Below are positions 1 to 54,458 of a stretch of DNA of 54,458 nucleotides, in pieces. The notes below the pieces were generated by a model. It was given only the letters and a program-made list of their open reading frames with translations, had not been told where the DNA came from and made no database searches. Source of the DNA: an uncultured Gammaproteobacteria bacterium (GTDB taxonomy: Bacteria > Pseudomonadota > Gammaproteobacteria > Steroidobacterales > Rariloculaceae); assembly GCA_964518995.1 (NCBI GenBank), contig CAZFJU010000001.1, forward strand, positions 1-54,458. The letters are read 5' to 3'. A program made the position numbers and the translations under genes. Numbering within the stretch: position 1 is the stretch's first letter; every line of letters starts with the position of its first letter.

Positions 1-816
1 CTGCTTCAATACTTGAATGTCGGCGATCTGGCTGCCGATATGGCAGTGCAGCAAAACCAGATTCTCGCGCAGATCGTTCTCCTCGAGCTCACCGACGAGA
101 CGCATCAGCTCGGTGACCGTGAGGCCGAACTTAGAGTTGGCGCCGGACGATTCCGACCAGCGTCCAGAGCCGCGCGTCAGCAGCCGCACGCGGGCACCGA
201 GCCGCGGCCGGACACCTTTCTCGAACGCAAGATTTTTGAGGTCGGTGAACTCCGGATATTTCTCGATGACCGGGACGACATTCTGCCCGAGCCGTTGGCC
301 GTTGATCATCAACGACAGCATCGTGCGGTCTTTCATGCCGTTGCAGACGAGCAGCGTGTCGTTGTCGATATGCGGCAACGTCGCGAGCAGCTCGGCTTTC
401 GAGCCGCATTCGAGGCCCATGCCGTAAGGCTTACCGGCGTCGAGCAGCTCGTCGACGACCTCGTGGAGCTGGTTCACCTTGATCGGATAGATGCCGCGAT
501 AGACGTTCTCGTATTCGGACTCCGCGATCGCGGCCCGGAACGCCTCGTTGATGCGCTTTACCTGCGCGCGCAGCACGTCCTGAAATCTTATCAGGATCGG
601 GAATTGAATCCCGCGGCGGCGCAGCTCGTCCACGATGTCGACCACATCCATGGTGGTGTCCGCCGCATCGAGCGCGCGGACCGCAATATGGCCTTCCTCG
701 TTGATGAAGAAATACGGTTCGCCCCAGCTCGTGATGCGATAGAGCTCGGCGGAGTCGGCGGTCGTCCACTCGCTGCCGGGCAGCAGCGTCTCGATGGGTT
801 CAGGTCGGGATGCCAT
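1..816 (-). CDS. speA: Biosynthetic arginine decarboxylase, N-terminal 272 codons (gene continues beyond the left edge)
   Basis: Absent from the ORF track because it runs off the window. My translation of the minus strand from ATG 816 reads MASRPEPIETLLPGSEWTTADSAELYRITSWGEPYFFINEEGHIAV...YRGIYPIKVNQLHEVVDELL...GLECGSKAELLA...SKFGLTVTEL...LLHCHIGSQIADIQ. This is collinear with the N-terminal part of SpeA as I recall it (PLP-lysine motif YPIKVNQ and the HxHxGSQ motif). The frame stays open to base 1. The start lies 6 nt after the upstream gene's stop. Confidence 0.85.
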   Translation of the reverse strand, partial: MASRPEPIETLLPGSEWTTADSAELYRITSWGEPYFFINEEGHIAVRALDAADTTMDVVDIVDELRRRGIQFPILIRFQDVLRAQVKRINEAFRAAIAESEYENVYRGIYPIKVNQLHEVVDELLDAGKPYGMGLECGSKAELLATLPHIDNDTLLVCNGMKDRTMLSLMINGQRLGQNVVPVIEKYPEFTDLKNLAFEKGVRPRLGARVRLLTRGSGRWSESSGANSKFGLTVTELMRLVGELEENDLRENLVLLHCHIGSQIADIQVLKQ

Positions 817-822
817 GGGCCG

Positions 823-1794
823 TTACTCCCCGAGAACGTAAGCGAAAATGAGCGGCGCGACGATCGTCGCGTCGGACTCGATCATGAATTTCGGCGTGTC
901 GGCGGCCAACTTGCCCCAGGTGATCTTCTCGTTCGGAACGGCGCCCGAGTACGAGCCGTAGCTCGTCGTCGAGTCGCTGATCTGGCAAAAGTAGCCCCAC
1001 TTCGGCACGTCCTCGATGCGCAGATCCTGCTCGAGCATCGGCACGACGCAGATCGGAAAATCGCCGGCAATTCCGCCGCCGATCTGGAAGAAGCCGATCG
1101 GCGTTTCCCAAGCGGTCGCTTGATACCACTCGGCGAGCCGGAGCATGTACTCGATGCCGGACTTGACCGTCAGGGGATTCTTGATATCGCCGGAGATGCA
1201 ATGGCCGGCATACATATTGCCGAGCGTCGAATCCTCCCAGCCTGGCACGATGAGCGGCAGGTCGGCCTCGCTCGCCGCGATCAGCCAGCTGTCCTTCGGG
1301 TCGATCTGGTAAAACGGCTCGAGCTCGCCGGCCCGCAGCGCGGCGTACAGAAACTCGTGCGGCAGGTAGCGCTCGCCGGCGGCGTCCGCGGCCATCCAGC
1401 GCTTCAGCACGACGCCCTCGAGGCGCCGCATCGCTTCATGCTCGGGAATGCACGTATCCGTCACGCGGTTCAAGTTCTGCTCGAGCAGCGCTTCCTCCTG
1501 CTCCGGCGACAAGTGGCGATAGTGCGGGATGCGCACGTAATGCTCGTGAGCGACGAGGTTGAAAAGATCCTCCTCGAGATTCGCACCCGTGCACGAGATC
1601 GCGTGCACTTTGCCGCGGCGGATCATCTCCGCAAGCGACAAGCCGAGCTCGGCCGTGCTCATCGCGCCGGCCAATGTGACCAACATCTGGCCGCCGGAGT
1701 CGAGATGCCGCACATAACCGCGCGCGGCATCGAGCAGCGCCGCGCTGTTGAAATGGCGGTAGTGGTATTCCAGAAAGGCGGAAATGGCGCCCAT
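823..1794 (-). CDS. Deoxyhypusine synthase-like protein (putative homospermidine-synthase-type aminobutyl transferase)
   Basis: ORF 823..1869 trimmed to ATG 1794, which has GGAG about 8 nt upstream. The sequence MGAISAFLEYHYRHFNSAALL...TLAGAMSTAELG...ISCTGANLEEDLFNL...FFQIGGGIAGDFPICVVPML...SGAVPNEKITWGKL looks like the DHS fold. The conserved WGK lysine motif is present. Confidence 0.8.
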   Translation of the reverse strand: MGAISAFLEYHYRHFNSAALLDAARGYVRHLDSGGQMLVTLAGAMSTAELGLSLAEMIRRGKVHAISCTGANLEEDLFNLVAHEHYVRIPHYRHLSPEQEEALLEQNLNRVTDTCIPEHEAMRRLEGVVLKRWMAADAAGERYLPHEFLYAALRAGELEPFYQIDPKDSWLIAASEADLPLIVPGWEDSTLGNMYAGHCISGDIKNPLTVKSGIEYMLRLAEWYQATAWETPIGFFQIGGGIAGDFPICVVPMLEQDLRIEDVPKWGYFCQISDSTTSYGSYSGAVPNEKITWGKLAADTPKFMIESDATIVAPLIFAYVLGE

Positions 1795-1971
1795 CGCAAT
1801 CTCCAGGCGGAAACGGGTTAATAGAGAGGGGGACTCGACAAGGTTAGGAAATAGACGAAGTTCCCACAATAGCGGCAGCGGACCGCCCCAGAAATTGGGA
1901 CCGGCGCCCTTTTTCGAGAAGCCGGGACTTCCAGGGGCCTTTCGGCTGCCCTTAGTGGCCTGTGACAGCCA

Positions 1972-3018
1972 CTAGCGTTCCAACGCCGGCACCTGCTGAG
2001 TGAGACAATGCAGCGCGCCGAGCCCGCCGACCAGCACGCGACAGTCGATCGGCACGATGCGCCGCTCCGGAAAGCACGCGGCCAGCGCGTCGCGCGCGAT
2101 GTCATCCTGCGGACAGGCGAAGACCGGCAGCAGCACCTGCTCGTTCGCGACGTAAAAATTCGCGTAACTCGCCGGCAGGCGCTCGCCGGCGCTGTACAGC
2201 GGCTCCGGCATGGGCAGCTCGACAATCTCGAGCGGCGCGCCGCCGATCGTCACGGAACGAAGACGCTCCAGGTTCTCTGCGAGCGGCTCGTGGTTCGGAT
2301 CTGCAGCGTTCGGCTCCACGACCGTCACGACCTTGCGTTCGCTGACGAAGCGTGTCAGATCGTCGATATGCCCATCCGTGTCGTCACCGACGATGCCGTC
2401 GCCGAGCCAGATGATCTCGTCGACGCCCAGCGCATCGCGCAATACGGCCTCGATATCCGTTTTCGTCAGCTGCGGATTGCGATTCGGATTCAACAGGCAG
2501 TGCTCGGTGGTCAGCAGCGCGCCCGCGCCATTGACGTCGATCGAGCCGCCTTCGAGCACGACGTCGAACGAGACGCGCGGCGCGTCGATCGCCTCCGCCA
2601 TACGCGCCGCAGCAACGCGATCGAGGTCGAACGGCGGATATTTACCGCCCCACGCGTTGTACTCGAAGTCGAGCGCCACCCGCGCCGCGTCGCCGGCGCG
2701 CCACACGAAGATCGGGCCGTGATCCCGGACCCACGCGTCGTTGGTCGGAATATGGAAGTAGCGGACGCGGTCTGCAGGCGCCACCGGATCGAGGAAGCGG
2801 CGGACGTGTGCCTCGTGCGCCGCATCGCGCACGTTGATATACACATCTTCCGTCTCGGCGAGTGCAGCCGCGGCCCGCGCCATCGCGGGCTCCACGCCGT
2901 CGAAGCCGCCCGGCCACGTATCGCGGTTATGCGGCCACGACAGCCACGTCGCGGCATGCGGCGCCCATTCGGCGGGCATTCGCAGCGGTGCGGACGCGAA
3001 CTTCAGTGATTTCTCCAT
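1972..3018 (-). CDS. aguA: Agmatine deiminase (porphyromonas-type peptidyl-arginine deiminase family)
   Basis: ORF 1972..3300 trimmed to ATG 3018 (MEKSLKFASAPLRMPAEWAPH...). Motifs seen: PAEWAPH, WVRDHGP, EGGSIDVNG, DDTDGHIDDL, and the C-terminal catalytic Cys context GGLGALHCLTQQ. Confidence 0.88.
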   Translation of the reverse strand: MEKSLKFASAPLRMPAEWAPHAATWLSWPHNRDTWPGGFDGVEPAMARAAAALAETEDVYINVRDAAHEAHVRRFLDPVAPADRVRYFHIPTNDAWVRDHGPIFVWRAGDAARVALDFEYNAWGGKYPPFDLDRVAAARMAEAIDAPRVSFDVVLEGGSIDVNGAGALLTTEHCLLNPNRNPQLTKTDIEAVLRDALGVDEIIWLGDGIVGDDTDGHIDDLTRFVSERKVVTVVEPNAADPNHEPLAENLERLRSVTIGGAPLEIVELPMPEPLYSAGERLPASYANFYVANEQVLLPVFACPQDDIARDALAACFPERRIVPIDCRVLVGGLGALHCLTQQVPALER

Positions 3019-3118
3019 AGCGGGCTCGATCTCGCAGGTTCGGGCCGAGCGCAGCCCGCGACCTGGGCGCGCAATGATACCCGGATGCCGGCCCGGTACA
3101 AGCCGACCTGGAACTTGT

Positions 3119-3841
3119 ATGATGAAGCCCATGAACGCGAAGCCCCACATCGCCGGGCCGATCCGGCGCCCGGCAGGTCTGTCGCCCTTGCTCGGCCGCG
3201 CTCTCGCCGCGCTGCTGATCCTCGTCGGCGCCGCACTGTCCTGGCCGGTCGCGGCCCAGCCGCGGCTTACGCAAGGAGCGCTGCTCATCTCGACCGACAA
3301 GATCGGCGATCCGAGCTGGTCGCAAACCGTGGTGCTGCTCCTCCATCACGACGCGAACGGTACGTTGGGCGTCGCGATCAACCGGCCGACTGAAGTGGCG
3401 CTCGATGAGATCGTGCCCGACCTCGGCGCAATGCCGGGGTTGGCCGACGGGATCTTCCGCGGCGGCCCGGTGCGGCCGACACAGCTCGTCTTCCTGGTCC
3501 GCAATCCGCCGGCGAATCTGCTGCGCAACGCCCCGCGGATCCTCGACGGGGTCTACGCGAGCGGGGATCTCGGCGCGCTGCCGCAGATCATCGAGACGGG
3601 CGGTGGCGAAACCCTGCGCCTCTATGCTGGCCACGTGGAATGGGCGCCGGGGCAGCTCGATCGCGAATTTGCGGAAGAGCGCTGGACCGTTACGCTCGGC
3701 TCCGCGGAGCGTGTCTTCGCTCCCAACCCGTCACAGCTGTGGCAGCGCCTGCGCAGCTCGAGCGAAGAGTTGCTCGTCGAGCGCGCGCCAGGCCTCAGCG
3801 AGGCCGAGCCGCTGCAGGCCGCTTCGTCAAATCGGCGTTGA
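3119..3841 (+). CDS. YqgE/AlgH (UPF0301) family protein with a predicted N-terminal signal peptide
   Basis: ORF 2834..3841 trimmed to ATG 3119 (MMKPMNAKPH...). The core LLISTDKIGDPSWSQTVVLLLHHDANGTLGVAINRP...FRGGPVRPTQLVFL...YAGHVEWAPGQLDREF matches the YqgE/AlgH pattern. The N-terminus LSPLLGRALAALLILVGAALSWPVAAQP looks like a Sec signal. Confidence 0.75.
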   Translation: MMKPMNAKPHIAGPIRRPAGLSPLLGRALAALLILVGAALSWPVAAQPRLTQGALLISTDKIGDPSWSQTVVLLLHHDANGTLGVAINRPTEVALDEIVPDLGAMPGLADGIFRGGPVRPTQLVFLVRNPPANLLRNAPRILDGVYASGDLGALPQIIETGGGETLRLYAGHVEWAPGQLDREFAEERWTVTLGSAERVFAPNPSQLWQRLRSSSEELLVERAPGLSEAEPLQAASSNRR

Positions 3842-4139
3842 CGCGGACCGCATCGGGCGTGCCGTCTCGACGGTCCGCACGCCTCTTCGATGACCGTCGC
3901 GGCATTGCGCTACTCGGCACCCGGAGGAGGTGGCCGTCCCTGGCCAAGTGCAGTATGCCGCCGCTATCGCACAGAGTTCTGAGACGCAGCGCACGAGCCG
4001 CGACGCCGCAGCGCCGATTGCGTCAAAAGCAGGGTTTACCCGCCCTTCTTTCTGCGGGCAAATACGCACCGAAAGCGGCCGGCAACAGGGGATTCAGTAG
4101 CGCCTGTGCGCATCTCGCGCGCTCGGCGCGCGTTGCTCG

Positions 4140-4904
4140 CTAACTACTCTCGGGCGTGCGGATCTTGTAGTTGCCGCCTTCCCCCTCCGTCAGCTCGAGC
4201 AGCCCTTCGCGTTGTGCATGCGCAAGCAAATCCGAGAAGCTTCGATAGCCGTAGTAACTTTCTGCGAAGCCGGGATAGACGCGTTTCAGCGCCTTCTTCA
4301 CCACCGACCCCCAAACAGGGTCGTACTCTTCCTCGAGTGACGCGACGGTAGTCGTCAGCCGCTCGAACGCTTCCCGCTGTTTCTCGGAGACCTGCTTCGC
4401 GCTGTGCCGCGGAGCCCGCTTCTGCTCGGCGACCAGGTTATCGTAATAGATAAACTCGTCGCAGCTCGACGCCAGCAGATCGGATGTCGAGCTGCGCACG
4501 CCGCAGCCAATCACCCTCTTGTCGTTCTCTTTGAGCTTGGATACCAGCGGCGAAAAATCGCTGTCGCCGGTAAGGAGCGCAAAGGTATCTATGTGCGCTT
4601 TCGAGTAGCAGAGGTCGATCGCATCGACCACCATGCGGATGTCGGCGCTGTTCTTACCGCTCGCCCCGGAGTGCGGTATATCGACCATCTCGAAACCGAG
4701 CATATGAAACTCGCGCATGAATTTCTGGAACCGATTCCAGTCGCAATACGCGCGCTTGAAGACGATGCGGCCGCGCTCGAGCAGACGCTTCATGACGAGC
4801 TCCATCTGGAAGCGGCCCTTGGCGCTCTGCTCGGCACCGAGCGCGAGGTTCTCGAAATCGACGAAAACGGCGATCGTCGGTTCCGAATGCGAGTTCACGT
4901 CCAT
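4140..4904 (-). CDS. NYN (LabA-like PIN-fold) nuclease domain protein with C-terminal OST-HTH/LOTUS domain
   Basis: ORF 4140..4985 trimmed to ATG 4904 (MDVNSHSEPTIAVFVDFENL...). The segment VFVDFENL...KRAYCDW...KNSADIRMVVDAIDL...FALLTGDSDFSPLVSKLKENDKRVIG is the NYN/LabA signature. The C-terminal part (WGSVVKKALKRVYPGFAESYYGYRSFSDLLAHAQREGLLEL) resembles OST-HTH. Confidence 0.8.
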   Translation of the reverse strand: MDVNSHSEPTIAVFVDFENLALGAEQSAKGRFQMELVMKRLLERGRIVFKRAYCDWNRFQKFMREFHMLGFEMVDIPHSGASGKNSADIRMVVDAIDLCYSKAHIDTFALLTGDSDFSPLVSKLKENDKRVIGCGVRSSTSDLLASSCDEFIYYDNLVAEQKRAPRHSAKQVSEKQREAFERLTTTVASLEEEYDPVWGSVVKKALKRVYPGFAESYYGYRSFSDLLAHAQREGLLELTEGEGGNYKIRTPESS

Positions 4905-5039
4905 GCTCGATGCGCCCCTTCTACTTGCGTGCATTGCGGCTGGAATCGGCATCTTCGTCGATCGATGCGATGGGTCGCAAGGCATTGTCCCGGCGTGTGG
5001 TCGAGGCCATCATACCGCCGGTGCAACAAGGAGGCCGTG

Positions 5040-5732
5040 GTGAGCGAAGCGCCGATCAAAGTCCTCTCCTCCATGGCGACGCGCGGCGTGCTCGTCGAGC
5101 TTGCGTCCGCCTACGAGCGCGCGACGAGCGCGCGCGTCGAGACGACCGCCGCCGGCGGCGTCGATCTCGCCGAGCGCCTGCGCGCCGGCGAGCCGGTCGA
5201 CGTCGTCGTGCTGGCAAGAGACGTCATCGATGCGCTCATCGCCGAAGGCCATCTGCTGCGCGGCAGCCGGGTGGATCTCGTCACGTCGCCGATCGCCGTC
5301 GCGGTGCAGGCCGGCGCACCCCATCCGAATATCGCGGACGAGGCCGGCGTCCGAGCCGCCGTCGCGGCCGCACGCTCGTTGAGTTACTCGACCGGTCCGA
5401 GCGGCCGGCATCTGGAGCAGGTTTTCGAGCGCTGGGGGCTGCTCGAGGCGATCCGGTCACGCATCATCGTGCCGCCGCCGGGCGTGCCGGTCGCTTCGCT
5501 CGTCGCGGAGGGCTCGGCCGAAATCGGCTTTCAGCAGCTCAGCGAGCTGATCGACCGCCCGGGCATCGATGTGCTCGGCCTGGTACCTGCCGAGATGCAG
5601 AGCGTCACGACGTTCTCCGGCGGCATCGGCGCGGCGTGCGCCCGGCCGGACGCCGCGCGCGCGCTGCTCGACTTCATGGTCTCGCCCGAGGTCGCGAGCA
5701 CCAAGCAACGTTACGGGCTGGCATCGGCGTAG
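5040..5732 (+). CDS. ModA-like periplasmic-binding-protein-fold substrate-binding protein, no signal peptide
   Basis: Real coding part of ORF 4404..5732. GTG starts at 5037 and 5040 sit just after AAGGAGG (5028-5034). The sequence IKVLSSMATRGVLVELA...VVVLARDVIDALIAEG...SYSTGPSGRHLEQVF...AEIGFQQLSEL is ModA/PBP2-like. The upstream part of the ORF is antisense to the NYN gene. Confidence 0.6.
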   Translation: MSEAPIKVLSSMATRGVLVELASAYERATSARVETTAAGGVDLAERLRAGEPVDVVVLARDVIDALIAEGHLLRGSRVDLVTSPIAVAVQAGAPHPNIADEAGVRAAVAAARSLSYSTGPSGRHLEQVFERWGLLEAIRSRIIVPPPGVPVASLVAEGSAEIGFQQLSELIDRPGIDVLGLVPAEMQSVTTFSGGIGAACARPDAARALLDFMVSPEVASTKQRYGLASA

Positions 5733-6499
5733 CCGGCGGCTGCGCCGCGGCGTTGACGGCGAAGTGCCGCATCGAGTGACTCGACGATGGCCGCCACCCA
5801 TAAAGGCCAATCCGCGCGCGTCACGAGCCGCTGATTGACCTCGAGCTCGAGCCCGAGATAGCGATCCGCGGGCCAGCGCTTGCGTAGAGCGGTCGTGAAG
5901 CCATCGGCGACGCCGCGATAGGGATAATTGCGTCGCACGATGGACGCGGGCGGCAGCGTGGCGCGCAGCGCTTCGCGCCATAGGGCGGCGAACGCCGCCT
6001 CGCCGGCGCGGCGAGGATCGAACAGCAGCCCGACGTCGGCGCGCCGCACCTGGCCCGCAAGCTCGGGCGTAAACGAATGTGCGGACACGTGCACCACTTG
6101 GCCGTGCGCGGCGGCCGCGGCAACGGCGCTCTCCACAGCGACGCGGTACGGTCTGTAGTGCTGCTCAACGATTGCGGCGCGCGCGGCCGCAGGCAGCGCA
6201 CGCGTGAATTCGGAGAACAACTGCGGATGGCCGAGCGATCGATTCAGATCGACGAGCAGCCGGGTCGTCTCGCCGATGAACAACGGCGCCGAGAGACGGC
6301 GTGCGAGCGCCCGCGCGACGACCGCGGCGCCTTCGTCATGGGCGCGGTGAGAATCGAGCGCGAGCGCGGCCGCCGTGCTCGCGAACAGCGGCCGATATTC
6401 GTCGGGCACCCGACGCCCGCCATGCTCGCAGCTCACGACGACTGCCGCCGCCGGCCGCCGCGCGGCAGGCTCGCGGTCAGGCTTCGAACGACCGTCCAT
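5711..6499 (-). CDS. N-formylglutamate amidohydrolase (FGase) family hydrolase
   Basis: ORF 5711..6649 trimmed to ATG 6499 (MDGRSKPD...); ATG 6511 is an alternative. The sequence VVVSCEHGGRRVPDEY...LLVDLNRS...VHVSAHSFTPEL...RADVGLLFDP...YPYRG...YLGLELEVNQ is typical of the FGase family. The start overlaps the GCS2 gene's 3' end by 23 nt. Confidence 0.75.
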   Translation of the reverse strand: MDGRSKPDREPAARRPAAAVVVSCEHGGRRVPDEYRPLFASTAAALALDSHRAHDEGAAVVARALARRLSAPLFIGETTRLLVDLNRSLGHPQLFSEFTRALPAAARAAIVEQHYRPYRVAVESAVAAAAAHGQVVHVSAHSFTPELAGQVRRADVGLLFDPRRAGEAAFAALWREALRATLPPASIVRRNYPYRGVADGFTTALRKRWPADRYLGLELEVNQRLVTRADWPLWVAAIVESLDAALRRQRRGAAAGYADASP

Positions 6500-7736
6500 C
6501 GGCAAGCGCATCGCAGAGTGAGCGATAAACGCGCACGAAGTCGCCATGCGTCGGCAGCACGCTGCCGAGCGCTCGTCGGATGCGGGTCGATAGCGAGCCG
6601 GCACGAAGGTAGTGCTCGAGAAAACGCGCGTCGACCCCGACGAACGCACCGTCGGCGGCCGCGCGGTCGATCAGATGATCCCATAGCTTCGCGACGGTCG
6701 AGCTCGTCTGGCCGAGCCCGAAAGCTTCGAGGTATTTCCGCTCGCCGATCTCGGCGCGCTCGGCATCGCGGGTGGTCAGCTCGAGCAGGCGCGCAAGCTG
6801 CCGCGTATCCCACTCCGTGAGCGACTCGAGATCGGCCCATCGCTCGTCGCACAAGCTCCTCAAGGTGCCGATGATCGCCGCTGCGAATGCGATGTCGGCG
6901 GCCGGGCACTCCTGCACATCCAGCACTCGAATCTCGATCGCCATCCGCTCGAACCGCGCGATCGCACCGCGCGCGTTCACCCATTCGCGGCGCAGGATAC
7001 CGTCGGGGTCGTGCGGCGCGAGATCGGCGTAGATCCGACCGAGCAGGCGATCTTGATATTCGTCCATCGAATGGTACGTCTCCGGCACGACATGACCGGT
7101 AATCGACGGAATCCGGGCGCAATTGCCGCGGTACGCGACCAGGCGGTTGTCCGCGATGCCGGTCAATACGCCGTCCACCGCCGGCGAGCTTGCCGCGAGG
7201 CCCGGCAGAATCGGCAGGAGCAGGCGGATCGCCGCGTGCAGCCGCGCGAACTCATCGTCGTTGGCAAACGGCAGGTTGATATGTGCGCTCTGCAGATTCG
7301 CCCAGCCGTGTCCCTTGCAGCCGAAGATGCGGTCGAACGTTTCATAGATCACGCGCGTGCCGTGCGGCCAAAGCTCGACAGTGCGCGGATCCATCCATGG
7401 ATGCATCGCGGTCGGCATCAGGCGCAGACCGTCACGCGCGAGCGCGTCGAGCCCGCAGACGACGTTGTGTTGGAACGTAGCGCCGAGCCCCGCGAGCGAC
7501 GGTTGCGGCCCGTTGCATTTCAACTCGATGACATGCAGCGCGAGCTCGTTGTTCCAAGCGACCGCGCCATTTTCCCACTCGTCCGTCAGCTCGCCGGCGA
7601 GCCCCTCGAGCAACCGGTCGGCGCACGGCACGACAGCGAGCCCGTCGGCGGCAACGATCATGTACTCGAGCTCGATCCCTACCGCCTCGAACAGGCGGTG
7701 CGGGCTGCTATGCGGTTCGGAGCTGCTTGGGGGCAT
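6477..7736 (-). CDS. Carboxylate-amine ligase, glutamate-cysteine ligase family 2 (GCS2/YbdK-like)
   Basis: ORF with ATG at 7736. Motifs seen: FEAVGIELEYMIV, NELALHVIELK, MHPW, NLQSAHINLPF, FERMAIEIRVLD. The start lies 29 nt inside the 3' end of the ATP-grasp gene. Confidence 0.8.
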   Translation of the reverse strand: MPPSSSEPHSSPHRLFEAVGIELEYMIVAADGLAVVPCADRLLEGLAGELTDEWENGAVAWNNELALHVIELKCNGPQPSLAGLGATFQHNVVCGLDALARDGLRLMPTAMHPWMDPRTVELWPHGTRVIYETFDRIFGCKGHGWANLQSAHINLPFANDDEFARLHAAIRLLLPILPGLAASSPAVDGVLTGIADNRLVAYRGNCARIPSITGHVVPETYHSMDEYQDRLLGRIYADLAPHDPDGILRREWVNARGAIARFERMAIEIRVLDVQECPAADIAFAAAIIGTLRSLCDERWADLESLTEWDTRQLARLLELTTRDAERAEIGERKYLEAFGLGQTSSTVAKLWDHLIDRAAADGAFVGVDARFLEHYLRAGSLSTRIRRALGSVLPTHGDFVRVYRSLCDALADGRSFEA

Positions 7737-9183
7737 CGACTCGTGCTCTGAAGACCTTCATGACCCGATCGTACAGCTCGTCGCCGAGCACCTCGTCCTC
7801 GACGCCATGGTCGAGATTCGGGTTGTCGTTGATTTCGATCAGCACCGGCCTCCCGTCGACGATCTTGATGTCGACGCCGTAAAGGCCGTCGCCAATCGCG
7901 TTCGCCGTCGCGAGCGCAAGCTCGACGACTTCGGCAGGCGCCTGCTCGACGGCGAGCGTCTCGGCATCGCCCTGCTTGCCGCCCGATTGCTTCGCCGCAT
8001 GGTGATAGATCTGCCAGTGTCCGCGCGCCATGAAATAACGGCATGCAAACAGCGGCGCGCGGTCGAGTATGCCGATGCGCCAGTCGAAATCCGTCGGCAG
8101 AAAGGACTGCGCGATCACGAGATCGCTGCGCGACAGAATTTTCTGCAAGCCGGCCGCGAGCTCGTCGCGCGTCTGCGCCCTGTGCACCCCTTCCGAGAAA
8201 GCGCTGTCCGGCTGCTTCAGCACACACGGCAGGCCGAGCGACGCGATGATCTCATCGGGCTTGGCGCTGTCGACGACCAGCGTCGGCGGAATCGGCAGGT
8301 TGAGCCGCTTAGCCAGCTCGAACAAGTAGACTTTGTTGCCGCAGCGGATGATCGACTCCGGGTCGTCGATCACCACGAGCCCTTCCGCGCGTGCTCGGCT
8401 CGCGAAGCGATACGTATGGTGATTGACGTTCGTTGTCTCGCGAATGAACAGCGCATCGAACTCGGCCAGCCGGCCGTAGTCGTCGCGGGTCAGGAACTGG
8501 ACGCCGAAGCCGTTCGCGCGGGCCGCGCGCTCGAGCCGCTTGAGCGCCTCGCGATTCGACGGCGGAGAACGCTCGGTATCGTTGACGAGGATCGCCAGAT
8601 CGCGCTCGTACTGCGCGCTGCGCCCGGCGCGGCCGGCCGGCCCCCGCCCCTTGAAATGCTCCTCGATCACCTCGTTCAAGAACGAGCGATGCGAGTCGGG
8701 TAGCGCGCCGACCGGAATCGGGCCGAGGCTTGCGAGCCGCCAGCGCGTGCCCTTCGCGAAGGTCGCGCGCATCAGCGGCACAGGGAACAGATTGAAAAGC
8801 GCCCGGCTCAGCTTCGCATGACGCTCGGCCAGGTTGCGCCCGAAATAGATGCTGAGCTCGAACCGTGACGAAGAGATATCGTGCAGCGAACGCTGAGTGA
8901 GCTCGTCGATGTCATCGGCGGGCCGAAACAGGGAACGCGATTTCATGTCCTGGATCGTCGTCACGCTCGGCATCGCACGATGCCCGCGCGCCGTCGCGAG
9001 CAAGGACACGTAGTAGCCGACGCTCTGGTATCGATACGAATCGCAAAGATTAAACACCCGCAGCCGCCGGCGCTCGCTGTAGCGCGGATCGCGCACATAG
9101 GCGTCCGCGCTGACGACGGCCGCCGTGCCGATGTCGAGCGGCCACTCCGCTGGGTCGTCTACGACGATGAGCGCGGACTTCAT
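7708..9183 (-). CDS. RimK-like ATP-grasp ligase with RLAN-type (RimK-like ATP-grasp N-terminal) domain
   Basis: N-terminal part: VFNLCDSYRYQSVGYYVSLLATARGHRAMPSVTTIQDM, which I recognise as the RLAN domain. C-terminal part: GNKVYLFELAKRLNLPIPPT...LPCVLKQPDSAFSEGV...VIAQSFLPTDFDWRIGIL...GVDIKIVDGRPVLIEINDNPNL, a RimK-type ATP-grasp. Its ATG and the upstream gene's TGA share 4 nt (ATGA). Confidence 0.85.
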   Translation of the reverse strand: MKSALIVVDDPAEWPLDIGTAAVVSADAYVRDPRYSERRRLRVFNLCDSYRYQSVGYYVSLLATARGHRAMPSVTTIQDMKSRSLFRPADDIDELTQRSLHDISSSRFELSIYFGRNLAERHAKLSRALFNLFPVPLMRATFAKGTRWRLASLGPIPVGALPDSHRSFLNEVIEEHFKGRGPAGRAGRSAQYERDLAILVNDTERSPPSNREALKRLERAARANGFGVQFLTRDDYGRLAEFDALFIRETTNVNHHTYRFASRARAEGLVVIDDPESIIRCGNKVYLFELAKRLNLPIPPTLVVDSAKPDEIIASLGLPCVLKQPDSAFSEGVHRAQTRDELAAGLQKILSRSDLVIAQSFLPTDFDWRIGILDRAPLFACRYFMARGHWQIYHHAAKQSGGKQGDAETLAVEQAPAEVVELALATANAIGDGLYGVDIKIVDGRPVLIEINDNPNLDHGVEDEVLGDELYDRVMKVFRARVDAPKQLRTA

Positions 9184-9962
9184 GGAGGGTCGGCAAGGTC
9201 TGCCGGGGCGGACCCGGCCGGCTCAATGAGGAGCAGGTTGGCGTCGTAGGTGACGATGCCGAGCAGCACGGCGTTGATCAGCCGCTGCAGGCGCACGGCG
9301 TAGAGCCCGCTCTGCGCGAACGGGTTCCGGGCGTAGGGATCGGCCACCAGAACTTCCCGCTGCTCGGGCAGATACCCCGTCAGCACGACGAAGTGGCCGG
9401 TCGGCTCGCCGGCAATGTCGTCGTCCAGGTTCGAGTGCGGCAATTCCCGCATGGATCGATACAAATACGTGGCCGAAAGCCCGGTGATCAGAGGGCCGCG
9501 GCGCAACAGCCGCCGCAGGAGCCTGGACTCGAGATCGCGCAGCCGCAGGCGCCCCCCGCGGTCAAGAAACTCGACATACCCGCGAGTCGCGAGACGCAAC
9601 TTGGCCGTAGGCTTGGCGCGAGCCTGCGCGATGAGCTTCGCCCGCATCGCCGCGGCTTGCAAGCCGAACCAAGTCGGATCGAACAAGGCCAGATTATACG
9701 TGTAGATAGTCACTCGATATCCGCGTTCGAGCGCATGATTAGCGAGAAATACGTCGAGCGTGCCGCCATCATCGAGCATGCGGATATCCGCGATGACCTG
9801 GTCGAGCGCGATTCGGTCCGCGTAGTGACGATAAACGCCGTGCAGGCACGCCGGGCCGCATGAAACGTCGTCAGGCTGCGGCTCGACCCGCAAGCCGAAG
9901 CTCGCTTCATCGAGCGGGCGTCCAGCAAGGCGCCGGGTATAGGGTGGTTCCCGGCCGCTCAT
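9180..9962 (-). CDS. Papain-fold cysteine peptidase, C39-like (stand-alone, cytoplasmic)
   Basis: Contains Q-x4-SCGPACL (QPDDVSCGPACLHGVY), GHFVVLTGY and VLVADPYA. These correspond to the Gln/Cys, His and Asp motifs of C39-type peptidases. No signal peptide and no fused ABC-transporter domains. Confidence 0.75.
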   Translation of the reverse strand: MSGREPPYTRRLAGRPLDEASFGLRVEPQPDDVSCGPACLHGVYRHYADRIALDQVIADIRMLDDGGTLDVFLANHALERGYRVTIYTYNLALFDPTWFGLQAAAMRAKLIAQARAKPTAKLRLATRGYVEFLDRGGRLRLRDLESRLLRRLLRRGPLITGLSATYLYRSMRELPHSNLDDDIAGEPTGHFVVLTGYLPEQREVLVADPYARNPFAQSGLYAVRLQRLINAVLLGIVTYDANLLLIEPAGSAPADLADPP

Positions 9963-9980
9963 GAAGGCCCGCGATGCCGG

Positions 9981-10217
9981 TCAAAGCGCGCTGTCGAGAT
10001 CGTCTTCGTCGTAATCGTCCCAGTCCGAAAGCAATTCACGCAGATTGCGCTGCTCGTTGCGCAGCTCGACGCGCTGACGCGCGGGCAAATGCCGTGATCC
10101 GCTCTCCGTGTCGAGACCGGCGCCGTGCAGCATCGCATCGTCGAGCTCATCTTCGTCGCCATTGAAAATCGGGAAATCACTGAAGTCGTCTTCGACTTCC
10201 GGTTTGGACTTACGCAT
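9981..10217 (-). CDS. Small hyper-acidic protein, 78 aa (function unknown; first gene of the ligase/peptidase operon)
   Basis: ORF 9981..10358 trimmed to ATG 10217, with GAGGAG about 8 nt upstream. Sequence: MRKSKPEVEDDFSDFPIFNGDEDELDDAMLHGAGLDTESGSRHLPARQRVELRNEQRNLRELLSDWDDYDEDDLDSAL. It has 24 Asp/Glu in 78 residues by my count. Its stop lies 18 nt before the peptidase start. It resembles small acidic proteins with an RR..E.L.E.R.LRE motif seen in gammaproteobacteria (from memory only). Confidence 0.6.
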   Translation of the reverse strand: MRKSKPEVEDDFSDFPIFNGDEDELDDAMLHGAGLDTESGSRHLPARQRVELRNEQRNLRELLSDWDDYDEDDLDSAL

Positions 10218-10356
10218 CCTAACGCTCCTCGTCGCCGCCACTGCCAAACGTCGATGCCGGTGTGAGACAGACTGAACCGGACTCGTTTTGTATCGAACAC
10301 ATTCGTTTCGGCCCGGTGCGCAAGCTGCGCCTCGCAGGGCGCCTGCAAGCTGCGCC

Positions 10357-10384
10357 ACTATAGGCCGACCGTAGCGGGTGTCAA
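10357..10384 (-). promoter_or_regulatory. Near-consensus sigma70 promoter for the acidic-protein/peptidase/ligase operon
   Basis: The minus strand reads TTGACA (10384-10379), a 16-nt spacer, then TATAGT (10362-10357). The predicted transcription start is near 10350, giving a leader of about 130 nt before ATG 10217. Confidence 0.6.
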
Positions 10385-10592
10385 GATCAATAACTACCTA
10401 TAATTCAACCGGTTAACCAGACTCATCCCGCGCGAGCTCGATCGGCCGACGGCCTGCGGCACCGGACGCCGGCAGGCGCCGGGAGGCAGCGGCCGCCAGC
10501 GGACGCTCGGCGCGCGACTGCCGGCGTGCCGTGCTTATCCGCATCCGCGGTAGAGCATTCGAGCGTAGAATGCGGTGGGTATTTGGAGGTTC

Positions 10593-11882
10593 ATGATGAC
10601 CAAGACCGCGACTTTGAGCTGCGACGGCAAGAGTATCGAGCTGCCCGTCGTCGTCGGCACGGAGCAGGAGACCGCCGTCGACATCACCGCGCTTCGCGCC
10701 AGCACGGGGCTGATCACGCTCGACAATGGCTACGCCAACACCGGCGCGTGCCGCAGCTCGATCACCTTCATAGACGGCGACCGCGGCATTTTGCGCTATC
10801 GCGGCTACCCGCTCGAGGAGCTCGCGGTGAAATCGACGTTCGTCGAGACGGCCTATCTGCTGATCTTCGGCGAGCTGCCGACGGCCACGCAGCTCAACGA
10901 CTTCCGCGCGCTGCTCGTCGAGCACGAGCTGATCCACGAAGACATGCGCCATCACTTCGACGGCTTCCCGCCGAACTCGCCGCCGATGGCGATCCTCTCG
11001 GCGATGATCAATGCGGTCGGCTGCTTCGAGCCGGACTTCATGCAGCCCGAAGACAACGACCACTTCATGAAGCCCTCTGCCCGGCTCATGAGCAAGGTGC
11101 GGACCATCGCCGCCGCGAGTTACCGCAAATCCATCGGCAAGCCGGTGAACTATCCGCGGCCGGACCTGCGCTACACGGCAAATTTCCTGCATATGCTGTT
11201 CTCGAAGCCGCACAAGCCCTACGAGCCCGACGATGTGGTCGTCGACGCTCTGGATCGGCTCCTGTTGCTGCACGCGGATCATGAGCAGAATTGCTCCACG
11301 TCGACGGTCCGCATGGTCGGATCGTCGCAGGCGAATCTGTATGCATCGGTGGCGGCTGGCGTATGCGCGTTGTGGGGACCGCTCCATGGGGGCGCCAACG
11401 TTGCGGTGATCGATATGCTGGAGAAGCTGCTCGAGAGTGGCGAGCCGCTCGATAAGTTTGTCGAGCGCGTCAAGAAACGGGACTCGGGCGTCCGGCTGAT
11501 GGGCTTTGGCCACCGCGTGTACAAGAACTTCGACCCGCGCGCGAAGATCATCAAGGCGGCCTCCGACGCCCTGCTCGACAAGCTTGGCATTCATGATCCC
11601 CTGCTCGATCTCGCACAGCGTCTCGAAGAGGTCGCACTCTCCGACCCGTACTTCATCGAACGTAAACTCTATCCTAACGTGGACTACTACAGCGGGATCA
11701 TCATGCGGGCGATCGGCATCCCCACCAACATGTTCACGGTGATCTTTGCGATCGGCCGTCTGCCCGGGTGGATGGCGCACTGGCGCGAGGTCCGCATCGG
11801 CGAGTCCCGCATCGATCGGCCGCGGCAGGTGTACGTCGGCCCCACCCAGCGCGGCTACGTGCCGATCGGCCAGCGCGCCTGA
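10593..11882 (+). CDS. gltA: Citrate synthase (type II)
   Basis: ORF 10575..11882 with start taken at ATG 10593; GGAGG lies at 10585-10589. Motifs seen: ILRYRGYP, LLLHADHEQNCSTSTVR, GPLHGGAN, GFGHRVYKNFDPRA, NVDYYSG. Confidence 0.95.
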   Translation: MMTKTATLSCDGKSIELPVVVGTEQETAVDITALRASTGLITLDNGYANTGACRSSITFIDGDRGILRYRGYPLEELAVKSTFVETAYLLIFGELPTATQLNDFRALLVEHELIHEDMRHHFDGFPPNSPPMAILSAMINAVGCFEPDFMQPEDNDHFMKPSARLMSKVRTIAAASYRKSIGKPVNYPRPDLRYTANFLHMLFSKPHKPYEPDDVVVDALDRLLLLHADHEQNCSTSTVRMVGSSQANLYASVAAGVCALWGPLHGGANVAVIDMLEKLLESGEPLDKFVERVKKRDSGVRLMGFGHRVYKNFDPRAKIIKAASDALLDKLGIHDPLLDLAQRLEEVALSDPYFIERKLYPNVDYYSGIIMRAIGIPTNMFTVIFAIGRLPGWMAHWREVRIGESRIDRPRQVYVGPTQRGYVPIGQRA

Positions 11883-11902
11883 CGTCCGCGTCTTCGCCTT
11901 CA

Positions 11903-13303
11903 ATGAAGCTCCTCATGGTCTGTGCGGAGTACGCTCCGCTCGCGAAGACCGGCGGCCTCGCGGACGCCGTCGCCGGATTGGCGGCCGCGCTCGCGCGCCG
12001 CGGCCACGACGTGCGGACCGTGATGCCGGCATACGGCGGGCCGCTTCCGGCGGGCTTCGTGCTCGAGCCGCAAGCGCCCGCGGACGGCATCGCGTATGCC
12101 GTGGCTCGGCCGCCGGACGACGGCCCGCCGATTTATCTCGTCGAGTCCGATGCGATCGGGCACGACGGCCGCATCTACACGCTGGACGATCGGGATGCGG
12201 CCCGCTTCTGGGCTTTCAACCGCGCGGCGCTCGCGCTCGCCGGCGTCTCCGAATGGCGCGCCGATGTCTTGCACTGCCACGACTGGCATGCGGCGCTCGT
12301 GCCTCCGCTCGCCCGCCGCGGCGCGCTCGCCGCGACACCCTCGGTCCTGACGCTGCACAACGCCGGCTATCAGGGGCGCTTCCCGCGCCATGCCTTGCCG
12401 GAGGACGCCCAGACCGTGCTCGATGTGCTCGACGATCCTGCGCGTGGCGACGCCGATCACGTGAATTTCCTCGCGCTCGGCATTCGTCACGCGGATCGGG
12501 TCACCACGGTCAGCCCGAGCTACGCGCGCGAGCTGCGCAGCCCGGAGCTCGGCATGGGGCTCGATGCGCTCCTCGATGTCCGCGGCGACGACTTCGTCGG
12601 CATCCTCAACGGCGTGGACTACGCCTTGTGGAGCCCGGAATCCGATCCTTTCATCGGCCGCCGCTATCCGCGCAGCGACCGGTCCGGGAAGCGGCAGCTG
12701 AAAGCCGACTTGAGCGCCGAGCTCGGGCTCGCGAGCGATGCGCCGCTGGTCGGCGCCGTCACGCGTCTCGTCGAGCAAAAGGGCATCGACCTCCTGGTCG
12801 ACGCGCTGCCCACGTTGCTCGAGCGGACACGGGCCTCCTTCGTGATTCTCGGCAGCGGCGAGCCGCAGCTCGAGACGGCGTTGGCGACGCTCGCCGACAT
12901 GCACCGCAGCCGGGTCGTATTCCGCAACGGCTACGACGAGTCGCTCGCGCATCGGATCATCGGCGGCAGCGATCTGCTCGTCGTGCCGTCGCGCTATGAA
13001 CCGTGCGGGCTCACCCAGCTTTACGCAATGCGCTACGGCACCGTGCCGGTGGTACGTAAGACCGGCGGGCTGGCCGATACCGTCACGCATTACGACCCCG
13101 CGACGGGCAAAGGTACCGGCAGCGTGTTCGAGCATGCCGACGTGACGGGCCTCGTCTGGGGTCTATCGACCGCGCTCGACTGGTTCGAGGACGAGCGCGC
13201 TTGGCAGCGACTCGTCGATAACGCGCTCGGCGCCGATTTCTCGTGGGAGCGCCAGAGCGCCGAGTACGAGGCGCTGTATCGCCGTCTAACAGCTGACCCG
13301 TAG
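11903..13303 (+). CDS. glgA: Glycogen synthase (ADP-glucose type)
   Basis: ORF 11768..13303 trimmed to ATG 11903. The sequence MKLLMVCAEYAPLAKTGGLADAV...HCHDWHA...LHNAGYQG...SRYEPCGLTQLYAMRYGT.PVVR.TGGLADTV matches GlgA. The start lies 20 nt after the gltA stop. Confidence 0.93.
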   Translation: MKLLMVCAEYAPLAKTGGLADAVAGLAAALARRGHDVRTVMPAYGGPLPAGFVLEPQAPADGIAYAVARPPDDGPPIYLVESDAIGHDGRIYTLDDRDAARFWAFNRAALALAGVSEWRADVLHCHDWHAALVPPLARRGALAATPSVLTLHNAGYQGRFPRHALPEDAQTVLDVLDDPARGDADHVNFLALGIRHADRVTTVSPSYARELRSPELGMGLDALLDVRGDDFVGILNGVDYALWSPESDPFIGRRYPRSDRSGKRQLKADLSAELGLASDAPLVGAVTRLVEQKGIDLLVDALPTLLERTRASFVILGSGEPQLETALATLADMHRSRVVFRNGYDESLAHRIIGGSDLLVVPSRYEPCGLTQLYAMRYGTVPVVRKTGGLADTVTHYDPATGKGTGSVFEHADVTGLVWGLSTALDWFEDERAWQRLVDNALGADFSWERQSAEYEALYRRLTADP

Positions 13304-13437
13304 CCCCTGACGAACCGCGCGCCGCCTGGCACCCATCTTGCTTTCGTCACGGCAGGGGCGTCTCCGTGTCAGCCGTGCTGCGGACCGGCACGGAGATGCC
13401 AATATCGCCGGAATCGGCATCTCAGGGGAAACAAGCC

Positions 13438-14199
13438 ATGGAAGGACAGCGCACGCACCACACGCACCGCGGCGGCCTGCGTCTCGGCACGCTCGCATCG
13501 TTCATCGTGCTCGGCACGGGTCTCGCCGCCTGCGATACCGGGTCCGACCTCGAAGGGCAGCCGCAGCCGTTGGGCTTTGCCGGGCAACCCGAGCCGGGTC
13601 TCGATCCGGAGCTCGCCGATATCGACATCGACGCGCTCTCGAGCGAGACGGGCACGGCGGCGCGCAACGAGGCTGCTGCACGTGAATCGAATGATGACGA
13701 TCCGGATGCAGCGTTCGGCACGCAGCTCGCGGCCGAGGATTCCGCCGATGCTTCGGCGGCGCTCGAGCCCACGCAGGGTCAGCAGGCGCGCGGCGACGCC
13801 TCGTTCATCGAGACGGAAAACGGCGTGACTGTGATGGTTTCGATGACGGGACTCACCCCCGGACCGCACGGTATCCATCTGCACGAGAACGGCGATTGCT
13901 CTGGCCCCGCCGCCGAGGCGGCCGGCGATCATTTCGACCCGAATGGCTCGCCGCATGGCGCGCCGTCCGATACCGACCAGGAGCGGCATGCCGGCGACCT
14001 CGGCAATATCGAAGCGGACTCCTCGGGAAACGCCGAGCTCGAGATCGAGATTGAAGGGCTGACCATCGGAGGCGAGCGCGGTGTCGCCAGCAAGGCGCTG
14101 ATCGTGCACGCGGACGAGGACGACCTCATGAGCCAGCCGAGCGGTGAATCCGGCGATCCGGTGGCGTGCGGTGTCGTCGAGGTCACGGCACGCGGCTGA
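13438..14199 (+). CDS. sodC: Cu/Zn superoxide dismutase, predicted lipoprotein with a long acidic linker
   Basis: ORF 13366..14199 trimmed to ATG 13438. Signal and lipobox: LASFIVLGTGLAAC. SOD core: GPHGIHLHENGDC...GDHFDP...HAGDLGN...ALIVHADEDD...GDPVACGVV. Confidence 0.85.
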   Translation: MEGQRTHHTHRGGLRLGTLASFIVLGTGLAACDTGSDLEGQPQPLGFAGQPEPGLDPELADIDIDALSSETGTAARNEAAARESNDDDPDAAFGTQLAAEDSADASAALEPTQGQQARGDASFIETENGVTVMVSMTGLTPGPHGIHLHENGDCSGPAAEAAGDHFDPNGSPHGAPSDTDQERHAGDLGNIEADSSGNAELEIEIEGLTIGGERGVASKALIVHADEDDLMSQPSGESGDPVACGVVEVTARG

Positions 14200-14211
14200 C
14201 GCCTGTGTGTG

Positions 14212-15663
14212 TCATGCGAGGCGTTCGAAGCGCCCTGCTCGACGCCTCGCATCGATCGCCAAATCGACGCCGATATCGCGCCAGGCGAAGCGCCACGCCC
14301 AATTACCCCCGGTGTGGCCCGGCCGATTCATACGCGCCTCGCTGCCGAGGCTGAGCAGGTCTTGGAGCGGCACGATCGCAAGGCGCGCTTGCGAGCCGTA
14401 CGCCGCGTCGAGAAGCGCGTCCGGCATCTGCGGCTCGCCGCCGAAATGGTGCAGCACGCGCGCTCGCGAATCGGCGTCCAGAGTCGCGTACCAACCGACC
14501 AGCGTGTCGTTATCGTGCGTCCCCGTATAGACCACCTGGTTCTCGTGATGAGCGTCCGGCCCATGGGGATTGTCCGGTAAGCCATCGAACGCAAACTGCA
14601 GCACCGCCATCCCCGGCAGCTCGAACCGATCGCGCAGCGCGCGCACCTCATCGGTGATCAAGCCGAGATCCTCGGCGACCAAAGGGACGCGGCCGAGCCG
14701 CCGACCGAGCGTCTCCAGAAGCTTCGCGCCGGGTGCCGGCCGCCACCGGCCGACGCGCGCCGTGTCGGCTGAAGCCGGCACTTCCCAATAAGCCTCCAGT
14801 GCGCGGAAGTGATCGATGCGGAGCAGATCGAAGCGTTTGAGCTCGTGCTCGAGTCGGCGCATCCACCAATCGAAGCCCGAGCGCTCGTGCGCGGGCCAAT
14901 CATAGAGCGGGTTGCCCCATAGCTGGCCGTCCTCGTTGAAGTAATCGGGCGGCACGCCCGCTACGGCGGTCGGCCGGCCATCTTGGTCCACGCGAAAGAG
15001 CTCCGGCTCCCACCACACTTCGACGCTGTCGAGATCGACATAGAACGGCAGATCACCGAACAGATGCACACCGCGCCCGTTCGCATAGCGCTTTAGCGAA
15101 GACCACGAGAGCTCGAACAGGTACTGACAAAAAACGACGGCGCGAAATCGCTCGCGCTCCGCGGCCAACAGCGCCGGCAGCGCACCGGAGCGCCGCTGCC
15201 GGTATTCATCCGGCCATATCCACCACGGGGCGCCGCCGTGCCGGGCACGCAGCACCTCGAACGACGCATACGGCAACAACCACCGGCGCTGGCGCCGGGC
15301 AAACGCCGCCAGCAAGCTGCGCTGCGCAGGGCTTGCGAGCTCGCAAAACCGACGATAGACGTCCACCGGACGTTCGTGCAGGGCGTCGAACGGCGTATCT
15401 CGCGGCAGCTCGTCCAGCTCGGCGAGGCGCTTCGCATCGAGCAGGCGCAAATCGCCGGCGAATGCCGAGCGCAACGTGTACGGCGAGCCGTGCATGTCCG
15501 GGGGGCCGAGCGGTAAGGTCTGCCAGACGGAGTAACCGCCATCGACGAGCCAATCGATGAAGCGGAGCGCCTCATTGCCGAGTGCACCGTTCGCACCGTC
15601 CCCGGGCAATGAGCTCGGATGCAGCAGGACGCCGACCCGACGGCGGTCGAGAATTGCGCTCAC
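14212..15663 (-). CDS. malQ: 4-alpha-glucanotransferase (amylomaltase, GH77)
   Basis: GTG start at 15663. Motifs seen: GVLLHPSSLPG, WQTLPLGP, SPY, LLRIDHFR, VAEDLG, YTGTHDN, PLQDLL. The start lies 10 nt downstream of the glgC stop. Confidence 0.92.
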   Translation of the reverse strand: MSAILDRRRVGVLLHPSSLPGDGANGALGNEALRFIDWLVDGGYSVWQTLPLGPPDMHGSPYTLRSAFAGDLRLLDAKRLAELDELPRDTPFDALHERPVDVYRRFCELASPAQRSLLAAFARRQRRWLLPYASFEVLRARHGGAPWWIWPDEYRQRRSGALPALLAAERERFRAVVFCQYLFELSWSSLKRYANGRGVHLFGDLPFYVDLDSVEVWWEPELFRVDQDGRPTAVAGVPPDYFNEDGQLWGNPLYDWPAHERSGFDWWMRRLEHELKRFDLLRIDHFRALEAYWEVPASADTARVGRWRPAPGAKLLETLGRRLGRVPLVAEDLGLITDEVRALRDRFELPGMAVLQFAFDGLPDNPHGPDAHHENQVVYTGTHDNDTLVGWYATLDADSRARVLHHFGGEPQMPDALLDAAYGSQARLAIVPLQDLLSLGSEARMNRPGHTGGNWAWRFAWRDIGVDLAIDARRRAGRFERLA

Positions 15664-15673
15664 GGGCCGGGGC

Positions 15674-16948
15674 TCAGCTTCGGGCCCCGCCCCGCAGCCC
15701 AGCGACCATGTCGCGGGTCACCAGGACGACGCCTTGCTCACTGACATGAAACCGGCGCCGGTCGGCTTCCCGGTCGCGGCCGATGATGGTGCCGTCCGGC
15801 ACGACGACGTGCTCATCGATGATCGCGCGGCCGATGTGGCAGTCGCGCCCGATCGATACGTTCGGCAGCACCACCGCGCGATACACGAGCGATCGCTCCG
15901 CGACGCGGACATTGAATGACAGCAGCGACTCGCGCACCGTGGCTCCGGACACGATGCAGCCGCCCGCGACCATCGAGTTGATCGCAGCCCCGCGGCGCCC
16001 GTCCTCATCGAGCACGAACTTCGCGCTCGGCACTTGCTCCTGGTACGTCCAGATCGGCCACGCATCGTCGTACAGGTTCAACTCCGGGCTCACGTGCACG
16101 AGCTCCATATTCGCGTGATAGTACGCGTCCACCGTGCCGACATCGCGCCAATATGCTTGGGCCTTGGTCTCGATATCCTGAAACGGATACGCGAACACGC
16201 GCGCGTCGTTGATCGCATCGGGAATCACATCGCGGCCAAAATCATGCCGCGTATTTTCCCGCGCGGCGTTTCGCTCGAGCCGTTCGCGCAAGAAGGCCGG
16301 CTCTACGACATAGATACCCATTGAAACGAGCGCGATGCCATCCCGGCCCGGCATCGAGCGCGGATTCGACGGCTTCTCGTCGAACCCAATCACACGGTGG
16401 GTCGGGTCCACGCTCATCACGCCAAACTCGTGCGCCTCCTCGACCGGCACCTGCACGCCGCCGATCGTCAGATCCGCACGACTCTCCTTATGAAATGCAA
16501 TCAACGGACCGTAGTCCATCTTGTAGACATGATCGCCGGCGAGCACGAGCACGGTTTCCGGGCGATGCTGATCGATAATGTCGAGGTTCTGATATACCGC
16601 GTCAGCCGTGCCGCGGTACCACCATTCGCCATGCTGCTGTTGCGCCGGCACGATATCGACGAACTCGCCAAGCTCGCCGTGCAGATACCCCCAGCCGCGG
16701 CGCACATGCTGAATCAGCGACTGAGCTTTGTACTGAGTCAGAATGGAGATCTGCCGGATCCCGGAATTGACGCAGTTCGACAGGGAAAAGTCGATGATGC
16801 GGTATTTGCCGCCAAAAGGAGTCGCCGGCTTCGCGCGATGGTCCGTCAGTTGCATGAGCCGCTGACCGCGGCCGCCGGCCATGATGACAGCCATCGTGCG
16901 GCGCGTCAGCTGACTCACGACGCGATGCGCGAGAGGTCGTTTGATCAT
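15674..16948 (-). CDS. glgC: Glucose-1-phosphate adenylyltransferase
   Basis: ORF 15674..17521 trimmed to ATG 16948, with GGAG upstream. The sequence MIKRPLAHRVVSQLTRRTMAVIMAGGRGQRLMQLTDHRAKPATPFGGKYRIIDFSLSNCVNSGI...LTQYKAQSL...WYRGTADAV matches GlgC. Confidence 0.93.
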   Translation of the reverse strand: MIKRPLAHRVVSQLTRRTMAVIMAGGRGQRLMQLTDHRAKPATPFGGKYRIIDFSLSNCVNSGIRQISILTQYKAQSLIQHVRRGWGYLHGELGEFVDIVPAQQQHGEWWYRGTADAVYQNLDIIDQHRPETVLVLAGDHVYKMDYGPLIAFHKESRADLTIGGVQVPVEEAHEFGVMSVDPTHRVIGFDEKPSNPRSMPGRDGIALVSMGIYVVEPAFLRERLERNAARENTRHDFGRDVIPDAINDARVFAYPFQDIETKAQAYWRDVGTVDAYYHANMELVHVSPELNLYDDAWPIWTYQEQVPSAKFVLDEDGRRGAAINSMVAGGCIVSGATVRESLLSFNVRVAERSLVYRAVVLPNVSIGRDCHIGRAIIDEHVVVPDGTIIGRDREADRRRFHVSEQGVVLVTRDMVAGLRGGARS

Positions 16949-17073
16949 GCAGCCGCTCCGATTCTCTGGTCGAGTATACGTTGCCTGCGAGATATGAGTC
17001 GACGCGGTCGACCGAACCTCCGCGCCGCTCCGGCCAAAAGCCTCATCCGGCCGCGGACTCGTCCGACACGGCT

Positions 17074-19146
17074 TCAGCCCTCCTCGAATACCGCGATCGC
17101 ATGCTTCGCGAGATCGTACGTCGGCGCGCGTTGCAGCGGCGCGGCGTCTGCGGGACAGAAATCGTCGGGCGGCGGTCGCGACGTGTCGACGATGCGCCGC
17201 CACACGCCTGCCGGGAGCGGCAGCTTGCGGGGCATCTGCGTCATGTTGATCATCACGTGCAGCGCCGGCTCCGCGACGTCGAGACCGGCCAACGTGAAGC
17301 ACAGAACGTGGGCATCGGGATCCTCCCAGCGCGGCGGCTCGAGCGTCTCGCCGTACCAGCGAATACCGCCGCGCCCGATGGCGTTCGGGTCGATGAATCG
17401 CGTGCGCCGCAAGCTCGCATGACGCTTGCGCAACGCGATCATCTCCCGCGTGAAGCGCAGCATCGCATCCCGGGCCGGATCCGGGGTCCAATCGAGCCAG
17501 CTGGTGTCGTTGTCCTGACAATAGGCATTGTTGTTGCCGCGCTGCGTGCGCAGCCTTTCGTCGCCCGCGAGCAGCATCGGAATACCGTGGCTTAGCAGCA
17601 AGAGCGTCATGAAGTTGCGGGCCCGCTGCTCGCGCAGCCGCAGGATCGCCGCGTCGTCGGTCGGCCCTTCTACCCCCGTGTTCCAGCTGAAGTCGTGGTT
17701 GCCGCCGTCGCGATTCCCTTCGCCATTCGCCTCGTTATGCTTATGGTCATAGCTGACGAGGTCGTACAGCGTGAAGCCGTCGTGACAGGTCACGAAGTTG
17801 ATGCTGTTGGTCGGCCGGCGGCCGTTGTTGCCGTATAGATCGCTGCTGCCGGTGATGCGCGTCGCGACGTCGCCGATAAAGCCGCGCTCGCCGCGCAGGA
17901 AGCGGCGCACCGTATCGCGATACTGGCCGTTCCATTCGAGCCAGCGAAAACCCGGGAAGCCGCCGAGCTGGTACAGGCCGCCAGCGTCCCACGCTTCCGC
18001 AATCAGCTTGGCTGGCGCGAGCACGTCCGAGAACTCCATGCTCCACAGCACGGGCGCGTGCTGCATCGGCTCTCCGTCCTCGCCGCGCGACAGCACGCTC
18101 GCAAGATCGAGGCGGAAACCGTCGACGTGCATCTCCCCGACCCAATACTCGAGACACTGCAATAGAAACCGGGCGACGAGCGGATGATTCGCGTTGACCG
18201 TGTTGCCGCAGCCGGTGAAATCCCGATACAGGCTGCGATCCGCCGGATCGAGGTGGTAGAAGAACTCGTTGCCCAATCCTTTGAACGAGATCACCGGCCC
18301 GTCTTCGCCGCCTTCGGCCGTGTGATTCAGCACGACGTCGAGGATCACGCCGATGCCGGCACGATGCAGCGCCTTGACGAGATCGCGGAACTCATTGCGC
18401 GGGTCGCCATTGCTGGCGTAATGCGGATGCGGTGCGAACAGGCCGTACGGACTGTATCCCCAATAGTTGACGTTACCGCGCGCCGCGGCGCCGGGCGGCA
18501 GATCCTGTCGATCGAACGCCATGATCGGCAGCAGCTCCACATCCGTGATGCCGAGGCTCTGCAAGTACGGGATCTTGTCGATTAGCCCCCGGAACGTGCC
18601 GGGCGCTGCGCTGTTCGCGGACGGATGCCGCGTAAAGCCGCGCACATGCAGCTCATAGATAACGGTGTCCTCGAGGGGCCGCCGCAGCAGCCGGTCGCCC
18701 TCCCAGTCGTAGTCACCGACCGGCGCGATTCGGCCGCGGATCGCCGTCTCGCCGCGCAACCGATTACGCTCCCGGTCCCACAGCGAATCGCTGATCTCGC
18801 GCGCCCAGGGGTCGACCAGCTCCCGGCGCGGATCGAAGCGCAGCCCGCTGGCCGGATCATCCGGCCCGTCTACCCGCCACGTGTAGTAGAGGCCCGGCGT
18901 TGCCCGATGGACAAAGACGTGCCAAAAGAAAAACGTGCGATGCGTATCCGGATGGAGCTCGATGATGTCGAGCGGCTCGGCCGCTTCCGCATCCGCATAA
19001 AGCACCAGGGACACACCCGTCGCATGGCGGCTGAACACCGAAAAATTGACTCCGCCCTCGCGCGGGACGGCGCCGCCCGGCAACCGCTTGCCGGGGCTCG
19101 TCGCGAAGCGCCGAGCCCGTGTATCCGCCCGCGAATACTGTGCCAT
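17074..19146 (-). CDS. glgX: Glycogen debranching enzyme (GH13)
   Basis: 690-aa ORF with ATG at 19146. Motifs seen: GVNFSVFS, YELHVRGFT, LGITDVELLPI, NYWGYSP, VILDVVLNHT, GFRLDLA, IAEAWD, FVTCHDGFTL. Confidence 0.92.
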   Translation of the reverse strand: MAQYSRADTRARRFATSPGKRLPGGAVPREGGVNFSVFSRHATGVSLVLYADAEAAEPLDIIELHPDTHRTFFFWHVFVHRATPGLYYTWRVDGPDDPASGLRFDPRRELVDPWAREISDSLWDRERNRLRGETAIRGRIAPVGDYDWEGDRLLRRPLEDTVIYELHVRGFTRHPSANSAAPGTFRGLIDKIPYLQSLGITDVELLPIMAFDRQDLPPGAAARGNVNYWGYSPYGLFAPHPHYASNGDPRNEFRDLVKALHRAGIGVILDVVLNHTAEGGEDGPVISFKGLGNEFFYHLDPADRSLYRDFTGCGNTVNANHPLVARFLLQCLEYWVGEMHVDGFRLDLASVLSRGEDGEPMQHAPVLWSMEFSDVLAPAKLIAEAWDAGGLYQLGGFPGFRWLEWNGQYRDTVRRFLRGERGFIGDVATRITGSSDLYGNNGRRPTNSINFVTCHDGFTLYDLVSYDHKHNEANGEGNRDGGNHDFSWNTGVEGPTDDAAILRLREQRARNFMTLLLLSHGIPMLLAGDERLRTQRGNNNAYCQDNDTSWLDWTPDPARDAMLRFTREMIALRKRHASLRRTRFIDPNAIGRGGIRWYGETLEPPRWEDPDAHVLCFTLAGLDVAEPALHVMINMTQMPRKLPLPAGVWRRIVDTSRPPPDDFCPADAAPLQRAPTYDLAKHAIAVFEEG

Positions 19147-19159
19147 GGCTCCGGATACG

Positions 19160-21775
19160 CTAGAGCCACCGCATCAGGCCGAGCTCGTATGGGTGCGTAA
19201 GGGACGGATGGCGCGGCACCGCGCGGATCTCGAAGCTGAGCTTGCCGGCCCACGGCGGCTGAAACTCGAGCCGATAACGGTAAAGGTCATCGCGACCCTC
19301 GTGCGGCTCGAACGCCCAAATCGCGGCTGTCTCGTCGCCGATGTGCGTACGCCAGCCTTGCGGGCGCCGGTTGTCCGAATACGCCTGCACGGGCATGGTG
19401 ACTTCCGAGCACAGCTCGCGGTGGAGGACGCATTCGACACAGACGTCCTGCGGGTCGAGACCGTTCAACGCGACATCGACCTCGAGCCGGATGGGCTCGC
19501 CGAACGCCGCGATCGTGGGCGCCTCGCCGACCGCGTGCAATCGCAAGCCCGGCCAGCGCGCGTGCACGCGCGCCTTCCAGTCGGCGAGCTCGAGCGCGCC
19601 GCGGTAGTGGTTTTCCCGGATGCGGCGGCCGTGCGCAGCGGCGGGGCCATAGAACAGCCGCGCATAATCGTGCACCACACGGTGGCTGTTGAAGCGCGGC
19701 AGCACTGACGACATCGAACGCTTGCACTTGGCGACCCAGCCCGGCGAGTAGCCGAGCCTCGGATCGCGAGCGTAGTACAGCGGGATCACGTCGTCCTGCA
19801 GGATCTCGTAGAGCGTCACGGCATCCTGCCGATCCCGCTCGCCCGCGTCGTCGTGGTTGACGGACGGTGGAATCGCCCAGCCGTTCTCGCCGTCGTAACC
19901 TTCGGCCCACCAACCGTCGAGCACGCTGAGATTGATGGTGCCGTTGATCGCCGCCTTCATGCCGGAGGTACCGCTCGCCTCGAACGGATAGATCGGATTG
20001 TTCAGCCAGACGTCGACCCCCGAGACCAGCGCCCGGCTGACGCCGGTATCGTAGCCTTCGAGCAGCGCGATCTTGCCGAGAAACTGCGGCAGGCTCGCGA
20101 GGCGATTGATCTCGCGCATCATCCACTGGCCCGGCTCGTCGGCCGGATGCGCCTTGCCGGCAAAGATGAACACCACCGGCCGATCCTCGTTCGACAGCAG
20201 CGTCTCGAGCCAAGCAAGATCGTTGAACAGCAGCGTGGCGCGCTTATAGGTCGCGAAGCGCCGCGCGAAGCCGACCGTCAGCACGTTCGGGTTATCGGGA
20301 TCGATCAGCTGCGAGAGGCGATGAATGTGCGCCTCGCTCAGGCCATTGCGGGTGTGCTGCAGTGCGAGGCGCGCGCGCAGCACTGCGAGCATCTCGCTCT
20401 TTACGCGCTGATTCGTGTACCAGAAGCGATCATCCGGAATAGCGCGGATGCGCTCCATTGTCGAGCGGTCCGTCATCCGTTGCTGCCAGCCCGGGCCAAG
20501 GTGGTCATCGAGCAGATCGACCCACGGCTGCCGCATGAAGCTCTGCACATGCACACCGTTCGTGACATAGCCTACCGGGTTCTCGAGCGGCGGCACTTCG
20601 GGCCACGCGGTGCTGCACAGCTCCGACGATACCGTGCCGTGAATACGGCTGACGGCGTTCACGGCACGTGCGCCAGACAGCGCAAGACGCGTCATGTTGA
20701 ATTCCGTGTCCGCCGCGCTCTGACCGAGCGCGAGGATCTCGTCCGGCGGCACGCCGAAATCGGACATGTAGCCGGCAAAATGCCGGGCCACGAGGTCCGC
20801 CGAGAACGAATCGTGCCCCGCCGCCACCGGCGTATGCGTCGTGAATAACGTGTCGGCAGCGACCGCCTCGAGCGCTGCCCCAAACGGGATACCCGCGACG
20901 GTGAGCTCGCGGATGCGCTCGAGGATCATGAACGCCGCATGGCCTTCGTTGATGTGCCACACCGTCGGAGCGTAGCCGAGCGCGCGCAGCGCACGCACGC
21001 CGCCGATGCCGAGCACCGCCTCCTGCTGCAGCCGCATGCCGCGATCACCGCCATAAAGCACGTGAGTGATGTGGCGATCCATCTCGATGTTCTCCGCCAC
21101 GTCCGTATCGAGCAGCAGGATCGGCACGCGCCCGACGTCGGCGCGCCACACGCGGGCGACGATGTTCCGCTCCGGGAAGGGGCATGTGACGAATACATCC
21201 TCACCCTCGGCATTACGCGCGGGACGCAGCGGCGTGTGCTGCGGATCGATGTGGATATACTCCGGAATTTGCTGGCCGTTACGATCGATGCGCTGGTTGA
21301 AATACCCCTGCCGGTACAGCAAGCCGACGGCAACGAACGGCAGGCGCATGTCGCTCGCGGTCTTGCAATGATCGCCCGCGAGGATGCCGAGACCGCCGGA
21401 ATAGATCGGAAAGCTCTCGTGGAAGCCATACTCGGCGCAAAAGTACGCGATCAAGTCGCCGTCAACGAGGCCGGCCGACTTGTAGGGCTGCGCCCCCTGC
21501 GCAATGTAGGCGTCAAACTCCGTCATGACCTTGCGGAACGCCCCGACAAAATTCTCGTCGTCGGCCGCGTAGTCGAGGATCGCCTGATCGACGCAGCGCA
21601 GGAACAGCTTCGGGTTGTTGTCCGTGCGCCGCCAAAGCGTCTGATCCAGCCGGCTAAACAGCCATCGCGACGCCGGATGCCAGCTGAACCAGAAGTTCGA
21701 CGCCAGCTCCTCCAGTCGCTCGATCGCCTCGGGCAGGCGCGGATGCACTTGCAGCGAATAGATCATGTTCGTCAT
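19160..21775 (-). CDS. glgP: Alpha-glucan phosphorylase family protein (GT35, with N-terminal DUF3417-type extension)
   Basis: ORF 19160..21862 trimmed to ATG 21775 (MTNMIYSLQVHPRLPEAIERLEELASNFWFSWHP...). Motifs seen: YFCAEYG, SGGLGILAGDH, VWHINEGHAAF, FARRFATYKR, EASGTSGMKAAINGT. Confidence 0.88.
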   Translation of the reverse strand: MTNMIYSLQVHPRLPEAIERLEELASNFWFSWHPASRWLFSRLDQTLWRRTDNNPKLFLRCVDQAILDYAADDENFVGAFRKVMTEFDAYIAQGAQPYKSAGLVDGDLIAYFCAEYGFHESFPIYSGGLGILAGDHCKTASDMRLPFVAVGLLYRQGYFNQRIDRNGQQIPEYIHIDPQHTPLRPARNAEGEDVFVTCPFPERNIVARVWRADVGRVPILLLDTDVAENIEMDRHITHVLYGGDRGMRLQQEAVLGIGGVRALRALGYAPTVWHINEGHAAFMILERIRELTVAGIPFGAALEAVAADTLFTTHTPVAAGHDSFSADLVARHFAGYMSDFGVPPDEILALGQSAADTEFNMTRLALSGARAVNAVSRIHGTVSSELCSTAWPEVPPLENPVGYVTNGVHVQSFMRQPWVDLLDDHLGPGWQQRMTDRSTMERIRAIPDDRFWYTNQRVKSEMLAVLRARLALQHTRNGLSEAHIHRLSQLIDPDNPNVLTVGFARRFATYKRATLLFNDLAWLETLLSNEDRPVVFIFAGKAHPADEPGQWMMREINRLASLPQFLGKIALLEGYDTGVSRALVSGVDVWLNNPIYPFEASGTSGMKAAINGTINLSVLDGWWAEGYDGENGWAIPPSVNHDDAGERDRQDAVTLYEILQDDVIPLYYARDPRLGYSPGWVAKCKRSMSSVLPRFNSHRVVHDYARLFYGPAAAHGRRIRENHYRGALELADWKARVHARWPGLRLHAVGEAPTIAAFGEPIRLEVDVALNGLDPQDVCVECVLHRELCSEVTMPVQAYSDNRRPQGWRTHIGDETAAIWAFEPHEGRDDLYRYRLEFQPPWAGKLSFEIRAVPRHPSLTHPYELGLMRWL

Positions 21776-22000
21776 CGGGTCGGTTCCATCCAGCCGGCCA
21801 ATAGAAATGAGGGCACGCGCCGCAGCCGTCAGGCGAACCCTGCAGCGGCAGCACGGACGCATCGAATACGCGCAGAAGCAACATGTGGGCCAGCATCCCA
21901 GCCCAGCCGCAAGCTTAACCTATCGATACGCTTTGGGAGGCGCTGCCGATCACGTATCGCAAGAGCCGATCTGTAACTGACATTCCGCGGAGGAGGCTTT

Positions 22001-22987
22001 ATGCCCGTTATTGACGTGCACACGCACATGCTGACGCGTGAGTATCTCGAGCTGCTTACGGCCCACGGCGGCCCGAAGTACCGCATCGGCCGCAACGACG
22101 CCGGTGAGGACGTGATCCGAATGTGGGACACGCCGTTCTTCACGCTGACGCCGCCGATGTGGGACTACGATCTGCGAATCCGCGACATGGACCGCGCCGG
22201 CGTCGACATCGCGATCGTGTCGCTGACCTGCCCGAACGCGCACTTCGGCGGCGCCGACGTGAGTCTGCGAGCCGCCCAAATCGTCAACGATTCGATGGCC
22301 GCGCAGCAGCGGCTGCGTCCGGACCGGATTCGCTGGCTCGCCTCCCTGCCGTGGCTGCACGAGATGCAGGCACTCGCCGAGCTCGACCGGGCGCTCCACG
22401 AAGGAGCGGTCGGCGTCATGGTGATCGCGAATATCGACGGCGTCAGCCTCACCGATCCCCGCTTCGCCGCCGTATGGCGCGCCATCGACGAGCGCGCGCT
22501 GCCCGTGCTGCTGCACCCGGCCGCGCCGCAAGGGGTGCGCGACATGGGTCTCGATGAGTACGGCCTCGTGCCGCCGGTCGGCTTCACCTACGACACGAGC
22601 CTGGCCGTGTCGCGCATGATCCTCAGCGGCTTCTTCGATCGGCACCCACGCCTGAAGCTGATCGCCGCGCACGGCGGCGGCACCCTGCCGTATCTCGCCG
22701 CGCGACTCGACCGGTGCCACGAGATGATCCCCGCGGCCGCTGCGGCGATCAGCGCGCGCCCGAGCGAATACTTGCAACGGATCTGGTACGACGCGGTGCT
22801 CTATTCGTCGAGCGCGCTGGCGTTGTGCATCGAGGCGGCTGGAACCGACGAGCGCGTGCTGTATGGCTCGGACTACCCGCACAATATCGGCGACATGACG
22901 GGATGCCTCGACCGAGTCAGCGCGCTGACGCCTGCGTCGGCGGCGCGTATCCGCGGTGCGAACGCCGTCCAGCTGTTTGGGCTCTAG
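22001..22987 (+). CDS. Amidohydrolase_2 / ACMSD-family metal-dependent decarboxylase or hydrolase
   Basis: ATG 22001 is preceded by GGAGGAGG. Motifs seen: MPVIDVHTHML, LLHP, FTYDTSLAVSRMILSGFFDRHPRLKLIAAHGGG, LYGSDYPH. Confidence 0.8.
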   Translation: MPVIDVHTHMLTREYLELLTAHGGPKYRIGRNDAGEDVIRMWDTPFFTLTPPMWDYDLRIRDMDRAGVDIAIVSLTCPNAHFGGADVSLRAAQIVNDSMAAQQRLRPDRIRWLASLPWLHEMQALAELDRALHEGAVGVMVIANIDGVSLTDPRFAAVWRAIDERALPVLLHPAAPQGVRDMGLDEYGLVPPVGFTYDTSLAVSRMILSGFFDRHPRLKLIAAHGGGTLPYLAARLDRCHEMIPAAAAAISARPSEYLQRIWYDAVLYSSSALALCIEAAGTDERVLYGSDYPHNIGDMTGCLDRVSALTPASAARIRGANAVQLFGL

Positions 22988-24186
22988 CCGCCGGCGGCCT
23001 CGGACCGACGTAGCCAGCCCCACCACACCAGCGCGCAGCCGACACCGGCGACGCCCATCGTGCCGGCGAGCGGGTACGGTGTCGGCGCCTCGACGAGGCT
23101 GAGCGCTGCAGCAACCAGCGCGCCGATCAGGAACTGGATGACGCCATACAGCGCGGACGCGGCGCCGCCCTGCCCCGGAAAGCGCCCGAGCGTACGGGCC
23201 ATCGTATTCGCGAACACCAGCCCGACGCCGAGCATGTAGATCAGCACCGGCAGGAGCACCCCGAAAAGCTCGCCGCCGAGGGCCACCGCGACCATCAGCA
23301 GTGCGCCGCCGATGCCGAGCAATGCCGTGCCGATGCCGAGCATGACCGAGATGCCGAGCTGCCGAACCAGCCGCCCGTTGCAGAATGCGCCGATCGACGC
23401 GCCGAGCATCACCGCCGCAAAGCCGTAACCGTAATGATGCGGCGCTAGGCCGACGCCTTCGATCAGCACGAAAGATGAATTGGTAACGAATGCAATCACA
23501 CCGATGAAGCCGAGCCCGGAGCATGCCATGTAGCCGACCGCCTGACGGTCGCGAAGAATCGCGCCGTACGCCAGCACGCTGTCGAGCAGGCTGCGCGAGC
23601 CGCCCTTCCGGACCCGCGGCAACATCAGCGCGGTCACGGCGAGGCACAGCGCGCCGGCTGCGGCCTGCACCCAGAACACGGCTGTCCACATGCCCCATGA
23701 GGCGACGTGGCCGCCGACGACGGGCGCGATCACCGGCGTCAGGAACGTGAACATCGACACCCACGAGATCGCGCGCGACGCGTCCGCGCCGGTCCAGCGG
23801 TCGAGGATGATCGCACGGGACAGCACCATCGCCGCCGCGGCGCCGAGCCCTTGCATGAAGCGGTTCGCGACGAGCGTGCCAAGGCTTTCGGACTTCGCGG
23901 ACAGCACACACGCGATGACGTAGACGACCAGCCCGAAACATAGGATCGGCTTGCGCCCATAGCGGTCGGATAGCGGGCCATAGAACAGCGCGCCGAGCGA
24001 GAACCCGATCAGCAGCGAGCTCATCGTGAGCTGCACTGCGCCGCCGCTCGCGCCAAGCGCGTCAGCCACGAGCGGCAGCGACGGCACGTACAGGTCGTTC
24101 GACAACGGGCCAAGCGCGGACAGCGCTCCGAGGAACGGGATCAGGGCAGGCCCGGTCCGCGGCGCGCCTGCCGCGGACGCATTCAC
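22984..24186 (-). CDS. MFS transporter, Bcr/CflA drug-resistance subfamily
   Basis: 400 aa with 12 TM-like hydrophobic segments. Motifs seen: LGPLSNDLYVPSLP, GPLSDRYGRKP. The GTG start at 24186 overlaps the LigB-like gene's stop (GTGA). Confidence 0.85.
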   Translation of the reverse strand: MNASAAGAPRTGPALIPFLGALSALGPLSNDLYVPSLPLVADALGASGGAVQLTMSSLLIGFSLGALFYGPLSDRYGRKPILCFGLVVYVIACVLSAKSESLGTLVANRFMQGLGAAAAMVLSRAIILDRWTGADASRAISWVSMFTFLTPVIAPVVGGHVASWGMWTAVFWVQAAAGALCLAVTALMLPRVRKGGSRSLLDSVLAYGAILRDRQAVGYMACSGLGFIGVIAFVTNSSFVLIEGVGLAPHHYGYGFAAVMLGASIGAFCNGRLVRQLGISVMLGIGTALLGIGGALLMVAVALGGELFGVLLPVLIYMLGVGLVFANTMARTLGRFPGQGGAASALYGVIQFLIGALVAAALSLVEAPTPYPLAGTMGVAGVGCALVWWGWLRRSEAAGG

Positions 24187-25004
24187 CGCACCGTCATCGT
24201 GGCGACGGTGCAGCCCACGGCAAAGATCGGAATCGGCGCATAGAAGAGCAGCTCCCCGCTCGCTCCTTCAGTCGCGCCGGCGACCGTGATGAATGTGCGG
24301 ATCTCGAACCCGCCCTGGCCGGCATCACGAAACGTCTCGACATCGCTGTAGGACGTCATCGCCTCGCGATCGTTGGCGATGAAGCGGCGCAGGAACTCGC
24401 GGTCCCACTCTTCGTTGATCGTGCCCGAGTCCGGCGTCGCCGGCCAATGCGAAATGCCGCCCGTGCCGAGAAGCGCGATGCGCTCGGGCTGCGCATCGCA
24501 CGCGCGGCGCAACGCTCGGCCAAACTCATAGGCGCGCGTCAGCGGCGTCAAGGGCTGCCCCTGACAATTGACGTTGACCGGAATGATCGGCAGATCGTAA
24601 CGCGGCGTCAGAAAATGCAACGGCACCATGATGCCGTGATCGAACTTCCACTCCTCGGCGTAGGCCAGGTCGAACTCGCCGAGCATCGACTCGATCAGGC
24701 GGCGCGACAGGCCCTTATCGCCCGGCACCTCGGTGCGCCTGATCCCAAGCCACTGCTCATCCTCGATCGGTCCTTCGTACTGCTCGGCCATGCCCATGCA
24801 ATAGGCCGGCATATTGTTCATGAAGAAGTTCGCGAAGTGCTCCGCGGCGACGATGATCAGCGCGTCGGGCGCCGCGGCCTCGAGCCGTTGGCGCAGCGCC
24901 TCGAGCTTCTCGTAGAACGCGTCGCGCACCTCAGGGTCGGCACGCTCGGCGCGCCCCGTGATACCGGGCGCATGGCTGCAGACGCCCGCAAAGACCAGGC
25001 TCAT
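24183..25004 (-). CDS. Class III extradiol ring-cleavage dioxygenase, catalytic (LigB-type) subunit
   Basis: Sequence: MSLVFAGVCSHAPGI...IIVAAEHFANFF...FDHGIMVPLHFL...LGTGGISHW. This is the LigB family pattern. Its ATG overlaps the LigA-like gene's stop (ATGA). Confidence 0.82.
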   Translation of the reverse strand: MSLVFAGVCSHAPGITGRAERADPEVRDAFYEKLEALRQRLEAAAPDALIIVAAEHFANFFMNNMPAYCMGMAEQYEGPIEDEQWLGIRRTEVPGDKGLSRRLIESMLGEFDLAYAEEWKFDHGIMVPLHFLTPRYDLPIIPVNVNCQGQPLTPLTRAYEFGRALRRACDAQPERIALLGTGGISHWPATPDSGTINEEWDREFLRRFIANDREAMTSYSDVETFRDAGQGGFEIRTFITVAGATEGASGELLFYAPIPIFAVGCTVATMTVR

Positions 25005-25312
25005 TGCGCGCGATCCTCGAGCAGCGTGTAGAACCCTTCACGGACCGGGCCATGCTTCTTCACGCCCTCTTTCATCGCGGCAATGTACTCGTCCCACGTT
25101 TGACCGATCAGCGCAGAGTAGTGCATCAGCAATTGACCGTTTACACCCATCACGTACAGCAGGCCGATGTCTCCCTCCTCGAGCGCCCGGCGCTCCTCCT
25201 CCGTGAGAATGTACTCATCGAGCAGGTCGTCACGTTCTTCTCCGAAGCGGCGGCGCACCGCCGCGTCCCGATTCAGCTGATACAGCAGCTTCTGCACATA
25301 ATACAGGCTCAT
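25001..25312 (-). CDS. Aromatic ring-opening dioxygenase small (LigA-type) subunit
   Basis: ORF 25001..25369 trimmed to ATG 25312. The sequence MSLYYVQKLLYQLNRDAAVRRRF...YILTEEERRALEEGDIGLLYVMGVNGQLLMHY is LigA-like. Confidence 0.75.
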   Translation of the reverse strand: MSLYYVQKLLYQLNRDAAVRRRFGEERDDLLDEYILTEEERRALEEGDIGLLYVMGVNGQLLMHYSALIGQTWDEYIAAMKEGVKKHGPVREGFYTLLEDRAQ

Positions 25313-25323
25313 TACGGGATACC

Positions 25324-26838
25324 TCATCGACCAAGCGACGGCACACGATGCGTGCCGAGCGCGACGCACACATTCTTCGTCTCCATGTAGAAGTCGAAGC
25401 TGTAGTCACCGCCGTCGCGGCCGATACCGCTCGCCTTCATCCCGCCGAACGGAGCCGGCAGATGGCGATTATTCTCGGAATTGACCCAGATCATCCCCGC
25501 GTCGAGCGCACGGGCGATGCGGTGCGCGCGGCCGACATCGCTCGTCCAAAGATAGCCGGCGAGACCGTAGCGCACATCATTGGCGATCGCGACTGCCTCG
25601 GCTTCATCGTCGAACGGGATCGCCGTGAGCACAGGGCCGAAGATCTCCTCCTGAGCGACTCGCATCGACGTCGAAGCGCCTGCAAGCACGGTCGGCGCGA
25701 CGAAGCCGTCACCCGCCGCCGCGCGGTGCCCGCCTGCCGCAATCTGCACGCGCTCTTCCCGGGCAATCGCGAAATAGCCGAGCACTTTTTCGACGTGTCG
25801 AGGATGGATCAACGGCCCGACCTCCGTCTCGGGATCGAGTGGATGACCGACTCGGATCCGGCCCGCGCGCTCCGCAACCCGGCTGACGAGCTCGTCGTGG
25901 ATCGAACGCTGCACGAGCAGCCGGCTCGACGACGTGCATCGCTCGCCGTTCAGGCTGTAAATCATGAATACGACGGCTTCGAGCGCGCGCTCGAGGTCCG
26001 CGTCCTCGAAGACGATCACCGGATTCTTGCCGCCAAGCTCGAAGTGCACGCGTTTCAGCGTGGGCGCGCCCTGCGCCATGATCGCGCTGCCGGTCGCCGA
26101 CTCGCCGACGAACGCAATCGCACGGATCGCCGGATGCTCGGTCAACGCGCGACCCGCCGACTCCCCAAGCCCGTGCACGACGTTCAGGACGCCCGCCGGC
26201 AGGCCGGCGTCGTGGGCGATCTCCGCAAGCAGCGCAGCGGTAAACGGGCTCCATTCGGCGGGCTTGTGCACGACGGTGCAGCCGGCGGCGAGCGCCGGTG
26301 CGATCTTCCACGTCGCCAGCATGAACGGTGTATTCCACGGCGTGATCACGCCGACCGGACCGATCGGCTGGCGCATCGTGTAATTGATGTGCTCGCGTGC
26401 CGGCAATGAGTAGCCGTTAGCAGCCTCGGGCGCCTTGTCTGCAAAGAATCGGAAATTTTCGGCTCCGCGTTTCGCAGCGGCGGCCATGAAGCGGATCGGC
26501 TGCCCGGTATCCATCGATTCGACGAGCGCGATCTCCTCCGCGCGCGCTTCGATTGCGTCGGCGATACGATGCAGGAGGCGGCGGCGCTCGGCCCCAGGCA
26601 AGTCGCGCCAGGCCGGAAATGCGCGCGCCGCGGCCGCGGCGGCAAGATCGATATCGCGTGCGTCACCGGCCGCGACGCGGCCGAGGCGTAGCCCATCCAC
26701 CGGCGCAAAGTCGTCGAACAATTCGCCCGATACCGCCGGACGAAAGCCGCCGTCGATGAAATGCTCGAGCGGCGCGCGCTCGAAGCGTGCGAGGTGCCGG
26801 CGCGCCTTCTCGATATTCTCGTTCAGCCGCGCCGTCAT
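25324..26838 (-). CDS. NAD(P)-dependent aldehyde dehydrogenase, HpaE-like (carboxymethyl-hydroxymuconate semialdehyde dehydrogenase type)
   Basis: 504 aa. Motifs seen: ITPWNTPFML, KPAEWSP, FELGGKNP, NGERCTSSSRLLV, EEIFGPVL. The subfamily is inferred from the neighbouring genes. Confidence 0.8.
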   Translation of the reverse strand: MTARLNENIEKARRHLARFERAPLEHFIDGGFRPAVSGELFDDFAPVDGLRLGRVAAGDARDIDLAAAAAARAFPAWRDLPGAERRRLLHRIADAIEARAEEIALVESMDTGQPIRFMAAAAKRGAENFRFFADKAPEAANGYSLPAREHINYTMRQPIGPVGVITPWNTPFMLATWKIAPALAAGCTVVHKPAEWSPFTAALLAEIAHDAGLPAGVLNVVHGLGESAGRALTEHPAIRAIAFVGESATGSAIMAQGAPTLKRVHFELGGKNPVIVFEDADLERALEAVVFMIYSLNGERCTSSSRLLVQRSIHDELVSRVAERAGRIRVGHPLDPETEVGPLIHPRHVEKVLGYFAIAREERVQIAAGGHRAAAGDGFVAPTVLAGASTSMRVAQEEIFGPVLTAIPFDDEAEAVAIANDVRYGLAGYLWTSDVGRAHRIARALDAGMIWVNSENNRHLPAPFGGMKASGIGRDGGDYSFDFYMETKNVCVALGTHRVPSLGR

Positions 26839-27260
26839 CGGGCCGGGCCGCCTTCGTCTTCGCCGGCCTGCTCGCGGCGCGCCGCGACATAGCGATGCAG
26901 GTTGTTCTTCTTAAAATTCAGCACGGGATGAAACTCCTGGATATTGAAGGAGATCGCGAGCGGCGAGGACTCGAATAGCGGCTCGAGAGCCGCCGTCAAC
27001 GTCGCAAACAGCTGCTCTGCTGCGCGCTGCCGGACCTCGACCGAGCGGCCATGACCGATCAGCGCCGTAACGTGCACGAAGCCGTTAGCCGGATCGCAAT
27101 CCGCGACTCGATAATGGTCGGTTCGATGCGCGCGTATCCGCAAGCCGCCGATCGGAAACACTCCGGTTTCGAGCGCCGTGCGATGAAGCGCGCCCATCAG
27201 CTCGTCCAAGCCGAGACGCGCTTCGATGTTGGCGGAATATTCGATGATCAAGTGCGGCAC
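26835..27260 (-). CDS. 5-carboxymethyl-2-hydroxymuconate delta-isomerase (HpaF/HpcD-like)
   Basis: ORF 26835..27455 trimmed to GTG 27260, with GGAGG about 8 nt upstream. The sequence (V)PHLIIEYSANIEARLGLDELMGALHRTALETGVFPIGGLRIRA matches the CHM isomerase N-terminus (PH.I.EYS). Its stop overlaps the ALDH start (ATGA). Confidence 0.75.
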   Translation of the reverse strand: MPHLIIEYSANIEARLGLDELMGALHRTALETGVFPIGGLRIRAHRTDHYRVADCDPANGFVHVTALIGHGRSVEVRQRAAEQLFATLTAALEPLFESSPLAISFNIQEFHPVLNFKKNNLHRYVAARREQAGEDEGGPAR

Positions 27261-27463
27261 AGCCGACCTCCGCTGGCGCAAGCCCTGGCCCGCGATCGGC
27301 GGGCTGCGCGAGAAACGCTCGTCCGGCAAGCACCGGCGACAGGTCCGCGATGCTAGTGCCGCGGTGCGAGCGGCGTCAATCGCGGCGCATGGCGCCGAAA
27401 TTTGCCGATGCAGTGCCCGCGTCGTACGCTCCGCCCATATCTTATTCAGGGGCATGAAGGACG

Positions 27464-28366
27464 ATGCTGCAACGCTTGCGTGGATCCATTCCGCCGTTGA
27501 TCACCCCGTTTCGCGACGCGGAGATCGACTACGACGCTTATGCGCGCATGGTGGATGCGCAAATCGGCGAAGGCTCGCACGGCATTCTGGTCAACGGCAC
27601 CTCCGCCGAGCCGTCCACGCTCAGTGCCGACGAGCGTAATCGGCTCGTGTCCCTTGCGATCGAAGTGGCAGACGGCCGCGTGCCGGTCGTCGCCGCCACC
27701 GGCTCGCAGTCGCTGCACGAAAGCGCGTTGCTCACCCAGCATGCGGCAGCCGCGGGAGCCGATGCGCTACTGATCGTCACGCCCTACTACATTCGTCCGC
27801 CGCAACGCGGGCTCGTCCGCTACTATCTGGAGCTGATGGCCGGTATCGACACGCCGTGGATGGTCTATCACATCCCGGGGCGAACCGCCGTCAACGTCAC
27901 GCTCGAGACGCTGCGCGAGCTGCGCGAGCGCTCGCCGAATTTCGTCGGTATGAAGCATGCCGTGAACGACCTCGGTTTCGTGACGGAATGCCTCACGACG
28001 CTGGGGCACGACTTCAAGATCTTCGTAGGGCTCGAGGAACTGAGCTTTCCAATGCTGGCGGTCGGAGCTTGCGGGCTCATGAACGCCGTCGGCAATCTGC
28101 GGCCGGGGCCGCTCGCGGAGCTGTGCAACGCCATGGAGCGCGGCGATCTGGCACGCGCCCGAGCGCTGCACGAGGCGCTGCTCGAGATCAACCAGGCCGT
28201 GTTCTTCGACACCAATCCCATCCCGATCAAGTACATGATGATGCGCCTCGGCTTGATCCCGAAGAATGAGCACCGGTTGCCGATGGCGCCGGCCTCGGCC
28301 GAGGTCGCCGCAAGGCTCGACGCCGTGCTCGAGCGGGCCGGGCTGCGCGGCGCGGGAGACGTCTGA
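27464..28366 (+). CDS. Dihydrodipicolinate synthase (DapA/NAL) family class I aldolase
   Basis: ATG 27464 with GAAGGA upstream. Motifs seen: GSIPPLITPF, GILVNGTSAEPSTLS, VVAATGS, VTPYY, YHIP.RT, GMKH (Schiff-base Lys context). Confidence 0.82.
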   Translation: MLQRLRGSIPPLITPFRDAEIDYDAYARMVDAQIGEGSHGILVNGTSAEPSTLSADERNRLVSLAIEVADGRVPVVAATGSQSLHESALLTQHAAAAGADALLIVTPYYIRPPQRGLVRYYLELMAGIDTPWMVYHIPGRTAVNVTLETLRELRERSPNFVGMKHAVNDLGFVTECLTTLGHDFKIFVGLEELSFPMLAVGACGLMNAVGNLRPGPLAELCNAMERGDLARARALHEALLEINQAVFFDTNPIPIKYMMMRLGLIPKNEHRLPMAPASAEVAARLDAVLERAGLRGAGDV

Positions 28367-29238
28367 TGCGGCTCGTCAGCTTCGAGCGCGACGGCACGGC
28401 CGGTTTCGGTATTGCGACTCAAGGCGGCGGCATCGTCGACCTCGCCGGGCGACTGCAGGGGCGCGCCGAGTCGATCAAGGCGCTGCTCGAGCGGGATTTG
28501 CTCGCGGAGGCCGCGCTCCACGCCGCAGCCACGCCGGATTTCGCGCTCGACGAGGTGCAGCTGCAGCCCACCGTGCCGGATCCCGGCAAAATCATTTGCA
28601 TCGGCATCAACTACCGAAACCGTGATCACGAATACGGTGATGCGCCCGTCGCCGAGCCGAAGTATCCGAGCGTATTCTTCCGCACGCCAGAAAGCCTGGT
28701 CGCACACGGCGAGCCGCTCGTCAAACCGCTCGAATCGGATCAGCTCGACTATGAAGGCGAGATCGTTTTGGTGATCGGCAAACCAGGCCGACGCATCGCG
28801 GAGGCGCGTGCGCTCGAGCATATCGCCGGGGTCACTCTGGCGAACGAAGGCTCCGTCCGGGATTGGCTGCGTCATGCAAAATTCAACGTCACGCCTGGCA
28901 AGAATTTCGAACGTTCCGGAAGCCTCGGGCCGTGGCTCGTCACGGCGGACGAGATCGAACGCTACGATGCGCTCGAGCTCACGACGCGCGTCAACGGCGA
29001 GATTCGCCAGCAGGATACAACGGCCAACCTGATGTTCCCGTTTGCCCGCCTGATCGCCTATGTGTCGACATTCATGCCGCTCAAACCCGGCGACATTATC
29101 GCGACCGGCACACCGACGGGCGCAGGCGCGCGCTTCGATCCACCGAAATATCTCCGAGCAGGCGACGTCGTCGAGGTGCACTGCGCCGCGATCGGCACAC
29201 TGTGGAACACCGTGCGCGACGAAGCGTCGCCGGCATGA
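28366..29238 (+). CDS. Fumarylacetoacetate hydrolase (FAH) family protein, HpaG-like isomerase/decarboxylase
   Basis: Its start overlaps the upstream stop (TGATG). Motifs seen: KIICIGINY, LDYEGEIVLVIGK, GPWLVT, MFPFARLIAYVS, LKPGDIIATGTPTG. Confidence 0.85.
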   Translation: MRLVSFERDGTAGFGIATQGGGIVDLAGRLQGRAESIKALLERDLLAEAALHAAATPDFALDEVQLQPTVPDPGKIICIGINYRNRDHEYGDAPVAEPKYPSVFFRTPESLVAHGEPLVKPLESDQLDYEGEIVLVIGKPGRRIAEARALEHIAGVTLANEGSVRDWLRHAKFNVTPGKNFERSGSLGPWLVTADEIERYDALELTTRVNGEIRQQDTTANLMFPFARLIAYVSTFMPLKPGDIIATGTPTGAGARFDPPKYLRAGDVVEVHCAAIGTLWNTVRDEASPA

Positions 29239-29276
29239 CATGTGCGCGCCGGCAGGCGTCTGCTGAGAGCTAAGTG

Positions 29277-29324
29277 CCGCCGTCGGGCGGCGGCCAAGTT
29301 CCGCCCTCGGGCGGCGGCTAACTT
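29277..29324. repeat. Tandem 24-bp direct repeat, each unit a short GC hairpin, between convergent genes (possible bidirectional terminator or REP-like element)
   Basis: Unit 1 (29277-29300) is CCGCCGTCGGGCGGCGGCCAAGTT. Unit 2 (29301-29324) is CCGCCCTCGGGCGGCGGCTAACTT. Each unit contains a CCGCC / GGCGG stem. The repeat lies between the FAH stop (29238) and the RND stop (29380). Confidence 0.6.
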
Positions 29325-29379
29325 GTGCGCCCTGCCTAGTGCGGCTGCGCGCGCTGTCGGGCCGCGCGGGCTGATGCAG

Positions 29380-32300
29380 TCAGCCCGCCGTTCTTGCTTG
29401 CAGCGCATGCAGCTTCGCCGCCACCTCGCCCGGCGAGCCCGTACGCCGTGCAAACAGGTGATAGAACGCCGGCACGACGTATAGCGTCAGCACGGTAGCG
29501 ACGCTGACACCTGCGAAGATCACGACGCCGAGGGTGTTCTGGCTCGCCGCGCCCGGGCCGGTCGCGATGATCAACGGGATCGCGCCCGCGAGCGTCGAGA
29601 ACGCCGTCATGATCACCGGACGAAAACGGATTCGCGAAGCTTCCATCACCGCATCGCTGAACTCGAGCCCCTGATCGCGCAGCTGGTTGATAAATTCGAC
29701 AATCAGCACGCCGTTTTTCGCGGCGATACCGACCAGCATGACGATGCCAATCTGGCTGTAGATGTTGAGCGTCATGCCGGCCGCCCACAGCCCGAACAAT
29801 CCGCCCGCCACCGCGAGCGGCACCGTCACCATGATGACGAACGGGTGAACGAAGCTTTCGAATTGCGCCGCGAGAACCAGAAAGACAACAAACAGCGCGA
29901 CGCCGAATGTGAACAGCAGCGAGCCCGAGGCCTCCTTGAACTCGAGCGATTCACCGGAGTAATCGAGCTGCGCGGTGATGGGCAGCTCGGTGCGAACCAG
30001 GTTCTCGAGATAGTCGAGCGCATCGCCGAGCGCATAGCCGGGCGCGAGACTTGCGCTGATCGTGACCGAGCGGAGCCGCTCGTGCCGATTCAGCGTGCTC
30101 GGGCCGGCGACGTTCTCGAGGCGCACTAGATTCGACAGCGGAATCAGCTCGCCCGAGCGCTCCGAGCGGACGAAGATGTTGCGCAGGTCGGAGAACGTCG
30201 CGCGCTGCTCCGGCTTCGCCTGCAGCACCACGTCGTATTCCTCGCCGTCGACGACGTAGGTGGTCACGGCCCGCTCGCTCATCATCGTTTGCAGCGTCTG
30301 ACCGATGCTGCGCTGCGATACGCCGAGGCTCGCCGCCCGGTCCGGATCCACACGCACGAGCACCTGAGGCTGTGTTTCCTTGAGGTTCGAATCGATACGA
30401 ATCAGCCCTGGATTCGCCGCCGCCCGATCGATGATGATGTCGCGCCAGCGCGCGAGCTCCTCGTAGGTTGGCCCGCCGAGCACGATCTGCACCGGCTGGC
30501 TCCCGCCGCCCCCTCCGCCGCCGCCGGCGCGGCGCGGAAAGGCCATGATGCGCACTTCCGGAATCTCCGACCAGCCTTCGTTGAGCTCGGCGAGCAGCTC
30601 GTCCGTCGTGACGGTGCGCTCGTCCCAGGGGCGCAGCGTGACGTTCACGATGCCGGAAGCATTACCCCAACCCGGGACGGCGATGACGCCCCGCTGGATC
30701 AAGCCGCTCTCGAAATACGGCAGCATGTAGGACTCGGCCTTCATGCCGGCCTCGAGCATCGTGTCGAAGCCCATGCCCTCGGGTGACTGCAGCTGCGCAT
30801 TGAACTGACCCGCGTCTTCTTGCGGCGCGTACTCGCGCGGCACGGCATCGACGAGGAAATACGCCCCGACGCCGATTAGCGCCGCGAGCACCCCGGCAAT
30901 CCACGGCGCCTTGAGGCTGAAGCGCAGCGATGACTGATACCGGTCTGCAAGCCCGGCGAAGCCCTTGTCGAGGAAACGGGTCAGACGGCCTTCCCGATCG
31001 CTCGGCTTCAACAGCTTCGAGCACAACATTGGCGCCAACGTCAGCGCGAGTATCAGCGAGAACGTGATCGCGGCCGCCATCGTCACCGCCAGCTCGGCGA
31101 AGATGCGCCCAATGTTGTCCTTCAAGAAGGCGACTGGCGCGAATACCGACACGAGCACGGCGGTCGAGGCCATAATTGCAAATGAGACTTGGCGCGTGCC
31201 GTTGAAAGCGGCGAGCAGCGGCGGCTCACCGTCCTCCGTGCGCCGATGGGCGTTCTCGAGCACGACGATCGAGTCGTCGACGACGAGCCCGATGCAGAGC
31301 ACGAGCGCAAGCAGCGTAACCAAATTGATCGAGTAGCCGAAGATCGCGAGCGCGGAGAACGATGAGATCAGACAGACCGGAATCGTGACGAGCGGAATCA
31401 GGCTCGCGCGCAGATTGCCGAGGAAGACGAAGATCACGAAGCCGACCAAAATGGTCGTGATGATGATCGTCTCGTAGACCGATGCGATCGCGGCGCGAAT
31501 GTATACGGAGTCATCGCCGCTCGTGATGAGGCTCATGCCCTCCGGCAAATCCGCGTTGACGCGCTCGACCTCCGCAGTGACGGCATCGAGCACCTCGACC
31601 GTATTGGCGGTCGATTGCTTGACGATGCCGAAACCGGTCGTGATCGCGCCGTTCGTGCGGAATATCCGCTGGGACTCGCGCGGCCCGACCTCGACGGTCG
31701 CGACCTCGCCGAGCCGGACGAGATGGCCATCGGCGCCTTCGACCAGCACCAGTTGCCGGAAGTCGTCGGCGGTCTGGTAGTTGCGCGCGACACGCACCTG
31801 GAAGTTGAGATCGCGCGACTCGACCCGGCCGGCCGGCAGCTCGAGGTTCTCCGCGCGCAGCGCATTCTCGACATCGACGACGGTCAGGTTGCGCGCGGCG
31901 AGCGCATGCCGATCGAGCCAGATGCGCATCGACGGGCCGCCGGCGCCGAAGATATTGATCTGCGAGACGCCGGGGATGGTCGCGAAGCGGTCGATCATGT
32001 ACCGCTCCATGTAGTCCGTCAGCTCCATCATGCCCATGCTGTCGCTGGTCAGCGTCAGCCACATGATCGGGCTCGTGTCCGAATCGGATTTCGCGACGGA
32101 GGGCGGATCCGCATCATCCGGCAGCCGCCGCAGCACGCGAGAGACGCGATCGCGCACGTCGTTCGCCGCCTCGTCGAGGTTGCGTGTCAGCTCGAACTCG
32201 ACCGTCACGCTCGCCTGGCCGTCGCGGCTCGCGGAGCGGATCGTCTTCACCCCCTCGATACCGGACAGCTCGCCTTCCAGCACCTGCGTGATGCGCGTTT

Positions 32301-32478
32301 CGACGATCTCGGCGGACGCACCAGGGTACGAAGTCTGCACCTGCACGACCGGCGGCACGACATCCGGCTGCTCGCGTACCGTTAGATCGCGGAACGACAA
32401 TATGCCGAACGCCATCAGCACGAGGCTGATGACGGTCGCGAATACCGGGCGCTTGACCGAGACGTCAGAGAGCCACAT
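29380..32478 (-). CDS. RND efflux transporter permease (HAE1/AcrB-like)
   Basis: 1032 aa. Sequence: MWLSDVSVKRPVFATVISLVLMAFGILSF..., with two large periplasmic loops and 12 TM-like segments. GLVVDDSIVVLEN is present. Confidence 0.92.
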   Translation of the reverse strand: MWLSDVSVKRPVFATVISLVLMAFGILSFRDLTVREQPDVVPPVVQVQTSYPGASAEIVETRITQVLEGELSGIEGVKTIRSASRDGQASVTVEFELTRNLDEAANDVRDRVSRVLRRLPDDADPPSVAKSDSDTSPIMWLTLTSDSMGMMELTDYMERYMIDRFATIPGVSQINIFGAGGPSMRIWLDRHALAARNLTVVDVENALRAENLELPAGRVESRDLNFQVRVARNYQTADDFRQLVLVEGADGHLVRLGEVATVEVGPRESQRIFRTNGAITTGFGIVKQSTANTVEVLDAVTAEVERVNADLPEGMSLITSGDDSVYIRAAIASVYETIIITTILVGFVIFVFLGNLRASLIPLVTIPVCLISSFSALAIFGYSINLVTLLALVLCIGLVVDDSIVVLENAHRRTEDGEPPLLAAFNGTRQVSFAIMASTAVLVSVFAPVAFLKDNIGRIFAELAVTMAAAITFSLILALTLAPMLCSKLLKPSDREGRLTRFLDKGFAGLADRYQSSLRFSLKAPWIAGVLAALIGVGAYFLVDAVPREYAPQEDAGQFNAQLQSPEGMGFDTMLEAGMKAESYMLPYFESGLIQRGVIAVPGWGNASGIVNVTLRPWDERTVTTDELLAELNEGWSEIPEVRIMAFPRRAGGGGGGGGSQPVQIVLGGPTYEELARWRDIIIDRAAANPGLIRIDSNLKETQPQVLVRVDPDRAASLGVSQRSIGQTLQTMMSERAVTTYVVDGEEYDVVLQAKPEQRATFSDLRNIFVRSERSGELIPLSNLVRLENVAGPSTLNRHERLRSVTISASLAPGYALGDALDYLENLVRTELPITAQLDYSGESLEFKEASGSLLFTFGVALFVVFLVLAAQFESFVHPFVIMVTVPLAVAGGLFGLWAAGMTLNIYSQIGIVMLVGIAAKNGVLIVEFINQLRDQGLEFSDAVMEASRIRFRPVIMTAFSTLAGAIPLIIATGPGAASQNTLGVVIFAGVSVATVLTLYVVPAFYHLFARRTGSPGEVAAKLHALQARTAG

Positions 32479-32513
32479 AGGTCATTGCTCCTGGCCTGCT
32501 ACGCAGGCGCGTT

Positions 32514-33623
32514 TCAGCTCGCGCTCGGCGCCGGCGCCGCATTCGCCGTCGCTTCGACTCCCTTCGAATCATCCGAGAAACGCACGCGGCTCCCGTCGCG
32601 GAGCTTGACGATGCCCTCGGAGACGACCAGATCGCCCGCTTCGAGCCCGCCGGTGACCTCGACGATGCCGAAACGGCGCGAGCCGATTTGAATCTGCCGC
32701 TGCCGCGCGATGCGCTCGCCATCGACGCGATAGACATACGCGCGGTCCTGCACCTGGAACACCGCGCCCTCCGGCACGACGAGCGTCGTGCGCTCCTGCG
32801 TCGACGCCGTGACCGTGAGCAGCATGCCCGGATATAGCGCGCCATCTTCATTGTCGAGGTGTGCCCGGACCGTGATCGCGCGCGTCACAGGGTCCACCCG
32901 CGAATCGATCGTCCGCACGACGCCGGTAAATTCGCGTCCAGGATAGCTCGCGCTGTGTGCGACGATGCGCGAGCCGATACTCATTGCATCGAGCGCGGTT
33001 TCCGGCACGGTGAAGTCGAGCTTGATCGTCGAGACATCATCGAGCGTTGCAATCGGCGTGTTGGGCTGCACGAGCGTGCCCGGCGAAACCTGGCGAAATC
33101 CGAGCACGCCGCTGAACGGCGCGCGAATCAGCCGATCGCTCAAGCGCGCAATGACGCTGTCGAGACGGGCCTGCGCCGCTGCCGCGCGGCTGCGCGCGAT
33201 ATCGAGCTCCGAGCGCGGTGCAAGCTCCCGCGCCGCAAGATCTTCGACGCGGCGCAGCTGGGTGTTCGAATCCTCGAGGTTCGCTTCGGCCTCGGCGAGC
33301 AGCGCCTGCTCCTCGCTGTTGGTGAGCTGCACGAGAATGGCGCCCGCTTCGACGTAGTCGCCGTCCTCGAACTCGACCGCGCGAACCGTATCCGTCACCT
33401 TCGCGGCCAACGTGACCGACTCGTTCGCGAGCGCCGTGCCGAGCGCTTCGATTGTCTCGCTAAGCGTCTCGAAACGAACCGGCTCGACGGTTACGACTGG
33501 CACTTCCTGACCGCCGAACGCCGGAGCCTCGACGGAAGATACCGAGCCGCTTTCGTGCACGGCGACGTACCAGATGCCGGCCGCGGCGCCGAGGGCGAGA
33601 ACCAACAATAGTACGTATTTCAT
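32514..33623 (-). CDS. RND efflux periplasmic adaptor (membrane fusion protein)
   Basis: Has an N-terminal signal/anchor, a coiled-coil hairpin (EEQALLAEAEANLEDSNTQLRRVEDL), and RAPFSGVLG. It lies 35 nt upstream of the RND permease. Confidence 0.88.
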   Translation of the reverse strand: MKYVLLLVLALGAAAGIWYVAVHESGSVSSVEAPAFGGQEVPVVTVEPVRFETLSETIEALGTALANESVTLAAKVTDTVRAVEFEDGDYVEAGAILVQLTNSEEQALLAEAEANLEDSNTQLRRVEDLAARELAPRSELDIARSRAAAAQARLDSVIARLSDRLIRAPFSGVLGFRQVSPGTLVQPNTPIATLDDVSTIKLDFTVPETALDAMSIGSRIVAHSASYPGREFTGVVRTIDSRVDPVTRAITVRAHLDNEDGALYPGMLLTVTASTQERTTLVVPEGAVFQVQDRAYVYRVDGERIARQRQIQIGSRRFGIVEVTGGLEAGDLVVSEGIVKLRDGSRVRFSDDSKGVEATANAAPAPSAS

Positions 33624-33755
33624 TATCTCGTCGCGCGACGAAGCGATAACGGCGGATTATGCCATACGGTATGACCGGCTATGGCTCGCCTGGCCGCGTA
33701 AATGCCCCTCATTTTTTCTTAAGGCGAAAGCTCCGGCGGGACCGTACGCGGATCC

Positions 33756-34721
33756 ATGGCCGCACGCCGCGGGCGACGCTACCATATGTCGATGAGCGAT
33801 ATTGCAACCCGCGCGGCACCGAGCTTCGATGCGATCGTCTCCATCAAGACGCGCATCCCCGAGGATGCCATGAGCGCCGGACTGCTCGGCACGGAGCGCT
33901 CCGGGCATGGCGTGCGAATTCGCGACGACGGCCTGATCGCCACGATCGGTTACATCGTGAACGAAGCGGAATCGATCTGGATCGGCTCGCGGGACGGCAC
34001 GACCGTGCCGGGCGTCGCGCTCGGCTATGACTTCGAAAGCGGCTTCGGCTTGGTGAAGCCGACGCTGCCGCTGCCTGGCGGCATGATTGAAATTGGCTCC
34101 GCCGCATCGCTCGCGGTCGGCGACGAGGTGCTCGTCGTCAGCAGCGATGCGAACGACGAAGGCCTTGCGGCCGATGTCGTCGCCAAGCGCGAGTTCGCCG
34201 GCCGCTGGGAGTATCTGCTCGAGGAGGCCGTCTTCACCGCACCGCCGCACGACAGCTGGTCGGGCGCGGCGCTGCTCGACGAGCGCGGCCGCCTTTGCGG
34301 CATCGGCTCCCTCGTGATTCAAAACTTCGACGTCGACGATACATTGACCACGGTCAACATGTTTGTGCCGATCGAGCTGCTGATGCCGATCGTCGACGAC
34401 ATCTGTGAGCACGGCCAGCGCCGCACACCGCCGCGGCCGTGGCTCGGTCTGCTGGTCGACGATTCGCACGATCGGCTGATGATCGTCGGCGTTTATCGCA
34501 GCTGCCCCGGCGACAAGGCGGGGCTGAAGCCCGGCGACTTGATCGTCGCCATCAATGGCGAGCCTGTCGACGACCTCGGGACACTGTTTCGCCGCGTGTG
34601 GACAATCGGCAGCGCCGGCGCCGAGATTCCGTTGACGATCGTGCGTGACGCCGAGCCGTTCGAAGCGATCGTCCAGTCGGCGGATCGGGCGTTGTTCCAG
34701 CGCAAGGGCACGGTGCAGTAG
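33756..34721 (+). CDS. HtrA/DegS-like trypsin-fold plus PDZ protein, catalytic triad apparently degenerate, no signal peptide
   Basis: ATG 33756; alternative ATGs at 33786 and 33792; no clear RBS. GHGVRIRDDGLIATIGYIVNEAE aligns by eye with GSGVIMDQRGYIITNKHVINDAD of DegS. The PDZ-like tail is GLLVDD...VGVYRSCPGDKAGLKPGDLIVAINGEPV. Confidence 0.7.
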   Translation: MAARRGRRYHMSMSDIATRAAPSFDAIVSIKTRIPEDAMSAGLLGTERSGHGVRIRDDGLIATIGYIVNEAESIWIGSRDGTTVPGVALGYDFESGFGLVKPTLPLPGGMIEIGSAASLAVGDEVLVVSSDANDEGLAADVVAKREFAGRWEYLLEEAVFTAPPHDSWSGAALLDERGRLCGIGSLVIQNFDVDDTLTTVNMFVPIELLMPIVDDICEHGQRRTPPRPWLGLLVDDSHDRLMIVGVYRSCPGDKAGLKPGDLIVAINGEPVDDLGTLFRRVWTIGSAGAEIPLTIVRDAEPFEAIVQSADRALFQRKGTVQ

Positions 34722-34743
34722 CCCGCCGAGCGAGTAACAAGTA

Positions 34744-34780
34744 GGGCGCGGCGGATTGCTCCGCCGCGCCCTTGTTCTTG
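34744..34780 (+). terminator. Rho-independent terminator
   Basis: GGGCGCGGCGGA (34744-34755), loop TTGC, TCCGCCGCGCCC (34760-34771): a perfect 12-bp stem followed by TTGTTCTTG. It starts 23 nt after the stop at 34721. Confidence 0.8.
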
Positions 34781-34854
34781 CTACCGGCTTGCCGGCCCCG
34801 ATGCCTTCGGCTCGGATTCACGCCGCCGAGACGCGGCGGCGGGCGGGGCGATGG

Positions 34855-35343
34855 TTACTCCGGCGCCCGATACGTGCTGTGGCAACCGCCGCAGGTTTGT
34901 TGCAACGGGCGCACCAAGTCCCGGGCCGCAGCAAGCCCGCCGGTATCAGCGGCATTCGCGACCGACTGCGCCGCCTGCTCGAAATCCTGCGCGCGGGCTT
35001 CGAAATCGCTCCAGCTCTGCCAGATTTCCGGCACCGACCGGCTGCCGTCGGGAATCCCTTCGGGCATGAAGCCTTCGGTCACCATGCCCGCAAGGCGCGC
35101 GAGATCGCCCGCTGCCTTCGTGAACAGTGCGTCGTCCTCCGGAATTTCGCCGCGCGACATGTTACCGAGCGTGAGCATCTTGGACGCGACGAGCGTCATG
35201 ACTGCGTCGCGGTACAGAAAAGCTTGACCTTCAGGCGTGTCCGCCAGAGCGTCGCGATCGACTCCGCCGCCGCCGCACCCGGCAGTCAGCACCATACCGA
35301 GCGCCGCAGTCGCGGCGAGAAATCTGCTGGAGGACTTTTTCAT
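34855..35343 (-). CDS. Cytochrome c' (class II cytochrome c), probable lipoprotein
   Basis: ORF 34855..35388 trimmed to ATG 35343 (MKKSSSRFLAATAALGMVLTAGC...). A C-terminal CGGCHSTYR haem-binding motif sits at the end of a four-helix-type sequence. Confidence 0.82.
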   Translation of the reverse strand: MKKSSSRFLAATAALGMVLTAGCGGGGVDRDALADTPEGQAFLYRDAVMTLVASKMLTLGNMSRGEIPEDDALFTKAAGDLARLAGMVTEGFMPEGIPDGSRSVPEIWQSWSDFEARAQDFEQAAQSVANAADTGGLAAARDLVRPLQQTCGGCHSTYRAPE

Positions 35344-35429
35344 ACGAACCTTCCGATGTGCCACAAAATTGCGGTGCAGGATATACAAAGCGCCGAAGCG
35401 CCCGCAAGCCGAACGGATGCGCAGGCGGC

Positions 35430-35852
35430 TCAGGCCGACACGCGCCGCTTCAGTACCTCGTCGAGCACGAACAGATCCGTAAGCGTCGCGCGGAGGTGAA
35501 TCGATGCATTCAGGTTATCGACCAGCTGCGAGCTGATATCCGGGCGACTCAAAACCAGACCGATCGCCGAGCGCGCGGCCGCCGTATCCCGATCGAGCGC
35601 ATCGAAGAACTCGGCGCCGATCGTCACCGCATCATGCTCGTCGCTCGCAGCGACCACGCGCACGACATTGCCAAGACCGTCGAGCGCCGCGCGCATCGCC
35701 TCGAGCTGCTCACCCACACGGCTCGCCGCAGACCCCGCTCCTTGATGGGTCGTACGTCCCTGCGCCGCATACGCAAGCAGATACTCGTAGCCGGACTCGA
35801 TCGCATCGATGCGTCCGGCCAGCTCGTCTCGCGGATCGATCGGCATGCTCAT
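35430..35852 (-). CDS. Hypothetical protein, 140 aa, no signal peptide
   Basis: ORF 35430..36071 trimmed to ATG 35852, which overlaps the cytochrome b stop (ATGA). Sequence: MSMPIDPRDELAGRIDAIESGYEYLLAYAAQGR... The composition looks like real coding sequence, but I recognise no family. Confidence 0.5.
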   Translation of the reverse strand: MSMPIDPRDELAGRIDAIESGYEYLLAYAAQGRTTHQGAGSAASRVGEQLEAMRAALDGLGNVVRVVAASDEHDAVTIGAEFFDALDRDTAAARSAIGLVLSRPDISSQLVDNLNASIHLRATLTDLFVLDEVLKRRVSA

Positions 35853-36592
35853 TCCACCCTCCAGCGCTTCGTATCGTGATGACGCTCGTACTCGCCGCGC
35901 GTGATCCAGCCGCGGATCATCGAACGCGTGAAGAGCAGCTTCTCGGGGCGCAGGGCAAAGTAGACATGCGCGATGATCATCGGGATCAGCAGCAGCGCCG
36001 TCAGACCGTGCAGCACATAGACGACGCCCCATGTCGCATCCGTGAGCCAGTATGGGTTCCGCTGCCACCACGGCGTATCCATCCGCACCATCATCAGGCC
36101 GCCGGTCACGGCCGCGGTCAGCAGCACGAGCGCAAAGACGTGGTGAATTAGCTTTTGTGCAAGCGAATACTTACCCGGCTTGCGGGGCGGCTCGGTCGAT
36201 AGACGCAGATTGAAGCGCGCCACCGAGCGCAGATCACGAAAGTCGTCGAGCCCGATCCACATCGAGCGTAGACGTTGTCCGAACGGCGCACGGAGGATAT
36301 GAAAAAGAACGGCGCCGATCAGCACTAGGCCGGCAATCCAATGCGGCGTGACCCACGCGAACTGCACGCCGAAAATCGGCAGAAACGCGGTCGCCAGCAG
36401 CGTCAACACTGTGGCGGCGGTGAACCAGTGGAAAAGACGGTCCACCCAAGCATGGCGGGTGATGCGCGCAGACTCGTGCTGCGCGGCGGCTGTCGTCGTC
36501 GAATTCAAATCGGCGTCCCGGGCGCGGTGATTGGCGTGCGGCGCAGCTGGGTTAGCGAGGCTTGGGCGCGAACAGCCATCGATACAGCGCAT
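35849..36592 (-). CDS. Membrane cytochrome b (cytochrome b561 / Ni-Fe-hydrogenase-type b subunit family)
   Basis: Four TM-like segments with conserved His residues: LFHWFTA, PHWIAGLVLIGAVLFHIL, LIHHVFAL, VLHGLTALLLIPMIIAHVYFALRPEK. ATG 36592 is the first start in the ORF; the true start may be further downstream. Confidence 0.78.
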   Translation of the reverse strand: MRCIDGCSRPSLANPAAPHANHRARDADLNSTTTAAAQHESARITRHAWVDRLFHWFTAATVLTLLATAFLPIFGVQFAWVTPHWIAGLVLIGAVLFHILRAPFGQRLRSMWIGLDDFRDLRSVARFNLRLSTEPPRKPGKYSLAQKLIHHVFALVLLTAAVTGGLMMVRMDTPWWQRNPYWLTDATWGVVYVLHGLTALLLIPMIIAHVYFALRPEKLLFTRSMIRGWITRGEYERHHDTKRWRVE

Positions 36593-36708
36593 GCGCGCCG
36601 ATGAACGCGATGCCGGCCGCGAAGAAGATCCAGATCAAGTCCCAAGACATGCCTTGGACCACTTCGCGGCCGTAAACGTCTCGGCTGACGCGAACGAGCT
36701 CCATCGTC

Positions 36709-37701
36709 TCACGCGTCCCGAATCGCGCGCGTCACGAGGTTCTGCAGCAAGGGTATTTTGAAGTGGTTCTGATTGAGCGGGGTCGCGCCGCGAATTGCGG
36801 ACTGGCCTGCCAGCTGCGCAGTCGCCTCGCTCTTCGGCTGCCCGCGCACGACTTCTTCGACGACCGTGAGCCGCCGCGGCACGCATTGCACCGCGCCGGC
36901 AGCGAGCCGTGCGCGCTCGATCGTCTCGCCGTTCACAACCAGTGCGGCCGCGATGTTGACGAGCGGGAAATCCCAGACGTTTCGGTCGGCGACCTTCTCG
37001 AAGTAGAAGCGTGCGCCGGACCACTCGGCGGGAATGCGCACGGAGGTCAGCACCTCGCCCGGCGCCAGCACCGTCATCCGCTCGATGTCGATGTTCGGGC
37101 CAATGAAGAATTGCTCTGCCGGCACCTCGCGTTCGCCGTTCGGGCCTGCAATGACCATGGTGGCATCAAGCACCACCATGGCCGGCGCGGTATCCGACGG
37201 GCTCACTGCGACGCAGCGATCCGCTCCCCACAGGCAATGCTCGCGGTTCTGGCCCTCCGGCGTATCCGCGTAGCAGGTATTGCCGCCGGCGCGGTAGCAG
37301 TCCACGCCATAGCGGTAGTACCAACAGCGGGCATCCTGACATAGGTTGCCGCCGACCGTGCCGCTGTTGCGGATCTGCGGGCTCGCAACCTTCCCCGCCG
37401 CTGCGGCCAGCACCCCAAAGCGGGTACGGATCGCCTCGTTACGCTCGATTTCCGTCAGCGTCGTCAGCGCACCGATCTCGATGCCGCCGTCGGCCGTCTC
37501 GCGAATGCCGCGCATCGCTTCGATGCCAGTTAAGTCCACGACATAGCGCGGACGCTTCACGCGATCCTTGAACCAGTCGAGACTGTCGTTACCGCCCGCC
37601 ATCGCCCAGCCGTCCGGGCCAAAACGACCGAGCAGGTCGATCGCCCCTTCAAGAGTATCGGGTTGATACAACTCGAACCCGGGCATCATGTCTCTGGCCA
37701 T
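36709..37701 (-). CDS. Xanthine dehydrogenase family FAD-binding subunit (PaoB/CoxM-like)
   Basis: ATG 37701 with GGAG upstream. Motifs seen: AGGNDSL, IRNSGTVGGNL, and a Cys-rich insert (CWYYRYGVDCYRAGGNTC) like the PaoB 4Fe-4S insert. Confidence 0.85.
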   Translation of the reverse strand: MARDMMPGFELYQPDTLEGAIDLLGRFGPDGWAMAGGNDSLDWFKDRVKRPRYVVDLTGIEAMRGIRETADGGIEIGALTTLTEIERNEAIRTRFGVLAAAAGKVASPQIRNSGTVGGNLCQDARCWYYRYGVDCYRAGGNTCYADTPEGQNREHCLWGADRCVAVSPSDTAPAMVVLDATMVIAGPNGEREVPAEQFFIGPNIDIERMTVLAPGEVLTSVRIPAEWSGARFYFEKVADRNVWDFPLVNIAAALVVNGETIERARLAAGAVQCVPRRLTVVEEVVRGQPKSEATAQLAGQSAIRGATPLNQNHFKIPLLQNLVTRAIRDA

Positions 37702-37748
37702 CGCTCGCTCCGAGAAAAATAAATGGGGTCAGAGCCCTTTATCGTGGG

Positions 37749-38435
37749 TTACGCCTGCGACACGCGGCCGCCGTTCGCCGCGCGCATCACCGCGCTGAGA
37801 TAATGATCGTACGCGCCGCAGCGGCACAGGTTCCCCGATAACGCGTGCCGCGCTTCCTCGCGCGTCGGCGCCGCGTTCGCCCGCAATAGACCGACCGCGC
37901 TCATGATCTGCCCCGGCGTGCAGAACCCGCATTGCGGACCGAGCTCGTCGATCATCGCTTGTTGCACCGGATGCAGGTCGCCGTTCGGACCTTCAAGGCC
38001 CTCGACCGTCTCGATCGATCGGCGCCGGACGCTGTGCGTAAGCGTCGAGCAGGCATAGGTTGGCACGTCGTCGATCAGCACCGTGCAGGCGCCGCACTCG
38101 CCGCGATCGCAACCGAGTTTCGTGCCGGTCAGACCGAGCTTGTACCGCAGCGTCATGGCCAAGGTCTCGTTCGGCAGCACGTCAACCGGACGCATCTGAC
38201 CGTTGACCTGCAACGCCAGCATCCGCTCGACGCCGCCGGCCGGGGCCGCTCCGTCGCCGCCCGGCGAGCAGCCCATCAGATAGCCTGCGCCGGATACGAC
38301 TGCGCCGGACGCGATGACTCCCTTGATGAACTGCCGCCGCGTCGCCTTGGCGCGTACCACGGCATCCAGCCCTGCTTCGTCTGAGAGCGGACCGGCTAAA
38401 GCAGCACCCTCGCGATCCCCCGGATTTTCAGCCAT
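37749..38435 (-). CDS. Xanthine dehydrogenase family 2Fe-2S subunit with twin-arginine (Tat) signal (PaoA-like)
   Basis: Tat motif TRRQFIKGVIASGAVVSGAG. 2Fe-2S motifs: CDRGECGACTV and CGFCTPG...CRCG. GGAG lies upstream of ATG 38435. Confidence 0.88.
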   Translation of the reverse strand: MAENPGDREGAALAGPLSDEAGLDAVVRAKATRRQFIKGVIASGAVVSGAGYLMGCSPGGDGAAPAGGVERMLALQVNGQMRPVDVLPNETLAMTLRYKLGLTGTKLGCDRGECGACTVLIDDVPTYACSTLTHSVRRRSIETVEGLEGPNGDLHPVQQAMIDELGPQCGFCTPGQIMSAVGLLRANAAPTREEARHALSGNLCRCGAYDHYLSAVMRAANGGRVSQA

Positions 38436-38483
38436 CGATTTGATCTCCGCTCGAAAAGCCGCCAGCTATGAGTTTGGACCGGC

Positions 38484-40886
38484 TCACGCCGTGTTGACCT
38501 GCAGCGGCGTGTGCGACTGCGGCCGCTCCGCTGCGGCATTGACGATCATGTCCGGCACGACCGGCGTACGGTTGAAGACGTGCCCGCCGAGCGCATCCGA
38601 GATGGCGCACAAAAGCGCCGCCGAAGCGCAACCCTGCACCGGCTCGCCGATGCCCTTTGCGCCGACCGGATTTTGCGGATCCGGTATGTCGACCGCGGCC
38701 CAGCGCATTTCGTCCGCGACATCGAGATAGGATGCCGGTTTCGCGTTCAAATAGCCGATATTCGCCGGCAAGCCGTTCTGCGGATCGTAGATGAGCCGCT
38801 CGTGCGCAGCCATGCTGAAGCCCATGATCGCGCCGCTGCGCACCTGCGCCGCAAGCCCCTGCGGGTGGATCACGGTGCCCGAATCGGCGACACCGACATA
38901 GTCGAGGATCTCGAACTTGCCAGTTTCGATATCCAGCTCGATCTCGATGAAGCCGGCTGCAAGCGCCGGCACGCTGCCGGTCAGCGCAAGGTTGTCCTTC
39001 GCGACGCCGACGAGCCCCGAGCCGGCTACACCGGCCGCCGCGGCCTTCGTGATGTCGTTCAGATCCGCCGGTATGTCGTGCCCCGCGAACGCGCCGCCAA
39101 GCTCGATCGCGCGCTGCGCGGCCTCGGCGTAGGTGAGCCCGACGCTCGGATCATCGGTGCGGAAAACTCGCTCGTCCTCGATGTCGTAATCGTCCGGCGC
39201 GCCGCCGAGATCCATCGCCGCGATCTCTTTCAGCTTCGCTAACGCGTCGATCGCCGCCGCATAGTTCGTACGGCTCATCGTGAACGACGTGTTGCTGCCA
39301 AACTGGCCGAGATTCCATGGCAGATGCTTCGAGCTGTCGCCGCGCTCGACGACGCAGCGCTCCCAGCTGTACTTCAACGTGTCGGCCGCGACGCGCGCGG
39401 TGACCGCATAGGAATAGGTGCCCAGATTGCCGACGCCGGTATGGATATGCAGCTTGCCGTCCGGCTTTAGCACGACCAGCCCGTCGAAGCCTGCCGCGCC
39501 CGCCGTATGAAACGCCTGACCGATACCGACACCGATCACCTTCGGCCCGTTGCGCTGGCCGCTGCGGGCGCTCTTCCCCGCCCATCCGAACTCCTCGGCG
39601 CCGATCGCGAGCGCCTCCGGCAAATGCGCGCTCGTAACGCCGCCCTGTCGGGCGCCGTAGCGCGCCGAGCTATCCGGCGCGTTGATCCGCCGGATCTCGA
39701 GCCGGTCGACACCGAGCTCGCGCGCCGCTTTGTCGATCAACGGCTCGACGGCCGCCGCAATCTGGTTCTGACCCGGGCCGCGCTGCGGGCCGCGCGGCGG
39801 CGTATTCGTCATGACCGGAACGCCGCGGAAACGCATTGCGGGCGGCGTGTAGACAAGCGACACCGCATCGGCGGCGGCTTGCCAGTCGTTGAAGCCGGCA
39901 TGCGGACCGTTCTCCTGGACAATGAACAGATCCACCGCGGTAACCCGCCCATCCGGCGCGAATCCAAGCTTGATGCGGCCCTGGAACCCGGCCCGCGCCG
40001 AGCCGATGTAGTACTCCTCGGGGCGGCTGATGCGCATCATCACCGGCCGGCCGATCTTGCGCGACAGCAGCGCCGGCACGGCGACGATTGGATAGGCGCC
40101 GCCCTTCGAGCCGAAGCCGCCGCCGCAATACTCCGCGATGAAGACCAGCTCGCTCGGCTCGATGCCGAGGTAGCGCGCCACCGTTGGCACCGGGAAGCTC
40201 TGGCTTTGCGAGGACGCGTGCAGAAAGCACTTGCCGTTCTGCCAATACGCGAAAGCGGAGCGCGGCTCCATCGAATGGTGCGACAAGCCGGCCGTGACGA
40301 ACGACTCGTCGAGCACGAGCGCTGCGCTCTCGAGGCCGGCGTCGACATCGCCGTACGACCATTCTTGCGCGGCCTGCCCGAGCGGCAGCTGATCCTCGCC
40401 CGCGGCCGCAAAATCTTGCGCGGTCCATTTGAAGCTCGCGAGCTCGCCGCTGTTGAAGACGTTGCCGTCGCGCCGCGCGTTCGGCCCGCCGGGGAACAGG
40501 CTCTCGAGCGGATCGACCGTGAACGGCAGCTCTTCGTATGTCACGCGGATGCGCTCGAGCGCATCGGCCGCGAGCTGCTCGCTCTCGGCAGCGATCGCGA
40601 GGATCGGCTGGCCGACGAACAACGGCTCGTGCGTCAGGATTTCATCCTGCGGCGCCGGCATCGCCGGGACATCGTCCGCCGTGAGAATGCCGACGACACC
40701 GGGCATGGCCAGCGCTTCGTCCGCATTGATGCTCACGACCCTTGCGTGCGGCATCGGGCTCGTCAGCATTTTGCAGAACACCATGCCGTCGGCCCGGAAG
40801 TCCTCGGCGTATTTCGCCCGCCCCGTGACTTTCGCCAACAGGTCGGGGGGGACGAAGTCCTTGCCGATCAGCGGCTCGTATGCCAT
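38484..40886 (-). CDS. Xanthine dehydrogenase family molybdopterin-binding large subunit (aldehyde oxidoreductase type)
   Basis: 800 aa, AGGAG upstream. Motifs seen: VTGRAKYAEDF, GGGFGSK, GQG.HT, GIGEP. Confidence 0.9.
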   Translation of the reverse strand: MAYEPLIGKDFVPPDLLAKVTGRAKYAEDFRADGMVFCKMLTSPMPHARVVSINADEALAMPGVVGILTADDVPAMPAPQDEILTHEPLFVGQPILAIAAESEQLAADALERIRVTYEELPFTVDPLESLFPGGPNARRDGNVFNSGELASFKWTAQDFAAAGEDQLPLGQAAQEWSYGDVDAGLESAALVLDESFVTAGLSHHSMEPRSAFAYWQNGKCFLHASSQSQSFPVPTVARYLGIEPSELVFIAEYCGGGFGSKGGAYPIVAVPALLSRKIGRPVMMRISRPEEYYIGSARAGFQGRIKLGFAPDGRVTAVDLFIVQENGPHAGFNDWQAAADAVSLVYTPPAMRFRGVPVMTNTPPRGPQRGPGQNQIAAAVEPLIDKAARELGVDRLEIRRINAPDSSARYGARQGGVTSAHLPEALAIGAEEFGWAGKSARSGQRNGPKVIGVGIGQAFHTAGAAGFDGLVVLKPDGKLHIHTGVGNLGTYSYAVTARVAADTLKYSWERCVVERGDSSKHLPWNLGQFGSNTSFTMSRTNYAAAIDALAKLKEIAAMDLGGAPDDYDIEDERVFRTDDPSVGLTYAEAAQRAIELGGAFAGHDIPADLNDITKAAAAGVAGSGLVGVAKDNLALTGSVPALAAGFIEIELDIETGKFEILDYVGVADSGTVIHPQGLAAQVRSGAIMGFSMAAHERLIYDPQNGLPANIGYLNAKPASYLDVADEMRWAAVDIPDPQNPVGAKGIGEPVQGCASAALLCAISDALGGHVFNRTPVVPDMIVNAAAERPQSHTPLQVNTA

Positions 40887-41024
40887 AGCGACACTCCTGC
40901 GACGGTTAAACCTGTGCCCGGCGTGCCGGGCAGCTCGGTGATAATACCGAAGATGCCGGGCGCGAGCACGGTGAAGCGGTGAGGCCTCGCGGCGGTCGGG
41001 CCGGCGCCGCGCGCAGGCGCCTAT

Positions 41025-42005
41025 TCAAAGTACAGTCAGCGGCGGCTCGTCGAGCGCGGCGCGCTGCTCGCGCAGCGCGAGCACGTGCTCCTCCCAATAC
41101 CTCGGCTCGCCGAACCACGGGAACGCGCGCGGAAACGCCGGATCCTTCCAGCGGCGCGCGATCCACGCGCTGTAATGAATGATGCGCAGCGCGCGCAGCG
41201 CCTCGATCAAGTGCAGCTCGCGAAAGTCGAAATCGCGAAACTGCATATAACCCTCCAGCAGATCCGCGAGCTGCACGCTCATGTCCTCGCGGCTGCCGGA
41301 CAGAAACAGCCACAGATCCTGGATCGAGGGCCCGTTCACGCAGTCGTCGAGATCGACGAAATGCGGGCCCGCGTCCGTCCAGAGAACGTTGCCGGGATGA
41401 CAATCACCGTGAATGCGCAGCGTCGCATAGTGGCCGGCTGCCGCGAACTGCCGGTCCACTGCGCCGAGCACGTCGCTCGCGATGCTGCGATAACTTTGCG
41501 CCATGTGATTCGGAATAAAACCGCTCGCAGCGAGCAACTCGACCGACTCGCGGCCAAGCTTGTCCGCGGACAGCGTCGCTCGATGGCGGAAGCGATCCGT
41601 CGCACCGAATGCATGAATGCGGCCGATCACGCGCCCCATATACACGCGCTCCTCGGAGGTCGCGAGCTCCGGCCAACGGCCGCCACGACGCTCGAACAGC
41701 GCGAACCGGTAATCGGCCTGCTCGTGCAGCGTCTCACCGTCGATCACGAGCGGCGGGACGACCGGCACATCGCGCTCGTCGAGATCGAGCGCAAAGTCGT
41801 GCTCTTCGAGAATCGCATCGTCCGACCACCGGCCGGGCCGATAGAACTTGGCCACGACGAACTCGTCGCCCACTCCGATCTGATAAACGCGATTCTCGTA
41901 GCTCGCCAGCGCGATGATGCGGCCGTCGCATTCAAAGCCGACGCTCTCGACGGCCTCGAACACGACCTCCGGGCTCAAACGGGCGTAAGGCAGCTCCGGG
42001 CTCAT
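41025..42005 (-). CDS. srkA: Stress-response Ser/Thr kinase SrkA (YihE/RdoA family)
   Basis: ORF 41025..42026 trimmed to ATG 42005. Motifs seen: LASYENRVYQ, VAKFYRPGRWS, RIHGDCHPGNVLW, FVDLDD, SIQDLWLFL, YWEEH. Confidence 0.88.
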   Translation of the reverse strand: MSPELPYARLSPEVVFEAVESVGFECDGRIIALASYENRVYQIGVGDEFVVAKFYRPGRWSDDAILEEHDFALDLDERDVPVVPPLVIDGETLHEQADYRFALFERRGGRWPELATSEERVYMGRVIGRIHAFGATDRFRHRATLSADKLGRESVELLAASGFIPNHMAQSYRSIASDVLGAVDRQFAAAGHYATLRIHGDCHPGNVLWTDAGPHFVDLDDCVNGPSIQDLWLFLSGSREDMSVQLADLLEGYMQFRDFDFRELHLIEALRALRIIHYSAWIARRWKDPAFPRAFPWFGEPRYWEEHVLALREQRAALDEPPLTVL

Positions 42006-42012
42006 GGATGTC

Positions 42013-43119
42013 TCATGCCAGCGCACGCGCGAGGAAAGGCAAGCTTACATCCATCCGCCAGTCGATCCCCGAGTGCGTACCGTCGAATTCCTCGTAAACG
42101 TGCGGCACTCCGTGCTCCGCGAGCCGTTTCGAGAGGATCCGCGTGCCGTAGTGAATACGGTATTGATCGCGCCAGCCGCAGTCGAGAAAAAGCCCGCGCA
42201 GAGTCTTCAGGCTGGCCGCATGACGTGCCACGAGATGAATCGGATCATGGCGCAGCCAGCGGCGCCATCGCTCCGGGATGAGCTCGCCGGTCTCGAGATC
42301 GAACGGCACGCGCAATCGGCCGGGCTGCTCGGGATCCGGATCGTAGGTCGCCGCCATGGCCAGATTCATCAGGCAATGCACCTCGCCGCCCGTCAGCGCC
42401 GGCTTGCGCCAGACCGCTTCGAGAAAGCGACGGATACGCCCGTCGTCGATGCCGCCAGCGGGCGTCGCGAAGGCTGCGCTCGCGTCGACCGGCCCTGGGC
42501 GGCGAGCTTTCGCCCGGTACTTGCTCAGCTCATCGAGCGTGGTTGGCCAGTCGCAGCGGTAGACGAAATCGAAGTAGGCATCGCCGGAGTGGCTCGCGAC
42601 CGCCCCCCAGTACCGAGCGTGCTTCATCCCATGGATCAGCGCACCGTAGCCGCCGGATGACTTGCCGAAACAGCCGCGGTGGCGCCGGTCCGCAAGGGTG
42701 CGGAACTCGCGGTCGATCGCGGGGATCAGCTCCTGCGTGAGATAGTCCGCGTAGCGCCCGACACCGGCCGAGTTCACGTACTGATTGCCGCCGTACGCGG
42801 TGAAGCAGTCCGGAAACGCGATGATGCAAGCTGGCATCTTGCGCTCGGCAACGAGCCGCGCGGCCCGCTCCGGCACGTTTTCCTCGAAATTCCTCCAGTT
42901 CGTATGCGTTTGGCCGGAGCCGGTATAGCCGACGAGATCGAACAGCACCGGATAGCGCTTGCCGCGCCCGCCTCCGCGGGCTTCGTCGTAGCCCGGCGGC
43001 AGCCACACATCGAGCTGCCGCACATGCGGATCGCCGAGCGGATTGTCCGCCAGCCGTTTCGACGTCACTTCTAGGGTGACGAGCCGGCCCTGCGGCCATT
43101 TCGGTCTCTTCAACGCCAT
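42013..43119 (-). CDS. Alpha/beta-hydrolase 'putative esterase' family (enterochelin-esterase-like)
   Basis: ATG 43119; GTG 43131 is an alternative. Nucleophile elbow GKSSGGYGA, and YPVLFDLVGYTGSG. Its stop lies 7 nt before the srkA start. Confidence 0.72.
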   Translation of the reverse strand: MALKRPKWPQGRLVTLEVTSKRLADNPLGDPHVRQLDVWLPPGYDEARGGGRGKRYPVLFDLVGYTGSGQTHTNWRNFEENVPERAARLVAERKMPACIIAFPDCFTAYGGNQYVNSAGVGRYADYLTQELIPAIDREFRTLADRRHRGCFGKSSGGYGALIHGMKHARYWGAVASHSGDAYFDFVYRCDWPTTLDELSKYRAKARRPGPVDASAAFATPAGGIDDGRIRRFLEAVWRKPALTGGEVHCLMNLAMAATYDPDPEQPGRLRVPFDLETGELIPERWRRWLRHDPIHLVARHAASLKTLRGLFLDCGWRDQYRIHYGTRILSKRLAEHGVPHVYEEFDGTHSGIDWRMDVSLPFLARALA

Positions 43120-43240
43120 CCTGAGCCCCACGGAAGCGGATTGAGGACCGCAAGTCTACCGGTTTGCGCGGACCGCCCGCGGCCGGGAGATCGGTAGCCC
43201 CCGCGTCCGGATCGAGGCCGTCTTGAGGTATCTTGCGTCA

Positions 43241-44110
43241 ATGGGCCACGCGCGATCCGACAAGCGGCTGCTAAAGATCCTGGGGTGGATGTGCGCCGCG
43301 ACGGCGGGGCCGGCTGGCGCCGATACACCGCCGCCGGTGCACTGGGCGTACGGCCCATACTTCGGTACGGGCTACTACTCTTCGCTCGATCGCGAAGAGA
43401 CCTTCGTCCTCCGCGTACGTCCCGGTTGGCGTTGGCGCGATGCCGAGCTCGGCGAGGACGGACGCAAGCTCGGGCTGCGGTTCCGCCTGCCGATTGCACT
43501 CGGGCTGCAGCGGCCGAACCGCTCGAATCTCGCCGCAACGCTCGACCGCGACAACGTCAGCACCTTCAGCATCGCACCCGGCGCTGAGATCGACGTGCCG
43601 ATCGGTCCGCAATGGTCGCTGAAGCCGCTCGCTTACGTCGGCTACGGCAAACGATTCGACGGCGACGCCGCGGCGTGGATCTATTGGAGCGGCATCAAGA
43701 GCCGCGTGCGTTTTGGCGGCGACGACTTCGAATGGGCACTCGTCAACGGGCTGACATATGTCGGCTATTCGAGCGACACCCGCGAGCACGGCAACGCCTT
43801 GCCGCTATTGACGGCGTTGGAGTTCAACCGGCCGCTGGCCAACAAGAAGATCGGCGGGCACCAAGTGCGCCTGCACTGGCACGTGGCGTACACGGACTAC
43901 CTGAACCCTCTTGTCTATAGCGACGGGACCGACACCCGCCGCCTCGAGCTCGTCGACGAGTGGGAGATCGGCGCTGCGTTCAGCACGGGCGAGCAGCCGC
44001 TAGAATTCTGGCGGCTGAAGTGGCAACAGCTGGGACTCGCGTACCGTATCAGCAGCGACCGCGAGTTCCGCGGCGTGCGGCTGACGTTCAGCTCGTTGTT
44101 CGACCGCTAG
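43241..44110 (+). CDS. Exported hypothetical protein (possible outer-membrane beta-barrel)
   Basis: ORF 43223..44110 trimmed to ATG 43241. Signal-like MGHARSDKRLLKILGWMCAATAGPAGA. Alternating hydrophobic patterns and aromatic-rich strands are present. I recognise no family. Confidence 0.5.
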   Translation: MGHARSDKRLLKILGWMCAATAGPAGADTPPPVHWAYGPYFGTGYYSSLDREETFVLRVRPGWRWRDAELGEDGRKLGLRFRLPIALGLQRPNRSNLAATLDRDNVSTFSIAPGAEIDVPIGPQWSLKPLAYVGYGKRFDGDAAAWIYWSGIKSRVRFGGDDFEWALVNGLTYVGYSSDTREHGNALPLLTALEFNRPLANKKIGGHQVRLHWHVAYTDYLNPLVYSDGTDTRRLELVDEWEIGAAFSTGEQPLEFWRLKWQQLGLAYRISSDREFRGVRLTFSSLFDR

Positions 44111-44278
44111 CGGCTGTTACAGGCACTCGATCGCGAAGGTGAGCCGCGTCCGCAGTTCTTAGTCGCTGCCGAGTGCTTCCTTAAGCGTTCGCGCCGTAAG
44201 TGAACCGTAGTTTAACGGCGCGGCGCGGCGTACGCTTATGTGATCCCAGCTTGTGCTGCGGGCCTCGGAGGGGGATTC

Positions 44279-44704
44279 ATGAGACACGGATTGGCCGGCT
44301 CGACATGGGCCATTTTTACCGGTGCGCTTGCCGCGTTCGCGACGATGCCTGCGGCCGCGCATCACTCATTCGCGATCTTCGACCACACGCAGACGTACAC
44401 ACTCAAAGGTACCGTGCGAGACTTCCAGTGGACGAACCCGCACGGCTATATCGATCTCGCCGTCAGCGAAGGGCCGGACGGCATCGACGAATTCACGATC
44501 GAGCTCACGAGCATCAACATGCTGCGGCGGGCCGGATGGCGCTCGAGCGACGTCAACGCCGGTGACGAGGTCACGGCGATCGTCGCGCCGCTGTTGAGCG
44601 GGGAGAAGGGCGGCCTGCTGCTCGAGCTTGCCGTGCCCGATGGCCGCACGCTCATACCGCCCGTGCCCGCCGCCCACACTTTCACGCGGACGCCTGCGCC
44701 GTGA
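44279..44704 (+). CDS. Secreted DUF6152-like protein
   Basis: ORF 44240..44704 trimmed to ATG 44279, with GGAGGGGG upstream. A signal peptide ends AAA-HHSFAIFD. The sequence TLKGTVRDFQWTNPHGYIDL matches my memory of DUF6152. Confidence 0.6.
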   Translation: MRHGLAGSTWAIFTGALAAFATMPAAAHHSFAIFDHTQTYTLKGTVRDFQWTNPHGYIDLAVSEGPDGIDEFTIELTSINMLRRAGWRSSDVNAGDEVTAIVAPLLSGEKGGLLLELAVPDGRTLIPPVPAAHTFTRTPAP

Positions 44705-45468
44705 AGATCATGCAGATAGGGTTCGTGACGGGGCGTGCAGCCGCCATGTTGACGCTGGGATCCGCGCTCGCCGCCGGCGCTGCAGGCGCACAAGATGCCC
44801 CCGCGGATATTGGCGGCACGTGGACGATCTCATTCGCAGCCGGCGGCAATCCCGATTCGACGCAAACTGAGCGGGTGCAGGAGTCGGCGCCGCCGCTCAA
44901 GCCCGAGTATCGCGAAGCGTGGGAGGCACGCCAGGCGGCGATACGTGAAGCCGATGCGCGCGGCGAGCCGCTCGCGACCTCGGCAACGTTCTGTCTGCCG
45001 CAGGGTATGCCGTCGATGATGGGCAGCGGCGGACCGTTCCCGATGGAAATACTCGTTAGCGAAGGCCAGATCACGATCATCCAGGAAGCGTACAACCAGG
45101 TGCGCCGCATCTACCTCGATCGCCCCCAGCTTCCCCTCGATGAGATCGAGCCCGGCTTCTACGGCCGATCGGTCGGCCATTGGGAAGGCGACACGCTGGT
45201 CGTCGACACGATCGGCATCAAGGAGTCGGTCGAGTTTCGCCATGTTCCGCACACGCTCGACATGCGGATCACCGAGCGCATACGGCTCGTCGAGCCGGAC
45301 GTGCTCGTCGACGACATCACGATCGAGGATCCGGCGGTGCTCACCGAGCCGTGGCACGTGTCATTCACGTTCAACCGGCTGGCCGACTACGAGATGATGG
45401 AGTACGTATGTGAGGACAACCGCGAGTACGCGGACGAGTCCGGCGCGACCCGGCTGAGGCTCGAGTAA
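44701..45468 (+). CDS. Secreted hypothetical protein (partner of the DUF6152-like gene)
   Basis: GTG 44701 overlaps the upstream stop (GTGA); ATG 44710 is an alternative. Signal-like GRAAAMLTLGSALAAGAAGAQD. I recognise no family. Confidence 0.55.
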   Translation: MKIMQIGFVTGRAAAMLTLGSALAAGAAGAQDAPADIGGTWTISFAAGGNPDSTQTERVQESAPPLKPEYREAWEARQAAIREADARGEPLATSATFCLPQGMPSMMGSGGPFPMEILVSEGQITIIQEAYNQVRRIYLDRPQLPLDEIEPGFYGRSVGHWEGDTLVVDTIGIKESVEFRHVPHTLDMRITERIRLVEPDVLVDDITIEDPAVLTEPWHVSFTFNRLADYEMMEYVCEDNREYADESGATRLRLE

Positions 45469-45507
45469 CGCCGATCACGGCCTCCTTCGGACGGCGGCAC
45501 CGCAGAG

Positions 45508-47352
45508 TTGACCGACCACCCTCTTCGGTCGGCGTGGCGTAGCCTCGGAACGCTGAGGCCTGGCGCGCCGCGCCGTTGGTTGTTCGCGCTGCGCGCCGCC
45601 GTCTGCATGGGCGCACCGATGCTCGCCGGCTGGCTCGCAGGCGATATTCGCGCCGGGATGGTCGCAACGCTCGGCGGCTTCACCGCGCTCTATGGCAGCG
45701 GCCGGCCGTACCTGAGCCGCGCGCGCGAGCTCGCTTCGATCGGGCTAGGCTTTGCGCTCGCCGCCGCGCTCGGCTTCGCGATCGCGCCGCTCGGGTGGCT
45801 CGTCGTGCCGCTGATCGCGCTGTTCGCGATGCTGGCGACATGGTTCGCGAATGCATTCCGGATCGGGCCGCCCGGAGCGTACATGTTTCTGCTCGCGTGC
45901 GCGGCGGCCACGGCCATGCCGCGGATGGCGCCGTGGCATGGGGCCGCGCTCGTCGGCTCAGCCGCCGCCTTCGCATGGTGCGTCCATATGACCGGCGCGC
46001 TGTTTGCGCTACGCGGCCCGGAAAAAGCGGCGGTGCGGCAAGCCGCCTACGCGCTGATCGCGTTCATCGAGCAGGCCGGGACCCGGCGCGAGCACCGGGC
46101 CCGGCACGACGCCGCGCTCGCGCTTCACAATGCCTGGACGGCGCTCGTTGCGTTTCAGCCTGCGCCGCCGCGCACGCGCAGCCGGCTGAGAGCCCTCCGC
46201 GCGATCAACCGGCGCCTGAACGGCCTGTTCGCCGTAGCGCTGAAAATGCGTTCGACGAGCGACCGACGCATGCAAGCGATGAGCGACGAGATTCGCGGGC
46301 TGATTGCGAGCATCGACTCGCCGCGGACTTCCGCGGATTTTCAGGCACCCCACACGCTCCCGCTCGTGCGACCGTCCGCCGTCTCGATCGCGCTCGAAGC
46401 ATGGGCGCCCGGTTCCGCATCGCGGCTGGTCATTCTGCGCGTCGGTGCCGCGGCGCTGATCGCCGGCGTCGTCGGAGTCATCTTCGAGCTCGAGCGCGCG
46501 TATTGGGCCGTTGCCGCGTCGGTGCTCGTGCTGCATCAGGGGTTCGATTGGCTACGCACATTCGTACGTGCGATAGAGCGCTTGGTCGGCACGCTGGTCG
46601 GGCTGGTGTTGGCCGGCACGATCCTCGTGCTGCAGCCGCAGGGCCCGTGGCTCGTGCTGACCATGATGGCATTGACGTTCGCGATCGAGATGCTCGTGAT
46701 CCGGCACTACGCGGCGGCTACGGTATTCATCACCGGCGCCGGCTTGACCGTCGCGAGCGCTGGCCTGCCGGTCGAAAACGTCGGGGACTTCTTGCGCGCG
46801 CGCGGCGTCGATACCTTCGTCGGCTGCGTGATCGCCCTGCTGGTCTTTCGCGCAATGCCCGCGCCTAGGGCGGCCCCGCGCATGCCGCACCACGTCGTAC
46901 GTACGCTGGAGCTTGCGGACCGGCTCATCGGGCATCTCGCAGGCGGCGGCGTGCACACGGAGCACGGGCGCGCCGTAGAGCGTGATCTGCAGCATCAGAG
47001 CTTCGCGCTCGAGCGTGCTTACGAGTCGGCCGTGGCCAGCGCGGGTTCCGCACGCGACGCTGCCGAGGCTCTCTGGCCGACAATAGCCGCGACGCAGCGG
47101 CTCGCCTATCGCGTCTTGGCGATAGCGTGGAGCGTGCGGGAAGCGGCACCCGACGAGATGCACGAGCGCGTCGCACGGCTTCTCGGCAGCGGCAGCGCCG
47201 AGCATGCGCGCGCCGGTCTGCAGACGCTGATCGACGCCGCGCGCCGCGGTGTGCGCCCGGTGCGTGCTCCGGCCGAACTATCGCCGAATGTGCTCACGGC
47301 GGAGCTCGAAGATCTGTTCGAATGCCTGGCGCGAGAACACTCGCAGGCGTGA
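45508..47352 (+). CDS. FUSC-family (fusaric-acid-resistance / aromatic-acid-exporter-like) inner-membrane protein
   Basis: 614 aa with a TTG start at 45508; the start is uncertain. Two hydrophobic blocks are separated and followed by helical cytoplasmic regions. ERAYWAVAASVLVL is present. Confidence 0.7.
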   Translation: MTDHPLRSAWRSLGTLRPGAPRRWLFALRAAVCMGAPMLAGWLAGDIRAGMVATLGGFTALYGSGRPYLSRARELASIGLGFALAAALGFAIAPLGWLVVPLIALFAMLATWFANAFRIGPPGAYMFLLACAAATAMPRMAPWHGAALVGSAAAFAWCVHMTGALFALRGPEKAAVRQAAYALIAFIEQAGTRREHRARHDAALALHNAWTALVAFQPAPPRTRSRLRALRAINRRLNGLFAVALKMRSTSDRRMQAMSDEIRGLIASIDSPRTSADFQAPHTLPLVRPSAVSIALEAWAPGSASRLVILRVGAAALIAGVVGVIFELERAYWAVAASVLVLHQGFDWLRTFVRAIERLVGTLVGLVLAGTILVLQPQGPWLVLTMMALTFAIEMLVIRHYAAATVFITGAGLTVASAGLPVENVGDFLRARGVDTFVGCVIALLVFRAMPAPRAAPRMPHHVVRTLELADRLIGHLAGGGVHTEHGRAVERDLQHQSFALERAYESAVASAGSARDAAEALWPTIAATQRLAYRVLAIAWSVREAAPDEMHERVARLLGSGSAEHARAGLQTLIDAARRGVRPVRAPAELSPNVLTAELEDLFECLAREHSQA

Positions 47353-47454
47353 CGCGTGCGTCGCTCTCTCGCTGCGGCGCGCCTATCGTTGCCGATCGAA
47401 TCGAATGGGCATCGACACGCGTGACAGACGCGCCGCCTGGTACCGCGCCGCGGA

Positions 47455-50400
47455 TCAGGTGCCGAGGTTGAAACGCAGCCCGAGCGTGAAGTTCCGGCCA
47501 AGCGTCTCGAACACACCATTGTTCGTGTGCAGCGGCGGCCCGAGCGAGCCGACACCGCCCGGCACGAGCGGCGGATCCTTATCGAACAAGTTGCCGACGT
47601 AGAAGTAGAGCTCCGAGCTGTTGCCGCTCCAGTCCATCGTGTACGACAGATTCAGATTCGTATACGCGCGCGACGCGACGCTGTTGTCGACGATGTGCAC
47701 CCCTTCGATCCACTCGATGTCGCGAACGGTCTTATCCCGATAGCGGGTCTGCCAGTTCAAGCTGAACGGGCCATTCGTATAGGTGAGCGATGCGGTCGCC
47801 AGCCACTCGGGGAACTGCAGCTCGCCGGCCCGGTCGATCGGCGGCACGCCGACGAAGGTCGTGCTGACCTCGCTCAGATAGTTCGCGAACAGCCGAACGC
47901 CCAGCGACTCGCCGCCGCGCCGGAACCAATCGATGTCGCGACGATAGCTCGCCTCGAAGTCCACGCCCCGCGTCGTGGTCTCGGCGATATTGATGTACAG
48001 GTTGAAGATCTGGCTGATGCCCGGCTCGTTCGGATCATCGCTGCGCCGTATCAGCGCGCACACGCTCGGATTGAGCTCCACCGTGCCGCCGTCGACGCCG
48101 TAGCAGCGCCTGATGATCTCGAGCCCGCCCAGCTGATCGATTGCGTTGTCGATGCTGATGTCATAGGCGTCGACGGCGACGCTGAGCCCCTCTGCCCAGC
48201 GCGGCTGGTAAACCAGCCCGATCGTGAAAGTATCGGACTCCTCCGGCTCGATCGTCGGGTTGCCGCCGATCGTCGTCGCCGCGATGTACTGGACGGGGAA
48301 CAGCGGATCGACACCGACGCCGATGGTTGTGCCGCCGGTCTGCGTATCGAAACGCTCCGACAGCGTGCCGGCACGCGTATCGCGCGACCACGTGGCGCGC
48401 AGGCGCAGCGGATCGGCGATCTGCCAGTCGGCGCCGAGTTTACCGGCCCATACGCCGCCGCTGCCCGAATAGTCCGCGTAACGCACCGCCGCATGCAGGT
48501 CGATACTGCTGGTGTCGCCGCGGTACATCGGCACGATCGATTCGGCAAACACCTCCCAAACGTCGAACCGACCGTCGATTGTCCCTTCGTTGTTCGGGTT
48601 GCCGGTATAAAAGATGCCGCGGTCGCGAACCTGCGACGGCACACCGCGGATCGGTATCGGATCGTTCTCGATGCGGAATACGCCGATATCTTGCATGCGG
48701 CGCGGATCTTCCGCGTTCCCGAACGCGTCCTGGAAGACCCACTCCTCGCGATACGACAGACCGCCGCCGAGCGAAATCGGCCCCTGCCTCCGTTCGCGGC
48801 CGAGGTCCGTCTGCAGCGTGACCTCGAACATGTCCTGCCGCAAGCGCTGCCGATGGTGGACGCCGCCAGTCATGTAATCGATCGCCTCTTGCGAAATTTG
48901 CGCCGCGAAAGGATCGAACGGTACGCATTCGCTATTGCTCAACGGGTCGGCCCAAACCGGCAGCCCCAGGAAGCTGATCCGCGTAACTTCCGCCTCCTGC
49001 GCCGGCGTGAGGCCGCCGAACGCGGGCAGATTGGCGCGGCATGCGATCCGGCCCGTGGCCGGATCCACGGCTGAATCCAGCGCGCGATAGAATCGATCCA
49101 TTCGCAGCAGCTGCCCGTTGGACGAATAGTCGGCGACCTCGACGTTCTCGCCATATTGATAGTAGGCGCTCAAAAACAGCCGCTCGCCGATCCGGCCGTC
49201 GTAGCCGATGGTGATGGAGGTCGTGTCGTCGGTCACCTCGCGGGACGGGGCGATTTGCTCGAAGACGCGGGCATACGGAATGCTCGCGAGGCCTTCGTCA
49301 GCCATCCGCTGCGCAATCGGCTCCGGCAGGAACGGGTTATCCGCGAAGATCGTCATGCCCCAGAACGGTTGCAGCGCGAGCGGCGCCGGCAGCGAATCGA
49401 CCGTGTGGCGACCGCGTAGCACCTGGAAGTAACCGGTCCGATCATCGTCGAACTCGAACGCATAGTGCGCAAAGATACTGTGACGCTCGTCGTCCGGCCG
49501 CAAGACGGCCCAATCCTTCTGCAAGTCACGGCCGCCGCCGCCAACCTGCGCGTTACCGACGATCTGCGAGCCGGTGCCGAGCGGTACCGGCACCCCGTCG
49601 ACGAATTGCGTGCCGGCCAACGGCCCACCGGTGATCAGCCCGCCCGCAGTGACGGCGCGCGACCGACCGGGCGCTGCGTAGAACCGCAGCGGTATCTGGC
49701 CCGGCGGCACGACTGGCGTGAACAGCGCGTAGCCTTGTTGCCAGTCGCGATCATGCAAGCCCATGACGCCGTCGGCATTGTAATAGTCGACAGACGCAAT
49801 CAGGTGCCCGCGCTCGCCGATCGACGTCCCCGCGGCGAACTCGACCTGATAATTGTCATGGTCGCGCCGATCCGTCATGCCCGCCGTCAGGTTGCCCTTG
49901 ACCCCGGTAAAGCCGAGATCGAGGATGAAGTTCGTCACGCCGCTGATCGCGTCTGACCCATAGGCGGCAGACGCGCCGCCGGTGACGATCTCGACGCGAT
50001 CGATCAGCGCGGTCGGCAAGATCGAAACGTCGACGGTGCCGGCCTGCTGGCCGCTGACGATTCGCCGGCCGTTCAGCAGGGTCAGCGTGCGCTTCGAGCC
50101 GATGCCGCGCAGGTTGACGGCATTCGCGCCGCCCGATGCCGTGAAGATATTGCCGGTGTGAGATTGGTCGTTCTGCCGAAACTGCGGCATCTGATCGAGC
50201 GCATCCATGATCAGCGTCGGCGCCATCGCGCGCATCTCGGCCGAGCTGACCGCGGTAACCGGCGTCGGTGTCGACATGCCGTCGCGGCGCAGCCGCGAGC
50301 CGGTCACCATGACCTCTTCGACCGGGCCGCTGCTCTGCGCCACGGCGACGTCGACCCCCCCAACGGAGAGCACTGTCAGCAGACAGGCCCCGCCGATGCC

Positions 50401-50481
50401 CCCCAGTCCGAGAATTTTGCCGCGCTGCGCGTCGCATGAAGCGACCGCCTTCGCCAGCACCGAGCGTTCGAATCTCTGCAT
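47455..50481 (-). CDS. TonB-dependent receptor (about 1008 aa)
   Basis: ORF 47455..50526 trimmed to ATG 50481, with GGGAGGGAGG upstream. After the signal peptide comes EEVMVTGSRL (TonB-box region), then the plug motifs NLRGIGSKRTLTLLNGRR and DRVEIVTGGASAAYGSDAISGVTNF, then a long beta-barrel. Confidence 0.9.
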   Translation of the reverse strand: MQRFERSVLAKAVASCDAQRGKILGLGGIGGACLLTVLSVGGVDVAVAQSSGPVEEVMVTGSRLRRDGMSTPTPVTAVSSAEMRAMAPTLIMDALDQMPQFRQNDQSHTGNIFTASGGANAVNLRGIGSKRTLTLLNGRRIVSGQQAGTVDVSILPTALIDRVEIVTGGASAAYGSDAISGVTNFILDLGFTGVKGNLTAGMTDRRDHDNYQVEFAAGTSIGERGHLIASVDYYNADGVMGLHDRDWQQGYALFTPVVPPGQIPLRFYAAPGRSRAVTAGGLITGGPLAGTQFVDGVPVPLGTGSQIVGNAQVGGGGRDLQKDWAVLRPDDERHSIFAHYAFEFDDDRTGYFQVLRGRHTVDSLPAPLALQPFWGMTIFADNPFLPEPIAQRMADEGLASIPYARVFEQIAPSREVTDDTTSITIGYDGRIGERLFLSAYYQYGENVEVADYSSNGQLLRMDRFYRALDSAVDPATGRIACRANLPAFGGLTPAQEAEVTRISFLGLPVWADPLSNSECVPFDPFAAQISQEAIDYMTGGVHHRQRLRQDMFEVTLQTDLGRERRQGPISLGGGLSYREEWVFQDAFGNAEDPRRMQDIGVFRIENDPIPIRGVPSQVRDRGIFYTGNPNNEGTIDGRFDVWEVFAESIVPMYRGDTSSIDLHAAVRYADYSGSGGVWAGKLGADWQIADPLRLRATWSRDTRAGTLSERFDTQTGGTTIGVGVDPLFPVQYIAATTIGGNPTIEPEESDTFTIGLVYQPRWAEGLSVAVDAYDISIDNAIDQLGGLEIIRRCYGVDGGTVELNPSVCALIRRSDDPNEPGISQIFNLYINIAETTTRGVDFEASYRRDIDWFRRGGESLGVRLFANYLSEVSTTFVGVPPIDRAGELQFPEWLATASLTYTNGPFSLNWQTRYRDKTVRDIEWIEGVHIVDNSVASRAYTNLNLSYTMDWSGNSSELYFYVGNLFDKDPPLVPGGVGSLGPPLHTNNGVFETLGRNFTLGLRFNLGT

Positions 50482-50557
50482 GCCTCCCTCCCCCTTCGAG
50501 GCGTGCCGCCAAGCGCGGCACCGCAAACCACTTGTGATCGTCCTCTTGATCGCTTGT

Positions 50558-51421
50558 TTATTCGAGCGCGCGCAGCCCTTCGGTCAGCTCGAGCACGGTG
50601 CCCCACGGGTCGACGATCGTCGCCGTGCGGATTCCGTCGAGCTCCTCCGCTGTGCGGACGGGCTGGCTGAGCGTGATGCCCTTCTCCGCAAGCCGCTCGA
50701 CGAATCCATCGAGATCGCGCATCTCGAAGCCGACGGTGCCGACGGCGCGACCCGCGGTGCCGACGAGATCTTCCGCGGGAAGCCAGCTGAAGAAATTAAG
50801 CATGTAGCCGACGCCGGGAAGATCGGCGCCGATAAAGAAATCGGTTTGGCCGGGACGCAACGTCGCATCGAACGCCGCCATGTACCACTGCTGCATCTCG
50901 ACGAAGTCGCGATTCACGAAGTGCACATGGTGATGGGTAATCGCCGGCGGCGTCTCGACATCGCTGGTGACGAGCTCGACCTTGACGCCGTCCGGGCCGA
51001 CGAGATACGAGAAGCGGCCATAGTTGCCCGCGGTCGGCGGGCTTGCGGTTTCGCCGGGCGCGGGCTCGCGGCCGACCGTCAACTCGTAGCCCTTCTCTAC
51101 AACCCTCTCGGTGAGAGCCGGCACGTCCGGCACGGCGAAGCCGATGTGGTCGAAAGTCGTGCCGAGCGTCGGGCCGACAGGCGCTTTCTCGGTCAACAGC
51201 AGGTAGACATCCGGAAAGCGGATCGCCTGGGTCGCGCCGATCTTGATCGCTTCACCGCCGAGCGTATCGACCCAAAACGCGAGATGGTCTTCGATGCTTG
51301 AAACGTTCAGACGGTAATGGCCGACGATGACCGGCGCCTCATCGTTCGTGAGCTGCGCGAGCCCAGGGCTCGTCACGGCCATGAGAAGAACGGCGATGAT
51401 GCACCTGCTCGGCCCAGCCAT
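50558..51421 (-). CDS. Two-domain VOC (glyoxalase/bleomycin-resistance/extradiol dioxygenase) superfamily protein with signal peptide
   Basis: ORF 50558..51751 trimmed to ATG 51421. Signal: MAGPSRCIIAVLLMAVTSPGLAQ. Two repeats of the VOC pattern: FDHIGFAVPD...GVKVELV and VGFEMRDLD...DPWGTVLEL. Confidence 0.72.
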   Translation of the reverse strand: MAGPSRCIIAVLLMAVTSPGLAQLTNDEAPVIVGHYRLNVSSIEDHLAFWVDTLGGEAIKIGATQAIRFPDVYLLLTEKAPVGPTLGTTFDHIGFAVPDVPALTERVVEKGYELTVGREPAPGETASPPTAGNYGRFSYLVGPDGVKVELVTSDVETPPAITHHHVHFVNRDFVEMQQWYMAAFDATLRPGQTDFFIGADLPGVGYMLNFFSWLPAEDLVGTAGRAVGTVGFEMRDLDGFVERLAEKGITLSQPVRTAEELDGIRTATIVDPWGTVLELTEGLRALE

Positions 51422-51552
51422 ACGATTCTCTCGTGCCCTACTGCGACGGCCAGAGGCTAGCACCGTTGGCATCTCGGGCATAGCTCTGCTCTCTACCGGG
51501 TGCGGAAGAGCCGATGTCGCAAGCTCGAGCGGCCGTACGTCGGCCGTAGCGA

Positions 51553-52437
51553 TCAATCCGCGTCGCGATAGGCCTCGACCAGAAAGTCGACGAACGCGGT
51601 GATCTTCGTGCTCACCAGTCGTCGGGACGCGTGCAGCACCCAGATCTCGGTCGTGCGGTGCGGAACACTGCTCCAGATCGTGAGCTGCCCGGCCGCGGCG
51701 GCGTCGGCCGCGACGGCGCGCGGCAGCAGCGCCGCGCCGGCGCCGGCACACACCGCGTCGCGCACCATCAGCAGCGACGACAACCGAAGCCGCACGTCCG
51801 GCTCGATCGTCAGGCTTTCGCTAATTTTCCACGGGCCGCTGTCCGCAAGATGGGTCATTGCCACGGCCGGCACCCGCGGCGGCGCGCCGGCGCGGGCCGC
51901 CCTCGGCTTCGGCAGCCCGGGCGGGGCCGCGACGATCAGCTGGTCACTGCCGAGGCGTCTGCCGACGAGCGACTCGTCCCCGCGCGGGTTCGCGCGCAGC
52001 ACAACGTCGTAACCTTCCTCGATCAGATCCACATAGCGGTCTTCCGCGACAACCTCCAGCTGGACTGCGGGGTACCGCTTGCTGAATTCAGCCGCGAGCC
52101 GACCGAGCAGGGTTTGGCCGATGAACAGCGGCACGCTGACCCGCAGCCTCCCGCGCGGCTGAAGCGAACCCTCGGAAAGACATCGGCCCACGTCGAGAAT
52201 CTCCGCCACGAGACCGGTCGTGCGCTCGTGCAGCGCGCGCCCGTCCTCGGTGAGCTTCAGCGTGCGGGCGCCGCGCTCGAAGAGCCGCACGCCGAGACTC
52301 TGCTCGAGCGCCATCACCCGCCGCGACAGCGTGGCCTTAGGCCTTCCGCTCACCCGGCTCGCTTTGCCAAATCCCCCTTCTGACGCGACCAGAACGAAGT
52401 CTTCCATTAGGCCGAGATCCCACTTTCGATGGTCCAT
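51553..52437 (-). CDS. LysR-family transcriptional regulator
   Basis: ORF 51553..52545 trimmed to ATG 52437. The wHTH is FVLVASEGGFGKASRVSGRPKATLSRRVMALEQSLGVRLFER. It is divergent from the OYE gene. Confidence 0.9.
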   Translation of the reverse strand: MDHRKWDLGLMEDFVLVASEGGFGKASRVSGRPKATLSRRVMALEQSLGVRLFERGARTLKLTEDGRALHERTTGLVAEILDVGRCLSEGSLQPRGRLRVSVPLFIGQTLLGRLAAEFSKRYPAVQLEVVAEDRYVDLIEEGYDVVLRANPRGDESLVGRRLGSDQLIVAAPPGLPKPRAARAGAPPRVPAVAMTHLADSGPWKISESLTIEPDVRLRLSSLLMVRDAVCAGAGAALLPRAVAADAAAAGQLTIWSSVPHRTTEIWVLHASRRLVSTKITAFVDFLVEAYRDAD

Positions 52438-52543
52438 TTTCAAGACACCGTGTCTATTTAATATGCCTACCGATCCATGTACGGAACAGTATAGGCTACT
52501 GCGTCGCGAACGTTTAAGCCCCATAACAAGGAGGGAAGAAGAC

Positions 52544-53617
52544 ATGGCAACGATCTGGGATCCCGTGCAAGTCGGGCGGCTGACCTTGCCGAATCGGCTC
52601 GCGATGGCGCCGATGACCCGCAGTCGCGCCGAAGCGGACGGTACACCGGGGCCGCTCGCAGCGCAGTACTACGCACAACGCGCATCGCTCGGTTTGCTGA
52701 TCAGCGAGGGTGCGCAGCCTTCGGCCGACGGTCAGGGATATATGTCGACGCCCGGCATTTATACCGACCGCCACGTCGCCGGCTGGAAGCGCATCGCAGA
52801 TGCGGTGCACGATAACGGCGGGCGCTTGTTCGTTCAGCTGATGCACGTCGGTCGCGTCAGTCACCCCGATAACACGCCCCATCACCGCGCTGCGCTCGCG
52901 CCGTCCGCGGTGGCCACGGGCGCGAAGATGTTCACGCCGGGCGGCATGCTCGATGAGCCCGTGCCGCGGGCGATGACCGCCGCGGACATCCGCACCGCGA
53001 TCGACGAGTTCGCGCACGCGGCGACCCGCGCCATCGAAGCAGGCGCCGACGGCGTCGAGATCCACGGCGCGAATGGCTACCTGGTGCAGCAATTCTTGTC
53101 GACGAATGCGAACGTGCGGGACGACGAATACGGCGGATCGATCGAGAACCGTGCGCGGTTCGCGATCGAGACGGCCGCCGCAGTAGCGAACGCGATCGGC
53201 GCGGACCGCACCGGTATTCGCTTGTCCCCGGGCTCGACATTCAACGCCATCGACGAGGGCGCCGACTACGAGCCGCTTTATCGTTACTTGGTCGAGGGGC
53301 TGGCGAAGCTCGGGCTCGCCTACGTGCATGTCGTGCACCATGGCAACGAGCGCTTGCTGCAGGATCTAAGGCGACTGTGGCCGAACGCGCTGCTGCTCAA
53401 TCGGGGCGGACAGCCCTTGCAGCGCATCGGCGCGGATGTCGAGGCCGGCCTCGCCGACGTCATGACGCTCGGGCGCTGGGCGCTGTCGAATCCCGATCTG
53501 GTAGAGCGGCTTCGGGCCGGCGCGCCGCTGAACGAGCCGGATCCGGCCACGTTCTACGGCGGCGATGCGCGCGGATACACCGATTATCCGCGGCTCGCCG
53601 AGCCCGCGCTCGGTTGA
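52544..53617 (+). CDS. Old Yellow Enzyme family NAD(P)H:flavin oxidoreductase / alkene reductase (NemA-like)
   Basis: ORF 52220..53617 trimmed to ATG 52544, with AAGGAGGGAAG upstream. Motifs seen: LPNRLAMAPMTRSRA, VQLMHVGR, GVEIHGANGYLVQQFLS, DEYGGSIENRARF. Confidence 0.9.
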   Translation: MATIWDPVQVGRLTLPNRLAMAPMTRSRAEADGTPGPLAAQYYAQRASLGLLISEGAQPSADGQGYMSTPGIYTDRHVAGWKRIADAVHDNGGRLFVQLMHVGRVSHPDNTPHHRAALAPSAVATGAKMFTPGGMLDEPVPRAMTAADIRTAIDEFAHAATRAIEAGADGVEIHGANGYLVQQFLSTNANVRDDEYGGSIENRARFAIETAAAVANAIGADRTGIRLSPGSTFNAIDEGADYEPLYRYLVEGLAKLGLAYVHVVHHGNERLLQDLRRLWPNALLLNRGGQPLQRIGADVEAGLADVMTLGRWALSNPDLVERLRAGAPLNEPDPATFYGGDARGYTDYPRLAEPALG

Positions 53618-53745
53618 CGATCCGCCGTCCTGCGCGCGCCCGCGGCGCGCGGGACCGCCGGCGCGCCGCACCAACGGCATCCTTACCCGCCGCGGGCACG
53701 GTAGAATGCGGGCCATTCATTCTCGGCAGTCAGCGAGAGTCAGCT

Positions 53746-54458
53746 ATGACCCAACCTTTTCCGAAATCTCCGACATTCCTGACGATCGACGAGCCGTTCC
53801 GCTTCGAGGGCGAGCTGTTCGATCTGGAGGTCGAAGGCGAAATTCCCGCGGCGCTCGACGGCACGTTCTATCGCGTCGGCCCCGATCAGCAATTTCCGCC
53901 GATGCTCGGCGACGCCAACCCGTTCAACGGCGACGGCATGGTGACGGCGTTCCGGATCAAGAACGGCCACGTCGACATGCAGCACAAGTATGTGCGCACG
54001 CACCGCTTCATGGCCGAGCGCGCGGCGCGGCGCGGCCTGTTTGGCGAATACCGCAATCCGTTTACCGACGACCCGAGCGTGCAGGGCATCGTCCGCACCG
54101 TGTCGAATACCAACGTCGTGCTGCACAACGGCGTGCTGCTCGCGTTCAAAGAGGACGGCCCGCCGTATGCGCTCGACCCGCAGACGCTCGAGACCAAGCA
54201 GCTGTGGGATTGGAACGGGCAGATGACGGCCAAGACCTTTACCGCGCACCCGAAGATCGATCCGGTGACGCAGGAGCTGGTCGGCTATGCCTATGCCGCG
54301 AAAGGCGAGGCGACGCCGGATATCGCGTTCTTCACGTTCGACAAGAACGGCCAGAAAACACGCGAGCTGTGGTTCAAAGGCCCGTATCCCGGCATGATCC
54401 ACGACTGCGGGCTCACCGAGAATTACCTGATCCTCGCGGTGATTCCGCATGTCATGGA
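53746..54458 (+). CDS. Carotenoid oxygenase family dioxygenase (lignostilbene/apocarotenoid cleavage type), N-terminal part; continues past the right edge
   Basis: Absent from the ORF track because there is no stop in the window. My translation from ATG 53746 reads MTQPFPKSPTFLTIDEPFRFEGELFDLEVEGEIPAALDGTFYRVGPDQQF...NPFNGDGMVTAFRIKNGHVDMQHKYVRT...NTNVVLHNGVLLAFKEDGPPYALDP...FTAHPKIDP...MIHDCGLTENY. These are typical RPE65/CCO motifs. Confidence 0.85.
   Translation, partial: MTQPFPKSPTFLTIDEPFRFEGELFDLEVEGEIPAALDGTFYRVGPDQQFPPMLGDANPFNGDGMVTAFRIKNGHVDMQHKYVRTHRFMAERAARRGLFGEYRNPFTDDPSVQGIVRTVSNTNVVLHNGVLLAFKEDGPPYALDPQTLETKQLWDWNGQMTAKTFTAHPKIDPVTQELVGYAYAAKGEATPDIAFFTFDKNGQKTRELWFKGPYPGMIHDCGLTENYLILAVIPHVM

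Follow-up and report, generated by a model that had tools for sequence, protein, structure and literature searches.

A small acidic protein encoded together with two amide-bond ligases and two amide-cleaving enzymes in an operon of an uncultured gammaproteobacterium

Background

The target of RimK is ribosomal protein S6, whose C-terminal Glu-Glu it extends with glutamate, and in Pseudomonas the enzyme is modulated by the accessory proteins RimA and RimB. RimK-like enzymes also act together with GNAT proteins in the synthesis of NAAG and NAGGN. Neighbourhoods combining RLAN-ATP-grasp, GCS2, FGase and papain-like peptidase genes were reportedly predicted by Iyer, Abhiman, Burroughs and Aravind in Mol Biosyst in 2009, and the RLAN family of Pfam is said to derive from that work.

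We studied a stretch of 54,458 nucleotides from an uncultured gammaproteobacterium (the window), in which five genes form a real operon. Two of them encode ATP-dependent ligases that form amide bonds, two encode enzymes that cleave such bonds, and the fifth encodes a small acidic protein, hereafter the mini-protein. This kind of operon has already been predicted computationally, and the present locus is a variant with an acidic mini-protein; with the neighbourhoods reported by Iyer et al. it shares the domain families and the character of an amidoligase-plus-peptidase operon of unknown product. Literature searches found no experimental characterisation of the operon or its product, which bears out an initial annotation of the window that knew of no experimentally defined product.

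The operon resembles the RimK/S6 glutamylation system (including rimABK of Pseudomonas) in its ATP-grasp ligase of the same clade, its acidic protein partner and its associated peptidase, and a canonical rimB-rimK pair is immediately followed by the gene of a mini-protein relative. It differs in that its ligase, which is not a RimK orthologue, has an extra N-terminal RLAN domain and is coupled to GCS2, a C39-like Cys peptidase and FGase. As in the glutathione/phytochelatin pathway (GshA, GshB, phytochelatin synthase), a GCS-fold and then an ATP-grasp ligase occur with a papain-fold enzyme; unlike that pathway, the operon has no GshA, GshB or PF05023 matches at curated thresholds, its peptidase is nearer to C39 domains by sequence, and it contains FGase and RLAN, both of which the pathway itself lacks. 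The tubulin tail code, in which ATP-grasp ligases and carboxypeptidases (TTL/TTLL, MATCAP/VASH, CCP) act on an acidic, aromatic-containing tail, is an analogy only: the gene of a mini-protein relative does adjoin those of a bacterial MATCAP homologue and of an ATP-grasp ligase, but the operon has no MATCAP and its candidate acceptor is a 78-aa bacterial protein. The LysW/LysX carrier system likewise joins a small acidic Trp-tailed protein (EDWGE, vs DWDDY here) to a RimK-family ATP-grasp enzyme. The operon ligase, however, scored 44 bits on LysX, its second-best NCBIfam match, with a cut-off of 276, and kinase, reductase and aminotransferase genes are lacking. The mini-protein has no Cys, hence no zinc-finger domain, and no conserved C-terminal Glu, its C-terminus being variable and usually Leu; a LysW-type amino-group carrier was rejected.

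Organization of the operon

The five minus-strand ORFs and the single promoter ahead of them were confirmed where the initial annotation had placed them (Table 1), and its spacing of the genes proved exact on rechecking: along the operon come an 18-nt gap, an ATGA overlap and overlaps of 29 and 23 nt. An independent gene caller gave the same 78-, 260- and 491-aa genes on an identical public contig. The FGase gene starts at the ATG of MDGRS, with an alternative ATG 12 nt upstream. Also upheld were the absence of transporters and regulators from the operon, to which that of Rfam elements can be added, the unrelated housekeeping character of the flanks (gltA, a glycogen cluster, a solute-binding protein and an NYN gene) and the logic of two ligases with two hydrolases, with Pfam backing all four enzyme families.

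Table 1 Features of the operon (positions in the window)
Feature	Position	Strand	Remarks
Sigma-70-type promoter, TTGACA-16-TATAGT	10384-10357	(-)	11/12 consensus positions matched
5' leader, ~135 nt	10218..10351	(-)	SD GAGGAG before small ORF
Small ORF, 78-aa acidic protein	9981-10217	(-)	D+E 24/78, pI 4.1
C39-like Cys peptidase, 260 aa	9180-9962	(-)	cytoplasmic papain-fold
RLAN+ATP-grasp ligase, 491 aa	7708-9183	(-)	ATP-grasp module ~residues 211-460
RLAN domain, residues 27-171	8671..9105	(-)	PF14401 5.5e-46
GCS2 carboxylate-amine ligase, 419 aa	6477-7736	(-)	start overlaps ligase gene 29 nt
FGase-family amidohydrolase, 262 aa	5711-6499	(-)	overlaps GCS2 by 23 nt

The promoter block CTTGACA...CCTATAGTGGC was invariant in 7 close relatives, and the promoter was kept in 18 of the 21 wider relatives that were aligned, with gltA or a GNAT gene upstream alike. 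Internal terminator signals within the operon did not exceed shuffle expectation. The analysis shows the five genes to be co-transcribed from one conserved promoter, and the single-promoter operon of overlapping genes first described stands. Conserved blocks were seen in the leader among close relatives, and a structured regulatory RNA there is unsupported because the leader had no Rfam match, a folding z-score of 0.12 vs shuffles and, in RNAalifold, no more than an anti-SD-like pairing of 5 bp that was invariant and lacked covariation.

The four enzymes

All four enzymes scored above the Pfam gathering scores, so the family assignments made at the outset hold, but only at superfamily level: the proteins are not orthologues of RimK, YbdK or HutG. 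The RLAN domain (156.4 bits vs a cut-off of 25) lies N-terminal to the ATP-grasp module of the ligase. In its motif FNLCxSYxYQxxGYYVSLLAxARGH, Cys47 was invariant and His68 near-invariant across phyla and paralogues, and no solved homologue of the domain was detectable by sequence. The NCBIfam matches of the ligase were rimK_fam (2.2e-12), LysX (1.2e-11) and MptN (4.5e-11), all under the equivalog cut-offs. The best of them, rimK_fam TIGR00768, gave 46.9 bits with a cut-off of 143.4, while NF007764 (PRK10446) gave 16.3 with a cut-off of 331 and Pfam RimK 19.1 vs 21; the ligase thus falls within the RimK clade yet was rejected as a RimK orthologue. K323, E450 and N452 (motif LIEINDNPN), invariant in 12 ligase homologues, are probably the ATP/Mg-binding Lys and E-x-N of the ATP-grasp fold, as judged by sequence. 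At least 8000 ligase homologues were found at E<=1e-10, the best 120 of them all at least 70% identical, and identity between phyla was 50-59%.

GCS2 matched PF04107 over profile positions 2-282 of 291 (9.3e-23, 81.4 bits vs 21). With the YbdK subfamily model TIGR02050 it reached 42.2 bits (cut-off 176.4) and all gshA models were far under cut-off, so a YbdK or GshA identity was rejected. The FGase matched PF05013 (5.2e-25, 89.3 bits vs 28.9). HutG N-formylglutamate deformylase was rejected, given 17.4 bits on the equivalog TIGR02017 (cut-off 278.75) and no hut genes nearby; among solved proteins the FGase is nearest to Atu2144 (2odf, 1.9e-17), itself uncharacterised.

The peptidase belongs to Peptidase_C39_2 (PF13529, 30.9 bits vs a cut-off of 24) and Peptidase_C39 (PF03412, 25.6 vs 22). 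Its catalytic set Q29, C35, H190 and D208 was invariant in 22 homologues, and in a profile alignment its Q-x5-C and H...DP matched the motifs of the ComA C39 domain (PEP). It shares its Pfam membership and its Q/C/H/D set with the C39 leader peptidases of bacteriocin/RiPP ABC exporters, which also include its nearest solved relatives in sequence. Unlike these, it is a stand-alone cytoplasmic enzyme with an insertion of ~85 residues relative to C39 domains, its conserved neighbourhood contains no transporter that could be an ABC exporter partner, and the neighbouring mini-protein has no conserved GG as in a double-glycine leader. The top Foldseek matches of its AF2 model (pLDDT 78, pTM 0.80) were, at TM 0.4-0.5, the phytochelatin-synthase-like Alr0975 of Nostoc and the C39 domain of PCAT1; Alr0975 came first (TM 0.43/0.50), level with C39 domains, and Pfam gave no match to phytochelatin synthase PF05023 at E<=0.01.

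Conservation across genomes

Neighbourhoods were surveyed in the best 80 species-level loci, among at least 586 species with the ligase. The C39-like gene was directly upstream of the ligase in 75/80 loci. GCS2 was present in 77/80, in 76/80 immediately following the ATP-grasp gene, and two of its three absences were contig ends. Of the 69 loci whose sequence extended far enough downstream, 48 (~70%) had FGase, which was adjacent in 46. The small ORF was found in 15/80 genome loci, all close gammaproteobacterial relatives, and also in a few divergent metagenomic lineages; the other 65 core-bearing genome loci lacked it within 8 kb. The conserved module is therefore C39-like + RLAN-ATP-grasp + GCS2, spanning many bacterial phyla in an order far from chance, and FGase is a frequent option beside this core, not part of it. 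By these counts the five genes of the initial annotation are not one conserved unit; the synteny survey that it proposed found the C39→RLAN-ATP-grasp→GCS2 order near universal but the small ORF not always present.

The small acidic protein and its family

The mini-protein has a conserved N-terminal MRKSK, a helix PARQRVELRNEQxxLRxxLSDWDDY and an acidic tail, usually Leu-ended. Its alignment had 20 columns invariant in 24 homologues, with every indel in frame; the most conserved stretch was C-proximal (the internal helix and DWDDY) and the N-terminal region was variable. Pup-type ligation, to which the system had also been compared, fails: the tail reads DSAL, DTKL or similar with no GG[QE], and the ligase is GCS2, not a Pup-ligase. 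Pup or PafA-Dop tagging was rejected for want of a GGQ/GGE tag end and of any PafA/Dop-family match.

A small ORF with a C39-family peptidase and an ATP-grasp enzyme resembles RiPP loci (PMC8939145), and in a graspetide cluster the small ORF would be the precursor, the ATP-grasp enzyme the macrocyclase and the C39 enzyme the remover of a double-glycine leader. Such a cluster is very improbable and largely refuted: the mini-protein has no conserved GG motif, no ABC transporter or export gene is present, the supposed precursor is missing from 65/80 loci, and a conserved C-proximal part with a variable N-terminal part is the reverse of the leader-core layout. The ATP-grasp enzyme is also of the wrong clade (RimK/LysX/GshB, with RLAN), no other ATP-grasp family being stronger. 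The graspetide candidate was rejected.

With NCBIfam PA3496_fam (NF046101) the mini-protein narrowly missed the curated cut-off (21.4 bits vs 22), which the remote relative P0307 exceeded with 24.7 bits. A profile built from the mini-protein family reached members scoring 18.6-24.7 on NF046101, one of them above cut-off. By sequence, the mini-protein appears to be one of a broader group of acidic "DWDD[YW]" proteins, the PA3496-like family. Three types of operon with a RimK-clade ligase and a peptidase were found to have a member of this family beside them: the present one, FGase–MATCAP–GSH-S and RimB–RimK. A divergent subfamily precedes a divergent C39-RLAN-GCS2 operon (L091, L100) whose RLAN protein is 49% identical; other members adjoin an FGase-MATCAP-GSH-S/RimK operon (L082-84), and one adjoins a RimB-like protease followed by canonical RimK (L143). 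Ligase adjacency occurred in 4 of ~14 roughly independent contexts of the family, where chance alone would give, by a rough estimate, well under 1%. This linkage emerged from the present analysis; the initial annotation had the presence and acidity of the small ORF right and overlooked the tie to other RimK-clade operons.

Since the family adjoins three different RimK-clade ligase and peptidase operons, a role of the PA3496-like small protein as partner or acceptor of these ligases is suggested, and the 78-aa protein is a candidate substrate of the two ligases of its operon. Three findings speak against an acceptor: the core stands without the small ORF in 65/80 genome loci, about two thirds of the contexts of the family have no ligase nearby (TamB, DsbA/SurA-like, dCache, DUF432, MFS and others), and the extreme C-terminus is variable across the family, unlike the Glu-Glu of S6.

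The ligases might instead modify a conserved cellular protein encoded elsewhere, e.g. a ribosomal protein, with the mini-protein as a modulator (substrate mimic or activator). The unusual conservation of the ligase between phyla, the occurrence of the core without the small ORF, the modulation of RimK by RimA and RimB together with the rimB-rimK context mentioned above, and the invariance of the internal helix and DWDDY rather than the C-terminus all fit such a target. We consider it improbable, because the conserved neighbourhoods show no candidate modification target and the need for GCS2 and FGase is left unexplained.

Proposed function

Our preferred reading, held tentatively and as somewhat short of an even chance, is that the operon is a cytoplasmic writer/eraser that adds short glutamate-type peptides to an acidic carboxylate acceptor and removes them. 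Going by family chemistry, GCS2 would activate a side-chain (gamma- or beta-) carboxylate and ligate an amine, like gamma-glutamyl-type ligases; the RimK-clade ATP-grasp enzyme would add alpha-linked glutamate, like RimK, MptN and CofF; the FGase-type enzyme would hydrolyse a terminal N-acyl-glutamate bond and so, we propose, remove the last Glu; and the papain-fold Cys peptidase would cut or transfer the built peptide. Gene context suggests that the acceptor or obligate partner in this lineage may be the co-transcribed 78-aa protein with its DWDDY tail; in phyla without the small ORF, the acceptor would be the product of a gene elsewhere or else a small molecule. In favour of this reading stand the family assignments with the intact catalytic set, the overlapping genes behind one conserved promoter, the ordered core in many phyla, the constant adjacency of the small ORF to the C39-like gene and the ties of its family to further RimK-clade operons. 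C39, MATCAP and RimB-like hydrolases are from families acting on polypeptides, in agreement with this reading, and the low confidence of the predicted RLAN-ligase structure (pLDDT 40) was counted against it.

It is rather doubtful, though conceivable, that the PA3496-like proteins are dedicated acceptors or carriers for RimK-clade ATP-grasp ligases. GCS2 would then branch the acidic tail of the 78-aa protein, RLAN-ATP-grasp would extend it, FGase would trim it and the C39-like peptidase would clip it; in the sister operons, MATCAP or RimB-like peptidases would act on their own family member. If this is true, bacteria would have their own equivalent of the tubulin-tail glutamylation/detyrosination code or, alternatively, a small acidic peptide would be made on a protein template by a new route.

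Synthesis of a free small peptide is a close rival of the writer/eraser, possible but held with some doubt. GCS2 would make a gamma-glutamyl-X dipeptide that the ATP-grasp enzyme extends, probably with Glu, like GshB on gamma-Glu-Cys; the papain-fold enzyme would cleave or transpeptidate the product like phytochelatin synthase or a glutathione hydrolase, FGase would recycle the terminal Glu, and the small ORF would have a regulatory role or be a neighbour with no functional relation. From family knowledge, a GCS-fold ligase beside an ATP-grasp ligase is glutathione logic, and known FGase substrates are small molecules, namely small N-acyl-glutamates; both points count for the free peptide and against the writer/eraser. 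The free peptide would also agree with the glutathione-cleaving Alr0975 as best fold match of the peptidase, with the 65/80 loci whose core lacks the small ORF, and with the P. aeruginosa paralogue, which adjoins ggt and a Glu/Asp ABC transporter. In a paralogous system of Azospirillum, GNAT fused to C39-like DUF3335 stands in place of GCS2, a parallel to NAAG/NAGGN synthesis by GNAT and RimK-like enzymes. Two papers (PMC4431377, PMC10318531) cite Iyer et al. for amidoligases and GNAT-DUF3335 fusions. The likeness of the peptidase to phytochelatin synthase is, however, that of a generic papain fold (TM 0.43-0.5, no PF05023), its sequence being nearest to C39 domains, and a free peptide leaves the extra RLAN domain without a function and does not account for the repeated tie of the acidic protein family to three RimK-clade operons.

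Genes upstream of the operon

Within its clade the small ORF was always directly upstream of the C39-like gene, and this adjacency stayed constant while the upstream neighbour changed. That neighbour was gltA in the window and in the loci L003/4 and L008, and a LAM/GNAT cluster elsewhere. Most relatives have a second amidoligase cluster just upstream, which the initial annotation had missed.

Operon organization

The five genes lie on the minus strand of the window between 5711 and 10384, in the layout that the initial annotation had described, and its junctions were found as claimed: in gene order, a gap of 18 nt followed by overlaps of ATGA, 29 nt and 23 nt. Independent gene calling on a public contig of identical sequence gave the same genes of 78, 260 and 491 aa. 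The window thus carries a compact version of the module, with a single strong promoter and a co-transcribed acidic small protein (the mini-protein). All five proteins are probably cytoplasmic, since none has long hydrophobic segments.

Features of the operon, its surroundings and the compared loci (L numbers, loci of relatives; other coordinates, window)
Feature	Position	Strand	Description
Small acidic ORF	9981-10217	-	78 aa; 24 Asp+Glu; pI 4.1
C39-like peptidase	9180-9962	-	260 aa
RLAN + ATP-grasp ligase	7708-9183	-	491 aa
RLAN motif	8980-9045		RLAN residues 47-68
GCS2 ligase	6477-7736	-	419 aa
FGase-family amidohydrolase	5711-6499	-	262 aa
Promoter TTGACA-16-TATAGT	10384-10357	-	11/12 positions match
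SBP_bac_11 solute-binding protein gene	5037-5732	+	
Glycogen cluster	11768-21862		glgA-like, 4-alpha-glucanotransferase, glgC-like, isoamylase-type debranching enzyme, DUF3417 phosphorylase
Second amidoligase cluster	L001 2996-8751		lysine-2,3-aminomutase-like (LAM-type) radical SAM enzyme, two Ddl-like ATP-grasp ligases, HDAC-like amidohydrolase, GNAT; also in L002, L005-L007, L009-L015, L020, L094, L096, L102, L113, L116, L118, L122, L123, L125, L130
MATCAP-type operon	L082 6001-10404 (also L083, L084, L088)		mini-protein relative, FGase, MATCAP homologue (PF08014), GSH-S/RimK-type ATP-grasp, unannotated 72-aa ORF; mgtE upstream
RimB-like/RimK locus	L143 2-1472		RimB-like Zn_protease (PF05618), RimK (Rimk_N + RimK, 221 bits), P0300
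Azospirillum brasilense Sp7 p1 paralogue	L140 4775-7482		GNAT + DUF3335 (C39-like) fusion, RLAN-ATP-grasp ligase
P. aeruginosa paralogue	L138 6902-8491		solitary RLAN-ATP-grasp ligase

An RNA element was sought in the surrounding region and the operon leader. The Rfam scan of window positions 3500-12500 returned none, the leader was no more stable than shuffled sequence (folding z-score 0.12) and RNAalifold detected no covariation in 20 leaders, so a riboswitch or attenuator was dropped. A reading as a defence system was likewise unsupported, PADLOC giving no matches.

Enzyme families

The initial annotation had assigned the four enzymes to families from sequence alone, and in profile searches all of them scored above the Pfam gathering values (RLAN 156 bits, GCS2 81, FGase 89, Peptidase_C39_2 30.9 and Peptidase_C39 25.6). 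NCBIfam models placed the ligase in the RimK/LysX/MptN/GshB clade, GCS2 near YbdK and FGase near HutG; every one of these scores was far under the equivalog cut-off, so the proteins belong to these families but none is the orthologue of a characterised enzyme.

The peptidase residues Gln29, Cys35, His190 and Asp208 are invariant and align with the catalytic motifs of the ComA C39 domain. An AlphaFold2 model of the peptidase (pLDDT 78, pTM 0.80) matched Alr0975 and the PCAT1 C39 domain about equally, with TM scores of 0.4-0.5. Alr0975 is a glutathione-cleaving, phytochelatin-synthase-like enzyme. The likeness to both is that of the generic papain fold, and a phytochelatin synthase identity, considered for the peptidase, had support at this level only.

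The RLAN domain carries the motif FNLCxSYxYQxxGYYVSLLAxARGH, whose Cys is invariant and whose His is at least 90% conserved, both across phyla and with the P. aeruginosa paralogue included; judged from these residues, the domain might be catalytic instead of merely substrate-binding. The RLAN profile found no solved relative among PDB sequences (nothing under E 0.5), single-sequence PDB searches with GCS2 or the ligase gave no informative match, and AlphaFold2, given 12 close homologues, produced only an unusable model (pLDDT 40) of the full-length RLAN-ATP-grasp protein.

Conservation of the module

Homologues of the ligase numbered at least 8000 at E<=1e-10, the best 120 all being at least 70% identical. 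With one genome scanned per species, at least 586 species carried the ligase; the module spans many phyla, among them Bacteroidota, Desulfobacterota, Planctomycetota and Fibrobacterota, and also occurs in Legionella. Ligases from Gammaproteobacteria shared 50-59% identity with those of Bacteroidota, Desulfobacterota, Planctomycetota, Fibrobacterota, Verrucomicrobiota or Acidobacteriota.

The initial annotation had treated the five genes as one set. Among the best 80 loci, the order C39-like/RLAN-ATP-grasp/GCS2 was kept, with the C39-like gene directly upstream of the ligase in 75/80 and GCS2 present in 77/80, whereas FGase occurred in 48 of the 69 loci with enough downstream sequence (adjacent in 46) and the small ORF in 15/80, only in close gammaproteobacterial relatives. 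Clustering of every flanking ORF in the 80 loci yielded no conserved neighbour besides the four enzymes. From these counts, three genes form the conserved core, which FGase often joins as a fourth. With FGase and the mini-protein added to this core, the locus represents a lineage-specific variant of a predicted, uncharacterised type of system.

Paralogous versions were found in Legionella (RimK-family/GCS2/FGase), in A. brasilense, with the ligase following a GNAT-DUF3335 fusion and GCS2 lacking, and in P. aeruginosa, where the ligase adjoins ggt and a Glu/Asp ABC transporter. Neighbourhoods of the type of this operon were reportedly flagged by Iyer et al. in 2009. Later papers cite Iyer et al. 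2009 for amidoligases and GNAT-DUF3335 fusions (PMC4431377, PMC10318531). In agreement with the initial annotation, the searchable literature reported no experimentally defined product, substrate or phenotype for any module member, and full-text searches returned no experimental work on this operon system, RLAN or bacterial MATCAP/ATP-grasp operons.

The mini-protein and its wider family

The small ORF is a real gene. In 24 homologues, the N-terminal MRKxK and PARQRxELRxEQ..L...LSDWxDY are invariant and all indels are in frame; within the gammaproteobacterial clade it always stays with the C39-like gene. The family profile reached 36 representatives of a wider family, acidic proteins of ~60-155 aa (mostly 70-90 aa) with the consensus RxARQRxE..RE.RWLRxQLxDWDD[WY]D; against the NCBIfam PA3496_fam model, their scores are at the cut-off or close to it.

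This PA3496-like family is recurrently associated with three RimK-clade ligase operon architectures, an association newly found here. Genes of a divergent subfamily stand before a C39-RLAN-GCS2 operon that is itself divergent (RLAN protein 49% identical; L091, L100), and relatives of the window's mini-protein accompany two further types of RimK-clade ligase and peptidase operon. The remote relative P0307 precedes the FGase-MATCAP-ATP-grasp operon (L082-84), which is a different orphan ligase/peptidase system, and another, the 70-aa DWDDWD protein P0300, directly follows a RimB-like protease gene and a canonical RimK gene. The neighbours of other members are unrelated (TamB, SurA/DsbA-like, dCache, DUF432, MFS, permease). 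A RimK-clade ligase with a peptidase thus occurs in 4 of ~14 roughly independent family contexts; by our rough estimate, the chance of a random gene lying that near such a ligase is well below 1%. This is good evidence that the family is functionally linked to RimK-clade ligases and falls short of proof that it is their substrate.

Family genes repeatedly adjoin mgtE, on the same strand upstream or divergently (L082, L085, L086, L088, L090), and the small-protein gene is convergent with tamB in L089 and L090; these adjacencies may relate to the 'envelope integrity' label that NCBI gives the PA3496 family. A tblastn search of one family member against plasmids gave no match, and literature mentioning PA3496 or PA1345 consisted of entries in expression tables only.

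Possible function

GCS-fold ligases attach an amine to an activated gamma-type carboxylate, as GCS2 would do here; RimK-clade ATP-grasps join glutamate in alpha linkage to a carboxylate, the expected reaction of the RLAN-ATP-grasp protein; FGase-type enzymes hydrolyse N-acyl-glutamate bonds, the putative role of the amidohydrolase; and enzymes of the papain fold use a thioester to cut or transfer peptides, as the C39-like peptidase would. On this family chemistry, the operon would assemble a short peptide containing Glu on a carboxylate acceptor and take it apart again.

We tentatively propose, at somewhat below even chances, that in the window's lineage the co-transcribed acidic protein serves as the acceptor or else as an obligate partner. 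This reading is favoured by the family contexts and by the hydrolases, which in each of the three operon types come from families acting on polypeptides. That the product is instead a free gamma-glutamyl peptide, like glutathione or phytochelatin, has perhaps one chance in three, and is consistent with the many core loci devoid of the small ORF and with the GNAT variant of the module. The unusual conservation of the ligase and, again, the core found without the small ORF would also fit modification of another cellular protein with the mini-protein as modulator, which we consider unlikely. A RiPP locus is highly improbable: its defining features were absent, and membership tests led us to reject the RiPP/graspetide and LysW-like readings. 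The comparison with Pup-type ligation made in the initial annotation was abandoned, as the defining features of that system were also absent.

If the mini-protein is modified, this would establish a new bacterial system for protein modification, or one based on a carrier protein, and give a function to the orphan families RLAN, bacterial MATCAP and PA3496 and to the FGase subgroup of the operon; if it is unmodified, the operon probably yields a novel gamma-glutamyl peptide, likewise new chemistry.

Flanking and upstream regions

The flanking genes are housekeeping genes (agmatine deiminase-like, AlgH-like, NYN, solute-binding protein, gltA and the glycogen cluster) unrelated to the operon, as the initial annotation had suggested for the modA-like gene and gltA. 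The gene first called modA-like proved to encode an SBP_bac_11 solute-binding protein; it is convergent with the FGase gene, their 3' ends sharing 22 nt, and is limited to the window, L002, L096 and L118; FGase is followed immediately by the NYN gene in other relatives. The glycogen cluster adjoins gltA and is ordinary housekeeping context.

In most relatives, gltA and the small ORF are separated by the second amidoligase cluster, which lies on the operon strand. The window (between 10385 and 10574), L003/L004 and L008 lack this cluster but keep the small ORF and the promoter. Among the relatives aligned in A8, those of the clade ~72% identical to the window share a conserved block, TAAC..C.GGATTT..CTAG.CATTTC, immediately upstream of the -35 box, which could be a regulator-binding site; the corresponding region of the window (10385-10420) is diverged.
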